A stretch of 64,000 nt of DNA from Mobula hypostoma (lineage: Eukaryota), in assembly GCF_963921235.1 (NCBI RefSeq), contig NC_086097.1, positions 7,502,001 through 7,566,000 of the forward strand, given 5' to 3'. Made by a program: the position numbers and the translations under genes. Under the pieces are notes generated by a model, which was given only the letters and a program-made list of their open reading frames with translations, did no database searches and had not been told where the DNA came from. Positions 1 through 64,000 of this stretch are shown piece by piece (within the stretch, counting starts at the first letter, position 1; each line of letters begins with the position of its first letter).

Positions 1-233
1 TGACTTAGGCTCTCTGACTTAATACAGGTGAGGTAGAATTTGCGGGCTGTCAATACAACCACTGCTAACTGGTAAATCACTGGGACTCTCTGTCACAAAG
101 AACTGTGAACCTTGGAGTCCTGGAGGCAGTTTCTGAGGAAGTGGATACATGTTGAAGATTGAAATTAGAGAACCATGGGGAACTGTCACAAAAGGGGATT
201 TGAGGCCTAGGGAAGATCAGTCATGAATGTATT

Positions 234-728
234 GCATCATAGAGGGAGTACAAAGAAGGTTCACCAGATTAATTCCTGGGATGGCAGGACTTTCATGTGA
301 TGAAAGACTGGATCGACTAGGCTTGTACTCTCTGGAATTTAGAAGATTGAGGGGGATCTGATTGAAACGTATAAAATTCTAAAGGGATTGGACAGGCTAG
401 ATGCAGGAAGATTGTTCCCGATGTTGGGGAAGTCCAGAACGAGGGGTCACAGTTTGAGGATAGAGGGGAAGCCTTTCAGGACCGAGATGAGGAGAAACTT
501 CACAAAGAGAGTGGTGAATCTGTGGAATTCTCTGCCACAGGAAACAGTTGAGGCCAGTTCACTGGCTATATTTAAGAGGGAGTTAGATACGGCCCTTGTG
601 GCTAAAGGGATCAGTGGGTATGGAGGGAAGGCTGGTACAGGGTTCTGAGTTGGATGATCAGCCATGATCATACTGAATGGCGGTGCAGACTCAAAGGGCC
701 AAATGGCCTACTCCTGCACCTATGTTCT
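234..728 (+). mobile_element. CR1 (HER1-like) LINE, 3' fragment
   Basis: ORF 388..648 has the CR1 ORF2 C-terminus (SRTRGHSLRI..RVVNLWNSLP), followed by the 3' tail gggccaaatggcctactcctgcacctatg. Confidence 0.9.
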
Positions 729-782
729 TTGTTTGTATGTTTCTATTACAATTATGCTTATGTTGAATTTTGGGTTAGATTG

Positions 783-1232
783 TATCAGTCCATCACAGAA
801 AATGCCCACCCCACCATTCAGCACAACTACAAGGAGAACTGCCACAGGAAAGCAGCATCCATCAAGGAACCCACCATCCAGGCCATGCTCTCTTCTCACT
901 GCGGCCAGTGGGATGGAGGTACAGGCGCTTAGGTCCCACACCACCAGGTTCTTGAACAGTCATCAGTCTCCTGAACCAGTGTGGATAACTTCACTCACCT
1001 CAACAATGAACTGATTCCACAACTATCAAGGGCTCGACAACTCATGTTCTCGGTATTATTTATTTATTTTTGTATTTATTCATTTGTTATTTATTTATGA
1101 TTGTATTTACATGGCTTGTCTTCTTTTGCACCTTGGTTGTTTGTCAGTCTGTGTGTAGTTTTTCATTGATTCTATTATATTATTTTTTGTTCTCCTCTGA
1201 ATACCCATAAGGACATGAATCTCAGGGTGGCA
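783..1232 (+). mobile_element. Rex1/Babar-like LINE, 3' fragment
   Basis: Frameshifted CHRKAASI..HALFSL..LRSHTTRF motif, also present in many other copies in the window. Confidence 0.75.
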
Positions 1233-1587
1233 TGCAGTATAAGTTAGTTAGGGCTTTATTGTCATTGCTGAGCACAGCGAGATTGCAGTGTTACTCCATT
1301 CAGTGCAAAGCAGCATGCTGGCAATTCAATTACTGTACTAAAAGCCCAATTCTAACTTTAAAGTTTCATCTGAGTTCTTTCAAATGACAGCTAAGTTACA
1401 AGTGAATTAAAAATAAGCATCTGTAAAATTAAAAGAAACAGTGGCTGCCCCATTCAAGTATTGCACATGCCTGTGTTATCAAATACAATGATTAAATATA
1501 AAATAGCATCAATAATTATGCCCATGTATTGCACTTAGAGATTGTCCATTGTGTCTATGGACTACGGGTGGGTGGGGGGGGGGGCGG

Positions 1588-1905
1588 TCATTGTTCAGTT
1601 GCACGCCAGCCCTGGGTAAAAGCTGTTTTTTTCAGTTTTGATATCTGTGTAGAGATGTTTCGGTATCTCCTGCAGGATGGTAGGAGACTAAACAGATGAT
1701 TACTGGGGTGGGATGAGTCCATCACGATGTTATGAGCCACCATAGACATTGTGAGTTGTGCATGGCTTCCATTCCTGATAGTTGTGCCCCAGTGATGCTC
1801 TGTGCAGTCCTGATCACCGGTTGAATTGCTTTCTGGTTGATCTTGTTGCAGCCCGTGTACCGTACTGTCACGCAATAGGTCAGCATGTTCTCAGTTACAC
1901 ATCAA
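1588..1905 (-). mobile_element. Rex1/Babar-like LINE fragment
   Basis: ORF 1588..1875 contains DSSHPSNHLFSLLPSCRRYRNI. Confidence 0.7.
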
Positions 1906-2449
1906 CAAAGGTTTACCTGCAGCTTTGAAAATCAATTAACTTTGAACTTTGAACCAAGAGACCAAAGAGCCTGCACTTGTTTCTGTGCTTTTTGTGCTGA
2001 ATTCTAATTTCTGTACAAGTGTCAGACCATGATGAACTGCTTCTTCTGGGGTGCGCATCATTTCGTTTACAATCCAGGCATTCAAAGGGAACTGTATAAT
2101 CAGGACTAGATACTAAATTCAAGACTGTTTAAAGTCATTTCTAGTGAATAAGTGTAAAGAAGAATGAAATGATTGTCTAAGAAGAAGGCTCATCATTACA
2201 GGGTCCAAACAGAGCTGATGGTAATTTGATTACATTAGTATGTGTGAGTCAGGCAATCGTGCTGCCTGTGGCTTGTTCTGTATTTATCACCTTAGATTGT
2301 GAGGCCAGTTCACCCATAATGCATATTTTTCTGAGTGTCAAACTGAGCACTACATTATCATTAATCAGGGGGGTGGCAGTTCAATATGGTTTCAACATTT
2401 CTCCACTTCCATTCTTTCACGTTAAACATGTTTCAGCCAGAAGTGAGTT

Positions 2450-3603
2450 TTTCTAGCGGCCATCCATTTTAATTCCTATCCCTATTCCGATTCCAACATG
2501 TTGGGCCACAATGAGGCCACTCTCAGGTTGGAGGAGCAACCTCATATTCTGTCTAGTTATCCTCCAACCTGAATATCTCTGTCCGCCAGAGAAAGCAGGA
2601 TCTCCCAGTGGCCACACATTTTAATTCCACATCCCATTCCTATTCTGATATGTCTATCCATGGCCTCCTCTACTGTAAAGATGAAGCCACACTCAGGTTG
2701 GAGGAACAACACCTTATATTCCATCTGGGTAGCCTCCAACTTGGTGGCATGAACATTGACTTCTCTAACTTCCACTAATGCCCCATCTCCCACTCGTACC
2801 CCAACCGTTATTTATTTATATACACACATTCTTTCTCTCTCTCTCCTTTTTCTCCCTCTGTCCCTCTGACTATACCCCTTGCCCATCCTCTGGGTTTTTT
2901 CCCCCTCCCTCTTTTCCTTCTCCCTGGGCCTCCTGTCCCATGATCCTCTCATATCCCTTTTGCCAATCACCTGTCCAGCTCTTGGCTCCATCCCTCCCCC
3001 TCCTGTCTTCTCCTATCATTTTGGTTCTCCCCCTCCCCCTCCCACTTTCAAATCTCTTACTAGCTCTTCCTTCAGTTAGTCCTGACGAAGGGTCTCAGCC
3101 CGAAACGTCGACTGTACCTCTTCCTAGAGATGCTGCTTGGCCTGCTGCGTTCACCAGCAACTTTGATGTGTGTTGCATGAATATTATTTTCTCCTTCCAG
3201 TAATTTTTTCCTCTTTTTTCCTTTTCTCCTCCCCTTCCATCTTCTTCTATTCCCCACGCTAGTCTCTTACCTCTTCCCTTTACCTACCTATCAACCACCC
3301 TTCCTTCTTCTCTTTCTCCTGTGGTCCACTCTCCTCTCCTATCAGACTTGTTCCTCTCCAGCCCTTTACTTCTCCTATCCACCTGGCTTCACTTATCACT
3401 TTCGAGCTAGCCTCCTTTCCCTCCTCCCACCTTTTTATTCCGGTATTTTTCCCCTTCCTTTCCAGTCTTTAAGAATGATCTCAGCCTGAAATGTCGACTA
3501 TTTATCAATTTCCATAGATGCTGCCTGACCGACTGAGTTCCTCCAGCATTTTGTGTGTGTGTTGCTCTGGATTTCCAGCATTTGCAGAATCTCTTGAGTT
3601 TAT
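2450..3603 (+). mobile_element. Penelope-like element 3' ends (GIY-YIG C-terminus plus pLTR), nested or tandem
   Basis: LRLEEQHLIFHLGSLQ..MNIDFSNF coding remnant, pyrimidine-rich pLTR and two hammerhead-motif copies. Confidence 0.8.
3077..3114 (+). ncRNA. Minimal type I hammerhead ribozyme motif in PLE pLTR
   Basis: UAGUC-CUGACGA-A-GGGU(CUCA)GCCC-GAAACGUC-GACUG: both core boxes, stem I, stem II and a GUC cleavage triplet. Confidence 0.75.
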
Positions 3604-4002
3604 GCTTCAGATTTTGCTGATTTTATTTGTTCTCTCCCGACGCATCTTTACTGATGTCATGTGTTGTCTCCTGAATATTTTCCTAACAAATTAGGAAACA
3701 GAATTTAAAAAACAAGAGAAAGGACAGAACAGGGTGGACTAAAGCGAACATCAGGGAATTCCACGTGAATTCAGTTCAGTAAAAACAAGCTTCAATTTGA
3801 AAACCCACAGACATCATGAGAATGATTAAAAGAATCAGATTCAGGCTGCTGAAAAATAAGTTTACTGCGCAAAATTTAACTGGTTGAGTGGGGTACTATT
3901 ATGACCAGGCGATGGTCTGTTTACTCATTATAAGCAATAAATCCAGTTTGCATTGATCGAACGTAAATTTATTAATAAGCACATTTTCTATTTTCATTTA
4001 TA

Positions 4003-4056
4003 CAGTACTGTGCACATATAAATAGCTAGGGCACCTAAGATTTTCGTCCAGGGCTG
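4003..4056. mobile_element. Tc1-type mini-MITE, degenerate
   Basis: ta|cagtactgtgca...ttttcgtccagggctg|ta, an inverted relative of 4412..4478. Confidence 0.5.
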
Positions 4057-4411
4057 TAGTGATTGCACTTTACTGCTGCTGTTGCAAAAAAGAAAACAAA
4101 TTTTATGACATATATGAGTGATGATAAACCTGATACCGATATGGGTCTATATTGCTGTCTGAGATTGGGAAGGGGGCAGGGAGAGGGGATTCATGGTTAG
4201 GAAAAGAGGAAGGGAGAGGGGAGGGAGCTGGAAGCACCAGAGTGACTTTGCTTGGGACGGTTGTGTCAGCACCTCCACCATCTTCCACTCCAGCACTCCC
4301 TCTCTGCCACCCGTCCCACACCCCTCCCATGCTGCTCTACCTTCGCCTTTCCCAAAATGCTTTGCTTCCGGCAAATTTACAGACATGCTCTCTCCTCCAT
4401 GTTGACAAATA

Positions 4412-4478
4412 CAGTACTATGCAAAATTCATAGACACCCTAGCTATATATATGTGCCTAAGACTTTTGCAGAGTACTG
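4412..4478. mobile_element. Tc1-type mini-MITE (67 bp)
   Basis: Inverted ends cagtactatgcaaaattcatagacac / gtgcctaagacttttgcagagtactg, with TA on the left flank. Confidence 0.65.
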
Positions 4479-4856
4479 CACAGTATATAATATATGTTGC
4501 ATATTGATATACTTAGACTTATCATTCATGTACACACAATATTAAATCATATGTATGATGTTCCATGATAAAGACAGCAGCCATACTGTGGCATTCAGTT
4601 GTGTATGCCTGACTTGGCTCTTTCATAGTTACATACGCTAAGGGCTGTAAATAAGCATATCATAAGGTCAATCAGAGGTTAGTTCCTGATGGTTCAGGAG
4701 GGATAAATTGGGAGCCGCTATGGAAGATACTTCCTCGTGCTAGATCACAAGAGGCCTATGGGGAAGTAACCGACTGCAAGGTCTATTTGATAAAAAGAGC
4801 ATAATCAAAAATGCTACATGTACAAAACCAGAAGTGCGTTTAATGCCTCCTTACAT

Positions 4857-5640
4857 ATTCACAGAAAAAGCAGCGGTCCCAACACCGACCCCTGTGGAAC
4901 TCCACTGGTAACCAGCAGCCAGCCAGAATAGTATCCCTTTATTCCCACTCTCTGTTTTCTGCCGATCAGCCAATGTTCCACCCATGCTAGTAACTCCTCT
5001 GTAATTCCATGGGCTCTATCTTGCTAAGCAGCCTCATGTGCGGCACCTTGTCAAAGGCCTTCAGAAAATCCAAGTACACCACATCTACTACATCTCCTTT
5101 GTCTACTCTGCTTGTAATCTCCTCCAAGAATTGCAGTAGGTTAGTCAGGCAGGATTTTCCTTTCAGGAAACCATGCTTGCTTTGGCCTATCTTGTCATGT
5201 GCCCACAGGTACTTGGTAATCTCATCCCTAACAATCGATTCCAACAACTTCCTAACCACTGATGTCAGGCTAACAGGTCTATAGTTTTCTTTCTGCTGCG
5301 ACCCACCCTTCTTAAATAGTGGAGTAATTTTCCAGTCATCCATTACAGTGCCAGACTCTATCAATTCTTGAAAGATCATTGTTAATGCCTCCAACAATCT
5401 CTCCAGCTGCTTTCTTCAAAACCCGAGGGTGCATTCCATCAGGTCCAGGAGATTTATCCACCCTCAGACCATTAAGCTTCCTGAGCACCTTCTCATTCGT
5501 AATTTTCACTGCACATACGTCACTTCCCTGACACTCTTGAATGCCCAGCATACTGCAGATGCCTTCCACTGTAAAGACTGATGCAAAATACGCATTCAGT
5601 TCCTTTGCCATCTCTGCGTCTCTCATTACAATGTCTCCAT
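4857..5640 (-). mobile_element. CR1 LINE, RT N-terminal region, frameshifted
   Basis: ORFs 5336..5656 (KSPGPDGMHPRVLK) and 4987..5397 (NYRPVSLTS, VYLDFLKAFDKVPH). Confidence 0.93.
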
Positions 5641-5646
5641 CAAAGA

Positions 5647-5925
5647 TGGGCACCATGGTTGTGCAGCGGTTAGAACAGCAATATTACCGCTCTGAGTTCA
5701 ATCCCAGCGTCCTCTGACAAGCTTCTCCGCAAGCCTTCTCGTAGAATATGTGTGTTTCCTCCAGGTACCCCCGGTTTCCCCCCACAGTCCAAAGAGGTAC
5801 TGGTTTTGATAGGTTAATTGGCCATTTTAATTTGTCCTGTAATAAAGCTCGGGTTAAATTGGGGGTTACTGGGTGGTGAAGCTCGAAGGGCTGGAACAGC
5901 CTATTCCGTGCTGTATCTAAAAAAA
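5647..5925 (+). mobile_element. HE1-like V-SINE
   Basis: tRNA-like head (gagttcaatccc), V-domain-like gtttcctccaggtacccccggtttcccccacagtccaaaga, and a CR1-like tail. Confidence 0.7.
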
Positions 5926-6076
5926 AGATTAAGCACATAGTGCTGATAAAGTCATAGAGTCGCAGAAAAGTACTGTGCAAATACAGGCCCTTTGGCTCAT
6001 CTGGTTCATGCCGAAACATTACATACTTTGAACTGGAAGAAGTACATTGGTTTACCTAAAATATTTCGACAGCAAT

Positions 6077-7540
6077 GAAACATAGAAACGTAGAAACATA
6101 GAAAACCTACAGCACAATACAGGCCCTTCAGCCCACAATACTTACTTTAGAAATTACCTAAGCTTACCCATAGCCCTCTATCTTTCTGAGCTCCATGTAT
6201 CTATCCAGGAGTTTCTTAAAATAGCGTATCATATCCATCACCGTCGTCGGCAGCTCATTCCACGCACTCACCAGTCTCTGTGTAAAAAACTTACCCCTGA
6301 CATCTCCTCTGTTCCTATTTCCAAGCACATAAAAACTGTACCCTCTAGTGTTAGCTATTTCAGCCTTGGGAAAAAGCCTCTGACTATCTACACGATCAAT
6401 GCCTCTCATCATCTTTTTTTTTGGTGTGCGCCTGTGTGCGTGCAAGTCTGTGCATCTGCCTCTGTGTGTGCGTGCGTGCGCGTCTGTGTGTGCGCGCGTG
6501 CGTCCGTGATGATGTCTTTTTCATGGCTTTTTACAAGGCGCAGAGCGAGAGAGAGACTGTGTGCCACACCACTCCTCACACAGACACTTTTGCAGTATTT
6601 TCCCTTTATTTTACAAGGTCGAGTTGCAATCACAACACTCAACCCAGCACGGATGGAAAGCACACTCGGGAGCTGACCTGACTGGTTTCGAACCCGGGAA
6701 CCTCCACTCCCGGGTCCGGCACCAATGTCGTTGCGCCACCTGCCAGCCTGCCTCTCATCATCTTATACAGCTCTATCAGCTCACCTCTCATCCTTCGCCA
6801 CTCCAAGGAGAAAAGTCCAAGTTCATTCAACTGATTCTCATAAGGAATACTCCCCAATCCAGGAAATATCCTTGTAAATCTCCTCTGCACCTTTTCTATA
6901 GTTTCTGCATCCTTCCTGTAGTGACGTGACCAGAACTGAGCACAGTACTTCAAGTGGGATCTGACCAGGGTTCTATACAGCTGTAACATTAGCTCTCGGC
7001 TCTTGAACTCAATCCCACGGTTGATGAAGGTCAACACCCCGCATGCCTTCTTCACCACACATTCAACCTGCGCAGCAGCTTTGAGTGTCCTATGGACTCG
7101 GATCCCTCTGATCTTTCACACTGCCAAGAGTCTTACCATTAATTCTATATTCTGTCATCATATTTGACCTACCAAAATGAACCACCTCACACTTACCTGG
7201 GCTGATCTCCATCTGCCACTTATCAGCCCTCTTTTGTATCCTTTTGATGTCCCTCTGTAAGCCCTCTGACAGCCTTCCACACTATGCACAACACCTCCAA
7301 CCGTTGTGTCATCAGTAAATTTACTAACCCATCCCTCCGCTTCCTCAACCAGGTCATTTATAGATATCACGAAGAGAAGGGGTACAAGAACAGATCCCTG
7401 AGGCACACCATTGGTCACCAAACTCCATGCAGAATATAACACGACTACAACCACTCTTTGTTTTCTGTGGGCAAGCCAATTCTGGATCCACAAAGCAAGG
7501 ATCCCATGCCTCCTTATTGTCTCAATAAGCCTTGCATGGG
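6077..7540 (-). mobile_element. CR1 LINE, RT to 3' end, interrupted by a SINE
   Basis: ORFs 7158..7493 (GVPQGSVL, KFTDD), 6639..7058 and 6164..6445; (tttctatg)n tail at 6077..6105. Confidence 0.92.
6416..6748 (-). mobile_element. tRNA-derived SINE with 16-bp TSD
   Basis: Box A-like tggcgcaacg, box B ggttcgaaacc, CA/CG-repeat and oligo-A tail; TSD tgcctctcatcatctt at 6400..6415 and 6749..6764. Confidence 0.85.
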
Positions 7541-8129
7541 GTGTGAGTGGTATGAAATTGGCTCATATTTTTCTTTCATGTTGTACAATCCCCAAAAAAT
7601 CTACATTAACATAAAAATAATTATATTTAAAAGTCACACCAGAAAGTAATGAATAATTGTGTAAGTTGTGATATAGAGAAGTGGACAACTTGTTGATACA
7701 ATTTAAACTCTGCAAGGCTATGTAAGGGAAGAGTTAATTGACTGAGCTATTCTACACAGAACAGTGTATTCCATGTGGGTTTTAGTTAATCATCAGAGTT
7801 TTGGAATGATCCACAGAACACTCAAATACAAGTGTGGTCAATTGATTTTTTCATTTTTGTTAAAGTACTGTGTGAGTCACAGCCTTGACATATGAAAGAA
7901 AACTAACTACAGATACCAGATATGAGCCTACATAGCCTTCAGGGTAGAAGAATGATCTCTCGTTACCAGTTAAAAATAAACAGTGCCTCAGGAACTAAGC
8001 AGCAGTAACAACAAAAAAATTGTCTTACATTTTAATGTTGGTTCTGGCGACAGTTCAGTGAGGAGAATAGAACAGAAGCTATAAGAACAATGAAAGGTAT
8101 CATCAAGGTTCTTCAGAGACTTACAGTAT

Positions 8130-8620
8130 ATCATCATCACCATCATCATTATGTGCTATGTTATATGACATGGGTAACCATGGTGTTTTTGGCTAACTTA
8201 TCTACCAAGGTTTGCCAATGCCTTCTTCTGGGCAGTTTCTTTGCAAGACGGGTGGCCCCCAGCCATTATCAACACTCCTCAGGACTGGACAGGACCGTCC
8301 TGAAAAAGGGTTTTGGCCTGAAACGTTGTCTGTTTACTGTTTTTCATAGATGCTGCCTAGTCTGATGAGTTCCTCCAGCATCTTGTGTGTGTTGTTCTTC
8401 AGAGATTGTAAGGCTGCAATCAGTGGTTGCATAACCAAGGCTTGTGATATCCACCAGCTGTTCATACGACCATTCTTTCCCTACACCCATGGCTTCACAT
8501 GACCCTGATCGGAGGCCTAAGCAAATACTACAACCTTGCTTAAGAGTAACCCACCTTATAGCTCTTTTGGTAGAAATGTATCTTCACCCCACCACCCAAC
8601 AGGCTTAAAATCCAGGGAAA
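8130..8620 (-). mobile_element. Short RTE-tailed retroposon (family A) with a nested PLE pLTR piece at about 8285..8395
   Basis: Matches 36900..37293 and 56608..56966; aaggca(a)tggcaaacc RTE-type tail motif and (gat)n tail. Confidence 0.65.
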
Positions 8621-8854
8621 GAACCCAAGGATGAGACAGGTAATGGTCACTCACTGTTAAATAGGGATATGATTGGATGGCTGGTATTGCTGTAATCTAG
8701 ATGGTAGGAATAATAATCTATACTCGCGAGTTCATATCTCTCCAGAACATCTGTGGATTTTAATTCCAGCTAATTACAAAATGTAGTGCAAACCCATAAT
8801 ATTGTCAATGGTAAGTTTGAAACTACTGAGTTATCAAGAAATTTCTTGAGTTGT

Positions 8855-9161
8855 CTCTTCTCATTGGTACCAACAAGAAGGAGATACAAGAGCCCGAAGA
8901 CACACACTGAACAATTTAGGAACAACTTCTTCCCCTCCATCATCAGATTTCTGAATGAACAATGAACCCATGAACACTACCTTAGTATTTTTTTGCACTC
9001 TCACTACTTAATTTAATTTAATTTAATTTAATTACATATTTCTTATTGTAATTTATAGTTCTTTAAAAAAAAATTGTGATGTATCACAATGTACTGTTGC
9101 CATAAAACAACAAATTTCATGACGTATGCCAATAATATTAAATCTGTTTCTGATTCTGATT
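8855..9161 (+). mobile_element. Rex1/Babar-like 3' end
   Basis: RRYKSPK..FRNNFFPS remnant and (tctgat)n tail. Confidence 0.65.
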
Positions 9162-9456
9162 CATCAAAAAAAAAATCAGGTCCTTTAATCTCCTACAGAA
9201 AAAGTAATTTTATTCCGTCTGGTCTGCATATGACCTCAGATCCATCAATGTGGTTGACTCTCAGCAAGCCACTAAAGTCATAGGCTGTTAATTATTGACA
9301 ATAAATCCTAATTTCTGTTACCACATAGTTATGAATCATCAATGAGCAATGTTTTAATGCCATTATTCAAGGAAACAAAAGTATCAAGTATTTGGAAACT
9401 TTCCTGTTAGGTAAAGACAAATCAAATTTGAATATACCTTTATTAGAAGCAACTTA

Positions 9457-10003
9457 GAGTCATGGAAAATTACAACACAGAAACAGGCCCTTCAGCCCTT
9501 CTAGTCCATGCCAAACCACTTAAACTACCTACTCCCATCGATCTGCACTGGGACCAGAGCCCTCTGTACCCCTACCACTCATGTCCAAACTTCTCTTAAT
9601 CATTGAAATCGAACTTGCATGCACCACTTGTGCTTGCAGGTCGTTTGACACTCTCACTAAGTGAAGAGGTTTCCCCTTATGTTCCCTTTAAACTTTTCAC
9701 CTTTCACTCTTAATCGAAAGAATTGCAGCCCCATTCAACTTTGATGGAAAGAGCCTGTTTGCATCTACCCTGTTTATCTTCTCATAATTTTGTATACCTC
9801 TATCAGGTTTCCTCTCAATCTTCTATGTTCCAAAGAACGAAGTCCTAACCTCTTCAGTCTTTTATAACTCAGGTCTTCCAGACCAGGCAACGTCCTTGTA
9901 AATTTTCTCTCTACTCTTTCAACCTTATTTATATCTTTCCTGCAGGTAGGTGACCAAAACTGCACACAATACTTCATATTAGTCCTCACTAATGTCATAT
10001 ACA
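9457..10003 (-). mobile_element. CR1 LINE, 3' fragment
   Basis: ORF 9774..10061 (YCVQFWSP..RRLRGNLIEVYKIM). Confidence 0.88.
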
Positions 10004-10739
10004 ATAAGCAATAATGTGAATGGACGTTTGGAGATCCAGTTAAAAAAATATGTGAATGCAATTACAGGTAGATAAATCTGTTAAAATAGAATGCATTTGA
10101 ACTTGAAAAATAGGAGCCGGATGAGTTGTTTATATATATTTTTATAGTGTGCAGTATCTTTGATGAGAGAAACAGAATTAATAATTCAGGTTTCTGTAGG
10201 CGGAACACTTTAAGGAAGACGACTTTATAATTGACAGGTATATGTATTAACACTTCAAAACTTCAGGACCTGGCTGAGCATATCTAAGTTCAAAGTACAG
10301 TAAATTTACTATGAAAGTATATATACTTCACCACATACAACCCTGAGATTCATTTTCTTGAGGGCATTCACACAAAATAAATAGAATCCACTGAAAAACA
10401 CAAACAAGAAGATGAACAAACAACCAATGCGCAGAAGGTAACAAATTGAGCAATTGCCCCATTCTCAGCTCTATCACTCTGGTTCCCATCACCCTGCCAA
10501 ATTGGATTAAACTCTCCAAAATAGCTCGAGCAAACCTGCACCTCCCCCACCCTCCCCCCACTGTAATTTCACTTACTCCACCGAAATACTGCTACGTGAG
10601 AGTTTACTTTCTCCCTATCAAATTTCAAGTTGAACTCAATCATACTGTGATCACTGTCTCCTTAGGGTTCTTTTACCTTGAGCTCCCTAATCACCTTCGG
10701 TTCATTACATGACACCTAATCCGGTATAGCTGACCCTCT

Positions 10740-11400
10740 GGTAGCCTCAATGACAAAATGCTCTAAAAAGCCATCTCATAGGCATTCAACAAACTCACTC
10801 TCTTGAGATCCATTTCCAACCTGATTTTCCAATCGACGGGCATGTCCCATGATCTCATAACATTGTCCTTTTGACACGCCTCTTCTATTTTCTGTTGTAA
10901 TCCATAGTCTGCATCCCAGCTACTGTTGGTAGGCCTGTTTATAACTGCCATCAGGGTTCTTTTACCTTTGCACTTTCTGAATTCAACCCACAAGGATTCA
11001 ACTTCTTCTGATCCTATGTCACATTTTTCTGTTGATTTGATGGCATTGTTTACCAGCAGAGCCACACCACCCCCTCTGCCCACTTTCCTATCCCTCTGAT
11101 ACAACATGTAACCTTATACATTTAGCTCCCAGCTACAACCATCCTTCAGCCATGACTCAGTGATGGTCACAACATCATACCTGACAATCTGTAATAGAGC
11201 AACAAGATCATTCACGTTGTTTCTTATATTCCTAGTATTGAGAAGTAACACTTTGAGTACGGTATTTGCTGCCCTTTGTGTTTCTGCATCCCTAATACAC
11301 TGATACTTACCCTACTGGCTGCAATTATGTCCTATTATCTGCCTGGACTTCCTCACAGTCTGACTGCACACTGTCTTTGGGTATTTACCATCCATAACAG
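10740..11400 (-). mobile_element. CR1 LINE, APE endonuclease region
   Basis: ORF 10763..11107 (RDRKVGRGGGVALLV..ESLWVE), homologous to 40047..40380 and 48830..49310. Confidence 0.85.
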
Positions 11401-11454
11401 AGGGGAAGAAGTTTTTCCTAAAATATCTCCAGGCTCCTGAATCTCCTTCGTGCC

Positions 11455-11838
11455 ATCACTGGTAAAATCTTCCTTATCACTAAGCACACCAACATGAAAC
11501 ATTGTCGCAGGAAAGCAGCATCCATCGTCAGGGAGCCCCAGCACCCAGGCCATGCTCTCTTCTCACTGCTGCCACCAGGAAGAAGGCACAGAAGCCGCAG
11601 GTCCCACACCACCAGTTTCAGGAACAGTTATTACCCCTCATCCAACAGGCTCTTGAACCAAATCGGAGAACTTCACTCAACTTCACTTGCCCCATCATTG
11701 AAATGTTCCTACAACCTATGGACTCACTCTCAAGGACACTTCATCTCATGTTCTTGATATCTATTGTTTATTTACTTATTATTATTTTTTCTTTCCTTTT
11801 GTCTTTGAATAGTTTGCAGTCTTTTGCAACTGGTTGAA
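11455..11838 (+). mobile_element. Rex1/Babar-like 3' fragment
   Basis: ORF 11494..11757 (HPGHALFSLLPPGRRHRS..FRNSYYP). Confidence 0.8.
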
Positions 11839-12365
11839 TGCTGAAGATATCCACGAACACTCCAGACAGTTGGTTGCTGCAGGATTTCAGAATGTGGTCA
11901 GAGACACCACTGGGGCCTGACACCTTGCCAGGGTTCACCCTCTTGAAGAATGTTCTGAAATTGGCCTCTGAGACAGAGATGATAGAGTTGTCAGATGCTA
12001 CAGAGATATCCATGTGTTAATCTCCCTTTCAAAGCATGCACAAAAGATGATGATCTCATCAGGAGGTGAGGTCTCACTGCCATTTATGCTGTTCAGTTTT
12101 GTCTTTTGGGACGTAATGGCATGTAAACCAACCACCACTGCCGTGCATCCAATTGTATCTCCAATTTTTCACAGAATTACCTTTCCCCTCACACAATAGC
12201 CTTTCATTGGTTGTACCTGGACTTGCTGTAAGGTTTCTGGTATGGCTACATTTCGTATGTCCTCGAAGGTACAAGGTCATTTACGCAGGTTTTGATGAAG
12301 TCAGTGATGGCCTTGGTAAATTCATTCAGATCCAAACGCAAACCCCTGAACATGGTTCAGTCCAG
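11835..12365 (-). mobile_element. Rex1/Babar-like LINE, region upstream of RT
   Basis: ORF 11768..12013 (VNPGKVSGPSGVSDHILKSCSNQLSGVFVDIF). Confidence 0.75.
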
Positions 12366-12805
12366 CGATTCAAAGTAATCAGGATTCAAGATTGTTCAGT
12401 GTTATTTCCTGTATACAAGTGTAAAGGAGAATGAAGTATTTGTTACTCTGCATCTGATGCACAACTAACAAACGCAATAAGTAAAGAACAGAATAAAAAT
12501 AAAACAGAGAATAGATATGAATACATAAGCTAGATTAAATACAGGATTGATTGTATATCCATAAAGAGAAGCTAGGAACAGGAGTGTCTGTACATAAGGT
12601 GACTCTGAAAGGAAATGATAAAGTAGTGGTGGTTGGGGATGTGGAGGGGTGGGTTAGTGGGTGGAGGCTTTGATCATCCTTACTGCTTAGTGAAAGTAAC
12701 CGTTTTTGAGTCTGGTGGTCCTGGTGTGGAGGCTGTGTCGCCCCCTCCCTGATGGAAGTGGGACAAACCATAATCAGGGTGAGTGGGATCCTGCAGGCCT
12801 TTCTG
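12366..12805 (-). mobile_element. Rex1/Babar-like 3' end
   Basis: Reverse-complement match to 16800..17236, including the (tcttgaa) tail. Confidence 0.7.
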
Positions 12806-13601
12806 TATATATATGTCATTGATGTGTGTGGGGGAGTGTCCACACTGTTTCTCTAAATAAATAAATAGCATTCTTAATTGTGGTGTAACAGTGATCAAGT
12901 GTGTACTAGTTGAGTAATCTTTGACAGTAATTAGGACACCAGTGTTAAACTCAACAAGATGAAATGCATAAACGATAACTTCCTTTTACATTGCTGGGAT
13001 AAATTTTTGTATTGCCCTTGAATGACTTTGCTTTTTATTTCTACCATAACCAAAAGCAATGTTTTATAGCTTCTGCAGAAGCCAATGTCTTACAAACATA
13101 AAGCATGATATACAAAGGTTACGAAATGATGAATGAACAAGAAAGTTATCAACTTTGCAATACATTAATTAATGTTCTACTGTTACTGTTCTGTATGGAT
13201 AGTTCTGAGTTTTATGACTTTGCAAGTGAACAATAATTAGTTTATGTTTTGTTTCTGGCACCCTGTCTACTTTATTATATTACCATATGACTTATAGAAT
13301 TTGTCTTATTGACCTCATTTTGAAATGAAAAAATGTGGATTTCCAAAACAAAAGGTTATACTTCAGTCACTTTTCAGTCCTTACATTATTTCCGGAAACC
13401 AGCCATAGAATAAGGAAATCCTCTAAAAAAAATTCTAACTGCATTAATTTCATTATGAGGTGTTTCCTCTGAATTGGAGTTTCTGTTGTTAGCGGGACTA
13501 CTCATCATGGCTGAATCAAATAACAATTTCACACTATTTTCTAATATAATGCACCAGATTTCATTATGGAGTTTAAGGTAAAGCAACCCTTAGGATACAG
13601 T

Positions 13602-14100
13602 GAATTGAATTGAATTGACTTTATTTCTTACATCCTTCACGTACATGAGGAGTAAAAATCTTTATGCTATGTCTCCATTTAAATGTGCAATGTGCAATCA
13701 TAGTAATTTATAATAAATAGAACAGTCAATGTAACATAGAAATACACTCAAATCAGCGTGACTTAATCAGTCTGATGACCTGGTGGAAAAAGGCTGTCCC
13801 GGAGCCTGTTGGTCCTGGCTTTTGTACTGCAGTACCATTTCTCATTTGATAGCAGCTTAAATAGATTGTGGTTGGGGTGACTTGGGTCCCCAATGATTCA
13901 CCAGGCCCTTTTTTCACACTTGTTTTTTTAAATGTCCTGAAACATGGGAAATTCACAACAAATGTGCTGGGCTGTCCACACCACTCTCTGCAGAGCCCTG
14001 CGATTAAGGGAGGTACAGTTCCCATACCAGGCAGTGGTGCAACCAGTCAGGATGCTCTCAATTGTGCCCCTGTAGAAAGTTCTTAGGATTTGGGGGCCCG
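13602..14100 (-). mobile_element. Rex1/Babar-like 3' end
   Basis: ORF 13753..14025 remnant and (ttcaa)n tail at 13602..13617. Confidence 0.75.
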
Positions 14101-14320
14101 TAATATGTTAGAATTCAACCTGCAGTTTGAGAGGGAGAAGCTAGAGATGTATCAGTGTTACAGTGGAGTAAATGGAATTACAGTGGTATGAGAGAGGAGC
14201 TGGCATGTTGATTGGAAGGATGGCATTGGATGGTGTTCTTGTGATTGTTCTGAGCATCATTATTGTTGCTACTTTTGAATTTGAATGTCTGTGAAATTAC
14301 TTTGCTTCAAAAGGGCTTTC

Positions 14321-14524
14321 CTTTTTTTTATAATTTATTTTTTATTGAAGTTCATCATCAAACAAACATTTCCATAAAATGTATTTCAAAGACTGTACAT
14401 ATATATCATATATTCATATTTGTCACAAATCTCCACATAATATTTATCTGAGGTATACACTTATAGAAAAGAGAGGAAAGAAAGAACAAGCAAAAGGAGA
14501 AAACTATCTACAAGTAGGGAGTGA
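14321..14524 (-). mobile_element. Poly(A)-tailed retroposon 3' end (L1/Tx1-like)
   Basis: AATAAA plus oligo-A on the minus strand; TSD tcaaaagg(g/a)ctttc at 14307..14320 and 14525..14538. Confidence 0.6.
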
Positions 14525-14781
14525 TCAAAAGGACTTTCTTTATAATGAACATTCTTAGTCAAGCGCAAGGATTAATGTTAAATTTGTCCTTCCACCTGAT
14601 CTTTAAGTGGCAAATGAACTGAAGCCCAAGGAAGTCAAATCAGATTAGAAGCAGGCCCAAGGCAGAGATTTTTTTTTTGCATGGGTTAATGTTTATTTGT
14701 GTTGTGTTACAGAATTTAATTCAATATCCAAGGAATTTGGCACAAATTTTCAGTCCCTTTTGTGGGAGATGGCATTTGCTG

Positions 14782-15060
14782 TGAGAGGGGGTAACTTCAA
14801 AGGAGACTGAGGGACAATGTTTTTTACACAGAGAGTGGTCAGTGCCCAGAACGCACTGCCTGGGGTGGTGGTAGAGACAGATACATTAGAGATTTTTTAA
14901 TGGTATTTAGACAGATACATGAATGTGGGGGAAATGAAAGGATATGGACAATGTGTAGGCAGAAGTTTAGTCGGCCATTTGATGACTAATTTGGTTTGGT
15001 ACAGCATTGTGGGGTGAAGGGCCTGGTCATGTGCTGGACAGTTCTGTGTTCTATGTTCTA
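14782..15060 (+). mobile_element. CR1 LINE, 3' end
   Basis: FFTQRVV remnant and (tgttcta)n tail. Confidence 0.85.
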
Positions 15061-15122
15061 GAGATGACATTTGCCTAAATTTGAGTCAGCAATCATAGAA
15101 TTACACAGCATAGAAATAGGTC

Positions 15123-16715
15123 ATAAGACCATGAGACATAGGAGTAGAATTAGGCCATTTGGCCCATCAAGTCTGGTCCACCATTCAATCATGGCTGATC
15201 CTTTTTTCCCTCCTCAACCCCAGTTCTCGGCCTTCTCCCCATAACCTTTGAAGCCATGTCTAATCAAGAACATATAAAACTTTGCCTTAATTACACACAG
15301 TGACCTGGCCTCCACAGCAGCCTGTGGTAATGAATTCCACAAATTCACCACTCTCTAGCTAAAGACATTTCTCTGCACCTCTGTTTAAAATGGACATCCC
15401 TCTATCCTGAGTCTTTGTCCTCTTGTCCTAGACTCTCCCACCATGGGATACATGCTTTCCACTTTGTATAGGCTTTTCAATATTCAAAAGGTTTCAATGA
15501 GTTTCTCCCCTCCCCCCCCCCACACACTTCATTATTCTAAATTCTAGCTAGTACAGACCCAAAGCTATCAAACATTCCTCATGTGATAACCCTTCAATTC
15601 CTGGAATCATCCTTGTGAACCTCCTCTGAAACCTCCCCAATGCCAGCACATCTTAGATGAGGAGTCCAAAACTGTACACAATACTCAAGGTGAGGCCTCA
15701 CCAGTATCTTATAAAGCCTCAGCGTCACATCCCTGCTCTTGTATTCTAGACCCCTTGAAATGAATGCTAACATTGCATTTGTCTTCCTCACCACTGACTC
15801 AACCTGCAAGTTATCCTTTAGGGTGTTCTTCATAAGGACTCCCAAGTCCCTTTGAATCTCAGATTTTAGGATTTTCTCCCCATTTAGAAATTAGTCTGCA
15901 TATTTATTTCTTCTACCAAAGTGTATGACCATGCATTTTCCAATACTGTATTTCATTTGCCTTTTTCTTGCCCATTCTCCTAATCTGTCTAAGTTCCTTC
16001 TGCTTCATACATGTTTCCTGAATACTGTCTGCCCTGCCACCAATCTACATATCATCTGCAAACTTGGCAACAAAGCCATCTATTTCGTCATCTAACACAC
16101 TGATGTACAGCATAAAAAGAAGTGGTCCCAATACTGACCTCTGCAGAACACCACTACTCACTGGCAGCCAGCCAGAAAAGGATCCTTTTCTTTCCACTCG
16201 CTGACTCCTACCAATCAGCCAATGCTCTAACCATGTTAGTAACTTTCCTGTAACACTATGGGCTCTTAACTTGGTAAGCAGCCTCATGTGTGGCACCTTG
16301 TCAAAGGCCTTCTGAAAGTCCAAATTTACAACATCCACTGCATCCCCTTTATCTATCTGACTTGTAATCTCCTCAAGTAATTCCAGCAGGTCCATCAGGT
16401 AAGATTTTCCCTTAAGGAAACCATGCTGACTTTGTTCTATCTTGTCCTGTGTCTCCAAGTACTCCATATCCTCATCCTTAACAATTGTATCCAACATATT
16501 CTCAACTACTGAAGTCAAGTTAATTGGTCTATAATTTCCTTCCTGCTGCTTTCCTCCTTTCTTAATGAGTAGACTGACATTTTCAATCTTCCAGTCCTCT
16601 GGCACCAGGCCAGAGTCCAATGATTTTTGAAAGATCATTACTAATGCCTCCACAATCTCTACCGCTACCTCTTTCGGAACCCTAGGGTGCAGTTCATCTG
16701 GTTCGGGTGACTTGA
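15123..16715 (-). mobile_element. CR1 LINE, RT domain to 3' end (pseudogenised ORF2)
   Basis: ORF 16045..16725, 226 aa (NYRPINLTS, LDFQKAFDKVPH, KFADD), and ORF 15594..15845. Confidence 0.95.
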
Positions 16716-16799
16716 TGAACTGCACCCTGGGAAATATATCTCTTTGCCCAACATCTCTAACCTAACAATCAATCAAATATCTCTGTTAATCCCATTTGT

Positions 16800-17236
16800 C
16801 TGGACTCGGTTGGTAGGTTGCTGTGCTTTGGTGCTTATGGACTGCTCGTCCCACTCCCATCAGGGACGAGACTCTGTAGCATCCGTCCTGGGACCACCAG
16901 ACCCAAAACCAGTTCCGTTTCCCAAACAGCAAGGCTGATCAACAGCTCCACCCACTAACCACCCCACCACACTCCCATTACCACTACTTTATCATTTCTT
17001 GTCGGTCTCCTTATGTACAGACACTCCTGTGCCAAGTGTCACTTTATGGACATGCTGTACAATCAATGTATACAAGCTATTGTATGTATTTATAATTATT
17101 GTGTTTTTTAAATTATTGTTTTCATTACCTTATTGTGTTTTCCTGTGCTGTATCAGTTCCAGAGTAACAATTATGTTGTTCTCCTTTACACCTGTGTACT
17201 GGAAATGACATTAAACAATCTTGAATCTTGAATCTT
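16800..17236 (+). mobile_element. Rex1/Babar-like 3' end
   Basis: Matches 12366..12805; ends in aatcttgaatcttgaatctt. Confidence 0.7.
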
Positions 17237-17377
17237 CTGGTATTTATGCACATTAAGATGCCTATTAACCGTACCAGCCTCCAGTATTTTCACAGGCAGT
17301 GTTTTCCAGACTTCAAATTTGGTGTGGATGACACAATTCATCCTTGGATCCTCTGTGCACCTTTTGATCCTCAATGA

Positions 17378-17712
17378 TAATAGAACATAGAATAGTACAG
17401 CACAGTACAGGCCCTTCGGCCCACAATGTTGTGCCAACCCTCAAACCCTGCCTCCCATATAAGCCCCCACCTTAAATTCCTCCATATACCTGTCTAGTAG
17501 TCTCTTAAACTTCACTAGTGTATCTGCCTCCACCAATGACTCAGGCAGTGCATTCCACACACCAACCACTCTCTGAGTAAAAAACCTTCCTCTAATATAC
17601 CCCTTGAACTTCCCACCCCTTACCTTAAAGCCATGTCCTCTTGTATTGAGCAGTGGTGCCCTGGGGAGGAGGCGCTGGCTATCCACTCTATCTATTCCTC
17701 TTATCTTGTACA
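17378..17712 (-). mobile_element. CR1 LINE, 3' end (little diverged)
   Basis: ORF 17441..17734 (NTRGHGFKVRGGKF..FFTQRVVGVWNALP). Confidence 0.9.
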
Positions 17713-17779
17713 CAAGATAATTTCTGATCTTCAATACTATCTTTTTTATCTTAACTATCTTAGCTTACCTTTATACTTC

Positions 17780-18050
17780 ATACTTCATTGTCGCCAAACA
17801 ATTGATACTAGAACGTACAATCATCATAGCGTTATTTGATTCTGTGCTTCCCGCTCCCTGAATTACAAATCAATAATAAATATTAAAAATTTAAATTATA
17901 AATCATAAATAGAAAAATTAGAAAAATGGAAAGTAAGGTAGTACAAAAAAACTGAGATGCAGGTCCGGATATTTGGAGGGTACGGCCAAGATCCGGGTCA
18001 GGATCCATTCAGCAGTCTTATCACAGTTGGAAAGAAGCTGTTCCCAAATA
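17780..18050 (-). mobile_element. Rex1/Babar-like 3' end
   Basis: Near-identical to 45225..45495. Confidence 0.75.
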
Positions 18051-18432
18051 TCTTATTTTATCATTCACCTCTGTCTTTCAAGAAAGGTGTCTTACCATCT
18101 ACCCTATCTCTGGCACTCATAATTTTGTACAGTTTGTTCAGGTGCCCTTTCAGTACCTTCTGCCGAAACAGTGCAAAGTATTATTTGCCCTTTCGAAGCC
18201 CATGCTTGAATGTTGTACAAATGTTGTGAGTCCAGCACTCTGCTAACGCTTCTCACACTCCTCCCAGACCAGACATTGTCTCGTCTCTCCCCTTCCATTC
18301 GAAAGAAGGACAAGGTTGAAGACACAGACTGCTTACTCAAGGACAGCTTCTTTCTGTTGTTATAAGATCCTGCAATGGACTTTCGTATTTCAAAAATTAG
18401 TTATGGAACTCATAGTCTATCTTGTTGTCATC

Positions 18433-20460
18433 CTTAGACCACAAGACAATAAGACATAAGAGCAGAATTAGGCTATTCAGCCCATTGATTCCACTCCATC
18501 ATTCCATCATGACACACCTTGGATCCCATTCAACCCCATACACTTTGTCCTCTCACAATATCCCTTGATGCCCATTCAATCAGGAATCTATCAACTTTTG
18601 CTTGAAATGTACCTACAAACTTGGACTCCTCTGCAGTCTGTGGCAGAGCACTCCACAGATTCACCACTCTTTGGTTAAAAAGGTTCCTCCTTACTTCTGT
18701 TTGAAAAGGTCACCCCTCAATTTTGAGATTGTGCCTTCTAGCTCTGGATACCTTCCACATCCAACTTATCTAGTCCTTTCAACATTGGTAGATTTCAACG
18801 AGATTCTCCCTTATTCTTCTAAATTTCATTGAGTATAAGCCCAATCTGCCAAATGTTCCTCATATGTTAACTCCTTCATTATCAGAACCATCCTCAAAGA
18901 TCTCCTCTGGACTCTCTCCAATGACAACATATCCTTTCTGAGATAAGGAGCCCAAAACCATTGACCATATTCCAAGTGTGGCCTGACTAGTGTCTTATAA
19001 AGCTTCAGCATTATCTCCTTATTTTTATTAGTGCATATGCGCTGGTCGTGCATGCAGCCTGTTACAGTTGCTCCGTTTAGTTCGTTTCTTACTTTTTAAA
19101 CTTTTTAACTTAGGTTATTTGTTGTATTTTTTTTTCTCACGGTAACACGTTGAAGCTGCACCCTCTCTAACATGCTGGTGGAGAGAGTTTTATTTGTTTT
19201 TTTAGTGCTGGAAATAGTTACATTCAGACACGTCTCGTTAGCGGGGCAGCAGGATGGCTGCATTGTTTATTCCAGGGAGCAGCTGATTGCGCTCATGCCG
19301 ACCGGTTTAGCGAACAGAGCAGCGGACATCCTGGCTGAAATCTGGAGGTATTTTTTTTAACCAATTTCCCCCGGGATCAATAAAGTATGACTATGACTAT
19401 GACTATATTCTATTCCCCTTTAAATAAATGCCAACATTGCGTTTGGCTTCTTTACCACAGACTCAACCTGAGAATTAACCTTCCGGGAGTCTTGCACAAG
19501 GTCTCCTTAGTCCCATTGCACCTCCGATGTTTGAATGTTCTCCCGGTTGAGATAATAGTCCACACTATTGTTCCTTTTACCAAAATGCATTATCATACAT
19601 TTCCCAACACTGTTCCATCTGCCACTTTTTTGCCCGTTCTTCCAATTTGTCTAAGTCCTGCTGTAATCACATTGCTTCCTCAGCACTACCTACCCCTCCA
19701 CCTATCTTCATATCATCTGCAAGCTTTGTCACAAACTCATCAATTCCATTATCTAAGTCATTGCCAAGCAATGTGAAAAGTAGCGGTCCCAATATTGACT
19801 CCTGAAGAATACCACTAGTCGCTGGCAGCCAACCAGAAAAGGCCTCTTTTATTCCCACTTGCTGCCTCCTGCCTGTCAGCCACTACACTATCCATGCCAG
19901 TATCTTTCCTGTAATGCCAAAGGATTTTATCTTGTTAAGCAGCCTCATGTGAGACAGATTATCAAATGTCTTTTGAAAATCTAAGCAAATAACATCCACT
20001 GCCTCTTCTTGGTCCATCCTGCTTGTTACCTCCTCGAAGACTTCTAACAGATTTGTCAGGCAATATTTCCCTTCACAGAAACCATGATGACTTTGATTTA
20101 TTTTGTCATTAGTCTCCAAGTACCCTGAAACCTTGTCCTTCATAATCGAATCCAACACTGATCCTACTACTGAGGTTAGGCTAACTGGCCTATAATTTCC
20201 TCTTCTTTGTTTTCCTCCCTTCTTAAAGGGTGGAGTGGCACTTGTAATTTTCCAGTCCTCCAGGACCATGCCAGAATCAAGTGATTCTTGATAGATCATA
20301 ATCAATGCATCCATTATCTCTTCAGCAACCTCTCTGAGGACTCTGGTATGTAATCCACTTGATCCAGGTGACTAAGCCACCATAAGGCCTTTGAGTTTGC
20401 TGGGCCCTTTTTCCTTTGTAATAGCAATGGCACTCAGTTCTGCTCCCTGACACTCACGGA
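18433..20460 (-). mobile_element. CR1 LINE, RT to 3' end, with an insertion at about 19031..19405
   Basis: ORFs 19883..20314, 19667..19858 (KLADD) and 18826..19053. Confidence 0.92.
19031..19405 (+). mobile_element. Short internally deleted Rex1-like element nested in CR1
   Basis: IVYSREQLIAL leader peptide; tail accaatttcccccgggatcaataaag(tatgac)n shared with 58730..58780. Confidence 0.55.
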
Positions 20461-20829
20461 TCCTTGCATCTTTTTGTCCATTTGTACTACACTTTATATC
20501 TGTAACTGTAAGAGCATATTCTGTATTTGATTCTTCCTTTGCAATACCTCAGTGTACGTAGTTTTGAAATTATAAGACAATAAGATATTGGAGCAGAATT
20601 AGGCCATTTGGTCCATCGAGTCTGCTCTGCCTTTTCATCTTGGCTGATCCATTTCCCTCTCATCCACTATCTCTTGCCTTTTCTCTGTAACCTTCATGCC
20701 CTGACCCATCAAGATTCCTCTTATCTGTAAGGATAGCTTATAAAGCTAAGTTTTTATGGATCTCAGTTCACATGACAATAATAAAACAATTCCAATTTCA
20801 ATTCCTATCTAATCATCAGAGGAGTTGTA

Positions 20830-21243
20830 ATGAAGTGGATATGGCCCAGTCCATCCTGGGGGCAGCCTCCCACCACTGAGCACACCTACATGCAGTGCTT
20901 TTGCAGGAAAATAACATCCACCAGGACACGCTCGCTTCTCACCGCTGCCATCAGGTACAAGAGCCTCAGGCCCCCACCACTAGGTTCAGGAACAGTTATT
21001 ACCCCTCAACTAACAGGCTCGTGTACAGCAGGGATAACTTCATTCACAACTTCACCCACACCATCACTGATAACCACAATCTATGCCCTCACTTCGGACT
21101 CTTCATATCATATTGTCAATATTTATTGTTTATTTATTATTATTATTGTTTGCTTCTTTGCATTTACTGCGAATGCCCACATGAAAACAATTCTCAAGGT
21201 TGTATGTACTTTGATAATAAATTTACATTGAAATTTGAACTTT
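20830..21243 (+). mobile_element. Rex1/Babar-like 3' end
   Basis: TTRFRNSYYPS remnant and aactttga-type tail. Confidence 0.7.
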
Positions 21244-22007
21244 AGAAATGAATATTATGGAATTATTCCATAATTTGAATTTATTGAAATTATTTCTGAA
21301 ATGTAATCACATGCATAGCCGACTGAATATTTTACCTGCTTTCTTGAAACTGGAGTCTATTTAATTCTTGATATGAAGAGAAGATATAAGAAACTTATTA
21401 TTGCTTAAACTTCCTGACATTTTAAGTGCTTTTCATTTACAATTTCAACAACACTAACCAGAAGAAATGGCTCCACATTTTATTTACAATCACACTACAC
21501 ACAGCACCTTAGGAAAATCACCCCCATCTGTCTTTTTGTCAGCAGAAGGATTAAAGTGCAGGAGCATGAGGAATGCCGCATTACCAATGATCTCATGCAT
21601 TAGTCCACAAGGACAACAGACCTTGTAGAGCATAACAACCTATCAATTATAGTATTAGAGTACCGATGAACAATGCCACAATTGATTTTGGTGAGTAAAA
21701 ATAATGCCATGAGATCAATCACAGTAATGTTGCTTTGCCTTCAAACTTTACAATAAACAGCTTCACTAGAAAGAATTGTTATGATGTGAACTGTGCAAAA
21801 CCACTCTTAGTTAAAATTATGATAGCTATAATTATGAAAATTACAGAAATCTTCAAAGTTAACACAGTAAATGCAAACCATTCTTAACAAATTTAAAAAG
21901 AGAAGGTACTGGATATTCCCAATAATTCGGAAGCATTCTGATGAAGAAATGAATATTCCCTGATCATTCAGTCACTCAAGCCTATCCCATCAATTAACCA
22001 AACCACA

Positions 22008-22345
22008 ATACCATAAAATACTGAAGCAGAATTAAGCCAATTAGCCCATTGAATCTGCTCTGCCATTCCATCATGACAGACTTATTATCCCTTTCAACCC
22101 CATTTTCTTGCCTTCTCCCCATAACCTTTGATTTTGTTTTTATTGCTGTCTTTATCTTCCTTTGTTGGCCAAGGTTTGCACATCCTCCCTTTAGAATACT
22201 TCTTCTTTGGCATGTGTCTATCCTGTTCTGCTTCCAGAAACTCCAGCCATTGCTGCTCTGCTAGCATCCCTGCTAGTGTCCCCTTCCAATCAATTTTGGC
22301 CAGCTCTTCTCTCGTGACTCTGTAATTCTCATTATTCCAGTGTAA
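22008..22345 (-). mobile_element. CR1 fragments (tail joined to an internal ORF2 piece)
   Basis: Tail matches 15123..15250; internal part matches 41050..41640. Confidence 0.65.
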
Positions 22346-23696
22346 TTAGATTATGATTGGTTTGCAACCAACTCCATGCAGTCACCTTAAGTGCTTAATA
22401 TTTAATAAACCTGCCTGACAATAGTTGGGAAATACCACTATTTTAAACAGGTTTTCACTATCAGATCTGATGAGTATTTTATACTTCATTAAAAAAGAGT
22501 CAATATCAGTGGTGAATGTGTGGTGAAGCATATTGCTGAATGGCAGTCTTTTAGGTTATTAAAGGTCTAAAGGGAGACACATGGTTATTATATTGATATT
22601 TATTTCTGCCATGTTTGTTTTTTATTTAATGGATAATTTTATGTTTTGTAAGCTATGATTTACATAATTTCAACAATGACTCAAGGGTTTGGGGAAAAAT
22701 TTGTAAAGGGGTTCAATAAAATTTTAATCATAATAAAAGAGTCAATATCCGAAGAATTAAATAATATTAATATTGCAATCATATTAGTTTATATTGATCT
22801 GTCATAGTTGAAAAACTAGTTTATTAATTATATTTTCAGCAGAAACCATTTGAAGTTGGATGTTTTATTAAAACAAAATGATGACCCAATTGACTAATCA
22901 AGTTACCATGTCGAATAATATTACTCGCTTGGAGGCAAGATTGTTAGGTCTAATTTTTCATAAGCCTCAGTATTTCCTTCTTTAGAAGTGAAAATAAATT
23001 AATATTTTCCTGCTTTGTCTGGTTATGAATTGGCAGTCTTTGTCCAACCTTAAAAATATTTCATTCCATTAATTTTCAGAGATCTGTGCAAGAAATTTTA
23101 TCTGGATTAATACAGTGGATTATGGTTAATTGGGTCAACAGTGGTACTGCTACATTTTGGGCCAATTTTGTGGCTGCGCCAATTAGCAAATTTCATAGAA
23201 ATAGTTAAAAGGCATAATAAAGACAAACTGCCATTTAACAAACAAAATCTGTATTTGAATGAACTGCAGAACAAATGAGAGCTCTACCAATACTACTACA
23301 GTATTATAAAACTGTGTATTAGTTCCTAATAGATGGTGACTTAAGAATTTATTGCTGCTGTGTTCTCTTAATTGACTGTAAATGAACAAAATCAGCACAG
23401 ACACTGAGTGCAGATAATGGACTGTCTTTATTGCCTTCCTGCAGAAAGTCAAAAAATAAAAAAACAAAATGATCAAAAATTTCTGCCATATAAATCGGGA
23501 ACCATCGGCCCAAATAGATAATATACGCAAGCATATACAACTGACACTATTTAAAAAATTGTTGCTGGCATCTCCAAACCTGAACACTTGAAAGCACACT
23601 GAGCCATATAGTTCTGAGATGTCTTACTGCTTATTTCTTGCCAAATAGCCATGACAAAAACCACTTCTTTTTGAACACAAACACATGCAACTGACC

Positions 23697-23960
23697 CTGA
23701 GTTATAAGGAAAGATAGAATAAATTAGGACTTTATTCCTTTAGAATTTAGAAGATTGAGAGGAGATTTGATAGAGGTAAATGAGAGGAGATTTGATAGAG
23801 GTATATAAAATTATGACAGGTATAGATAGGGTAAATGCAAGCAGGCATTTTCTACTGAGGATGGGTGGGACTAGAATAGAGGTCATGGATTAAGGGTGAA
23901 AGGTGAAATTTTAATGGGAATATCAGAGGAAACTTCTTCACTCAGAGGGCTGTGAGAGTC
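23697..23960 (+). mobile_element. CR1 LINE, 3' fragment
   Basis: LRGDLIEVYKIM remnant with a local duplication of tgagaggagatttgatagaggta. Confidence 0.8.
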
Positions 23961-24115
23961 TTATCTTCCTTTTATCGGTTCCATAGGCAGAGGATGTAAC
24001 ATATTTTGTGCTACATTGAATGAAAAGAGTCTGTTTCATTCTCTTCCCTGTGACAGCTGTAAACGGTTAATGTTCTGCTTTTTCAGATCTTTCCCAGGTG
24101 ATTTGACAGGCATAC

Positions 24116-24217
24116 CTGAATCTCAGCAGTTTTGACAGTTAAAGGAGGAACTGGCTCAAGTACCAGTGAGTCACTTTGTGTCTCTGCTGTTTTCGTGTCT
24201 TGACACCAATGCCCAAC
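24116..24217 (-). other. Candidate host coding exon (102 nt, phase 0-0), unidentified
   Basis: tattctgtttcatgcag| ... cag|gtatgc; the only open frame reads VGHWCQDTKTAETQSDSLVLEPVPPLTVKTAEIQ; lies in a TE-free island. Confidence 0.35.
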
Positions 24218-24504
24218 CTGCATGAAACAGAATACTACTGATGCTGTCACACTGTGACATCTGCTCAGATCCAAAATCTGTTTATCAAGATTCAAAGTAT
24301 AAGGTTACATTAAAAACGGCTCTCATATTACCGTTAAAACTTGATTCCCAGGTTACTCATTGAGACTACATTCAGGGTGTGTGTGCACAACATTTAAATT
24401 GCTAAAAAGTACCTTGTAGGACGGACAGTACAAAGATTGAATAAAGATTGTTCTTAGAACTTGAATCCTATAGCTCACGTAGATATCAAATAATTGAGTC
24501 AATC

Positions 24505-25160
24505 ATAGAACATAGAACATAGACCAGTACAGCATAGAAACATGCTTTTCGACCCACAATGTCGTGCAGAGCCAATTAAATTAGTAATCAAATGGGCAAC
24601 TAAACTAATCTCTTCTGCCTGCACAAAGTCAATATCCCTCGATTTTCCTCACACTCATGTGCCTACCTAAATGTATCTTGAAAATCCCTAATGTATCTGC
24701 CTCTACCACCTCCTTCTAGGCACCCCACTCTTTGTATAAGTAAACTTGCCCCTCACATCTCCATTGAAATGACACCCTGTCATCTTAAATGCATGCTTCC
24801 TGGTTTTAGACATCCAACCCTAGGAAAAAGATCTTCTGTCTATGCCTCTGATAATCTTGTAAACCTCCATCAGATCTCTCCTCAGCCTCCACCATTCCAG
24901 AGAGATCAACCTGAAATTGTTGAATCTCTTGTTATTTCTCATACCCTCTCATCCAGGTAGCATGATGGTAAACTTCTTCTGCACCCTGTTCCAAAGTCTT
25001 CCTATAATGGCAACCAAGGCAGGCTGCTGGTGATATTCACTCCGAGGCACTTGAAGCTATCAAACCTCAGAATGTTTTGGAATGCTCCACTGTGGCCTAA
25101 CTAGAGTTTTATAAAGTTGCAATATAACTTCCTGACTTTGAACTCAATGCATTGACTAAT
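24505..25160 (-). mobile_element. CR1 LINE, 3' fragment (old)
   Basis: (tgttcta)n tail at 24505..24522 and degraded ORF2 C-terminus. Confidence 0.75.
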
Positions 25161-25336
25161 AATAATCAACTTTTTGGAATTGCTACTAGTGTTAACAACA
25201 TGAAATTACTTTTGGATTAAGTAAGCATGATCCTTACTAAAGGTTAATTGGATGCATGAAAGTGAAATTGCACTGTGTTATACTGTAGCTGTATAACTTA
25301 TCAAAATATTCTCTTCCCATGTGGAAATTAGCAGGT

Positions 25337-25665
25337 TGTAGAAACATAGAAAATAGAAAACCTACAGCACAATACAGGCCCTCCAGCCTACAAAGCTGTG
25401 CCGAACATGTCCTTACCTTAGAACTACCTAGGGTTACCCATAGCCCTCTATTTTTTCTAAACTCCATGTACCTATCCAGAAGTCTCTTAAAAGACCCTAT
25501 CATTTCCGCCTCCACCACCGCCACTGGCAGCCCTTTCCACACACTCACCACTCTCTGTGTAAAAAACTTACCCCTGACATGTCCTCTGTACCTACTTCCT
25601 AGCATCTTAAAACTGTGCCCTCTCATGCTAGCTATTTTAGTCCAGGGAAAAAGCCTCTGGCTATC
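25337..25665 (-). mobile_element. CR1 LINE, 3' end
   Basis: ORF 25237..25626 (MRGHSFK..KFFTQRVVSVW); same subfamily as 6077..6400. Confidence 0.9.
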
Positions 25666-25709
25666 AGGTTATTATGTTATCTACAGACTCTTTTGTCTAT
25701 TTTGTTAAG

Positions 25710-25970
25710 GAAGCTCTGCACACACTCCTGTCTGCATCAATGGTGTTGAGGTTAAGAGGTTTGATAGCTTCAAGTGCCTTAGAGCGAGCATCACCAGCAG
25801 CCTGCCTTGGTCCAACCATGTAGGTGCCATAGGGAAGAAAGTTAACTAACATTTCTCAGTCCTTAGGAAGCTAAAGAAATATGCAATAACTCCATTGACC
25901 CTCACTAATTGTTATCCATGCACCATAAAAACCATCATACATGGATACATCGCACCTTGGTGTGGTAACT
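25710..25970 (+). mobile_element. Rex1/Babar-like RT C-terminal fragment
   Basis: HTPVCINGVEVKRFDSFKCL remnant. Confidence 0.6.
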
Positions 25971-26121
25971 AGAATTGATACTGGAATTGGTTTATTATTG
26001 TTACACATACTGAGAAACAGAGAAAAGCTTTTGTTGCATACCATTCATATAGAGTAGATCATTACACAGTGCATTGAGGTGGAACAAGATAAAACAACAA
26101 CAATGCAGAATAAGGTGTAAC

Positions 26122-26493
26122 AGGGAGGAAATTTGATAGAGGTATACAAAATTATGAGGGGTATAGATAAGGCAAATGCAAACAGGTTTTTCCCACCGAG
26201 GCTGGGTGAGGACTGCAACTAGAAGGTATGGGCTAAGGGTCAAAGGTGAAATAGTTAAGGGGAACATGAGAGGGAGCTTCCTCACTCAGAGGGTCGTGGG
26301 AGTGTAGAACGAGTTGCCAGCATAAGTGGTGCATGCAAGCTTGACTTCAATGTTTAAGTGAACTTTGGATAAGTAGATGGGTGGGAGAGGTTCGGAGGGC
26401 TGTGGTTCTGGTGCAGGTCGATGGGACTAGGCAGTTTAAATGGATCGGCATGGACTACACGGGCAAAGGCCTTCTCTGTGACTCGATGACTCT
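26122..26493 (+). mobile_element. CR1 LINE, 3' end, nested in a minus-strand Rex1-like element (about 25970..26710)
   Basis: GNLIEVYKIMRG..FLTQRVVGV remnant; the flanks continue across the insertion. Confidence 0.8.
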
Positions 26494-26830
26494 AGCTACA
26501 GAGAGATTGCAGATAAACAACAAGATGTGAGAACATACTGTGGTAGAATCTGTCCATGCAGACAAGAGGGTACAAGGAGGGGCTGAGGCTGAAACCGTGT
26601 GGGGCACCAAAATTTGGAGTAATCGTGGTGAAAGTGATCATACCAATCCTTACTGATTGTGGTCTGTTCGTCAGGAAGTCAAGGATCCATTTGCAGAGGA
26701 AGACATTGACAATAGCTGTTTAGATGACAGCAAGAAACAGCAAAAAGTTGTGGACACAGCTCAGTGCGTCATGGAAACCAGCTCTGTTATGTCATCGTGC
26801 TATGTACCAGAATGACTTCTCGGTCCATGG

Positions 26831-26988
26831 AACACACATCAAAGTTGCTGGTGAACGCAACAGACCAGGGAGGATCTCTAGGAAGCGTCGACTGTACCTC
26901 TTCCTAGAGATGCTGCCTGGCCTGCTGCGTTCACCAGCAACTCTGATGTGTGTTGCTTGAATTTCCAGCATCTGAAGAATTCCTCGTG
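26831..26988. mobile_element. 158-bp palindromic PLE-terminus insertion with 13-bp TSD
   Basis: 55-bp inverted arms at 26831..26885 and 26900..26954; TSD tctcggtccatgg at 26818..26830 and 26989..27001. Confidence 0.8.
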
Positions 26989-27470
26989 TCTCGGTCCATG
27001 GTCTCCTTTTGTGTCGAGATGAGGCCACCCTCAGGGTGTAGGAGCAACACCTTATATTCTGTCTGGGTAGCCTCCAACCTAATGGCATGAACATTGATTT
27101 CTCCTTCTGGTAAAAAAAAATCCCCTCCCTCTCCCCTCTTCTTCATCTATTCCCCACTCTGGCCTTTTACCTCTTCTCACCTGCCTATCACCTCCAGTGG
27201 GTCTCCTCCTCCTTTCCTTTCTCCTGTGGTCCGCTATCCTCTCCAGTCAGGTTTCTTCTTCTCCAGCCCTTTACCTTTCCCACCCACCTGCCTTCACCTA
27301 CCACCTTCCAGCTTGTCCTCCTTCCCCTCTCCCCACCCTTTTATTCTGGCATCTCCTCCCTCTTTTCTAGTCCCGATGAAGGGTCTTGGCCTGAAACGTT
27401 GACTGTTTACTCATTTCCATAAATGCTGCCTGACCTGCTGGGTTCCTCCAGCATTTTGTGGGTGTTGCTA
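26989..27470 (+). mobile_element. Penelope-like element 3' end
   Basis: EQHLIFCLGSLQPNGMNIDFS remnant, pLTR and a hammerhead-like copy at 27368..27405. Confidence 0.8.
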
Positions 27471-28039
27471 TGAAAACCAACCTCCCATCCATCGAATCTG
27501 CTGGTATTTCTCACTGCATCAGTAAAGCAGCCAGCATGATCAAAGACCACACTCAACCCAAACAGTCTCTCTTCTCTTCTCTTCTTTTTTATGACGCAGA
27601 AGATAAAAAAGCCTTAAAACACATAACTTCAGGCTCAAAGATAGCTTCAATCCTCTCCCACAGCACTATTAAATGATTTCCTAGTACAATAAGGTGAAGT
27701 TTTGACATTAGAATATGATCTTACATCTTATTGTTTACCTGCACTGCACTTTCTCTTTAGCTGTCACATTTTATTCTGCATTCCGTTATTGTTTTATCAA
27801 GTTCTACATCAATACACTGTGTAATGATTTGATCTGAATGAACAATGTGCAAGCAAAGCTTTTCGCAGTAAGCTTGAAACATGTGACAGTAATAAGATGA
27901 TTTCCAAATCCACAATGGTTTCACACTTCTCAAGCTGTCTGTGGAAGTTATGGATTTCTTGCTGCTTACTGCCCCATTCGTATCAGTCACCTTTTAGGAT
28001 CTCACAAGATGAACAAAGTAAGAAGATGCAAGTGAACTG

Positions 28040-29520
28040 TTCTGAAGCCACATAAGGCTCTGGTGAGGCCTCACTTGGAGTATTGTGAGCAATTTTCAAT
28101 AGTTCAATAGTTTCATTTAATCTGAGAATGTATACAATATACAACCTGAAATACTTATTCTCTGTAGACATCCTCGAAACAGGAAGAACATAAAGACCAA
28201 AGAATGAATGACAGAAAAACATAAGAACCGCAAAGTTCCCTGCCCCTCCCCTATGCACAAGCAATAGCAATCAGCATCAAGCCTCCCCCTCCCCTTCCCC
28301 CCACTTATTCTAGCATAAAGCATCAGCATTCCCACTATCCAACATGCAAGCAACAACAAAACCCCCAGAGAGAGACCATGGTCTACAGTACTTTAAAAAC
28401 TAACTGTCCACTCCAACACCCTCACATCTCACAGGCACTCTCTCTCTCAATAACAAGAGAGAGACAGATATCATCTCTTCCACAGTGACAGGGGAGACAA
28501 GAGTCACTACCACAATGTTACTTATTTAAGGAAGGATTTGCTGACATTGGAGAGAGTTCAGAGGAGGTTCAGTAGATTGATTCCATGAATGAAAAGGCTA
28601 TCGTATAAGCAGTGATTGAAGTCTCTGGGCCTGTACTCACAGGAATTTAGAAGAATGCGGGGATCTAATTGAAACGTATAGAACGTTGAAAGGCTTTGAT
28701 AGGGTGGATGTGGAGATGATGTTTCCCTTGGTGGGGGAGTCCAGGACCGGGGGCACAGCATCAAGATAGAGGGACGTCCATTTAGAACAGAGATGAAGAC
28801 GAATTTTTTTACCAGTGGGTGGTAAAACTTTGGAATTCATTGACACAGATGGCTATGAAGGCCAGGTCATTGAGTGCATTTACGGTGGAAGTTGATAGGT
28901 TCTTGATTATTCAGAATGTGAAAGGTTACGGGGAGAAGGCAGGAGAATGATTATGATTATGAAAACACGTAGTCCTCTTTTATTGTCATTTAGTAATGCA
29001 TGCATTAAGAAATGATACATTATTTCCTCCAGTGTGATATCACAAAACACAGGACAAACCAAGACTGAAAAAACTGACAAAACCACATAATTATAACATA
29101 CAGTTACAAACAGTGTCACAATACCATAACTTGATGAAGAAAGTCCATGAGCTCAGTAAAGTTCAAAGTTTCTCAAATGTCCCACATCTCACTCAGACGG
29201 GAGAAGGAAGAAAAACTCTCCCTGCCACGCCGACCACAATCCGACTCTGAGTCATCTAAAAACTTCGAGCTCTGATCAGCTCTCCAACACCGAGTACTGA
29301 GCGCCATCTCTGTCCGAACAATTCGACCTCCTTCTCGGTCGCCAAAAGCAGGCTAGGCCGGGGATTTTGAGGCCTACCCTCCGAAAGATTCCCGACCACA
29401 CGATAACGACAGCAGCGGACGGGCATTTCAGAGGTTGAGAAGGAAATGAATCAGCCATGACAAAATGGTAGAGAGGACTTGATGGGCCGAATGACCTAAT
29501 TCTGCCTCTATATCTTATGT
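28040..29520 (+). mobile_element. CR1 3' region interrupted by two minus-strand insertions (about 28096..28520 and 28950..29432)
   Basis: LVRPHLEYC at about 28060, resuming at about 28520 and again at about 29433 (CR1 tail). Confidence 0.85.
28950..29432 (-). mobile_element. Non-coding retroposon (family B), 5'-truncated
   Basis: Matches 55141..55640; (ataatc)n tail; CpG-rich body. Confidence 0.65.
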
Positions 29521-29859
29521 TTTGCCTCTTTTCTCTGCCTCCCTTCATGTTCCTGCTTCCCAGCAGCACTACAAAGAGTTTTGCAGAAGAGGAAAACTTC
29601 CAAGTCTTGGCTCCCTATGGGAATGATTGTCAAGGAAGGAGGAGTGTGAAGCTAATATTAGATTGGAAAACAAGCTTGCGGGAGAACAGTGAATTAACCA
29701 GTCTTGAATGATCACCTTAATATCATAGTGTCATGCAGCGTAATAGCAGGCCCCTCGGTGTACTGCGCCCATGCCAACCAACAGACTCCTACTTCTACCA
29801 AACTTAATGCTACATTAAATTGTTTCTGTTATCACCAGATTCTTTTCATGCGCTTTCAA

Positions 29860-30005
29860 ATTTTACCACTCACTAGGGTTAGCTTACAATTGCTAAGTAA
29901 CCTACCAACCTCCCATGAACTTGCGACATGGGAGGAAACTGAAGCATCCTAAAGTGAAGCCATTGGGCAAACATGCAAACTCCACATAGACTGCACATAG
30001 ACCAT
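29860..30005 (-). mobile_element. V-SINE fragment
   Basis: Reverse complement reads tatgtggagtttgcatgtt..gcttcagtttcctcccatgtc. Confidence 0.6.
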
Positions 30006-30129
30006 GCTGTAGAACATAGAACAGTACATTGCAGTATGGGCTCTTTGACTCACAGTCTTTTAACCTACTCTCAGCCATGTGGCAAGAATCTCTCAAATGT
30101 CCCATATGTATCAGCTTCCGCCAAGAGGA

Positions 30130-30430
30130 CCACAACCTCGTCATAGGGTTTGACAGCTTGTGTGCCTCAATGACCTAGAGAGCTATGTTGACAAGAGTCG
30201 GGGCTTTATACTTTGGCTCTTGGTAGGGTCACCATTCCAAAGAGGTCAAAGGGTAGAGGCCAGACCAAGAGTGGTCCAGGCTCGAGGGTTCAGCTCGGGG
30301 CCAACAACCCTGACTGGTAAAACAAACCTGTTATGGAAACAGCAATGAAGAATCATTTTACATCTGAGTGGCTATGAACAGGCAAAGAAGGAGAACCTTT
30401 ATTGCTGCCCTAAACACCAGCAGCACGGGA
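30130..30430 (+). mobile_element. Non-autonomous RTE derivative (5' UTR joined to 3' tail)
   Basis: gcttgtgtgcctcaatgacctagagagctatg..tggtagggtcacc..gaggccagac resembles RTE 5' UTRs; ends in ttgctgccctaaacaccagc. Confidence 0.55.
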
Positions 30431-30589
30431 TTAGATTCAATGTATTAGTCTCTACCATCACTTCAGGCAGTGTCCTAGGCACTAATCACTGTCAAAAAAA
30501 GCTACTTGCGCTAGAGCTAAAGGCCGAACTGCAATTGTGGGAGCAGTAGATCTCCTTGCTGTATCACAGTGCACCAAAGTATAAACCAA

Positions 30590-30982
30590 CTCAATGTTTC
30601 ACAAAGGTCCTGGGAAGACTCAAAGAGTTGGCATCCATCATTAAGAAATCCATCTCCTAGGGCTTGGCCCTCTTCTCATTACAACCGTCAAGCAGGAGAT
30701 ACCAGAGCCTGAAGGCACACATTCAATGTCTTAGGAACAGCTTCTTCCCCTCCACCATCAGATTTCTGAATGGACAATGAACCCATGTACACTACTCCAC
30801 TACTTTTTTCTTTTTTTTTTGCTCACTTTATGCACCACTTATTTATTTTAATTTTTAAAATAAACTTCTTACTGTAATGTAGAGTTCTTTTAATTATCTA
30901 TTGTCATCTACTACTGCTGCAAAACAACAAATTTCATGACATATTCCAGTAATATTAATATAGATTGTGGTCCTGATTCTGA
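30590..30982 (+). mobile_element. Rex1/Babar-like 3' end
   Basis: PSSRRYQSLK..LRNSFFPS remnant; matches 8855..9161. Confidence 0.7.
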
Positions 30983-31904
30983 GGAACTATCATGAAAAAT
31001 TTTAGGGAAATGCAATTTCCAAATGGTTTCCACTCTTCCTCACTGCGATCATTCAGATGCACGGAATGGTGCAATTGAATCTTATGCTTAAATCACTGAC
31101 CAATGATATACACTTAATATTAAACCTTCTAACTCTTTTCTCAATATACAGCATATTATTTCTCTCAGAAGAACATTGCTCAGTTTTTCTGTCATGATGT
31201 AAAGTGAGCCCAAGGGCTTCAGAAGAGGATTTTACATTTGATTGTGAATAAGTGGCACATATTTTAACTTAAGCAAATGAAAGTTCAATTGTGGTGTTCC
31301 CATCATGATCCATGGTACTGGAGATCATTCTGTGGTAAAGGAAATTGACAAATGACCTGTTTGCAGACTTCTGGCAAGACCAGTCTATAAATGAAGCATT
31401 AACAAAGAGCATATTGGAGGGGCTGGGTGAATTAAGACCCTGGTGTGATCCATCAAGTAAGTCTGATCTTTCTTACTATTGGGTGACCTCGTGATCTGTG
31501 GAGGAGTAGAACTGTGTTGATGTGTGTTTAGATCACCCAAGGATAAGTAAAATATTGATATATAATTAATGAATTAATTAATTAATTAACTTTCACAGTT
31601 TGTTTTTCAGCTAGAAGTACACTGTGTGCTTTTTATCACGACTTTTGATTTAATCTAAACTCATATAACTTATAACATGGATAGGCCTTTCACTTAATTC
31701 TTTCAAAACAGCCCTCACCACAAAACTTGTCATCTGCAACAATGCATGCATGCAAAGATTATACAGGCACTGAGAGATGGAAGGGGAGAGCAGACAGGAT
31801 ACAATGGGGAGAAAGGGGGAATGGAAGGGAAGGGGTGATAGAAAAGAGGAAAGAAACTGAAGAGAGAAGAGAGAGAAAAGAACACGAGAAGAGCAGCGAG
31901 ATTT

Positions 31905-32340
31905 AGTACTGAAGTTTGTATATGGCACCATATACAAACCTGAAATTCATGTTCAATAAATGCTCAATAAATCTTTAGAATAGTAATTATAATAGGATCA
32001 GTGAACGATCAACCAGAGTGCAGAAGATAATGAACTCAGTAAGTGCAAATACAAATAAATAGCAATAAATAATAAAATCATGAGATAATAAGATCAAGAG
32101 TCCTTAAAATTAGATCACTGGTTGTGGTAACATTTCAATGATGAAGCAAGAGAGTGCTGTTATCCCCTTTGTCTTCATGCCTGATAGTTGTGGGTTAGTA
32201 ACTGCTCTAGCTCCTGCTGTTGCGAATTCTGAGGCTCTGGTACCCACTGCCTAATGGTAGCAGTGAGAAGAGAAGAGAGCATGTACTGGGTGGTGGGGAT
32301 CTCTGATGATGGGCGCTACTTTCCAATGACAACGTTTCAT
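31905..32340 (-). mobile_element. Rex1/Babar-like 3' end inserted in a purine-rich tract (31770..32605)
   Basis: Reverse-complement match to 11494..11780. Confidence 0.65.
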
Positions 32341-32599
32341 ACTTGAAAGCATTTTTCCATTCAGAAAGCAAAAAAAGAAGAGAGAGAAGTTTTGCTGGAG
32401 CTAAATTTGAGACAGTATGACTTAGGAAGTTGAAAAGAGCTCCAAAAGAAAGAGTTGGATGGTGGGTATATAGAAAAAACTGAAACCAGAGGGATAGGGT
32501 TTATAAAAATGAAGAGCTGGGGAGCAGAAAGACTACAGTTATGGAAGTGAGGGGACATTTCAGAGAAAGAGATTGACAAGAACACAGAGAACAGAGAGA

Positions 32600-32835
32600 G
32601 ATGAGGAGGAAGTGCTTTAGCCAGGGGGTGGTAAATCTGTGGATGTCATTGCTGTGGAGGCCAAGTCATTGGGTATATTTGAAGCAGAGGTTGATAGGCT
32701 CTTGGTTAGTCAGGATGTCATAGATTACAAGCAGAAGGCAAGAGAATAGGATAGAGAAGGATAATAAATCAGCCATAATGGAATGGTTGAGCAGACTCAA
32801 TGGATCGAATGACCTAATTCTGCTCTGATGTCTCC
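32600..32835 (+). mobile_element. CR1 LINE, 3' end
   Basis: gtggtaaatctgtgg..gaatgacctaattctgctc tail. Confidence 0.8.
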
Positions 32836-32959
32836 TAATTGAACTGGCAAGCAGGCAATGGAAGAGGTTATTGGAGGAGAATTTTGTGATGGACTGCTCT
32901 GAAGACTCAAGATCTCAAAGGGGATCAGGAATCAGTCTCTGTTGTTCACCTATCTCCAC

Positions 32960-33860
32960 ATCCAGTGCATAATTCTCCACAACATCCACCATCTCCAACA
33001 GGATCCCACCACCCCAAACACGTCCTTCTTTCCACCTCATTTTCCGCTTTCTGCAGGGATTGTTCCTTATGTGACTCCCTTGTCCTCTTGTCCCTCCTCA
33101 CTGATTGCCCTCGCAGTACTTATTTTTGCAAGCTGATTGACTGCCACATTTTCCCCTACGCCTCCTCCCTCACTACAATTCAGGGCCCAAAACAGTCCTT
33201 TCCAGCGAGGCGACACTTCACCTGCAAGTCTGTTGGGGCCCTCTGCTGTAAATGGTGCTCCCAGAGTGGCCTCTTGTATATCAGTGACCTTAGATTGGGA
33301 GACTGGTTCATCGAGCACCTTTGATTCGTCCGCTAAAAAAAGTGCGATTTCCTGCTGGCCATCCATTTCGTTTCTACTTTCCATTCCCATTCCGACATGT
33401 CAAATCACGGTCTTGTCTACTGCTGTGACGAGGCCACACTCAGGTTGGAGGAACAACACATCATATTCTGTCTGAGTAGCTCCAACCTGATGGCATAAAC
33501 ATCGACGTCTCGAACTTCCATTAATTCCCCCCCCACCTTCACCATTCCCATTCTTGTTTTCTTCTCACACCTTCTCTTCTTGCCTGCCCATCACATCCCT
33601 CTGGTGCCCATCCTCCTTCCCTTTCTTTTGTGGTCTCTATCAGATTCCCCTTTCTCCTGACATTCATCTCTTCTACCAATCCACTTCTTAACTCTTTGCT
33701 TCATCCCTCTCCCTCTCCCGGTTTCACCTATCACCTACGACCTTTTACTTCTTCCTCTCCTCCCCTCACCTTCTTCCCCTTTCCTTTCCAAAATGTCAAC
33801 TGTTTATTCCCATCCATAGATGCTGCTTGACTGGTTGAGTTCCTCCAGCACATTATCTGT
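32960..33860 (+). mobile_element. Penelope-like element, GIY-YIG region plus pLTR
   Basis: ORF 32965..33324 (FSAFCRDCSLCDSLV, Cys linker, HFTCKS..GLLYI..RLGDWFIEHL). Confidence 0.8.
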
Positions 33861-35224
33861 ATTATTCTTGTATTCAAAATATTATAGTGAATTTGCAACT
33901 TGATGTATGTTCCAGAGGATGACAATGTGATTTTGGATTAACATCCCACTCTAATACATAAATCAGAAGTGAAAAATACTCATTACTGATAGGACCTGTA
34001 CAGACAGACACTATCAGTTTGGCTACAACTTCAAATTAAGTTTGTTCAGCGCTATTAAATGAAATGAAATAACATCACAAGAATTAATTCCCTTTCTAAG
34101 TGATGTTGACAACCGTTGATAGATAACAGAACAAGATTAGACTCCAAGTGATCATTGCCTTCATCATCTCGACAACATCCCTGCACAAGATAATATTCGG
34201 CACACCAGATGTAAACGTCTGCCAGTCAGAGTTTGAGAAGGCACTCTCACAATGACAAGCTACTTACATTTGACTTTCTGATGCACTAGTGGCACTGGCT
34301 GCCATCAGAAGTATCTCTGGTAACCATCTGCAACACAAAGCCAGGTTGGATTAGCCATTGTAAACCACCAACAAGTCACAATAGAAAACACATTCCAAAG
34401 AGATACACAGCCAAGGTGATGAGTTTTTGCTAGAATATTATTACTAGTCAGTGAAAATAAATATCTATACAACTTCTGAAGAGAATGCAAGAATTCTGGC
34501 TATCTCCTGTCAGAAGTCCACCCGGTCATCTGGAAAATATTGCAGCCTATTGAATTATTTTACAGACCAATAAATTATCTTTATTTTAATTTCTCTGGGG
34601 TTCTAAATTCTTTCAGTAGAGACAAAAATAAACAGGAAATGAAGTGAATTCTCAACAAGCCAGGCAGCTTCATACAGGAAGAAATAAAGTTAACATTTCA
34701 AACTGAAGTCCTTTCTTCAGAATCTCTCTGTTCCCTGTTTCAGATACTGATCAGATTTGTTTGCCTGTTGGTTTCACACCAACACACAACGACGGCACAC
34801 CTCCACCATTAATAAACCAAGTAGGCTGTTCTGCCTGCTTTAATAAGCTCTTATTATTGTATAAACGAGCTGCTGTAATGGAGATCTACACCTTGGATGT
34901 TTTTTCTCTGCTAATATGACACAGACAACAGCTGATCTGTTTGACCTGCAGTGAATTGGAGAACTAATCTATTTAACACTCTAGTTTTGTCATATCAAGA
35001 TGAAAGTATGACATTATATTGTCTAAAGTGCTCTTGACTTGATTGTCACTCAATTGAATTTATGCACTATCAGTGGAAGAAACGGAATGAGTCTCATTGA
35101 CCCTAGAAGAGAGAAGATAACAAAGGAAAACTACTCGACCATCTTCCATAGCCAATGGACTTCCCTTGAATAATTCTGTGCGTGGCCATAAACTGAGAAA
35201 TGCTTTCAATTGGGCTCCAGAGAC

Positions 35225-35770
35225 TATTGTGTGCAGTTTTGGTCTCCAAATTTGAGGAAGGACATTCTTGCTATTGAGGGAGTGCAGCGTAGGTTCACGA
35301 GGTTAATTCCCGGGATGGTGGGACTGTCATATGTCAAAAGATTGGAGCGACTGGGCTTGTATACTCTGGAATTTAGAAGGCTGAGAGGGGATCTTATTGA
35401 AACATACAAAATTATTAAGGGATTGGACATGCTGGAGGCAGGGAGCATGTTCCCGCTGATGGGTGAGTCCAGAGCCAAAGGCCACAGTTTAAGAATAAGG
35501 GGTAGGCCATTTATAATGGAGTTGAGAAAAAAATTTTTCACCCAGAGAGTGGTGGATATATGGAACGCTCTGCCCCAGAGGGCTGTGGAGGCCAAGTCTC
35601 TGGATGCTTTAAAGAAAGAGATGGATAGAGCTTTCAAAGGTAGCGGAGTTAAAGGCTTTGGGGATAAGGCAGGAACTGGGTACTGCTTGTGGATGATCAG
35701 CCATGATCACAGTGAAAGGCGGTGCTGGCTGGAAGGGCCGAATGGCCTACTCCTGCACCTATTGTCTATT
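35225..35770 (+). mobile_element. CR1 LINE, 3' end (open frame, young)
   Basis: ORF 35210..35923 (YCVQFWSP..RLRGDLIETYKII..FFTQRVVDIWNALP), followed by a PLE pLTR piece at 35809..35910. Confidence 0.92.
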
Positions 35771-36084
35771 CAGAGCATTAGATTTATTATCAAGGTATAT
35801 ATATATATCTTGGGCCAAAATGTTGACTGTTTACCCTTTTCCATAGATGCTGTCTGGCCTGCTGAGTTCCACCAGCATTTTGTGTGTTTTGCTTGTATTT
35901 CTCTTGTTTGCGATTGGACATAATAGCATTAAGCAATTGGTCTTACACAACAGTATTTACGTAAGTCTCCAGAAAGCCAGAATACTAAACCCCACCAGAA
36001 TATATCTGAAAGTTTCTAGCAATTGAGAAATGAGTATGCTTGGCTATAACTGAGGTTCTACCAACTTAAGGTGTGAAACAATAA

Positions 36085-36445
36085 AAATACAACAATACTA
36101 ATATAAATAATAATAAACAAATAAGCCATAAATATCATGAATATGAGATGAAAAGTCTTTGAAAGTGAATCCATAGGTCATGAAAACAGTTCAGTGATGG
36201 GGAGAGTGAAGTTAAGTGAAGTTAACCACTTTGGTTCAGGAGCCTGGTAATTGAGAGGTAATACCTGTTCCAGAATCTCCTGTACCACACCCTGATGACA
36301 ACAGCCAGAAGGAGCGTGACCTGGATAGTGGAGTCCCCAATGGTGGAAGCTGCCTTCCTGTGACAGCACACCTGCATAGATGTGCTCAGTGGTGGGGAGG
36401 TCGTTACCAATAATGGACTGAGATATGTTCACCAATACTGTAGGC
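36085..36445 (-). mobile_element. Rex1/Babar-like 3' end
   Basis: ORFs 36178..36435 and 36222..36410 (CCHRKAAS). Confidence 0.7.
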
Positions 36446-36741
36446 TTGTCAAATTAATCAGTTGGCCAAGCCCACATCTTTGGTTCTGGCACTAGAGGAT
36501 ATGTGGAATAGTACACCAGCAAAACAGAAAAGAGGGGGAGGAAATTAGTCAAGTTCAATTCTCATCACATTTTCTCTGCACACATTTCTCTAGTGCCTAA
36601 ACATGCAACTGACAATCCCACATATGGAACAATACTAAGATGTCCATTTAGCTTAGAACACAGTTGTTTTCATCTTTGCAATATCAATAATATTTATTTA
36701 TATTATTCGATGATGTAATGAAAATGCACTATTTATAGAAA

Positions 36742-36880
36742 AACACAAACATGAGAAAATCTGAAGATGATGGAAATCCAGAGAAACACACACAAAATGC
36801 TGGAAGAACTCAGCAGATTAGGCAGCATCTATGGAAAAGAATAGTTGACGTATCGGTACCCTTCATCAGGACTATAGAAA
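36742..36880 (-). mobile_element. PLE pLTR terminus with variant hammerhead motif
   Basis: Reverse complement reads tagtc-ctgatga-agggtacc-gatacgtc-aacta...gatgctgcc...tttccatcatcttcagattttctc. Confidence 0.7.
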
Positions 36881-36899
36881 ACCATTTTCCATAGTCAAT

Positions 36900-37293
36900 C
36901 ATTTGTTTATTATGTTCCGTGTCATACAACATGGACAATCCATCTGTCTTTAATCTGCTTATTCTTTTCTCTAACCGTGACAACAAGTGTTCTTGGCAAA
37001 TTTTTCTGCAGAAGTGTTTTTCCATTGCCTTCATCTTTACAAGACAGGTGACCCCAGCCATTATCAATACTCTTCAGAGATTGTCTGCCTGGTGCCAGTG
37101 GTCACATAACCAGGACTTGTGATCTGCACCAGTTGCTCATACGACCATCCACCACCTGCTCCCTTGGCTTCACTTGAACCTGATCGAGGGGCTAAGCAGG
37201 TGCTACACCTTCCCAAGGGTGACCTGTAGGCTAGCGGAGGGAAAGAGCACCTTATAACTCCTTTGTTAGAGACATATCTCCACTCTGCCAACC
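36900..37293 (-). mobile_element. Short RTE-tailed retroposon (family A)
   Basis: Matches 8130..8620 and 56608..56966. Confidence 0.7.
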
Positions 37294-38149
37294 AACATAG
37301 ACTCGTCCTTTAGTCTTATAGTTTTTATATTCTGTGTTTTCTCACCTGATCTTCCTGGGTTTTTATGTGCGGGGAGGGGTATTTGGGGATCAATGTACCT
37401 GATCAGTTTTATTCATTTTTTAGTTGGGGAGGAGGGACCTGGGATCCATTTTGTTTTTGCTTTGTGCAGGAAGAGGGATTTGGGGTTCGATGTGTCTGAT
37501 TTTCTTTTTGGTTTTTTTTTGTGTGAGAGGAGGAATTTGGGAGTTGATGTGCCTATTCCATTTTTGTTTTTTTTGTGGGGATGTGGGATTTGGGGGGGTG
37601 TTGATGATCGTGCTGCCTTTCTTTTCTTTCCTGGTTTCATGGCTACCAGGAGAATTGAAGAGTTTCAGAGTTGAATTCTTTGATAACAAGTGAACCATTG
37701 AACCAATACATTCTTAATTTATCAAATATTTTCCAATCAGCAGAAACAGCTACATGTCAATGATCCATTTATGGGTTTTTGAAGCTCTTTGAACTTCTTA
37801 CATTGTGACATTGGCATTCTGCCCATTTCTCGATATGAGGATGGATGTCTATTATCTGTTAGTATATCTTATGTTGTTTCTTCCAGGTTCCATTTAATCA
37901 AATTCATCATCAAAATCATAATCACATAACTCTTTGATATTCTGTTACATTCTCATCATGGATTTAAGTGATTTAAATGAGCACATCTGGGTTTATCTCC
38001 TGGATTCATGGGGTATTTCTGTATCAAACAAGATTTCAACGTTACCTTTCCGAATGTCCGATTTTCGAAAATCATGTCTTTCATATCAACTCAGCTATTA
38101 TTGTTATTCAAGTTCAAGTTTAATTATCATTCAAACATAATTGTTATTC

Positions 38150-38512
38150 ACTGCCAAGAGGATCATAGGGGTCTTCCTACCATCCACTGGGGACACTTAT
38201 CAGGAGCGCTGCATATGCAGGGCCGTTAATATTACAAGGATCCCACCCATCTGTCCAGCATCCGCTTTGTCTCTCTACCATCAGGCAACAGACTCCAATG
38301 CATAAAGACAAGAGTGGTCAGGACGGGAAACAGCTTCTCCCCTCAGGCTTCGTAACTCCCTGCCGCATTGCATTCAAAGTGTCAATGGATAATCTGAACC
38401 GAACAAAACAATATTTAATTTTTGCACTTTACTTTGTTTATCTAAGCGCAATTCATTTTAGATTTAATTCTTACTTTCCTATTCTGTGTTATGTTTACTA
38501 CAGTGCTTTACA
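38150..38512 (+). mobile_element. Rex1/Babar-like 3' end
   Basis: Matches 43055..43470. Confidence 0.7.
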
Positions 38513-40414
38513 CCTTCGTCTGGAGAAATGTTTTTTTAAAATTTAGCAATATGTCTGAATTCTCTCATAGTATCCTTGATAGTTCATCAGCAAAAGCATT
38601 TAGTTTTGAGTTTTTATATTTAATTATACACTCATGCTGCAATATATCAACATTACATGCTCAACAATATACCTACTGCACCTATTTTCAGCATTGTTGA
38701 CTCAGGACCTTGAATTCTTAATAATGGCTCTTTCTCAAGTTTTTTTTTCAATCTTTGTCAATGTATATGATACAAATGTTATTGCTTACGTGGCCCCTCA
38801 CCCATTACCAAACTCCTGGCTTCATACTTCAAACTATCACGTGCAAGCTTTAATAACTTTTTTGAACCCTACTGAATTAACAAGGACTCACATCTTAGAC
38901 ACTTCTGTGGGCAGCTGTTATAAGAATAACAATCTAAATCGATGATCGAGATTTTAAAGGCAGAGTTTCGCTGCAGTTTTTCTGAGTTGAGGAGTGACCA
39001 ATCAGTGAGAGGGATTCATTAGAAAGGCCCACTAGAAATAATTCAAAGACAAGTTTTGGGGTGTACCAGTCTTTAGAGTGTCTCTGGCTCATCGAGCTCC
39101 AGTGAGGTAGATTGTCTTGTAAGTTACTCTCTCTTTCTGTACCTAATTATTCATTCCTCATCCATTAGTGCAGAGTACCATGAGACTGGCTCCAGGAGCA
39201 GTGTTTTGTACTGTGTGTGGGATATCTCACAGATAAACACATCTGCACCAGGTGCGCTGAGCTGCAGCTCCTGGGAGAATGTATTAAGGAACCGGAGCAG
39301 CAGGTCGATAACCTTCGACTATGCAGATACAGAATATGTGGGGGTGATAGACAGGAACTACAGGGAGGTAGTCACCCCTGGGCTGCAGGAGACAGGTAAC
39401 TGGGTGACTGTCAGGAGAAGGAGGGGAAATGAACAGCCAGTGCAGAGTAAAACTGTGGCAGTTCCCCTCAATAATAGAGACAACCGGATGGTATGTTGCC
39501 TCCCTGGTGCCAGGATCAGGGATGTCTCAAATTGCATCGATGGCATTCTCAACGGCAAGGGTGAGCAGTCTTGATACATATTGTCATTAATGCCAAAAGT
39601 CATGACAAGAGATTTTAATGAGCTGGGTGGAAAGCTGAGAAACGGGATCCCCATGGTAGTATTCTCGGATTGCTGCTAGTGCCACGTGCCATTGACGGTG
39701 GGAATGGGATGATTTGGCAGGTGATGTGTTGCTGAGGAACTGGTGCAAGAGGCAGGGGTTCAGGTTTATGGATTATTGAGATCTCTTCTGGGGAAGGTAT
39801 GACCTATACAAAAGGATTGAGTTACAACTGAACCCGAGGGGGGCCAATAATCTTGCAGGCTGATTGGCTAAAGTTGTTTGGGTGGTTAAAACTAATCTGG
39901 CAAGGTATGGGAGTGATTGTGCTGAAGATGAGGTAGTTGGGTTACAAAAAGAGGTAATGTGTAGTGAGCCTCCTAGCACGGAGAAGCTGATGATTAGGGA
40001 AAATTACAGATAACAAGATGAAGTCCAATGTAAAGAGTGGACAAAATTGAGAAGGGTGAATACAGGACTAAAGGTTTTATATTTGAATGCGCGCAGCATA
40101 CAGAGTAAAGTAGATGAACTTGTAGCACAGTTGCAGATTGGCATATATGATATTGTAGGCATCACTGATTCATGGCTGAAAGAAGATTGTAGCTGGGAGC
40201 TTAATGTCCAAGTATACACATTGTATTGAAAGGACAGGCAGGAAGGCAGAGGGTGTAGCATGGCTCTGTTGGTAGAGAATGAAATTAAACGATTAGAAAG
40301 AGGTGGAGTGTGGTCAGAAGGTGTTGAATCATTGTGGATACAGCTAAGGAACTGCAAGGGTAAAAAGATCCTGATGAAGTTACAGTCAGCCCCTCACACA
40401 TTAGTAAAGATGTT

Positions 40415-40763
40415 TAAAAATGCGAACACAAGAAAATCTGCAGATGCTGGAATTTCAAGCAACACACACGAAAGTTGCTGGTGAACACAGCAGGCAGCAT
40501 CTCTAGGAAGAGGTACAGTCGACGTTTCAGGCCGAGACCCTTCGTCAGGACTGACTGAAAGAAGAGTAGTAAGAGATTTGAAAGTGGGAGGGGGAGGGGG
40601 AGATCCAAAATGATAGGAGAAGACAGGAGGCGGAGGAATGGAGCCAAGAGCTGGACAGTTGATTGGCAAAAGGGATATGAGAGGATCATGGGACAGGAGG
40701 CCTCTTCCTAGAGATGCTGCCTGGCCTGCTGGCATTCACCAGAAACCTTTGTATGTGTTGTTC
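40415..40763 (-). mobile_element. PLE pLTR-only insertion with inverted end and 11-bp TSD
   Basis: Near-identical to the reverse complement of about 2925..3175; TSD gtaaagatgtt at 40404..40414 and 40764..40774. Confidence 0.85.
40516..40553 (-). ncRNA. Minimal type I hammerhead ribozyme motif in PLE pLTR
   Basis: CAGUC-CUGACGA-AGGGUCUCGGCCU-GAAACGUC-GACUG, with a perfect 5-bp stem I. Confidence 0.78.
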
Positions 40764-42849
40764 GTAAAGATGTTGTCTACAAGTTACAATGGGAGATAGC
40801 AAATGTCATCCAGAAGGACAATGTTACAATAGTTGTGGGGCATTTCAATAAACAGGTAGATCGAGAAAATCAGGCTGGAGTTCCTCCAGTATTTTGTGTG
40901 TGTTGCAGGACATCAGCTATTCTGGATTGGGTGTTGTGCGATGAACCGGAATTGATTACAGAGCTTAAGGTAAAAGAACACTTAAGGAAAGTGATCGAAT
41001 TCACCCTGAAATTTGAGAAGTGAATTGTTAAAGTCAGATGTATCAGTATAACAGTGAAGTAAAGGAAATTACAGTGGTATAAGAGAGGGGTTGGCCAGAG
41101 TTGACTGAAAAAAATACTGGCAAGGATGACACCAAAGCAACAGTGACTGGATGTTGAAAGAACAAGATAGGGTGGATGTGGCGAGGATGTTTCCTATGGT
41201 GGAGGTATCCAGAACTAGAGGGCACAGCCTTAAAATTGAGGGTTGACCTTTCAGAACAGAGGTAAAGAGGATTTTTTTAAATCCAAAAAGTAATGAATGT
41301 CTGGAATGTTCTACCACAGACTGCGATGGAGGCCAAGTTTGTGGGAATATTTAAAGCAGAATTTGATAGATTCCTGATCAGTCAGGGCACCAAAGAACAT
41401 GGTGAGAAGACGTGTATGGGATTGAGTTGGATCCGAGATCAGCCATGATGGAATGCTGGGGCCGACTCGGTGAGCTGACTGGCCAAGTTCTGCTCCTATA
41501 TCTTATGGTCTTATGAAATTTCTTGAATCAATTTGGAAGGCACAAATTATACACATCCCAAAGAGGAAGAAGTATTCCAAAGGCAGGATGGCAGAACCAT
41601 GGCTAACAAGGGAAGTCAAAGCCAACATAAAAGCCAAAGAGAGGGCATTTAATAGAGCAAAAATCAGTGGCATGTTATAGGATTGGGAAGCTTTTAAATA
41701 CCGCAGAAGACAACTAAGAAAGTCATTAAGAAGGTAAAGAGGAATACAAAAGTAATCTATCCAATAATATTAAAGAAGACACCAAATGTTTCTTCAGATA
41801 CATAAAGTGTAAAAGAGAGGCAGGAGTATTGGACTGCTGGAAAATGATTCTGCAGAGGAATTAATGGGGGACAAGGCAATGGCAAACAAACGGAATAATA
41901 TTTTGCATCAGTCTTCACTGTGGAAAACACTCACAGAATGGTGGGATTTTCAGGTGACAGGGGTCATGAAGTGAATGAAGTTATCATCAGGGAGAGGTTT
42001 CTTGGGAAACTGAAAGGTCTGAAGTTAGATAAGTCACCTGGACTAGATGGTGTAAACTCTAGGGCTCCAAAAGTGGTGGCTGAAGAGATTGTGAAGGATT
42101 TGGAATGATCTCTCAGGAATCACTAGATTCTGGAATGGTTCTGGAAGACTGGAAAATTGCAAATGTGTCTCTACTTTTCAAGAAGGGAAAGTGGTAGAAG
42201 AAAGGAAATTATAGGCCAGTTAGTCTGACTCAGTGGTTGAGAAAACGTTGGAGTCAATTATTCAGGATAAGGTCCCAGAGTACTTGGAGGTACATGATAA
42301 AATAGGCCGTAGTCAGTATGGTTTCGTCAAGGGAAAATCTTGCCTGGCTAATCTATTTGAATTCTTTGGAGAAGTACTGAGCAAGATAGACAAAGATGAA
42401 TTTGTTGATTTGTAGATGCTGTGTACTTGGATTTTCAGAAGGCCTTTGACAAGACGCCACATATGAAACTGCTTAACAAGCTATGAGCTCATGTTACAGA
42501 TAAAAGATCTAGCATGGATAAAGATTTTTGGTATTACAGGAAAGATTCTGGCATGGATAAAGCAGTGGCTGATTGGCAGGAGGCAAAAAGTTTGAATAAA
42601 GGGAATTTTTTCTGGTTGGCTGTGGGTGACTTGTGATGTTCCACAGGGGTCTGTGTTGGGACCAACTCTTTTTACATTATTTATCAATTATTTGGATTTT
42701 TTAATTGAAGGTTTTTTTGCTCAGTTTACAAATGATATGGAGATAGGTGGAGGGGCGTGTAGTTTTGAGGAAGTAGAGAGGCTACAGAAGGACTTCGAGA
42801 GTTTAGGAGAATGGGCAAAGAAATGGCAGATGGAATACAAAACAGATGG

Positions 42850-43525
42850 CCCACCTTGAATAAGAAGTCATAGAAGTGCCTCCACTTCCTTTGGAGATTA
42901 AGGCAAGTGAAGTTCCTCCAACACCACCCCGCCCCCCCATCTTAACTGAATTTCACAGGAGCAGCATTGAAAGTGTTCTGACAAGCTGCATCTCCATCTG
43001 ATCGTGGGAGCAGCAATGCATCGGACAAGAGGTCCCTACAAAAGACTGTGATAAAAGCCGAGAGGATCATAGGGGTCTGCCAACCATTCATTGGGACATT
43101 TATCAGGAGCGCTGCATACGCAGGGCCCTTAGTATTATCAAGGATCCCACCCATCCATCCAGCATTGTCTTTGACTTTCTACCATCAGGCAGGAGAGGTT
43201 AACACATAAAGACAAAAACAGTCAGGATGAGAAACAGTTTCTTCCATCAGGCCATCAGGTTTCTGAATGCCCTGCCACATCGCATTTGAAGTGTCACTGG
43301 TTAGTCTGTTCTTACCTGACAATATTTAATTTATGCACTTTACTTTGTTTATTTATATATTATTAATTTTTAGATTTAGTTCTTACTTTCCTAAATTATT
43401 GTGTGTTATATGTGTATTATGTGTACTACTGGCTTTACACCCTGGTCTAGAGAAACATTATCTTGTTTAACGGGATGCATGCATATAGATAAATGACGAT
43501 AAACTTGAATTGATTTGGCTTGACT
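42850..43525 (+). mobile_element. Rex1/Babar-like 3' region
   Basis: IIKDPTHPS..FDFLPSGRR remnant; homologous to 51660..52340. Confidence 0.75.
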
Positions 43526-43628
43526 TCTAACAAAAGCCAGAAACCTTTTTTTGATTATTTGTTTCAATTCAACCTGTTGCCTTTCTTTAGCAAGTGATGC
43601 GATAGTACATGAGTCCTGTCAGAACATA

Positions 43629-44172
43629 CACTCAGTGGCCAATTTGTTGGGTAATTCCTGTATCAAATAAAGCACCACTGAGAGTGTGTTTGAGGTCTTC
43701 TGCTGCTGTACTCCATCCACTTCATGGTTCAATATGTTATGCATTCAGAAATGCTCCTGCACAGCACTGTTGTAACACTTGATTATTTGAATTACTGTCA
43801 CCTTCCTGTCAACTTGAGCCATTCTCCTCTGACCTCTTTTCATTTTCATCCACAGAAATGTCACTCACAGGATTTTATTACTTTTGTTTCTTGTATCATT
43901 CTTCATAACCTCTAGAAATTGTGCATGAAAATATCAGGAAGATTAGCAGTTTTTCAGACTCAAGCCAACCCATCTGGCACCAACTATCATTCCACGGTCC
44001 AACTCACTTAGATCACCTTTCCACACCATTCTGATATTTGGACTGAACAACAACAGAACTAAACCATGTCTGTCTGCTTTAGTAAACTGAATTGCTGCCA
44101 CATGATAAGCTGATTAGATATTTGCATTAACAATCAGTTGTACTGGTGTGCCTAATAAAGTGGCCAGTGGTG
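43629..44172. mobile_element. Non-autonomous Tc1/mariner element
   Basis: ta|cactcagtggccaatttgttgggta ... ggtgtgcctaataaagtggccagtggtg inverted termini; no transposase ORF. Confidence 0.7.
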
Positions 44173-44369
44173 TGTGTCAATAGTTTTACTGAGAACTGTA
44201 ACTGCATGAATGTACCTCCATTCACCAATGTTTTAGGTTTCCTTGCCTTCATAATTACTTCTATTTTTCCTTACAAACCTCTGGTGCCTATGTTTAGCCC
44301 AAGATCAACTACTTCCCGTTCAATGCACACTTGCCTATTTTAGATTTATCATCGTACTTCTTTGCTCCT

Positions 44370-44953
44370 TAGTAAGCAGATAATGCTGAGCCTTTAAAAG
44401 ACACTAGTCAGACCGCACATGGAGTATTGTCAATGGTTTTTAGCTCCATATCTCTGAAAGAATGTGTTGTCATTAGAGAGAACCCAGAAGAGATTCACGA
44501 GGATGATTCCAGGAATGAAGGGGTTAACGTATGAGCAGTGTTTGGCAGCTTTGGGCCTGTCCTCATTGGAATTTAGAAGAATACAGGATCGATATCATTA
44601 AAACTGACTGAATATTGAAAGGACTAGATAGGGTGGATGAGGAGAGGATGTTTCCTATGGTGGGGGTATCCAGAACTAGAGGGCACAGCCACAAAATTGA
44701 GGGGTGACCTTTTAGAACAGAGGTAAGGAGGAATTTTTTTTTGGCCAGAGAGTAGTAAATCTGTGGAATGCTCTGCCACAGACTGCAGTGGAGACCAAGT
44801 CATGCATATATTTAAAGTGGAAGTCAATCATTTCCTGATCGGTCAGCACATCAAAGGCAGGTGTATGGGGCTGAGTGGGATCATGGTGGAATGGTGGAGC
44901 ATATTCATTGGGATGAATGGCCTGATTCTGCTGCTATGTCTTATGGTCTTATG
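44370..44953 (+). mobile_element. CR1 LINE, 3' end (possibly the continuation of 38945..42840)
   Basis: IMLSL..TLVRPHMEYC remnant and (cttatggt)n tail. Confidence 0.85.
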
Positions 44954-45215
44954 GTGCTCAATTAATACTTGTAGTATTCAAAGATTTTCTTTAAATGGTG
45001 AAAAATTGCAGTGTGCTTGTTCTTGCAGAGACATGGCTCCAGGACATCCCATGTACAATCTGGCTGATTTGTGCCACAACAACAACTTCTTATTCAACGT
45101 CAGCAAGACCAAGGAGCTGAATATTATCTTCTTGAGGAGGAAACCAGAGGTCCACAAGTCAGTTCATACTGGGAGATCAGAAGTGAAAAGGGTCAGCAAC
45201 TTTAAATTCCTCGGT

Positions 45216-45721
45216 GTTTTTTTTTACTTTATTGTCGCCAAACAATTGATACTAGAGCGTACAATCATCACAGCGATATTTGATTCCGCGCCTCGTGCTC
45301 CCTTGAGAACAAATCAACAAAAAATATTAAAAATTTAAATTATAAATCATAAATAGAAAATAGAAAAGGGAAAGTAAGGTAGTGCAAAAAAAAAACCGAG
45401 AGGCAGGTCCGGATATTTGGAGGCTACGGCCCAGATCCAGATCAGGATCCGTTCAGCAGTCTTATCACAATTGGAAAGAAGCTGTTTCCAAATCTGGCCG
45501 TACGAGTCTTCAAGCTCCTGAGCCTTCTCCCGGAGGGAAGAGGGACGAAAATCGTGTTGGCTGGGTGGGTCGTGTCCTTGATTATCCTGGCAGCACTGCT
45601 CTGACAGCATGGGGTGTAAAGTGAGTCCAAGGACGTAAGATTGGTTTGTGTGATGTGCTGGGCCATGTTCACGATCTTCTGAAGCTTCTTCCAGTCTTGG
45701 ACAGGACAACTTCCATACCAT
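45216..45721 (-). mobile_element. Younger Rex1/Babar-like 3' end, nested
   Basis: ORF 45442..45735 (WYGSC..IIKDTTHPA..LPSGRRLRSLKTRTARFGNSFFP). Confidence 0.85.
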
Positions 45722-46109
45722 ATTTCAGAGGACATGCCCTGGGCTCAGCATGTAAGTGCAATTACGAAGAAAGTATGACAGTGCTCCGATTTCCTTAGGA
45801 GTTTGTGAAGACTTAGCTTGACATCAACATCCTTGACAAACTTCTATAGATGTGTGGTGGAGAGTATACTGACTGGCTACATCACAGTCTGGTATGGAGA
45901 CACCAATGCCCTTGAATGGAAAATCCTACAAAGTGTATTGGATATGGTCCAGTCCATCCTGGACAAAGCCCTCCCCACCACATGAAGTCTTGTCATATGA
46001 AAGCAGCATCCATAGTCAGAGACTCCCACCAACCAGGTCATGCTCTCTTCTCACTACAGCCATCAGGAAAAAATGGTACTGGAGCCTCAGTACTCACACC
46101 GCCAAGTTC

Positions 46110-46425
46110 ATATCATATATAGGCATCCGTTAGTCTCGTGAGACCATGGATTTGTGCCTTGGAACGTTTCCAGGGCGCAGGCCTGGGCAAGGTTCTATGG
46201 AAGACCAGCAGTTGTCTATGCTGCAAGTCTCCCCTCTCCACGCCGCCGATGTTGTCCAAGGGAAGGGCACTAAGGCCAAAACAGCTTGGCACCGGTGTCA
46301 TCACAGAGCAATGTGTGGTTATGTGCCTTGCTCAAGGACACAACATGTGCTGCCTTAGCTGAGGCTCGAAGCAGTGACCTTCAGATCACTAGACCGATGA
46401 CTTAACCACTTGGACACGCGCCAAC
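46110..46425 (-). mobile_element. tRNA-derived SINE (family C)
   Basis: Minus-strand head tgtccaagtggttaag..ttcgagcc, central gtgtccttgagcaaggcac; matches 56262..56580. Confidence 0.8.
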
Positions 46426-46907
46426 AGTTATTACCCCTCAACCATCAGGCCATTGAACCAAAAGGAATAACTTTGATAAACTTCACTTGCCTGTCACTGA
46501 AATGGTCCCACAAACTATGGACTCACTTTCAAGGACTCTTCATCTCTTGCTCTTGATATTGATTGCTTACGTATTTGTTATTATTATTTCTTTCTTTTTT
46601 GTATTTGAAGACCTTTGTCTTTTGCATACTGGTTGAACACCCAAGTTGGTACAGTCTTTCAATAGTTCTATTATGGTTATTTTTCTGTTAGTCAGGTTAA
46701 ATGCTTTATTGTAATTTAACTATAAATATATATATAAAACATGTATATCCATACAATATATATGGAAACAAGACAACTTTTCTCTGAACCAGGGTGTAAT
46801 GCACAGTAGTACACAGAACACACATAACATACGATAACCTATGAAGGTAAGGATCAAATCTACAAATGAATCACACATAAATAACAAATTGAAGTGCACT
46901 AATATTA

Positions 46908-47346
46908 AGCAACACACACAAAAGGCGGGAGGAACTTAGCAGGCCAGGCAGCATCTATGGAAAACACTATAGTCGATGTTTCGGGCCCAGACCCTTCATT
47001 AGGACAGGAGAAAAAGAAGATGAGGACTCGGAGTTAAAAGGTGGGAGAGGGGAGGAACAAACACAAGGTGATGGGTAAAACTGGAAGGGGGAGAGGAGAA
47101 GTAAAGAGCTGGGAAGTTGATTGGTGAAAGACATACAGGGCTGGAGAAGGGGGAGTCTGATAGCAGAGGACAGAAGGACATGAAAGAAAGAAAAGGGGGA
47201 GGAGAACCAGGGAAGGCAATGGGCAGGAAAGGATAGAAGGTGAGAGAGAGAAAATGGAATGGGGAATGGTGAAGGTGGTATAGTCCAGGTAGCTGTGAGA
47301 GTCAGTGGATTTATAAAAGACATCCGCAGATAAACTATCTCCAGAA
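46908..47346 (-). mobile_element. Penelope-like element, inverted and internally deleted part
   Basis: DVFYKSTDSHSYLDYT joined to a pLTR with a hammerhead-like copy at 46970..47006. Confidence 0.78.
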
Positions 47347-47348
47347 CC

Positions 47349-48597
47349 CATTGACTCTCACTGCTAACTGGACTGTAACTCTTCCTACTATGTTACTTGT
47401 AAAAATGCCATCCACTACTCTCAATTCCTCCGTCTCTGGCGTATCTGTTCTCAGAATGAGATTTTCCATTTCAGAAGGAAGGAGATGTCCTTCTTCTTCA
47501 AAGGAAGGTGCTTCCCTTCCTCCGCCCTTCTCCACATCTCTTCCGTATCACACACGTCTGCCCTCACCCCATTCTCCCGCCACACCACCAGGAATAGAGG
47601 TCCTCTTGCCCTCACCTACCAGCCTACCAGTCTCCATATTCAGCAAATAATCCTCCGTAACTTCTGCCATCTCCTACAGGATCCCACCGGCAAGCACATC
47701 TTTTCCTCCACCCCACTTTCTGCATTTCGCAGGGATCACTCTCTGCGTGACTCCGTTGTCCATTCATCTCTCCCCACTGATCTCCCTCCTGGCACTTACA
47801 CTTGCAAGCGGAACAAGTGCTACTTGCCCATACACTTCCTCCCTCATGGCCTTTCAGGGCCCAAACAGTCCTTCCAGGTGAGGTAACACTTCGCCTATGA
47901 GTCTGTTGGGGTCATCTGCTGTATTTGGTGCCCCCGGTGTGGCCTGCTGTATATCGGTAAGACCCGATGTAGATTGGGAATCAGCTTCACTGAGCACCTA
48001 CGCTCTATCCACCATAAAAGTCGTGATCTCCCAGTGGCCATTGGTTTTATTTCCATTTCCCATTCCCATTCCGAAATGTCAGTCCATGGCCTCCTCCACT
48101 GTCATGATGAGGCCACTCACAGGATGGAAGGACAACACCAGTCTTCCACCTGAGTAGCCTCCAGCCTGATGGCATGAACATCGATTTTACAAACTTCCAG
48201 GTAATGCCCCCCTTCACCATTTCCCATTCCCCTTTCCCTCTCTCTCCTTATCCCCTTACATGCCCATCTCCTCCCCCTTTTCTTTCTTCCATGGCCTTCT
48301 GTCTTCTGCTATCAGATTTCCCCTCTTCAGCCCTGTATCCCTCTCACCTATCAACTTCCCAGCTCTTTACTTCACCCCTCCCCCTTCCCGGTTTCACTTA
48401 CCACCTTGAGTTTCTTCCTCCCCTCCCCCCATCTTCTAACTCTGACTCCTCATTCTTTCCTCCCGTCCCGATGAAGGGTCTCATCCCGAAACATCAACCA
48501 TACTCTTTTCCAAAGATGCTGCCTGGCCTGCTGAGTTCCTCCAGCATTTTGTGTGTGTTGCTTGGATTTCCGGCATCTGCAGATTCTCTCATGTTTT
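47349..48597 (+). mobile_element. Penelope-like element: RT thumb, Cys linker, GIY-YIG, pLTR
   Basis: ORF 47485..47886 (LSAFRRDHSLRDSVVHS, GTYTCKRNKC), then VICCIWCPRCGLLYIGKTRCRLG..EHL; frameshifted. Confidence 0.85.
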
Positions 48598-48604
48598 CCA
48601 TATA

Positions 48605-51600
48605 TTAATTAGATGGAACAGAGTGGTTTAAACTAATACGACAGAGGGAAATGGGAACCAGTATGATAGAGCTGAGGATGAGCCAGCAGGTTTACAAGTA
48701 GATGATGGGTGTAACATGAACGTAAGGAAGGGCAAGCCAATGATTGGGTACAAATGAAGACAGAGCAAAGAGTTAAGTTGTACCACAGACTCAAAATTCA
48801 AAAGGGGGAAGACTGCAGGACTGAAGGGGCTGTATTTATTGCATGTAGCATTTGGAATCAGGTGGACGAACTGGTGATACAATTGGAGATTGGTCAGTAT
48901 GATATTGTGGGCATCACTGAGTCGTGGCTGAAAGAAGGCCATAGATGGAAACTTAACATCAAAGGATATACTTTGTATCAGAAGGACAGGTAGAAGGGCA
49001 TAGGAGGTGGTGTGACTCCATTGGTATGAGATGAAGTTACATTTTTTGAAAGCGGTGACATAGGGTCAGAGAATGTTGAATCTTTGTGGGTGGAGTTAAG
49101 AAACTGCGAGGGTAAACAAACATCATGGGAATCATTTATAAACCTCCAAATATTAGCCAAGAGGTGGGGTTGAGATTGTTAAGGGAGCTCGAAAAGGCAT
49201 GTAATAAGGGTAACGTCACAATTGTAATGGGGAATTTCAATGTGCAAGGGGATTGGGAAAATCAGGCTGGTGGCGGATTGCAAGAGAGGGAATTTGTTGA
49301 ATGCCTATGAGATGGCTTTTTAGAGCAGCTTGTTCATGAGCCTACTGAGGGAAATGCTATCTTAGATTGGGTGTTGTGTAATAACCCAGATCTTATTAAG
49401 GAGCTTAACATAAAGGAATCCTTAGTAAACAGTGATCATAATATGATTGAATTCATACTGCAGTTTGAGAGGGAGAAGCATAACTCACATGTCTCAATAT
49501 CACAATGGAATAAAGGGAATTGCAGAGGCATGAGAGACGTGCTTGCCCAGGTGGATTGGAGGAGGATACTGGCAGGATAACGGCAGGGCAGAGAGGGCTG
49601 AGGTTTCTGTGAATATTTCACAAGGCACAGGATAGATATGTCCCACAGAGGAAGAAGTTCTCAAATGACAGGGGTATGCAAATGTGGCTGACAAAGGAAG
49701 TTAAGGACTGTGTAAAAGCCACGGAAAAGCCATATAAGGTAGCAAAAGTGTGTGGGAAGTTGGATGATTGGGAAGTTTTTTTAAATCCAACAATAGACAA
49801 CTAAAAAGCTGTGAAATACGAGTGCAGACTACACAATAATATAAAGCACGATAGCAAGAAGATTTTTAGTTATATAAAGAGTAAAAGGGAGGTGTGGGTT
49901 GATATTTGACTATTGGAAAATGATGCTGGTGAGATAGTTATGGGGAACAAAGAAATGGTTTATGGGTACTTTACATTAGTTTTCACTGTGGAAGAGACCA
50001 TCAGTGTGTCAGAGGTCTGTGAGTGTCAGGGAGCAGAAGTGAGTGCCATTGCTGTAACAAAGGAAAAATTGCTAGGCAAACTCAAAGGTCTTATGGTGGA
50101 TAAGTCATCTGAATCAGATGGACTACATCCCAGAGTCTTGAGAGAGGTTGCTGAGGAGACAACGATGCTTTGGTCATGATCTTTCAAGAATCACTTGATT
50201 CTGGCATGGTCCCGTAGGACTGGAAAATTGCAAATGTCACTCCACTCTTTAAGAAGGGAGGAAAGCAAGAGAAAGGAAATTATAGTCCAGTTAGCCTAAC
50301 CTCAATGGTTGTGGAAGTGTTGGAGTCTATTATTAATGATGAGCATTCAGGGTACTTGGAAACAAATGATAAAATAATTGAAAGTCAGCATGGTTTCTGT
50401 AAAGGGAAACCTTGCCTGACAAATCTGTTAGGGTTCTTCGAGAAAGTAACCAGCAGGGTGGACAAAGGAGAGGCAGTGGATGTCATTTACTTGGATTTCC
50501 AGAAGGCATCTGATAATGTGCCACACATGAGGCTGCTTAACAAGAAAAAATCCCATGGCATTACAGGAAAGATACTGACATGGATAGCGGAATGACTGAC
50601 AGACAGGAGGCAACGAGAGGAAATAAAAGGGGCCTTTTCTCGTTGCCTGCCAGTGACTAGCAGTGTTCCTCAGGGGTCAGTATTGGGACCGTTATTTTTC
50701 ACCTTGTTTGTCATCGATTTAGATAATGGAATCGATGGCTTTGTGGCAATGTTTGTGGATGAAATGAAGATAGGTGGAGGGGTAGGTAGTGCTGAGGAAG
50801 CAATGCAATTGCAACAGGACTTGGACAAATTGGAAGAATGGGCAAAAAAGTGGCAGATGGAATACAGTGTTGGGAAATGTATGATAATGCATTTTGGTAA
50901 AAGCAACAATAGTGCGGACTGTTAACTAAATGGGGAGAAGGTTCAAACATCAGATGTGCAGAGAGACTTAGGAGTCCTCCTGCAAGTCCCAGAAAGTTAG
51001 CTTACAGGCTGAGTCTGTGGTAAGGAAGACAACTGCAATGATGCCATTCATTTCAAGGGGAACAGAACATAAAAGCAAGGTGATAATGCTGAGGCTTCAT
51101 GAGACACTAGCCAGGCCGTACTTAGAGTATTGTCAACAGTTTTGGGCTCCATATCTCTGAAAGAATTTGTTGTCATTGGAGAGAGTACAGCGGGGTTAAC
51201 ATATATGGAGAGTTTGGTAGCTTTGGGCCTGTACTCACTGGAACTGGACTCACCGGAGGAATGCAGGATGGGGGTGGGATCTCATTGAAACCTACTGAAT
51301 GTTGAAAGGGCTAGATAGGGTGGATGTGAAGAGGATGTTTCCTGTGGTGAGGTATCCACAACTAGAGGGCACAGCCTTAAAGTTTAGGTGTGACCTTTTA
51401 GAACAGAGGTAAGGAGGAATTTTTTAGCCAAAGAGTAGTAAATCTGTGGAATGCTCTGTCACAAACTACAGAGGAGGCCAAGTCCGTGCATGTATTTAGG
51501 CAGAAATTGATGTTTCCTAATTGGTCAGGACATCAAAGGATATGGCAAGAAGGCAGGCATACGGGGTTTTAGTGGGATCCGGGATCAGCCATGACAGAAT

Positions 51601-51658
51601 GACAGAGCAGACTTGATGGGCTGAATGACCTACTCCTGTTCTTATGTCTTATGGTCTT
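48605..51658 (+). mobile_element. CR1 LINE, ORF2 (APE plus RT) to 3' tail, decayed
   Basis: ORFs 48754 (DIVGITESW), 49125, 49371, 49913, 50305 (IYLDFQKA) and 50653 (VPQGSVLGP, FVDE); cttatgtcttatggtct tail. Confidence 0.95.
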
Positions 51659-51659
51659 A

Positions 51660-52335
51660 ACCAGTGATGCTTCAAATACAAGGCAACAGTTCAGAAGCCT
51701 AATGGCCTGGGGGAAGAAAGTGTTTCTCATTCTGACTGTTCTTGTTTTTATGCATCGTTGTCTCCTACCTGATGGTGGAAAGTCAAAGAGTATGTTGGAT
51801 GGATGGGTGGGATCCTTGATAATACTAAGCGCCCTGCATATGCAGTGCTCCTGATAAATGTCCTCAATGGATGGTAGGGAGACTCCTATGATCCTCTCAG
51901 CTGTTCTCACAGTCCTTTGTAGGGACTTCCGGTCTGACACTGGGCTGCTCCCGTTCCAGCTGGAGATGGAATTTACCAAGACGCTCTCAATGGTGCTCCT
52001 GTAAAATGCAGTTAAGATGGGGTGTGGGGTGGGGAGCTTTGATTGCCTCAATCTTCTAAAGAAGTGGAGGCTCTGCTGTACTTTCTTGTTCAGGGAGGCG
52101 ATATTTAGGGACCAGGTGAGAACATCCTTGATGTGAACTCCTAGGAATTTGCTGCACTTTTCTCTTCCTACGGGGGAGGCATGTATTTGCACAATGGGAT
52201 AGTTCATCTGCACCTTCCTCAAGTCCACAGTGATTTCCTTTGTCCTCTCCATATTCAGGCTTCAGTTGTTCTCAGACCAATCCATCAGCCGCTCCATTTC
52301 CTGTCTATACTCTGTCTCATCGTCATTCTTGGTAA
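51660..52335 (-). mobile_element. Rex1/Babar-like RT C-terminal region
   Basis: ORF 51569..52252 (TKEITVDLR..KFLGVHI..FYRSTIESVL..PSGRR). Confidence 0.88.
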
Positions 52336-52799
52336 GTTGTGTCAGTGGTTGACTTTATCAACTATGGATTAATTGAGTGTGAAAGCAAGAAAATGAATCT
52401 CTGGGTTGTATATGGTGACATAGATTTACTTTGATAATAAATTTACTTTGAACTTTAAATCATCAATCTACAGGCCATGACATTCAGAGGCTTGCGCTAT
52501 ATATATTTTTTGTGACTATGTTTTTCTTCTTTCCTAACCACATGTACTAAATGTGCTGTGTGTTGTGTGTGACTGTTGATGCTGTGTTTTGCAGCTTGAC
52601 CCCAGAGGAATGCTGTTTCATTTGTCTGTATTCATGTATACGGTTGATTGACAATTAAACTTGAACTTGAACTAGAACTATGCCTTGTAGCAAGATGTCT
52701 GTCGTAGCTTGTAAGATTGTTGATGACACATTTGTATCAAATGCATGGACAAGAAGCTCTAGATTTTTATTTGTCAAATATTTTTGGCTTGTTTTATCT

Positions 52800-53075
52800 A
52801 CCTTGGGTGGTTAGTGTGAATTTATTACAGCTAGGGATGTTCCAGAGTTCAGAGTTCAATTCCAGCTCCATCTATAAGGAGTTTGTACATTCTCCCCATG
52901 ACCATGTGGTTTTCCCCAGGTGTTCTGATTTCCTCCCACAGTCTAAAGGCAGGTAGATTAATTGGGCACTGTAATTGTCCTGGGTTAATCAGTTTTTTCT
53001 TGGTTGCTGCAGCTACATGGCTTGAAGGATTAGAAAGATTTACTCTGCACTGTGTCATAAAATAAATAAAAATAA
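52800..53075 (+). mobile_element. HE1-like V-SINE
   Basis: gagttcaattcc box B, V-domain-like core and (aaat)n tail. Confidence 0.7.
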
Positions 53076-53147
53076 ACCTACATTAACAGGAGCTAATGCA
53101 TGTCAAAGATCTAGTTTGGTGAAAATTTGACTTTCTCCTAACTCCAT

Positions 53148-53552
53148 TGACGAGGTTCAGTCATCATGGCGGTCGCTGGCAGGATTGGATCAAGTGCGGA
53201 GGACGGCGGACTGCCTCGGTGGTGGCTGGTAATGACGCAACCCAGGAACAGAGGAATGGTAGACTCCTATGCAGGGAAGGAAACAAGAGGTTAAGTGTAG
53301 GAATACCAATAGAGCATCAGAGGCACGACTGAGCCCCACAAACACACAAGTACTCTACTGCAGCACTAAATGAGATCCCCTTTAAATAATCATAGAATGT
53401 GGGAAACTCGTACCAGTCACAATTAACTTGGCAAGATTAAACTGAAAGCACCTGGGCTTAACAGCTCTAACAATTAGTAAACACAGGTGCCGCAGAAAGC
53501 CAGAAGGCTAACACTCTACAGCAAGCTACAGCAGCCTACATGGCTCATGACA
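53148..53552 (-). mobile_element. Candidate solo LTR
   Basis: Minus strand starts tgtcatgag and ends cctcgtca; internal tatttaaaggg TATA-like box; no clear TSD. Confidence 0.35.
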
Positions 53553-53944
53553 TAAACATCACTTTGTAACCATCACATAATTCAACAGTTTTTTTTGCTT
53601 TAAAAATGACTACAGTCTGACTTGTTTAGACTTAAACTTCATTTTGTTGTATACATATCAAACTCTTTCTTCACCTGCTTCTTCAACATACATGGAATTG
53701 AAATTCATAGTGGGTTAGTTCTACGATGGAGTTGATATGGTTATGGGCATAGTTGATATAATACCCATGAATCTTTCTCAACAGCACATCAAAGCAACAT
53801 CTATGCCGTCCATGCTTAGCTTCAATTTACTAACTCAATATTTACTGCTCAGTGATGGTTATGTGGTATAATTAGTAACAAATATTGGTAGTTCTATTTG
53901 CTGACCATCGTGATGCATTAAAAAATTCCCCCTGGCTTAAAGTT

Positions 53945-54430
53945 TGTGCATCATGGTAGTATAGTGGTCAGTGCATGTTATAACTCGAGGAGTTCTACAG
54001 ATGTACTGTGGAGAGCATTCTAACTGTCTGTATCACCATCTAGTATGGGGATGGGGGGTGGGGTGGGCTACTGCACAGGATTGAAGTAAGTGCAAAGAGT
54101 TGTAAATCTCCATCATGGCCACTAGCCTTCGTTTTATCCAGGACTATCCTACTACAGCTCGGGGTGTTATGGACTTCAGAGTTCAATCATGGCATCCTCT
54201 GCAAAGAGTTTCTGTACATCGTCTCTGTAGGATCCGAGGGTTTCCCACAGGCGCTCTGGTTTCCTCCCACTGTCCAAAGATGTACCGGGTATGTTAATTG
54301 ATCATTGTAAACAGTGCTGTGGATAGGTTAGGTTTAATTGGGGTTGTCAGGGTTTGCAGGGGTGGCATGGCCTAAAGGGCCAGAAGGGCCTACTTCACAC
54401 TGTATTGATAGATAAATAAATAAACAAACA
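53945..54430 (+). mobile_element. HE1-like V-SINE interrupted by a Rex1-like piece (about 53985..54150)
   Basis: Box B gagttcaatc, V-like core, tail gggccagaagggcctacttc; FYRCTVESIL remnant in the insert. Confidence 0.6.
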
Positions 54431-54749
54431 AAGAAACAAGTAAATGAATAGCATCTCAAGGGGTCGAGGGATCAAATTTCTTTGGCATATGCACTTACAT
54501 ATATTAGGAATTTACTGTGGTGTGTTGGCATGACATGCAACAAAAATAACAACATTCAACAACTGCGCTGAATAAAAATTAGGAAAGATATGGAATAAAA
54601 TATGTGTCAGTACATAAATATCAGCATGTATTTACAAAGTAAACAACATTAAGAAAAGTAGTTCAAAGTCTTTACAACGCAGTGACTGGGGTAAACAATC
54701 GAGGGGTGTGGGGAAGGGGGTAACCAGAAAGTCCCATCCACCATCAATC

Positions 54750-55030
54750 TTCAGGCCCTTTCGGCCCTTCCAGCCACAACACCCCAGCTATCCCGCTATC
54801 CCGATTCCTCCTAACCTAAACACAGGACTGTTTACAATGACCAGCTAGCCTACCCGGTACGTCTTCGGACTGTGTGAGGAAACTCAGCATCCAGTGAAAC
54901 CCCACAAATTCTCCAGGGAGGACATACAGAGGAGACTCCTGATAGAGGATGCTGGAATTGAACTCCAAACTCCAGAATGCCCCACGCCGTAATACCATCG
55001 TGTTAATTGCAACACTACTATGGTCTAACA
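54750..55030 (-). mobile_element. HE1-like V-SINE
   Basis: Minus-strand box B gagttcaattcc, V-like core and CR1-type tail. Confidence 0.65.
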
Positions 55031-55137
55031 TGCAACTGGTAAACCGGCCAAGACTGTGTCAAGACAGGTACTTAATTGAGATGATACACTTACTCTTATC
55101 TGTTTCCCAATTTGTATCTCTATAATTTCCAATTTTT

Positions 55138-55792
55138 AGACTAGATTTAGATTATGAGGACACACAGTCCTCCTTTATTGTCAATTAATAATGCATGCAT
55201 TAAGAAATGATATGATGTTTCTCCACAATGATATCACAGAGACACATGACAAACCAACTCATAAACTGACAAAAACCACACAATTATAACATATAGTTAC
55301 AACAGTGCAAAGCAATACCATAATTTGATAAAGAATAGACCATGGGCACGGTAAAAAGTCTCAAAGTCTCTCGAAAGTCCCATCATCTCACGCAGACGAT
55401 GAACCTCCAGCACCGCCAACTTGCCGATGCAGCAACCTGGAAGCACCCGACCACAGTCCGACTCCGAGACCGTCCGAAAACTTCGAGCCTCCGACCAGCT
55501 CTCCGACACTGAGCGCCAAGCACCATCTCCGCCGAGCACTTCGACCCCGGCCCCGGCAACAGGCAATAGGCAAAGCCAAGGATTTGGGGCCTTCCCCTCC
55601 AGAGATTCTCGATCACACAGTAGCAGTGGCAGCAAAGCAGGCATTTCAGAAGTTTTTCCAGGTGTTCCTCTGTGCTTCTCACGGTTGTATCCATCAAATC
55701 AGGATCGTGCACGGCCCTCAAGTTCACACATACGATATCATTCGGAACGGCCACATGCGCTGCATCGCGCCACCATCTTCTCCTCCCTCCTC
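55138..55792 (-). mobile_element. Non-coding retroposon (family B), probably full length
   Basis: Starts near aagatggtggcgcgatgc, CpG-rich, (aatcta)n tail; matches 28950..29432. Confidence 0.65.
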
Positions 55793-55921
55793 CTTTTAGT
55801 TTTGGATCTGAATCTGACACCAGAACAATCCTATATCTCTTATACCATTTAACTGAATGAAACACCATTTACTTTCTATGTCTTTTCATAAAATTTATTA
55901 TTAACCTTTGTGTTTTGGAAC

Positions 55922-56156
55922 ACATTTCAATTCCCACTGCTGTCTGTAAGGAGTTTGTACATTCTCCCCGTTACTACATGGGTTTCCTCCAGATGCTCCT
56001 GTTTCCTCCCACTGTCCAAAGATGTACCGGTTGGTAAGTTGGTTAGTCATTGTAAGTTTTCCTGTGATCAGGCTAGGGTTAAATTGTGGTATTGCAGAGC
56101 GGCTCAGCTTGAAGGGCTGGAAGGGCCAATTCCGTGCTGTTATCAATCAATCAAAA
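55922..56156 (+). mobile_element. HE1-like V-SINE, 5'-truncated
   Basis: gggtttcctccagatgctcctgtttcctcccactgtccaaaga. Confidence 0.7.
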
Positions 56157-56261
56157 AATCATCAGAACAAGTTTATTATCATTGACATATGTTGGGAAAT
56201 TTGTTGTTTGGCAGCAGTAGTACAGCACAATGGATTTAAAAAATAATGTAAGTTACAGTAA

Positions 56262-56580
56262 AGTAAAGTAAAGGCATCCGTTAGTCTTGCGAGACCATGG
56301 ATCTGTGCCTGGAAAGTCTTCACTCTCCAGGGCGCAGGCCTGGGCAAGGTTGTATGGAAGACCAGCAGTTGCCCATGCTGTAAGTCTCCCCTCTCCACGA
56401 CACTGATGTTGTCCAAGGGAAGGGCATTAGGACCCATACAGCTTGGCACCGGTGTCGTCACAGAGCAATGTGTGATTAAGTGCCTTGCTCAAGGACACAA
56501 CACGCTGCCTTGGCTGGGGCTCGAACTCACGACTTTCGGATCGCTAGTCGAACGCCTTAACCACTTGGCCACGTGCCCAC
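56262..56580 (-). mobile_element. tRNA-derived SINE (family C) with 12-bp TSD
   Basis: Box A tggccaagtgg, box B gttcgagcc, (tttac)n tail; TSD aagttacagtaa at 56250..56261 and 56581..56592. Confidence 0.88.
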
Positions 56581-56607
56581 AAGTTACAGTAAGAATCTAT
56601 AAAAATA

Positions 56608-56966
56608 ATTATCGTCATCATTATGTGTTGTATGACATGAGTGATTATGGTCTTATAACCAAGATTGTTTTTGGAAAATTTTTCTGCAGAAGTGGTTTGC
56701 CATTGCCTTCTTCTGGGCTGTGTCTTTACAAGACAGGTGACCCCTACCCATTATCAATACTCTTCAGAGGTCACATAACCCCCAGGACTTGAGATATGCA
56801 CCAGCTGCTCAAATACCATCCAGTCCCTGCTCCCACGGCTTCAAGTGACCCTGATCAGGGAGTAAAGTAGGTGCTGCACCTTGACCAAGGGTGAGCTGCA
56901 GGCTAGCAGAGGGAAGGAGCACCTTAAATCTCCTTTGGTAGAGACGTATCTCCACCCTGCCGCCCA
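56608..56966 (-). mobile_element. Short RTE-tailed retroposon (family A)
   Basis: Matches 8130..8620 and 36900..37293. Confidence 0.7.
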
Positions 56967-57174
56967 AATAATCAATAACTAAATACTGCAAAGTGAGTGC
57001 GAAGTAGTGTCATAGTGTTCAAGGAATTATGGACTGTTTAGAAATCCGATGGCAGAGGGGAAGAAGCTGTTTCTAAAATGTTGAGTGTGCATCTTCATTG
57101 TACTGTTTAGGTAAGTTCTCCCCAATTACTGGCAACTTTCTATTTTGTTATTTGCTTATTTCTTTAAACATTTT

Positions 57175-57440
57175 CATTCAAAGTTCAATTTATTGTCAAA
57201 GTAGAAATGTGTCAGCATATACAACCCCAAGATTCATTTTCCTATGGGCATACTCAATAAATCTATAGAATAATAACCATAATAGGATCAATGAAAGATC
57301 ACACCAACTTAAGCATTCAACCAACATGCAAAAGACAACAAACTGAACAAGTACAAAAAGAAAGAAATAATAAATAAACAAACAATAAATTTTGAGAACG
57401 TGAGTTGGAGAGTCCTTGCTTTAAGTCATGGAACATTTCA
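57175..57440 (-). mobile_element. Rex1/Babar-like 3' UTR
   Basis: Reverse-complement match to about 1030..1232 and 46530..46690. Confidence 0.6.
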
Positions 57441-57961
57441 ACAACCTTTTATGTGGAAATTTAAGAGCTTATTGATACACCAAAGCTTTTGATGTATCCA
57501 GCTTTTGAGTCAACTTCACCCAGCCAGCGTGTATGCCTGAAAACGATTGCGTTTTTAATTTTCCTGTGCTGTTAATCTGACTGTTGTTGCTTCTTACAAC
57601 AGACTGTTTACTGTGGGTTTAAACTATGAGGCTGATGTTAAAGCAAGTGATCGCTGGCTTTCATATGCACTCTGCAAATTCATTCACCCTTGACAACGGA
57701 ATCAAAGACAACCTCGCTTTTACTTTAGTCTTGCCTTTTTGCATTTCTGTCACCAATTTACAATGCATGTGCACACACATTTTTGTTGCTAACTGTACAA
57801 TGAAGTGTATGTTGAGAGATGTGAAAAGATATGCTACATTGTAGTTTAGCAATCTTAATAGCTTTCACAGATGTTCATATGTAAGTGCATGTCACATTCA
57901 GTTATATCATCCATTTATAACCACTACATTAAGCATTTCAGACCAGTTATTTCTCTAGCGA

Positions 57962-58370
57962 TTTTATTTATTTATTTAGAGATACAGCACAGAATAGGCC
58001 CTTCCGACCCTTTGAGCTGCGCAGTCCAAGCAACCCCCAACAACCCCAATGTAACTAACCTAATCACGGGACCACTTACAATGACCTATTATTCCTGAAG
58101 AAGGGTGTCGGCCCAAAACGTCGACTGTTTATTCATTTCTGTAGGTGCTGCCGGATCTGCTGATCCTCCCCCAGTTGCTATGGATTCTGCAGGCTTTCTC
58201 GAATTAATGATCAATCAGGTATACTTTTGGATTGTGGTAGGAAACAGGAGCACCTGGAGAAGACTCATGCATTCCATGGCAAGATGTACAGAGACTCCTT
58301 ACAGAGGAGGCCAGGACTGAACTCTGAACTCTGACACCCAGAGCAGTAATGGAGTCACGCTAACTGCTAA
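57962..58370 (-). mobile_element. V-SINE with a nested PLE pLTR piece (about 58090..58200)
   Basis: Minus-strand gagttcagagttcagtcc head and CR1-type tail; insert reads cctgaagaagggtgtcggcccaaaacgtcgactg. Confidence 0.6.
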
Positions 58371-58371
58371 T

Positions 58372-58780
58372 ACAGGAGCTCTGGTCATCTTTGTGAACAG
58401 AAAGAATGTGGTGTCTGAAAAGAGGATGCTGTCTAAGTTGCATGCCATCTTGGTCAATGTCTCCCACCCACTACATAATGTACTGGTTGGGCACAGGAAT
58501 ACATTCAGCCAGAGACTCATTCCACTGAGATGCAGCACAGAGCGTCATAGGAAGTAATTCCTGCCTGTGGCTATCAAACTTTACAACTCCTCCCTTGGAG
58601 GGTCAGACACCCTGAGCCAATAGGCTGGTCCTGGACTTATTTCATAATTTACTGGCATAATTTACATATTACTATTTAACTATTTATGGTTCTATTACTA
58701 TTTATTATTTATGGTGTAACTGTAATGAAAACCAATTTCCCCCGGGATTAATAAAGTATGACTATGATTATGAATATGAG
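58372..58780 (+). mobile_element. Rex1/Babar-like 3' end
   Basis: RMLSKLHAILVNVSHPLHNVL..FSQRLIPLRCSTERHRK..FLPVAIKLYN; (tatga)n-type tail. Confidence 0.8.
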
Positions 58781-58884
58781 TTCAGTTAACAGAATCTGAA
58801 AACAAGGGGTATATCTAAATATTTGATAAGATGCATATGAAATGATAACTCACTGGCAGCAGAATTATTGATATCAACACAGTA

Positions 58885-59718
58885 ATAATCACAAGAGGTT
58901 CTGTAGATGCTGGAAGTCCAGAGGAACACACACAAAATGCTGGAGGACCAAAACAAAAGAAAATCTGCAGTTGCTGGAAATCAAAGTAATACACACAAAA
59001 TTCTGGAGGAACTCAGATGGCCAGACAGCATCTATGTAAGAGAGTGAACAGTCGACGTTTCGTGCCAAGACCCTTCATCAGGATGCAATTCTGGTGGAAA
59101 TCCATCTGCAACAAGTAGGATTTCCCGATGTCTCACTATGTTTATTCCAATCCCCATTCCCATTCCGACATGTCAGTCGGTGGCCTCTTCCACTGCCGTG
59201 ATGAGCCTACTCTCAGGTTGGAGCAACTCCTCATATTCTGTCTGGCTTTCCTCCAACCTGATGGCAAGAACATAAATTTCCTTAACCTCCAGTAATTTTT
59301 CCCTTCCCCCTTCAGACATCTTCCATTCTTCACTCTGGCTTCCTTCTTGCCCCCTTCTCTTCTCCTCACCTGCCTATCACTCCCCCCAATGCCCATCCTC
59401 TTTCACTTTCTCCCATTGTGCACTCTCCTCTCCTATTAGATTTCTTCTTCTTCAACCCTTTACCACTGAACACCTTCCAGCCTCTCACATCATCGTCCCC
59501 TCCCCCACCTCCCAGGCCTCACCCATCACCTTTGAGCATGTCCTCCTTCACCTCCCCAAACTTTCTTATGATGGCTTCTTCCCCCTTCCTTGCCAATCTC
59601 AATGAAAGGCCTTGGACCAAAACATTGAGTTTTTACTCCTTTCAATCTTGACATGAAAAGTCGCCTTTCCATGGATGCTGTCTGACCTGTTGAGTTCATC
59701 CAGCATTTTGTGTGTTTA
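58885..59718. mobile_element. Penelope-like element: inverted pLTR (58885..59085, -) plus GIY-YIG end and pLTR (59100..59718, +)
   Basis: pLTR homology at both ends; hammerhead core at 59049..59084 (-); degenerate copy at about 59595..59630. Confidence 0.75.
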
Positions 59719-60996
59719 ACATCTGGCACAATGTTTGTCAAGACAGTAGTAAAATGCACTCAGCATTGAGATACAAAAGCCATGACCATACAGTACCAAG
59801 GTTGGATGCTAGATGTTCTGAATGATGTTGCGTATAATACTTTTAGCAGTAAGTACCTGCTAAATAGCTCAAATGTGTTTAAACGCCAGATTTTATTTGT
59901 TGACCATTTTAACTGAACTCTGTTTAACAGCAGTATTCTCCAGAGTTACATACAGATTTCTGAATTGTAATAGTTTTATCATAATTTTTTCTAATATTTC
60001 CTTTAGTTTTATACAGTAATCAAAATTTATGTATGTGTATATTGTATCATTTTCACCCATTTAAAATAATATGCTAATGAAATATGAAAGTTTTCTTTTT
60101 AATTTTGGAAGCAGCCACCCTGGAGCTATACCGAGACTGCTGCAGTGTTTGTGTGTGTGTGTCATAACAGCAATTGTAACTGCAGTTAATTAAACAGTGC
60201 ATGAAGCCCTCTGGTATTCCCTTAAAATATTTTAACAATGAGGATTTTATTTAAACATAAATTGAGATTTAGCATGTTTTCCCTCTGATTCTAACTACAG
60301 CATTTACATTTTCATAGTTCTCTCTCTCTCTCTTTTCTGTATCTCCTTTCAAATTTCGTTTTTCCCACTAATTGGTGTTCTCTTCCTAGACTAGCAATCT
60401 CATTTTCCATTTCTTGGCTCTGTGCTTTGTCACCTTTCACTTAGAGAGCAGAGTGGCCCAGCACAATGGAAGTCTTCTATAATACATACGATGATGATGA
60501 ATAGTCAACTATCTCTAAAGTTCCTCAAAACAAATGAGTTCTTGACCTTAATTATTTCCTGATGGAGAGACATCGAGTTCAACCAATGTATATTACATTG
60601 GTCTTCTGGAGATTAATTTAGAGCGATACTCACTCTAAGTAATCTTCATGCACCTGCCCTAGTACAAATACAAAGGTTTGTTAGTTCTGGACCATTTTGT
60701 ATGAGAGTGGAAAAGGAATGAAAAAAAACAATAAAATCACTTCCAGGCCTGAAGACAGCCAGATCAGAAGATAAAATATTTCAAAAGATTAAAAGTTACA
60801 TCACTTTACAATCACTTCAGACAATTAAAGGGCTTAGTAAACACAGTAAAAAGAAATTATGGTAAAGATTGAGTTTAGTAAATGAAATTCAAAACCTCCA
60901 AGCTTTGTGAAAACAGGTCCATGTTCTGTAACTCAATACCGTGTTCAGACTGAAGCAAGTTTAGAATTACTGTTGCTATAAAGCTATGTATTGGTG

Positions 60997-61001
<5 letters not shown>

Positions 61002-61039
<38 letters not shown>
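61002..61039. repeat. (GA)19 microsatellite
   Basis: Perfect dinucleotide run. Confidence 0.98.
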
Positions 61040-61042
<3 letters not shown>

Positions 61043-61548
61043 TCTCTATTTGTGCATTGCTTCGTGGCTGCAAGTTTTCTTGTCAGCACTCAATATGTGA
61101 CAGATTCAAAGTAATGATAATTGATGGTTGTGCTTGGATGTAGAGGCAACTCCCCTCTGCATTGCCTGTTAACATATCCAAAGTTGTTTGAAAACAATTG
61201 TTCAATAAAGCTCTTGGCATTAGCCACGCCAGTTGTTGGAATATGCTGAACACAAACCCTTCTGAGGTGGAATGTGACAGTTTTGCAAAGTGACACTGGC
61301 AGAGTGGAGCCTTAGCTGTGGCAAGCAGTGCAAAGAGGTCTACTGCACAGGCCCATACTTGCTGCAAATGTTCAAGCAATTGAAAGTTCAGAGTCAGGAT
61401 CAGAATCTCGTCTAATCTCACTGGCATACGTCATGAAAATTGTTTTGCGACAGCAGTACGCTGCAATAGATAATAATAAAAACTATAAATTACAGTAAGA
61501 AATATATTTTTTTAAATTAAATTAAGTATTTCGATGTCATTGAATTAG

Positions 61549-62092
61549 AGGAAAGATGTCAACACAGTTCTGGTCACCGAATTACAGGAAAGATGTCAAC
61601 AAAATAGAGAGAGAACAGGAATTACTGGAATGTTACCTGGATTTCAGCACCTAAGTTACAGAGAAAGGTTGAACAAGTTGAGTCTTTATTCTTTGGAGCG
61701 TAGAAGGTTGAGGGGGGACTTGATAGAGGTATTTAAAATTATGAGGGGGATAGATAGAGTTGACGTGGATAGGCTTTTTCCATTGAGAATGGGGGAGATT
61801 CAAACAAGAGGACGTGAGTTGAGAGTTAAAGGGCAAAAGTTTAGGGGTAACATGAGGGGGAACTTCTTTACTCAGAGAGTGGTAGCTGTGTGGAATGAGC
61901 TTCCAGCAGAAGTGGTTGAGGCAGGTTCGATGTTGTCATTTAAAGTAAAATTGGATAGCTATATGGACAGGAAAGCAATGGAGGGTTATGGGCTGTGTGC
62001 AGGTCGGTGAGACTAGGTGAGAGTAAGCATTCGGCACAGACTAGAAGGGCCGAGATGGCCTGTTTCCACGCTGTAATTGTTATATGGTTATA
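61549..62092 (+). mobile_element. CR1 LINE, 3' end, nested in a minus-strand Rex1-like element (about 61385..62430)
   Basis: ORF 61630..62010 (SLERRRLRGDLIEVFKIM..FFTQRVVAVWNELP). Confidence 0.92.
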
Positions 62093-62921
62093 TTTCAAAA
62101 AGGGAGCAAAATAAATAGTGAGGTAGTGTACATGGGTTTATTGTTCTTTCAGAAATCTGGTGGCAGAGGGGAAGAAGCTGTTCCTAAAATGTTGAATGTG
62201 TGTCTCCAGGCATCTGTACCTTCTCTTTGATGGTAGCAATCAGAAGAGGGCATGGCTTGGGTGATGAGGGTCTTTAACGGTGGATGTCACCATTTTGAGA
62301 CATCACCTATGGAAGGTATCTTCCATGATGGAGCTGGCTGTGCTTACAACTTCCTGCAGTTTTTTCTAATCCTGTGCAATGGCCCCTCCATACCGAATGA
62401 TGATGCAACCAGTTAGACTGCTCTGCATGGACTTGTGAACTGTCGGGTGATGTAAGCTACCTTTGTAGATCCAAATTAAGTGAGACAAATTCAGTAAGTG
62501 TCTTCTGAGCTCCACCCAAACTACGGTTCCCTTATAAAATCCCTCATAATTTAGATATCACCATAGTTCCTAGAACATTCAGAAAGTCGTCAGTTGGTTA
62601 CATACGGACTTCCATAAAGATACCCTCACATTTTCTATTCTTTTTAGGAAAATGCTGGAATTATTTAGCAGTTCAGGCTATATCTATGGAGAAACAAAGA
62701 AAGATAATGTTTCCAGTTAACATACAAACATGGTGAAGGAACTCAGCAGGTCAGGCTATATCTATGGAATGGAACAAAGAACTGATCATTAGAGTTGAGA
62801 TTCTAGATTTCTAGTATCTGCAGAAGCTCTTGTATTTATAATATTTCAGGTTGATAGCTCTTTATCAGAAAAAAGAAATCTGGAGAATGCTCAATTTGAA
62901 CTGTTAACTCTCTCCAGAAAT

Positions 62922-63045
62922 CACAAACATGAGAAAATCTGCAGATGCTGGAAATTATGAAGGTTCTCGGCCCAGAACGTCGACTGTTTACTCTTTTCCA
63001 TAGATGCTGCCTGGCCTGCTGAGTTCCCCCAACGTTTTGTGTGTA
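62922..63045. mobile_element. Short PLE-terminus insertion with inverted end
   Basis: Minus pLTR end joined to a plus pLTR piece; imperfect flanking repeat tctctccagaaat / tctctctaaaaat. Confidence 0.6.
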
Positions 63046-63376
63046 TCTCTCTAAAAATACTGTCTAACCTACTGTACACCCAGCATTCCATGGATAATTA
63101 ATAGGCCAGATTCTGCTCCCATATGGTCTTATTTCTTGTTTTTATTTCATATTACCAACAACAAAGTACATATTTATTTAAAGATGCAGCACATAGCAGG
63201 CCCTTTTATCCCAACAAACCACACCACCCAGCAATCCACCTGTTTTAAACCTGGCCTAGTCGTAGGCCAATTTCCAGTGACCAATTACCAACTAATCAGT
63301 AAATCATTTCCCTTTTCTGTATACACTTGTCTTAAATGCATCCCTGCTTATTCCTTATTTATTTGCAGCTGTGTAC

Positions 63377-64000
63377 ATACATCTATTGATACTTCTGGAC
63401 ACATCTTCAGTGATGTTCCTGGAATCATCGGGTGTTTCGAGTCTTTCAACATCATACAACCTCCTCCAGGTGACCCAGCCGGGGCTGATCAGACCCCAGC
63501 TTGTGTCCAGATGGCTAGCTACTTATGACTCCATGGCTCCCCTTTTTTGAGCCACAGCCATCTTGAGGCCCTCTCTGCCGGATCGGTGGTACTGTGGATG
63601 GCTCTCCTCTTCCTCTCCCCCTCGATGCCCAAAATTCTGAAGGCTCTAACTAAGGAACGGGCTGCAAATTCCCTACAACCAGCCTCCACTGGGAGACACC
63701 TCGCTCTCCAACCAGCCTGCTGACAGTTGCTGACCAGTCCTGCGTACTTGGAGAGCTTCCTTTCAAAGGCCTCTTCCAAGTGATCTTCCCATGGGACTGT
63801 CAGCTCCAGCAGCACCACTTGCTTAGTAGACTCAGACACTAGGACAATGTTTGGTCGCAGGGTGGTGGCTGTGATATGGTTGGGGAACTTCAGCTGCCCT
63901 TCGAGGTCCACCAACAGCTGCCAGTCTCTTGCAGAGGTCAGAATACCTGCAGATGTTCTTTTGGCAGGTATTGGCTGCTCCCCAGCTCTGACAAAGGTCA
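63377..64000 (-). mobile_element. HERO-like (R2-group) non-LTR retrotransposon, 3' end
   Basis: REL endonuclease coding region plus about 140 nt of structured 3' UTR; runs off the window edge. Confidence 0.85.
63519..63998 (-). CDS. C-terminal restriction-like endonuclease (REL) domain of a HERO-like retrotransposon, partial
   Basis: Frame open from the window edge: FVRAGEQP..ARDWQLLVDLE..TLRPNIVL..LLELTVPWE..ERKLSKY..AERASRWLWLK. Confidence 0.8.
   Translation of the reverse strand, partial: TFVRAGEQPIPAKRTSAGILTSARDWQLLVDLEGQLKFPNHITATTLRPNIVLVSESTKQVVLLELTVPWEDHLEEAFERKLSKYAGLVSNCQQAGWRARCLPVEAGCREFAARSLVRAFRILGIEGERKRRAIHSTTDPAERASRWLWLKKGEPWSHK

What the first reader, a model, noticed from the sequence alone, without database searches (positions are those of the whole stretch)
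3077..3114. Minimal type I hammerhead ribozyme in Penelope-like terminal repeats, about 12 copies in 64 kb
Seen: UAGUC/GACUG (stem I), CUGACGA, stem II GGGU-CUCA-GCCC, then GAAACGUC, which predicts cleavage after C3109. Stem III is reduced to the palindrome ACGU with no loop. Related copies lie at about 3463, 8297, 27368, 36842(-), 40516(-), 46970(-), 48465, 58091, 59049(-), 59595 and 62957. Across copies the variable core position changes freely (CUGA-C/U/A-GA), as the hammerhead consensus allows. Known: PLE pLTRs carry minimal type I hammerheads with palindromic helix III that are thought to act as dimers. Inference: this is a very high-copy family of that kind in a cartilaginous fish. I cannot tell whether this family has already been described.
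Basis: partly seen in the sequence, partly recalled or inferred. Interest (0 to 1): 0.8.

Follow-up and report, generated by a model that had tools for sequence, protein, structure and literature searches.

The report
Penelope retroelement minimal hammerhead motif
The sequence is a genuine minimal hammerhead-ribozyme motif in the tail of a very abundant, recently active Penelope-like jumping gene, a pairing that is already known, and whether it actually cuts RNA here is untested.

Summary
The motif at 3077-3114 is there exactly as described, and all 11 listed related copies exist. It is not chance: pattern matches in shuffled windows were 0, and the genome holds 53,299 matches against 0 for the reversed control.

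It lies in the 3' untranslated region (the pLTR) of a Penelope-like element (PLE). That element has a reverse transcriptase, a C-x4-C-x2-C linker and a GIY-YIG endonuclease, which makes it Neptune-type. The motif sits about 300 nt after the stop codon, with its cleavage site 72 nt before the usual 3' end.

Three of the four published hallmarks of PLE minimal hammerheads are met: an extra nucleotide after A9, G10.1-C11.1, and palindromic ACGU. Covariation, the fourth, is absent.

The motif is the best-conserved segment between subfamilies: 36 of 38 positions, against 48 of 67 downstream.

Activity is unproven, and several results speak against strong cleavage:
- No compensatory changes were found, and no Rfam hammerhead model matches.
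- The monomer folds into an inactive rod.
- 73% of intact genomic copies carry U at 11.1.
- Every inserted copy keeps the motif uncut.

In the window only 2 of 12 copies keep an intact motif, and the copy at 3077 is a dead, truncated insertion.

Verdict: a new member of a known kind, of low to moderate interest.

The parts
3077..3114 (+). Minimal type I hammerhead motif. Helix I is 3077-3081 with 3110-3114. CUGACGA is 3082-3088. The extra A is 3089. Helix II is 3090-3093 with 3098-3101. GAA is 3102-3104. The ACGU palindrome is 3105-3108. C17 is 3109, with the predicted cut after it.
2577..3181 (+). 5'-truncated copy of the young PLE subfamily. It comprises the end of the RT-EN ORF (stop codon 2776-2778), the C/T-rich 3' UTR spacer 2779-3076, the hammerhead, and then a 67-nt block ending at the usual 3' end ...GTGTGTTGCATGAA.
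   Evidence: L001 is window 1540-4690
3190..3574 (+). Adjacent older copy: a C/T-rich spacer, a decayed motif at 3463-3500 (TTTAAGA in place of CUGANGA), and the 3' block.
40448..40702 (-). Second young copy, 93% identical to 2927-3181. Its motif at 40516-40553 is intact but has U at 11.1. A short inverted arm lies at 40704-40767.
47368..48572 (+). Older PLE copy: a decayed RT/GIY-YIG ORF end (to about 48204), a C/T-rich spacer, a motif at 48463-48500 (CCGA, broken), and the 3' block.
46900..47392 (-). Inverted partner copy lying head-to-head with the previous part. Its motif at 46970-47007 is broken (CUAA).
58975..59086 (-). Short copy that starts at the motif. The core boxes are intact, but helices I and II are broken.
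8293..8401 (+). Short decayed copy that starts at the motif (CUGAAAA).
27366..27479 (+). Decayed copy (CCGAUGA, GUU).
36774..36876 (-). Short copy with a deletion in helix II and the GAAA box.
58088..58198 (+). Short copy with G12 changed to A.
59592..59720 (+). Strongly decayed copy.
62949..63057 (+). Copy whose 5' half of the motif is replaced by an inverted 'tail' piece.
32890..33868 (+). Older PLE copy: a GIY-YIG ORF piece, a C/T-rich spacer and the 3' block. The 5' two-thirds of the motif are deleted.
35808..35898 (+). 5'-truncated tail copy inserted at a (TA)n run inside a CR1-like LINE 3' end. This explains why the tail seemed to belong to a LINE.
26825..26967 (.). Head-to-head inverted pair of short tail pieces. 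One arm starts 3 nt before the cleavage site and the other about 15 nt after it.

Best explanation
The 38-nt sequence is the minimal hammerhead (min-HHR) module of a Neptune-type Penelope-like retroelement. The element's unit is about 3.5 kb.

Shown:
- The motif lies in sense orientation in the 3' UTR, about 300 nt after the ORF stop. Its cleavage site is 72 nt before the position where most inserted copies end.
- Because new insertions are longer than one unit, the same segment also lies upstream of the ORF as a 520-bp pLTR.
- The copy at 3077 is a dead, 5'-truncated insertion with no intact partner nearby, so it is inert at this locus.

Inferred mechanism, at about 55% for this part:
- In element transcripts the motif alone folds into an inactive rod, in which GACG of the core pairs with CGUC at the cut site.
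- It can cut after C17 only when two copies pair through the ACGU palindrome into a double hammerhead, as in transcripts that span two pLTRs or tandem copies. It probably also needs help from the element's own protein.
- Its role would be to trim multimeric or read-through transcripts.
- Cleavage must be weak or conditional. The RNA that is reverse-transcribed still carries the motif uncut.
For: - Sequence and chance. The genome holds 26,643 + 26,656 matches to CTGAYGAAGGGTCTCRGCCYGAAACGTCGACTG, against 0 + 0 for the reversed control.
- PLE identity: the ORF end and RT/EN translation. GIY-YIG scores 24.7 bits, above its cut-off. The linker CKRNKCYTC has the form CX2-5CxxC, which PMC8557442 (passages) assigns to Neptune and Nematis.
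- Architecture: L039 shows pLTR 3081-3600 matching 6594-7112, motifs 3,512 bp apart, and an open frame of 1,043 aa.
- Insertion features: head-to-head inverted partners and a 34-nt 'tail' on some copies, as described for PLEs in PMC8557442 and PMC11167929 (passages).
- Hallmarks listed in PMC4209133: an extra nucleotide between A9 and 10.1, G10.1-C11.1 in the window copy, palindromic 15.2-16.2, and a helix I of 4-5 bp. All are seen.
- Conservation between subfamilies: the majority base of 16 older copies equals the young-family base at 36 of 38 motif positions. The two exceptions are position 7, the free core position, and 11.1. The figures are 48 of 67 in the downstream block and 8 of 20 upstream. 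Fisher p is 0.005 and 9e-6.
- Recent activity: all 40 scored copies of the 5' region are at least 99% identical over 300 bp, and open frames reach 1,043 aa.
- Of 30 full-length 5' ends, 27 carry an upstream partial unit, and 19 of these include a second complete motif in direct orientation.
Against: - Rfam: no family reaches its gathering score anywhere in the window. No hammerhead model appears even at E up to 10 on 3000-3200.
- Covariation: 0 of 9 helix pairs show a compensatory change in 35 distinct sequences, and the covariation score is below all 500 shuffles.
- Folding: the monomer MFE of -14.1 kcal/mol is no better than shuffles (z = -1.47), and it sequesters the core. In the nearest-neighbour model the double-hammerhead fold scores -17.9 (C11.1) or -12.9 (U11.1). 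Two inactive monomers score -28.2 or -24.4.
- The main lineage lacks a hallmark: 39,061 of 53,299 intact genomic motifs (73%) have U at 11.1, which replaces the G10.1-C11.1 pair with G-U.
- Every inserted copy keeps the motif joined to its 3' 72 nt, so templates were not cut there.
- No 5' end lies at the cleavage site in 0 of 30 full-length loci. By my reading only about 2 of 61 junction rows do.
- In Anolis, hammerhead mutants did not affect insertion in vitro (PMC11167929, passages).
- No RNA data could be obtained.
Confidence: 0.85

Rival explanations
1. The conserved 38-mer works mainly as a structured RNA handle, the rod-like hairpin, for the element's RT-EN protein near the reverse-transcription start. 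Its hammerhead chemistry would be vestigial or dispensable. It has a hammerhead by descent but does not work by self-cleavage.
For: - The stable inactive rod is the predicted fold.
- The most successful lineage carries U11.1.
- The helices and even the loop are conserved as sequence, with no compensatory change.
- The motif lies next to the conserved 3' block where copies end.
- All copies retain the motif uncut.
- The Anolis PLE hammerhead needed protein to cut and was not needed for insertion in vitro (PMC11167929).
- PMC8557442 notes that PLE clades without hammerheads proliferate well.
Against: - All 13 invariant core nucleotides are kept in both subfamily lineages, while the one free core position (7) is the one that differs. 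This is what selection for catalysis predicts.
- G-U at 10.1-11.1 still pairs.
- The nearest-neighbour model ignores the tertiary contacts of the hammerhead core.
Confidence: 0.3
2. The motif-bearing tail is itself a small non-autonomous element of the non-LTR retrozyme type. It would be cut out of tandem transcripts, circularised, and copied by the PLE enzyme.
For: - Short tandem arrays centred on the motif exist, with units of 36, 54, 61, 61 and 106 nt in 4 to 13 copies.
- One contig in a public run joins 3182 back to 3079.
- Many short copies start within a few nt of the motif's 5' edge (by eye).
- A 2026 preprint derives animal retrozymes from PLE pLTRs and reports them in its one chondrichthyan (10.64898/2026.07.22.740005; abstract and Results read).
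Against: - Arrays are rare: 109 pattern matches, many of them from about a dozen loci, against 53,299 single motifs.
- A control 13-mer from the 3' block at the same spacing gives 61 matches, including arrays without any hammerhead.
- The 30 best matches to the window copy all continue upstream into PLE sequence or are plain 5' truncations.
- No circular RNA evidence was available.
Confidence: 0.1
3. The resemblance is fortuitous. On this view the repeat is the 3' tail of a CR1-type LINE or its SINE, which merely contains CUGANGA and GAAAC by chance.
For: One copy (35808-35898) sits right after a CR1-like ORF end. CR1-like fragments are common in the window.
Against: - That copy is a 5'-truncated piece inserted at a (TA)n run.
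- Wherever copies extend upstream they enter a PLE RT/GIY-YIG ORF.
- Both boxes, both helices, the extra nucleotide and the palindrome co-occur. They are the best-conserved part of the pLTR.
Confidence: 0.02

Closest known systems
Minimal hammerheads (min-HHR) in the pLTRs of metazoan Penelope-like elements (Cervera and De la Pena 2014, PMC4209133; main text read)
   Same: - Type I topology with no helix III hairpin.
- Palindromic 15.2-16.2.
- An unpaired nucleotide between A9 and 10.1.
- A short helix I of 4-5 bp.
- Location in both pLTRs.
- Mostly single dispersed copies from truncated elements, with frequent close pairs on opposite strands.
   Different: - Helix II is only 4 bp here. The paper describes 7-8 bp in Schistosoma and 6 bp in Drosophila.
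- There is one nearly uniform sequence family rather than many covarying families.
- 73% of intact copies have G-U rather than G-C at 10.1-11.1.
- The copy number of 53,299 is above the roughly 9,000 (Xenopus) and 4,000 (coelacanth) quoted there.
Hammerhead of the Anolis Poseidon element PAc (PMC11167929; passages read)
   Same: Both are vertebrate PLE hammerheads in the pLTR. Copies end at an internal reverse-transcription start, and some carry a further 'tail'. The same 3'-end pattern is seen here.
   Different: PAc belongs to the Penelope/Poseidon clade, and its ORF starts inside the hammerhead. Here the motif is about 140 nt upstream of the first ATG, and the element has the Neptune-type linker. 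The protein-assisted cleavage shown for PAc is untested here.
Non-LTR retrozymes of animals (PMC7229834, passages; bioRxiv 10.64898/2026.07.22.740005, abstract and Results)
   Same: Both have type I hammerheads in short tandem repeats related to PLE pLTRs. A few such arrays, with units of 36-106 nt, occur in this genome.
   Different: Retrozymes carry canonical hammerheads with loop-loop contacts, occur mainly as arrays, and are shown to give circular RNAs. Here the overwhelming majority are single PLE tails, and no RNA evidence exists.
Rfam Hammerhead_1 (RF00163) and the other Rfam hammerhead models
   Same: The CUGANGA and GAAA core boxes, and cleavage after a GUH triplet.
   Different: No match at the gathering score or at E up to 10. 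I infer that this is because the models expect a helix III hairpin, which this motif lacks.

Membership tests
PLE minimal hammerhead (min-HHR) | Core boxes C3-A9 (CUGANGA) and G12-A14 (GAA) followed by A15.1 | tested here: met
   Window 3082-3088 and 3102-3105. Both are kept in the majority of older copies.
PLE minimal hammerhead (min-HHR) | Cleavage triplet U16.1-H17, followed by the helix I 3' strand complementary to the strand before C3 | tested here: met
   GUC at 3107-3109. UAGUC with GACUG gives 5 pairs including one G-U.
PLE minimal hammerhead (min-HHR) | No helix III hairpin, with positions 15.1-16.1 forming a palindrome that can pair between two copies | tested here: met
   ACGU at 3105-3108. 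The column majority is unchanged in older copies.
PLE minimal hammerhead (min-HHR) | One unpaired nucleotide between A9 and 10.1 | tested here: met
   A3089 is invariant in 52 of 52 aligned copies.
PLE minimal hammerhead (min-HHR) | Conserved G10.1-C11.1 pair | tested here: inconclusive
   The pair is G-C in the window copy. It is G-U in 39,061 of 53,299 intact genomic motifs. Among 35 distinct aligned sequences it is GC in 17, GU in 14 and unpaired in 4.
PLE minimal hammerhead (min-HHR) | Consensus families with covariation or compensatory changes in helices I and II | tested here: not met
   0 of 9 pairs show a change on both sides. A descriptor scan of 340,661 held bases found 78 motifs, all of this one family. 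The sample is one young family in one genome, so the test has little power.
PLE minimal hammerhead (min-HHR) | Location in the terminal repeats (pLTRs) of a PLE | tested here: met
   L039 has motifs in both 520-bp repeats flanking the 1,043-aa frame.
PLE minimal hammerhead (min-HHR) | Self-cleavage, low and dimer-dependent in the published cases | not testable with these tools
   Only thermodynamic predictions were possible. No RNA run was available.
Penelope-like element, Neptune-type | Single ORF with RT followed by a C-terminal GIY-YIG endonuclease | tested here: met
   GIY-YIG scores 24.7 bits, above its cut-off, on L004:839-1234. On the 1,043-aa frame, RVT_1 scores 24.8 bits (below the 29.6 cut-off) and GIY-YIG 18.6 (below 22.6). 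A YIDD motif is visible in the translation.
Penelope-like element, Neptune-type | CX2-5CxxC zinc-finger-like linker before GIY-YIG, which is absent in Penelope/Poseidon | tested here: met
   CKRNKCYTC / CKRNKCYIC appears in the translations. The criterion comes from PMC8557442 passages. No phylogeny was made.
Penelope-like element, Neptune-type | Partial tandem (pLTR), adjacent inverted 5'-truncated copies, and a 30-40 bp tail | tested here: met
   The tail TTTCCAGCATCTGCAGAATTCC... is on L005, L022 and L039.
Rfam hammerhead families | Score at or above the family's gathering threshold | tested here: not met
   0 matches in the window. No hammerhead model appears at E up to 10 in 3000-3200.
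Non-LTR retrozyme | [quoted passage not shown] | tested here: inconclusive
   A few short arrays exist elsewhere in the genome. The window copy is not in one, and RNA was not testable.

The most novel reading that the evidence does not exclude
In this genome the hammerhead module itself, and not only the whole PLE, may be a unit of amplification. Three observations suggest this:
- Independent micro-arrays have units of 36, 54, 61, 61 and 106 nt, each holding one motif.
- The 5' ends of short copies cluster within a few nt of the helix I edge.
- The dominant lineage carries an attenuated G10.1-U11.1 core.

Together these would mean that tiny hammerhead-bearing RNAs, perhaps circles, are repeatedly copied by the PLE enzyme. 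They would be the smallest retrozyme-like replicators seen in a vertebrate.
Probability: 0.1. Interest if true: 0.55.

Novelty: new member of a known kind. Interest (0 to 1): 0.22.

Why it matters
The result adds a very large, recently active example to the known link between hammerhead ribozymes and Penelope-like elements. There are about 53,000 intact motifs and about 2,000 candidate full-length 5' ends.

The genome offers natural material for an open question in that field: whether PLE hammerheads cut in vivo, and why.
- Two near-identical lineages differ only at position 7 and at the 10.1-11.1 pair.
- There are natural direct dimers.
- There are short tandem arrays.

For annotating this window the finding is ordinary. 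The copies are dead retroelement tails.

Tried and rejected
- Rfam at gathering score on the whole window and at E up to 10 on 3000-3200: no hammerhead model matched.
- RNA evidence: no RNA holder was listed. The four runs laid were Logan contigs of uncertain kind, so they say nothing about transcript ends or expression. They only showed that the repeat occurs in four coded organisms and that depth peaks at 3080-3175.
- Covariation on 52 copies: none found.
- Search for other min-HHR families with my own descriptor in the 340,661 bases held: only this family. The first version of that script wrongly rejected 12-nt helix II hairpins and was replaced.
- First attempt to score a double hammerhead with each helix I kept within one molecule. 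This gave an unevaluable crossing structure. It was replaced by the nested form with swapped helix I strands.
- LINE/SINE-tail reading: rejected.
- L003 as reference for copy boundaries misled me, because its upstream part is inverted. This was redone with other loci.
- Supplement search of PMC4209133 for shark names: 0 occurrences in 2 files, and file 1 was not searched.
- The supplements of the 2026 preprint, which name its chondrichthyan species, are closed and may bear on whether this family is already catalogued.
- Earlier-findings look-ups by place and by sequence returned nothing.
- The host taxon was not checked.
Full report
**Observation.** Window 3077-3114 reads TAGTC-CTGACGA-A-GGGT-CTCA-GCCC-GAA-ACGT-C-GACTG. 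In hammerhead numbering:
- Helix I: UAGUC pairs with GACUG, giving four Watson-Crick pairs and a terminal U-G.
- Core: C3-A9, with C at the free position 7.
- One unpaired A follows A9.
- Helix II: 4 bp closed by a tetraloop, starting with G10.1-C11.1.
- G12-A14 comes next.
- A15.1-C-G-U16.1 forms the palindrome ACGU with no loop.
- C17 is base 3109, followed by the helix I 3' strand.

The motif is not a chance match. CTGANGAN{8,20}GAAACGTC occurs 3 times in the window, against 0.00 in 100 shuffles. A 20-mer with up to 3 mismatches occurs 8 times against 0.

A profile of the repeat finds 21 pieces in the window. Most copies are decayed:
- Only 3077(+) and 40516-40553(-) keep all boxes and both helices.
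- 59049-59086(-) keeps the boxes only.
- The rest have core-breaking substitutions, largely CpG transitions, or deletions.

**What the repeat is.** A self-comparison showed a unit of about 255-600 bp whose last ~105 bp are shared by all copies. The window's own genome (3.48 Gb, 200 contigs) gave 622 first-look candidates for 3040-3190. The 40 that were scored are 95-100% identical.

In the 30 loci fetched, copies end sharply at ...GTGTGTTGC(A/T)TGAA, 72 nt after the predicted cut. Their 5' ends are variable. Upstream they run into an ORF ending ...LQPDGMNIDFSNFR*.

The ORF translation shows an RT with a YIDD motif, a C-x4-C-x2-C linker and a GIY-YIG domain. Pfam scores for GIY-YIG are 24.7 bits (cut-off 22.6) on one copy and 18.6 on another. 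RVT_1 scores 24.8 bits, below its cut-off. PMC8557442 (passages) gives the CX2-5CxxC linker as the mark of the Neptune and Nematis clades, absent from Penelope/Poseidon. I therefore call the element Neptune-type, without a phylogeny.

A copy with a 1,043-aa open frame (L039, read on its minus strand) shows the classical layout:
- A 520-bp repeat, 96% identical between its two copies, lies on both sides of the ORF.
- Each repeat holds the ORF's last ~90 bp, a ~290-nt C/T-rich spacer, the hammerhead, the 67-nt block and a 34-nt 'tail'.
- The two motifs are 3,512 bp apart.

Head-to-head inverted partners are frequent. I first suspected a CR1-like LINE tail, because one copy follows a CR1-like ORF end at 35808-35898. 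That reading fails: the piece is a short truncated insertion at a (TA)n run.

**Abundance and age.**
- The degenerate 33-mer CTGAYGAAGGGTCTCRGCCYGAAACGTCGACTG occurs 26,643 + 26,656 times in the genome. The reversed control occurs 0 times.
- An RT fragment gave 182,431 first-look candidates, of which 149 were scored.
- The first 300 bp of the unit gave 2,226 candidates, and all 40 scored are at least 99% identical.

The family was therefore active very recently. For comparison, the 2014 paper quotes about 9,000 min-HHRs in Xenopus and 4,000 in coelacanth. The axolotl holds up to 120,000 retrozyme copies (PMC7229834, passages).

**Comparison with the known kind.** Cervera and De la Pena (PMC4209133, main text read) define min-HHRs of PLEs and list four features that were not imposed by their search:

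| Feature | Result here |
|---|---|
| Families with covariation | Not found |
| A conserved G10.1-C11.1 pair | Met in the window copy only |
| Palindromic 15.2-16.2 | Met |

On the third feature, the exact 33-mer with T at 11.1 and all other CpGs intact accounts for 39,061 of the 53,299 matches, or 73%. The full-length copies with open frames carry it too. The master of the main burst therefore had G-U there, and this is not random decay.

On the first feature, 0 of 9 helix pairs show a change on both sides. A descriptor scan of the 340,661 bases I held found 78 motifs, all of this family. This test has little power, because the sample is one young family in one genome.

**Is the motif under selection?** Inserted copies decay freely, so the useful comparison is between subfamily lineages. 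The majority base of 16 older copies equals the young-family base at:
- 36 of 38 motif positions;
- 48 of 67 positions in the downstream block;
- 8 of 20 positions upstream.

Fisher p is 0.005 and 9e-6. The two motif positions that differ are position 7, the one core position free to vary, and 11.1. In pairwise terms, old copies match the young pLTR at 71-89% in the motif, 66-73% in the block and about 47-50% in the spacer. That criterion is not met, so the motif passes the test.

Conservation of the sequence cannot tell a ribozyme from a protein-binding hairpin.

**How it probably works.**

Shown:
- The motif is in sense orientation in the 3' UTR and pLTR.
- Every copy carries it still joined to the 72 nt downstream. 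The RNA that was reverse-transcribed was therefore uncut there, or had been religated.
- Most copies end at one internal position and some carry a further 34-nt tail. This matches the internal reverse-transcription start described for the Anolis element (PMC11167929, passages).
- 27 of 30 full-length 5' ends carry a partial upstream unit, starting anywhere from 1.4 units to a few nt upstream. 19 of them include a second complete motif. None starts at the cleavage site.

Predicted:
- The monomer folds into a rod in which GACG of the core pairs with CGUC at the cut site.
- I derived a nested double-hammerhead topology with swapped helix I strands. In the nearest-neighbour model it is about 10 kcal/mol worse than two inactive monomers, and worse still with U11.1. 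That model ignores tertiary contacts of the core.

Inferred:
- The motif is at best a weak, conditional ribozyme. It would cut only when two copies pair, as in transcripts spanning two pLTRs or tandem copies, and probably only with the element's protein. This agrees with the low in vitro activity reported in 2014 and the protein-assisted cleavage of the Anolis element.
- Its likely role is trimming of multimeric or read-through transcripts. I give this about 55%.
- The main rival, at about 30%, is that the rod now serves chiefly as a protein handle and catalysis is dispensable.

The copy at 3077 is a truncated insertion. Its neighbour at 3463 has a broken core, so it is inert at this locus.

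**Seen on the way.**

Short tandem arrays built around the motif exist elsewhere in the genome. There are 109 matches to the motif's first 13 nt repeated at 93-123 nt (control 0). TRF gives these units:

| Unit | Copies | Locus |
|---|---|---|
| 61 nt | 6.7 | L051 |
| 61 nt | 6.6 | L052 |
| 36 nt | 13.4 | L053 |
| 54 nt | 4.2 | L054 |
| 106 nt | 4.0 | L046 |

A control 13-mer from the 3' block gives 61 matches at the same spacing. These are mostly two-copy junctions, plus two arrays without a hammerhead. The arrays are therefore rare and only weakly motif-specific.

In those 61 rows, by my reading, about 16 second copies start 1-3 nt inside the motif's 5' edge. About 7 start 2-3 nt before it. 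The end of the first copy varies. Short old copies in the window (8295, 36874, 58090, 59086) start at the same place. This suggests a discrete RNA 5' end or an RT stop at the helix I edge.

The sequence there, a long pyrimidine tract followed by CAG and TAG, looks like a 3' splice site or an initiator. The 2014 paper notes that the Drosophila Penelope intron ends at the 5' end of helix I. I did not test this further.

**Novelty.** The kind is established. Reviews state that all available PLEs carry such motifs (PMC6155905, passages; PMC8557442). A 2026 preprint reports PLEs and retrozymes in its one chondrichthyan, but its supplements are closed.

Searches of the held library found no description of this family. 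The term sets were 'Penelope-like' + 'hammerhead ribozyme', the same plus 'shark', and 'Penelope' + 'retrotransposon' + 'elasmobranch'. Earlier notes of this scan on shark-like genomes reached the same reading. They are not independent evidence.

**Verdict.** A correct catch and a new member of a known kind. The only unusual features are its scale, its uniformity and the G-U variant.

Noticed in passing
genome-wide; L039 and L040 copies: 73% of intact motifs (39,061 of 53,299) carry T at position 11.1 while all other CpGs are intact. The most prolific lineage, including copies with open 1,040-1,043-aa frames, therefore has G-U instead of the hallmark G10.1-C11.1 pair.
   Followed up: partly
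L051 468-876, L052 479-882, L053 508-988, L054 476-701, L046 1376-1802: Independent short tandem arrays whose unit is little more than the hammerhead. Units are 61, 61, 36, 54 and 106 nt, in 4-13 copies. Between 2 of 6 and 3 of 3 motifs per array keep all boxes.
   Followed up: partly
G000:C64:2291275-2294533 (listing): A satellite of more than 3 kb with a 14-nt unit, CTGATGAAGGGTCT. This is the 5' half of the motif turned into a minisatellite.
   Followed up: no
61 rows; window 8295, 36874, 58090, 59086; L044 540/541; L058, L062: The 5' ends of short copies and of inverted arms cluster within a few nt of the motif's 5' edge. This is just after a long C/T tract ending in CAG, which looks like a 3' splice site or initiator. 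Some junctions carry an extra G.
   Followed up: partly
L039 (minus strand) 5753-6361, likewise L002, L004, L012, L040, L041: A second frame of about 200 aa (IFLSLSLETAYPLMST...) stays open inside the RT-EN region in all six copies examined. This may only reflect the youth of the copies.
   Followed up: no
window 4987-5415(-), 6639-7562(-), 16045-16761(-), 19883-20371(-), 25237-25668(-), 35192-35923(+), 61549-62010(+): Fragments of CR1-like LINE ORFs (RT and C-terminal domain), identified only by eye from the translations.
   Followed up: no
window 51569-52261(-): A 230-aa open frame resembling the C-terminal part of an L2-type LINE ORF, identified by eye only.
   Followed up: no
G000:C75:43435270-43435376 (listing): One copy's tail is followed directly by GGGTTAGGGTTAACCCTAACC, a telomere-like repeat.
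   Followed up: no
window 3105-3115: GTCGAC across the cut site is itself a 6-nt palindrome. It could pair two copies in an inactive register that competes with the ACGU pairing.
   Followed up: no
window 37445-37595: A 57-nt tandem repeat with 2.8 copies, unrelated to the finding.
   Followed up: no
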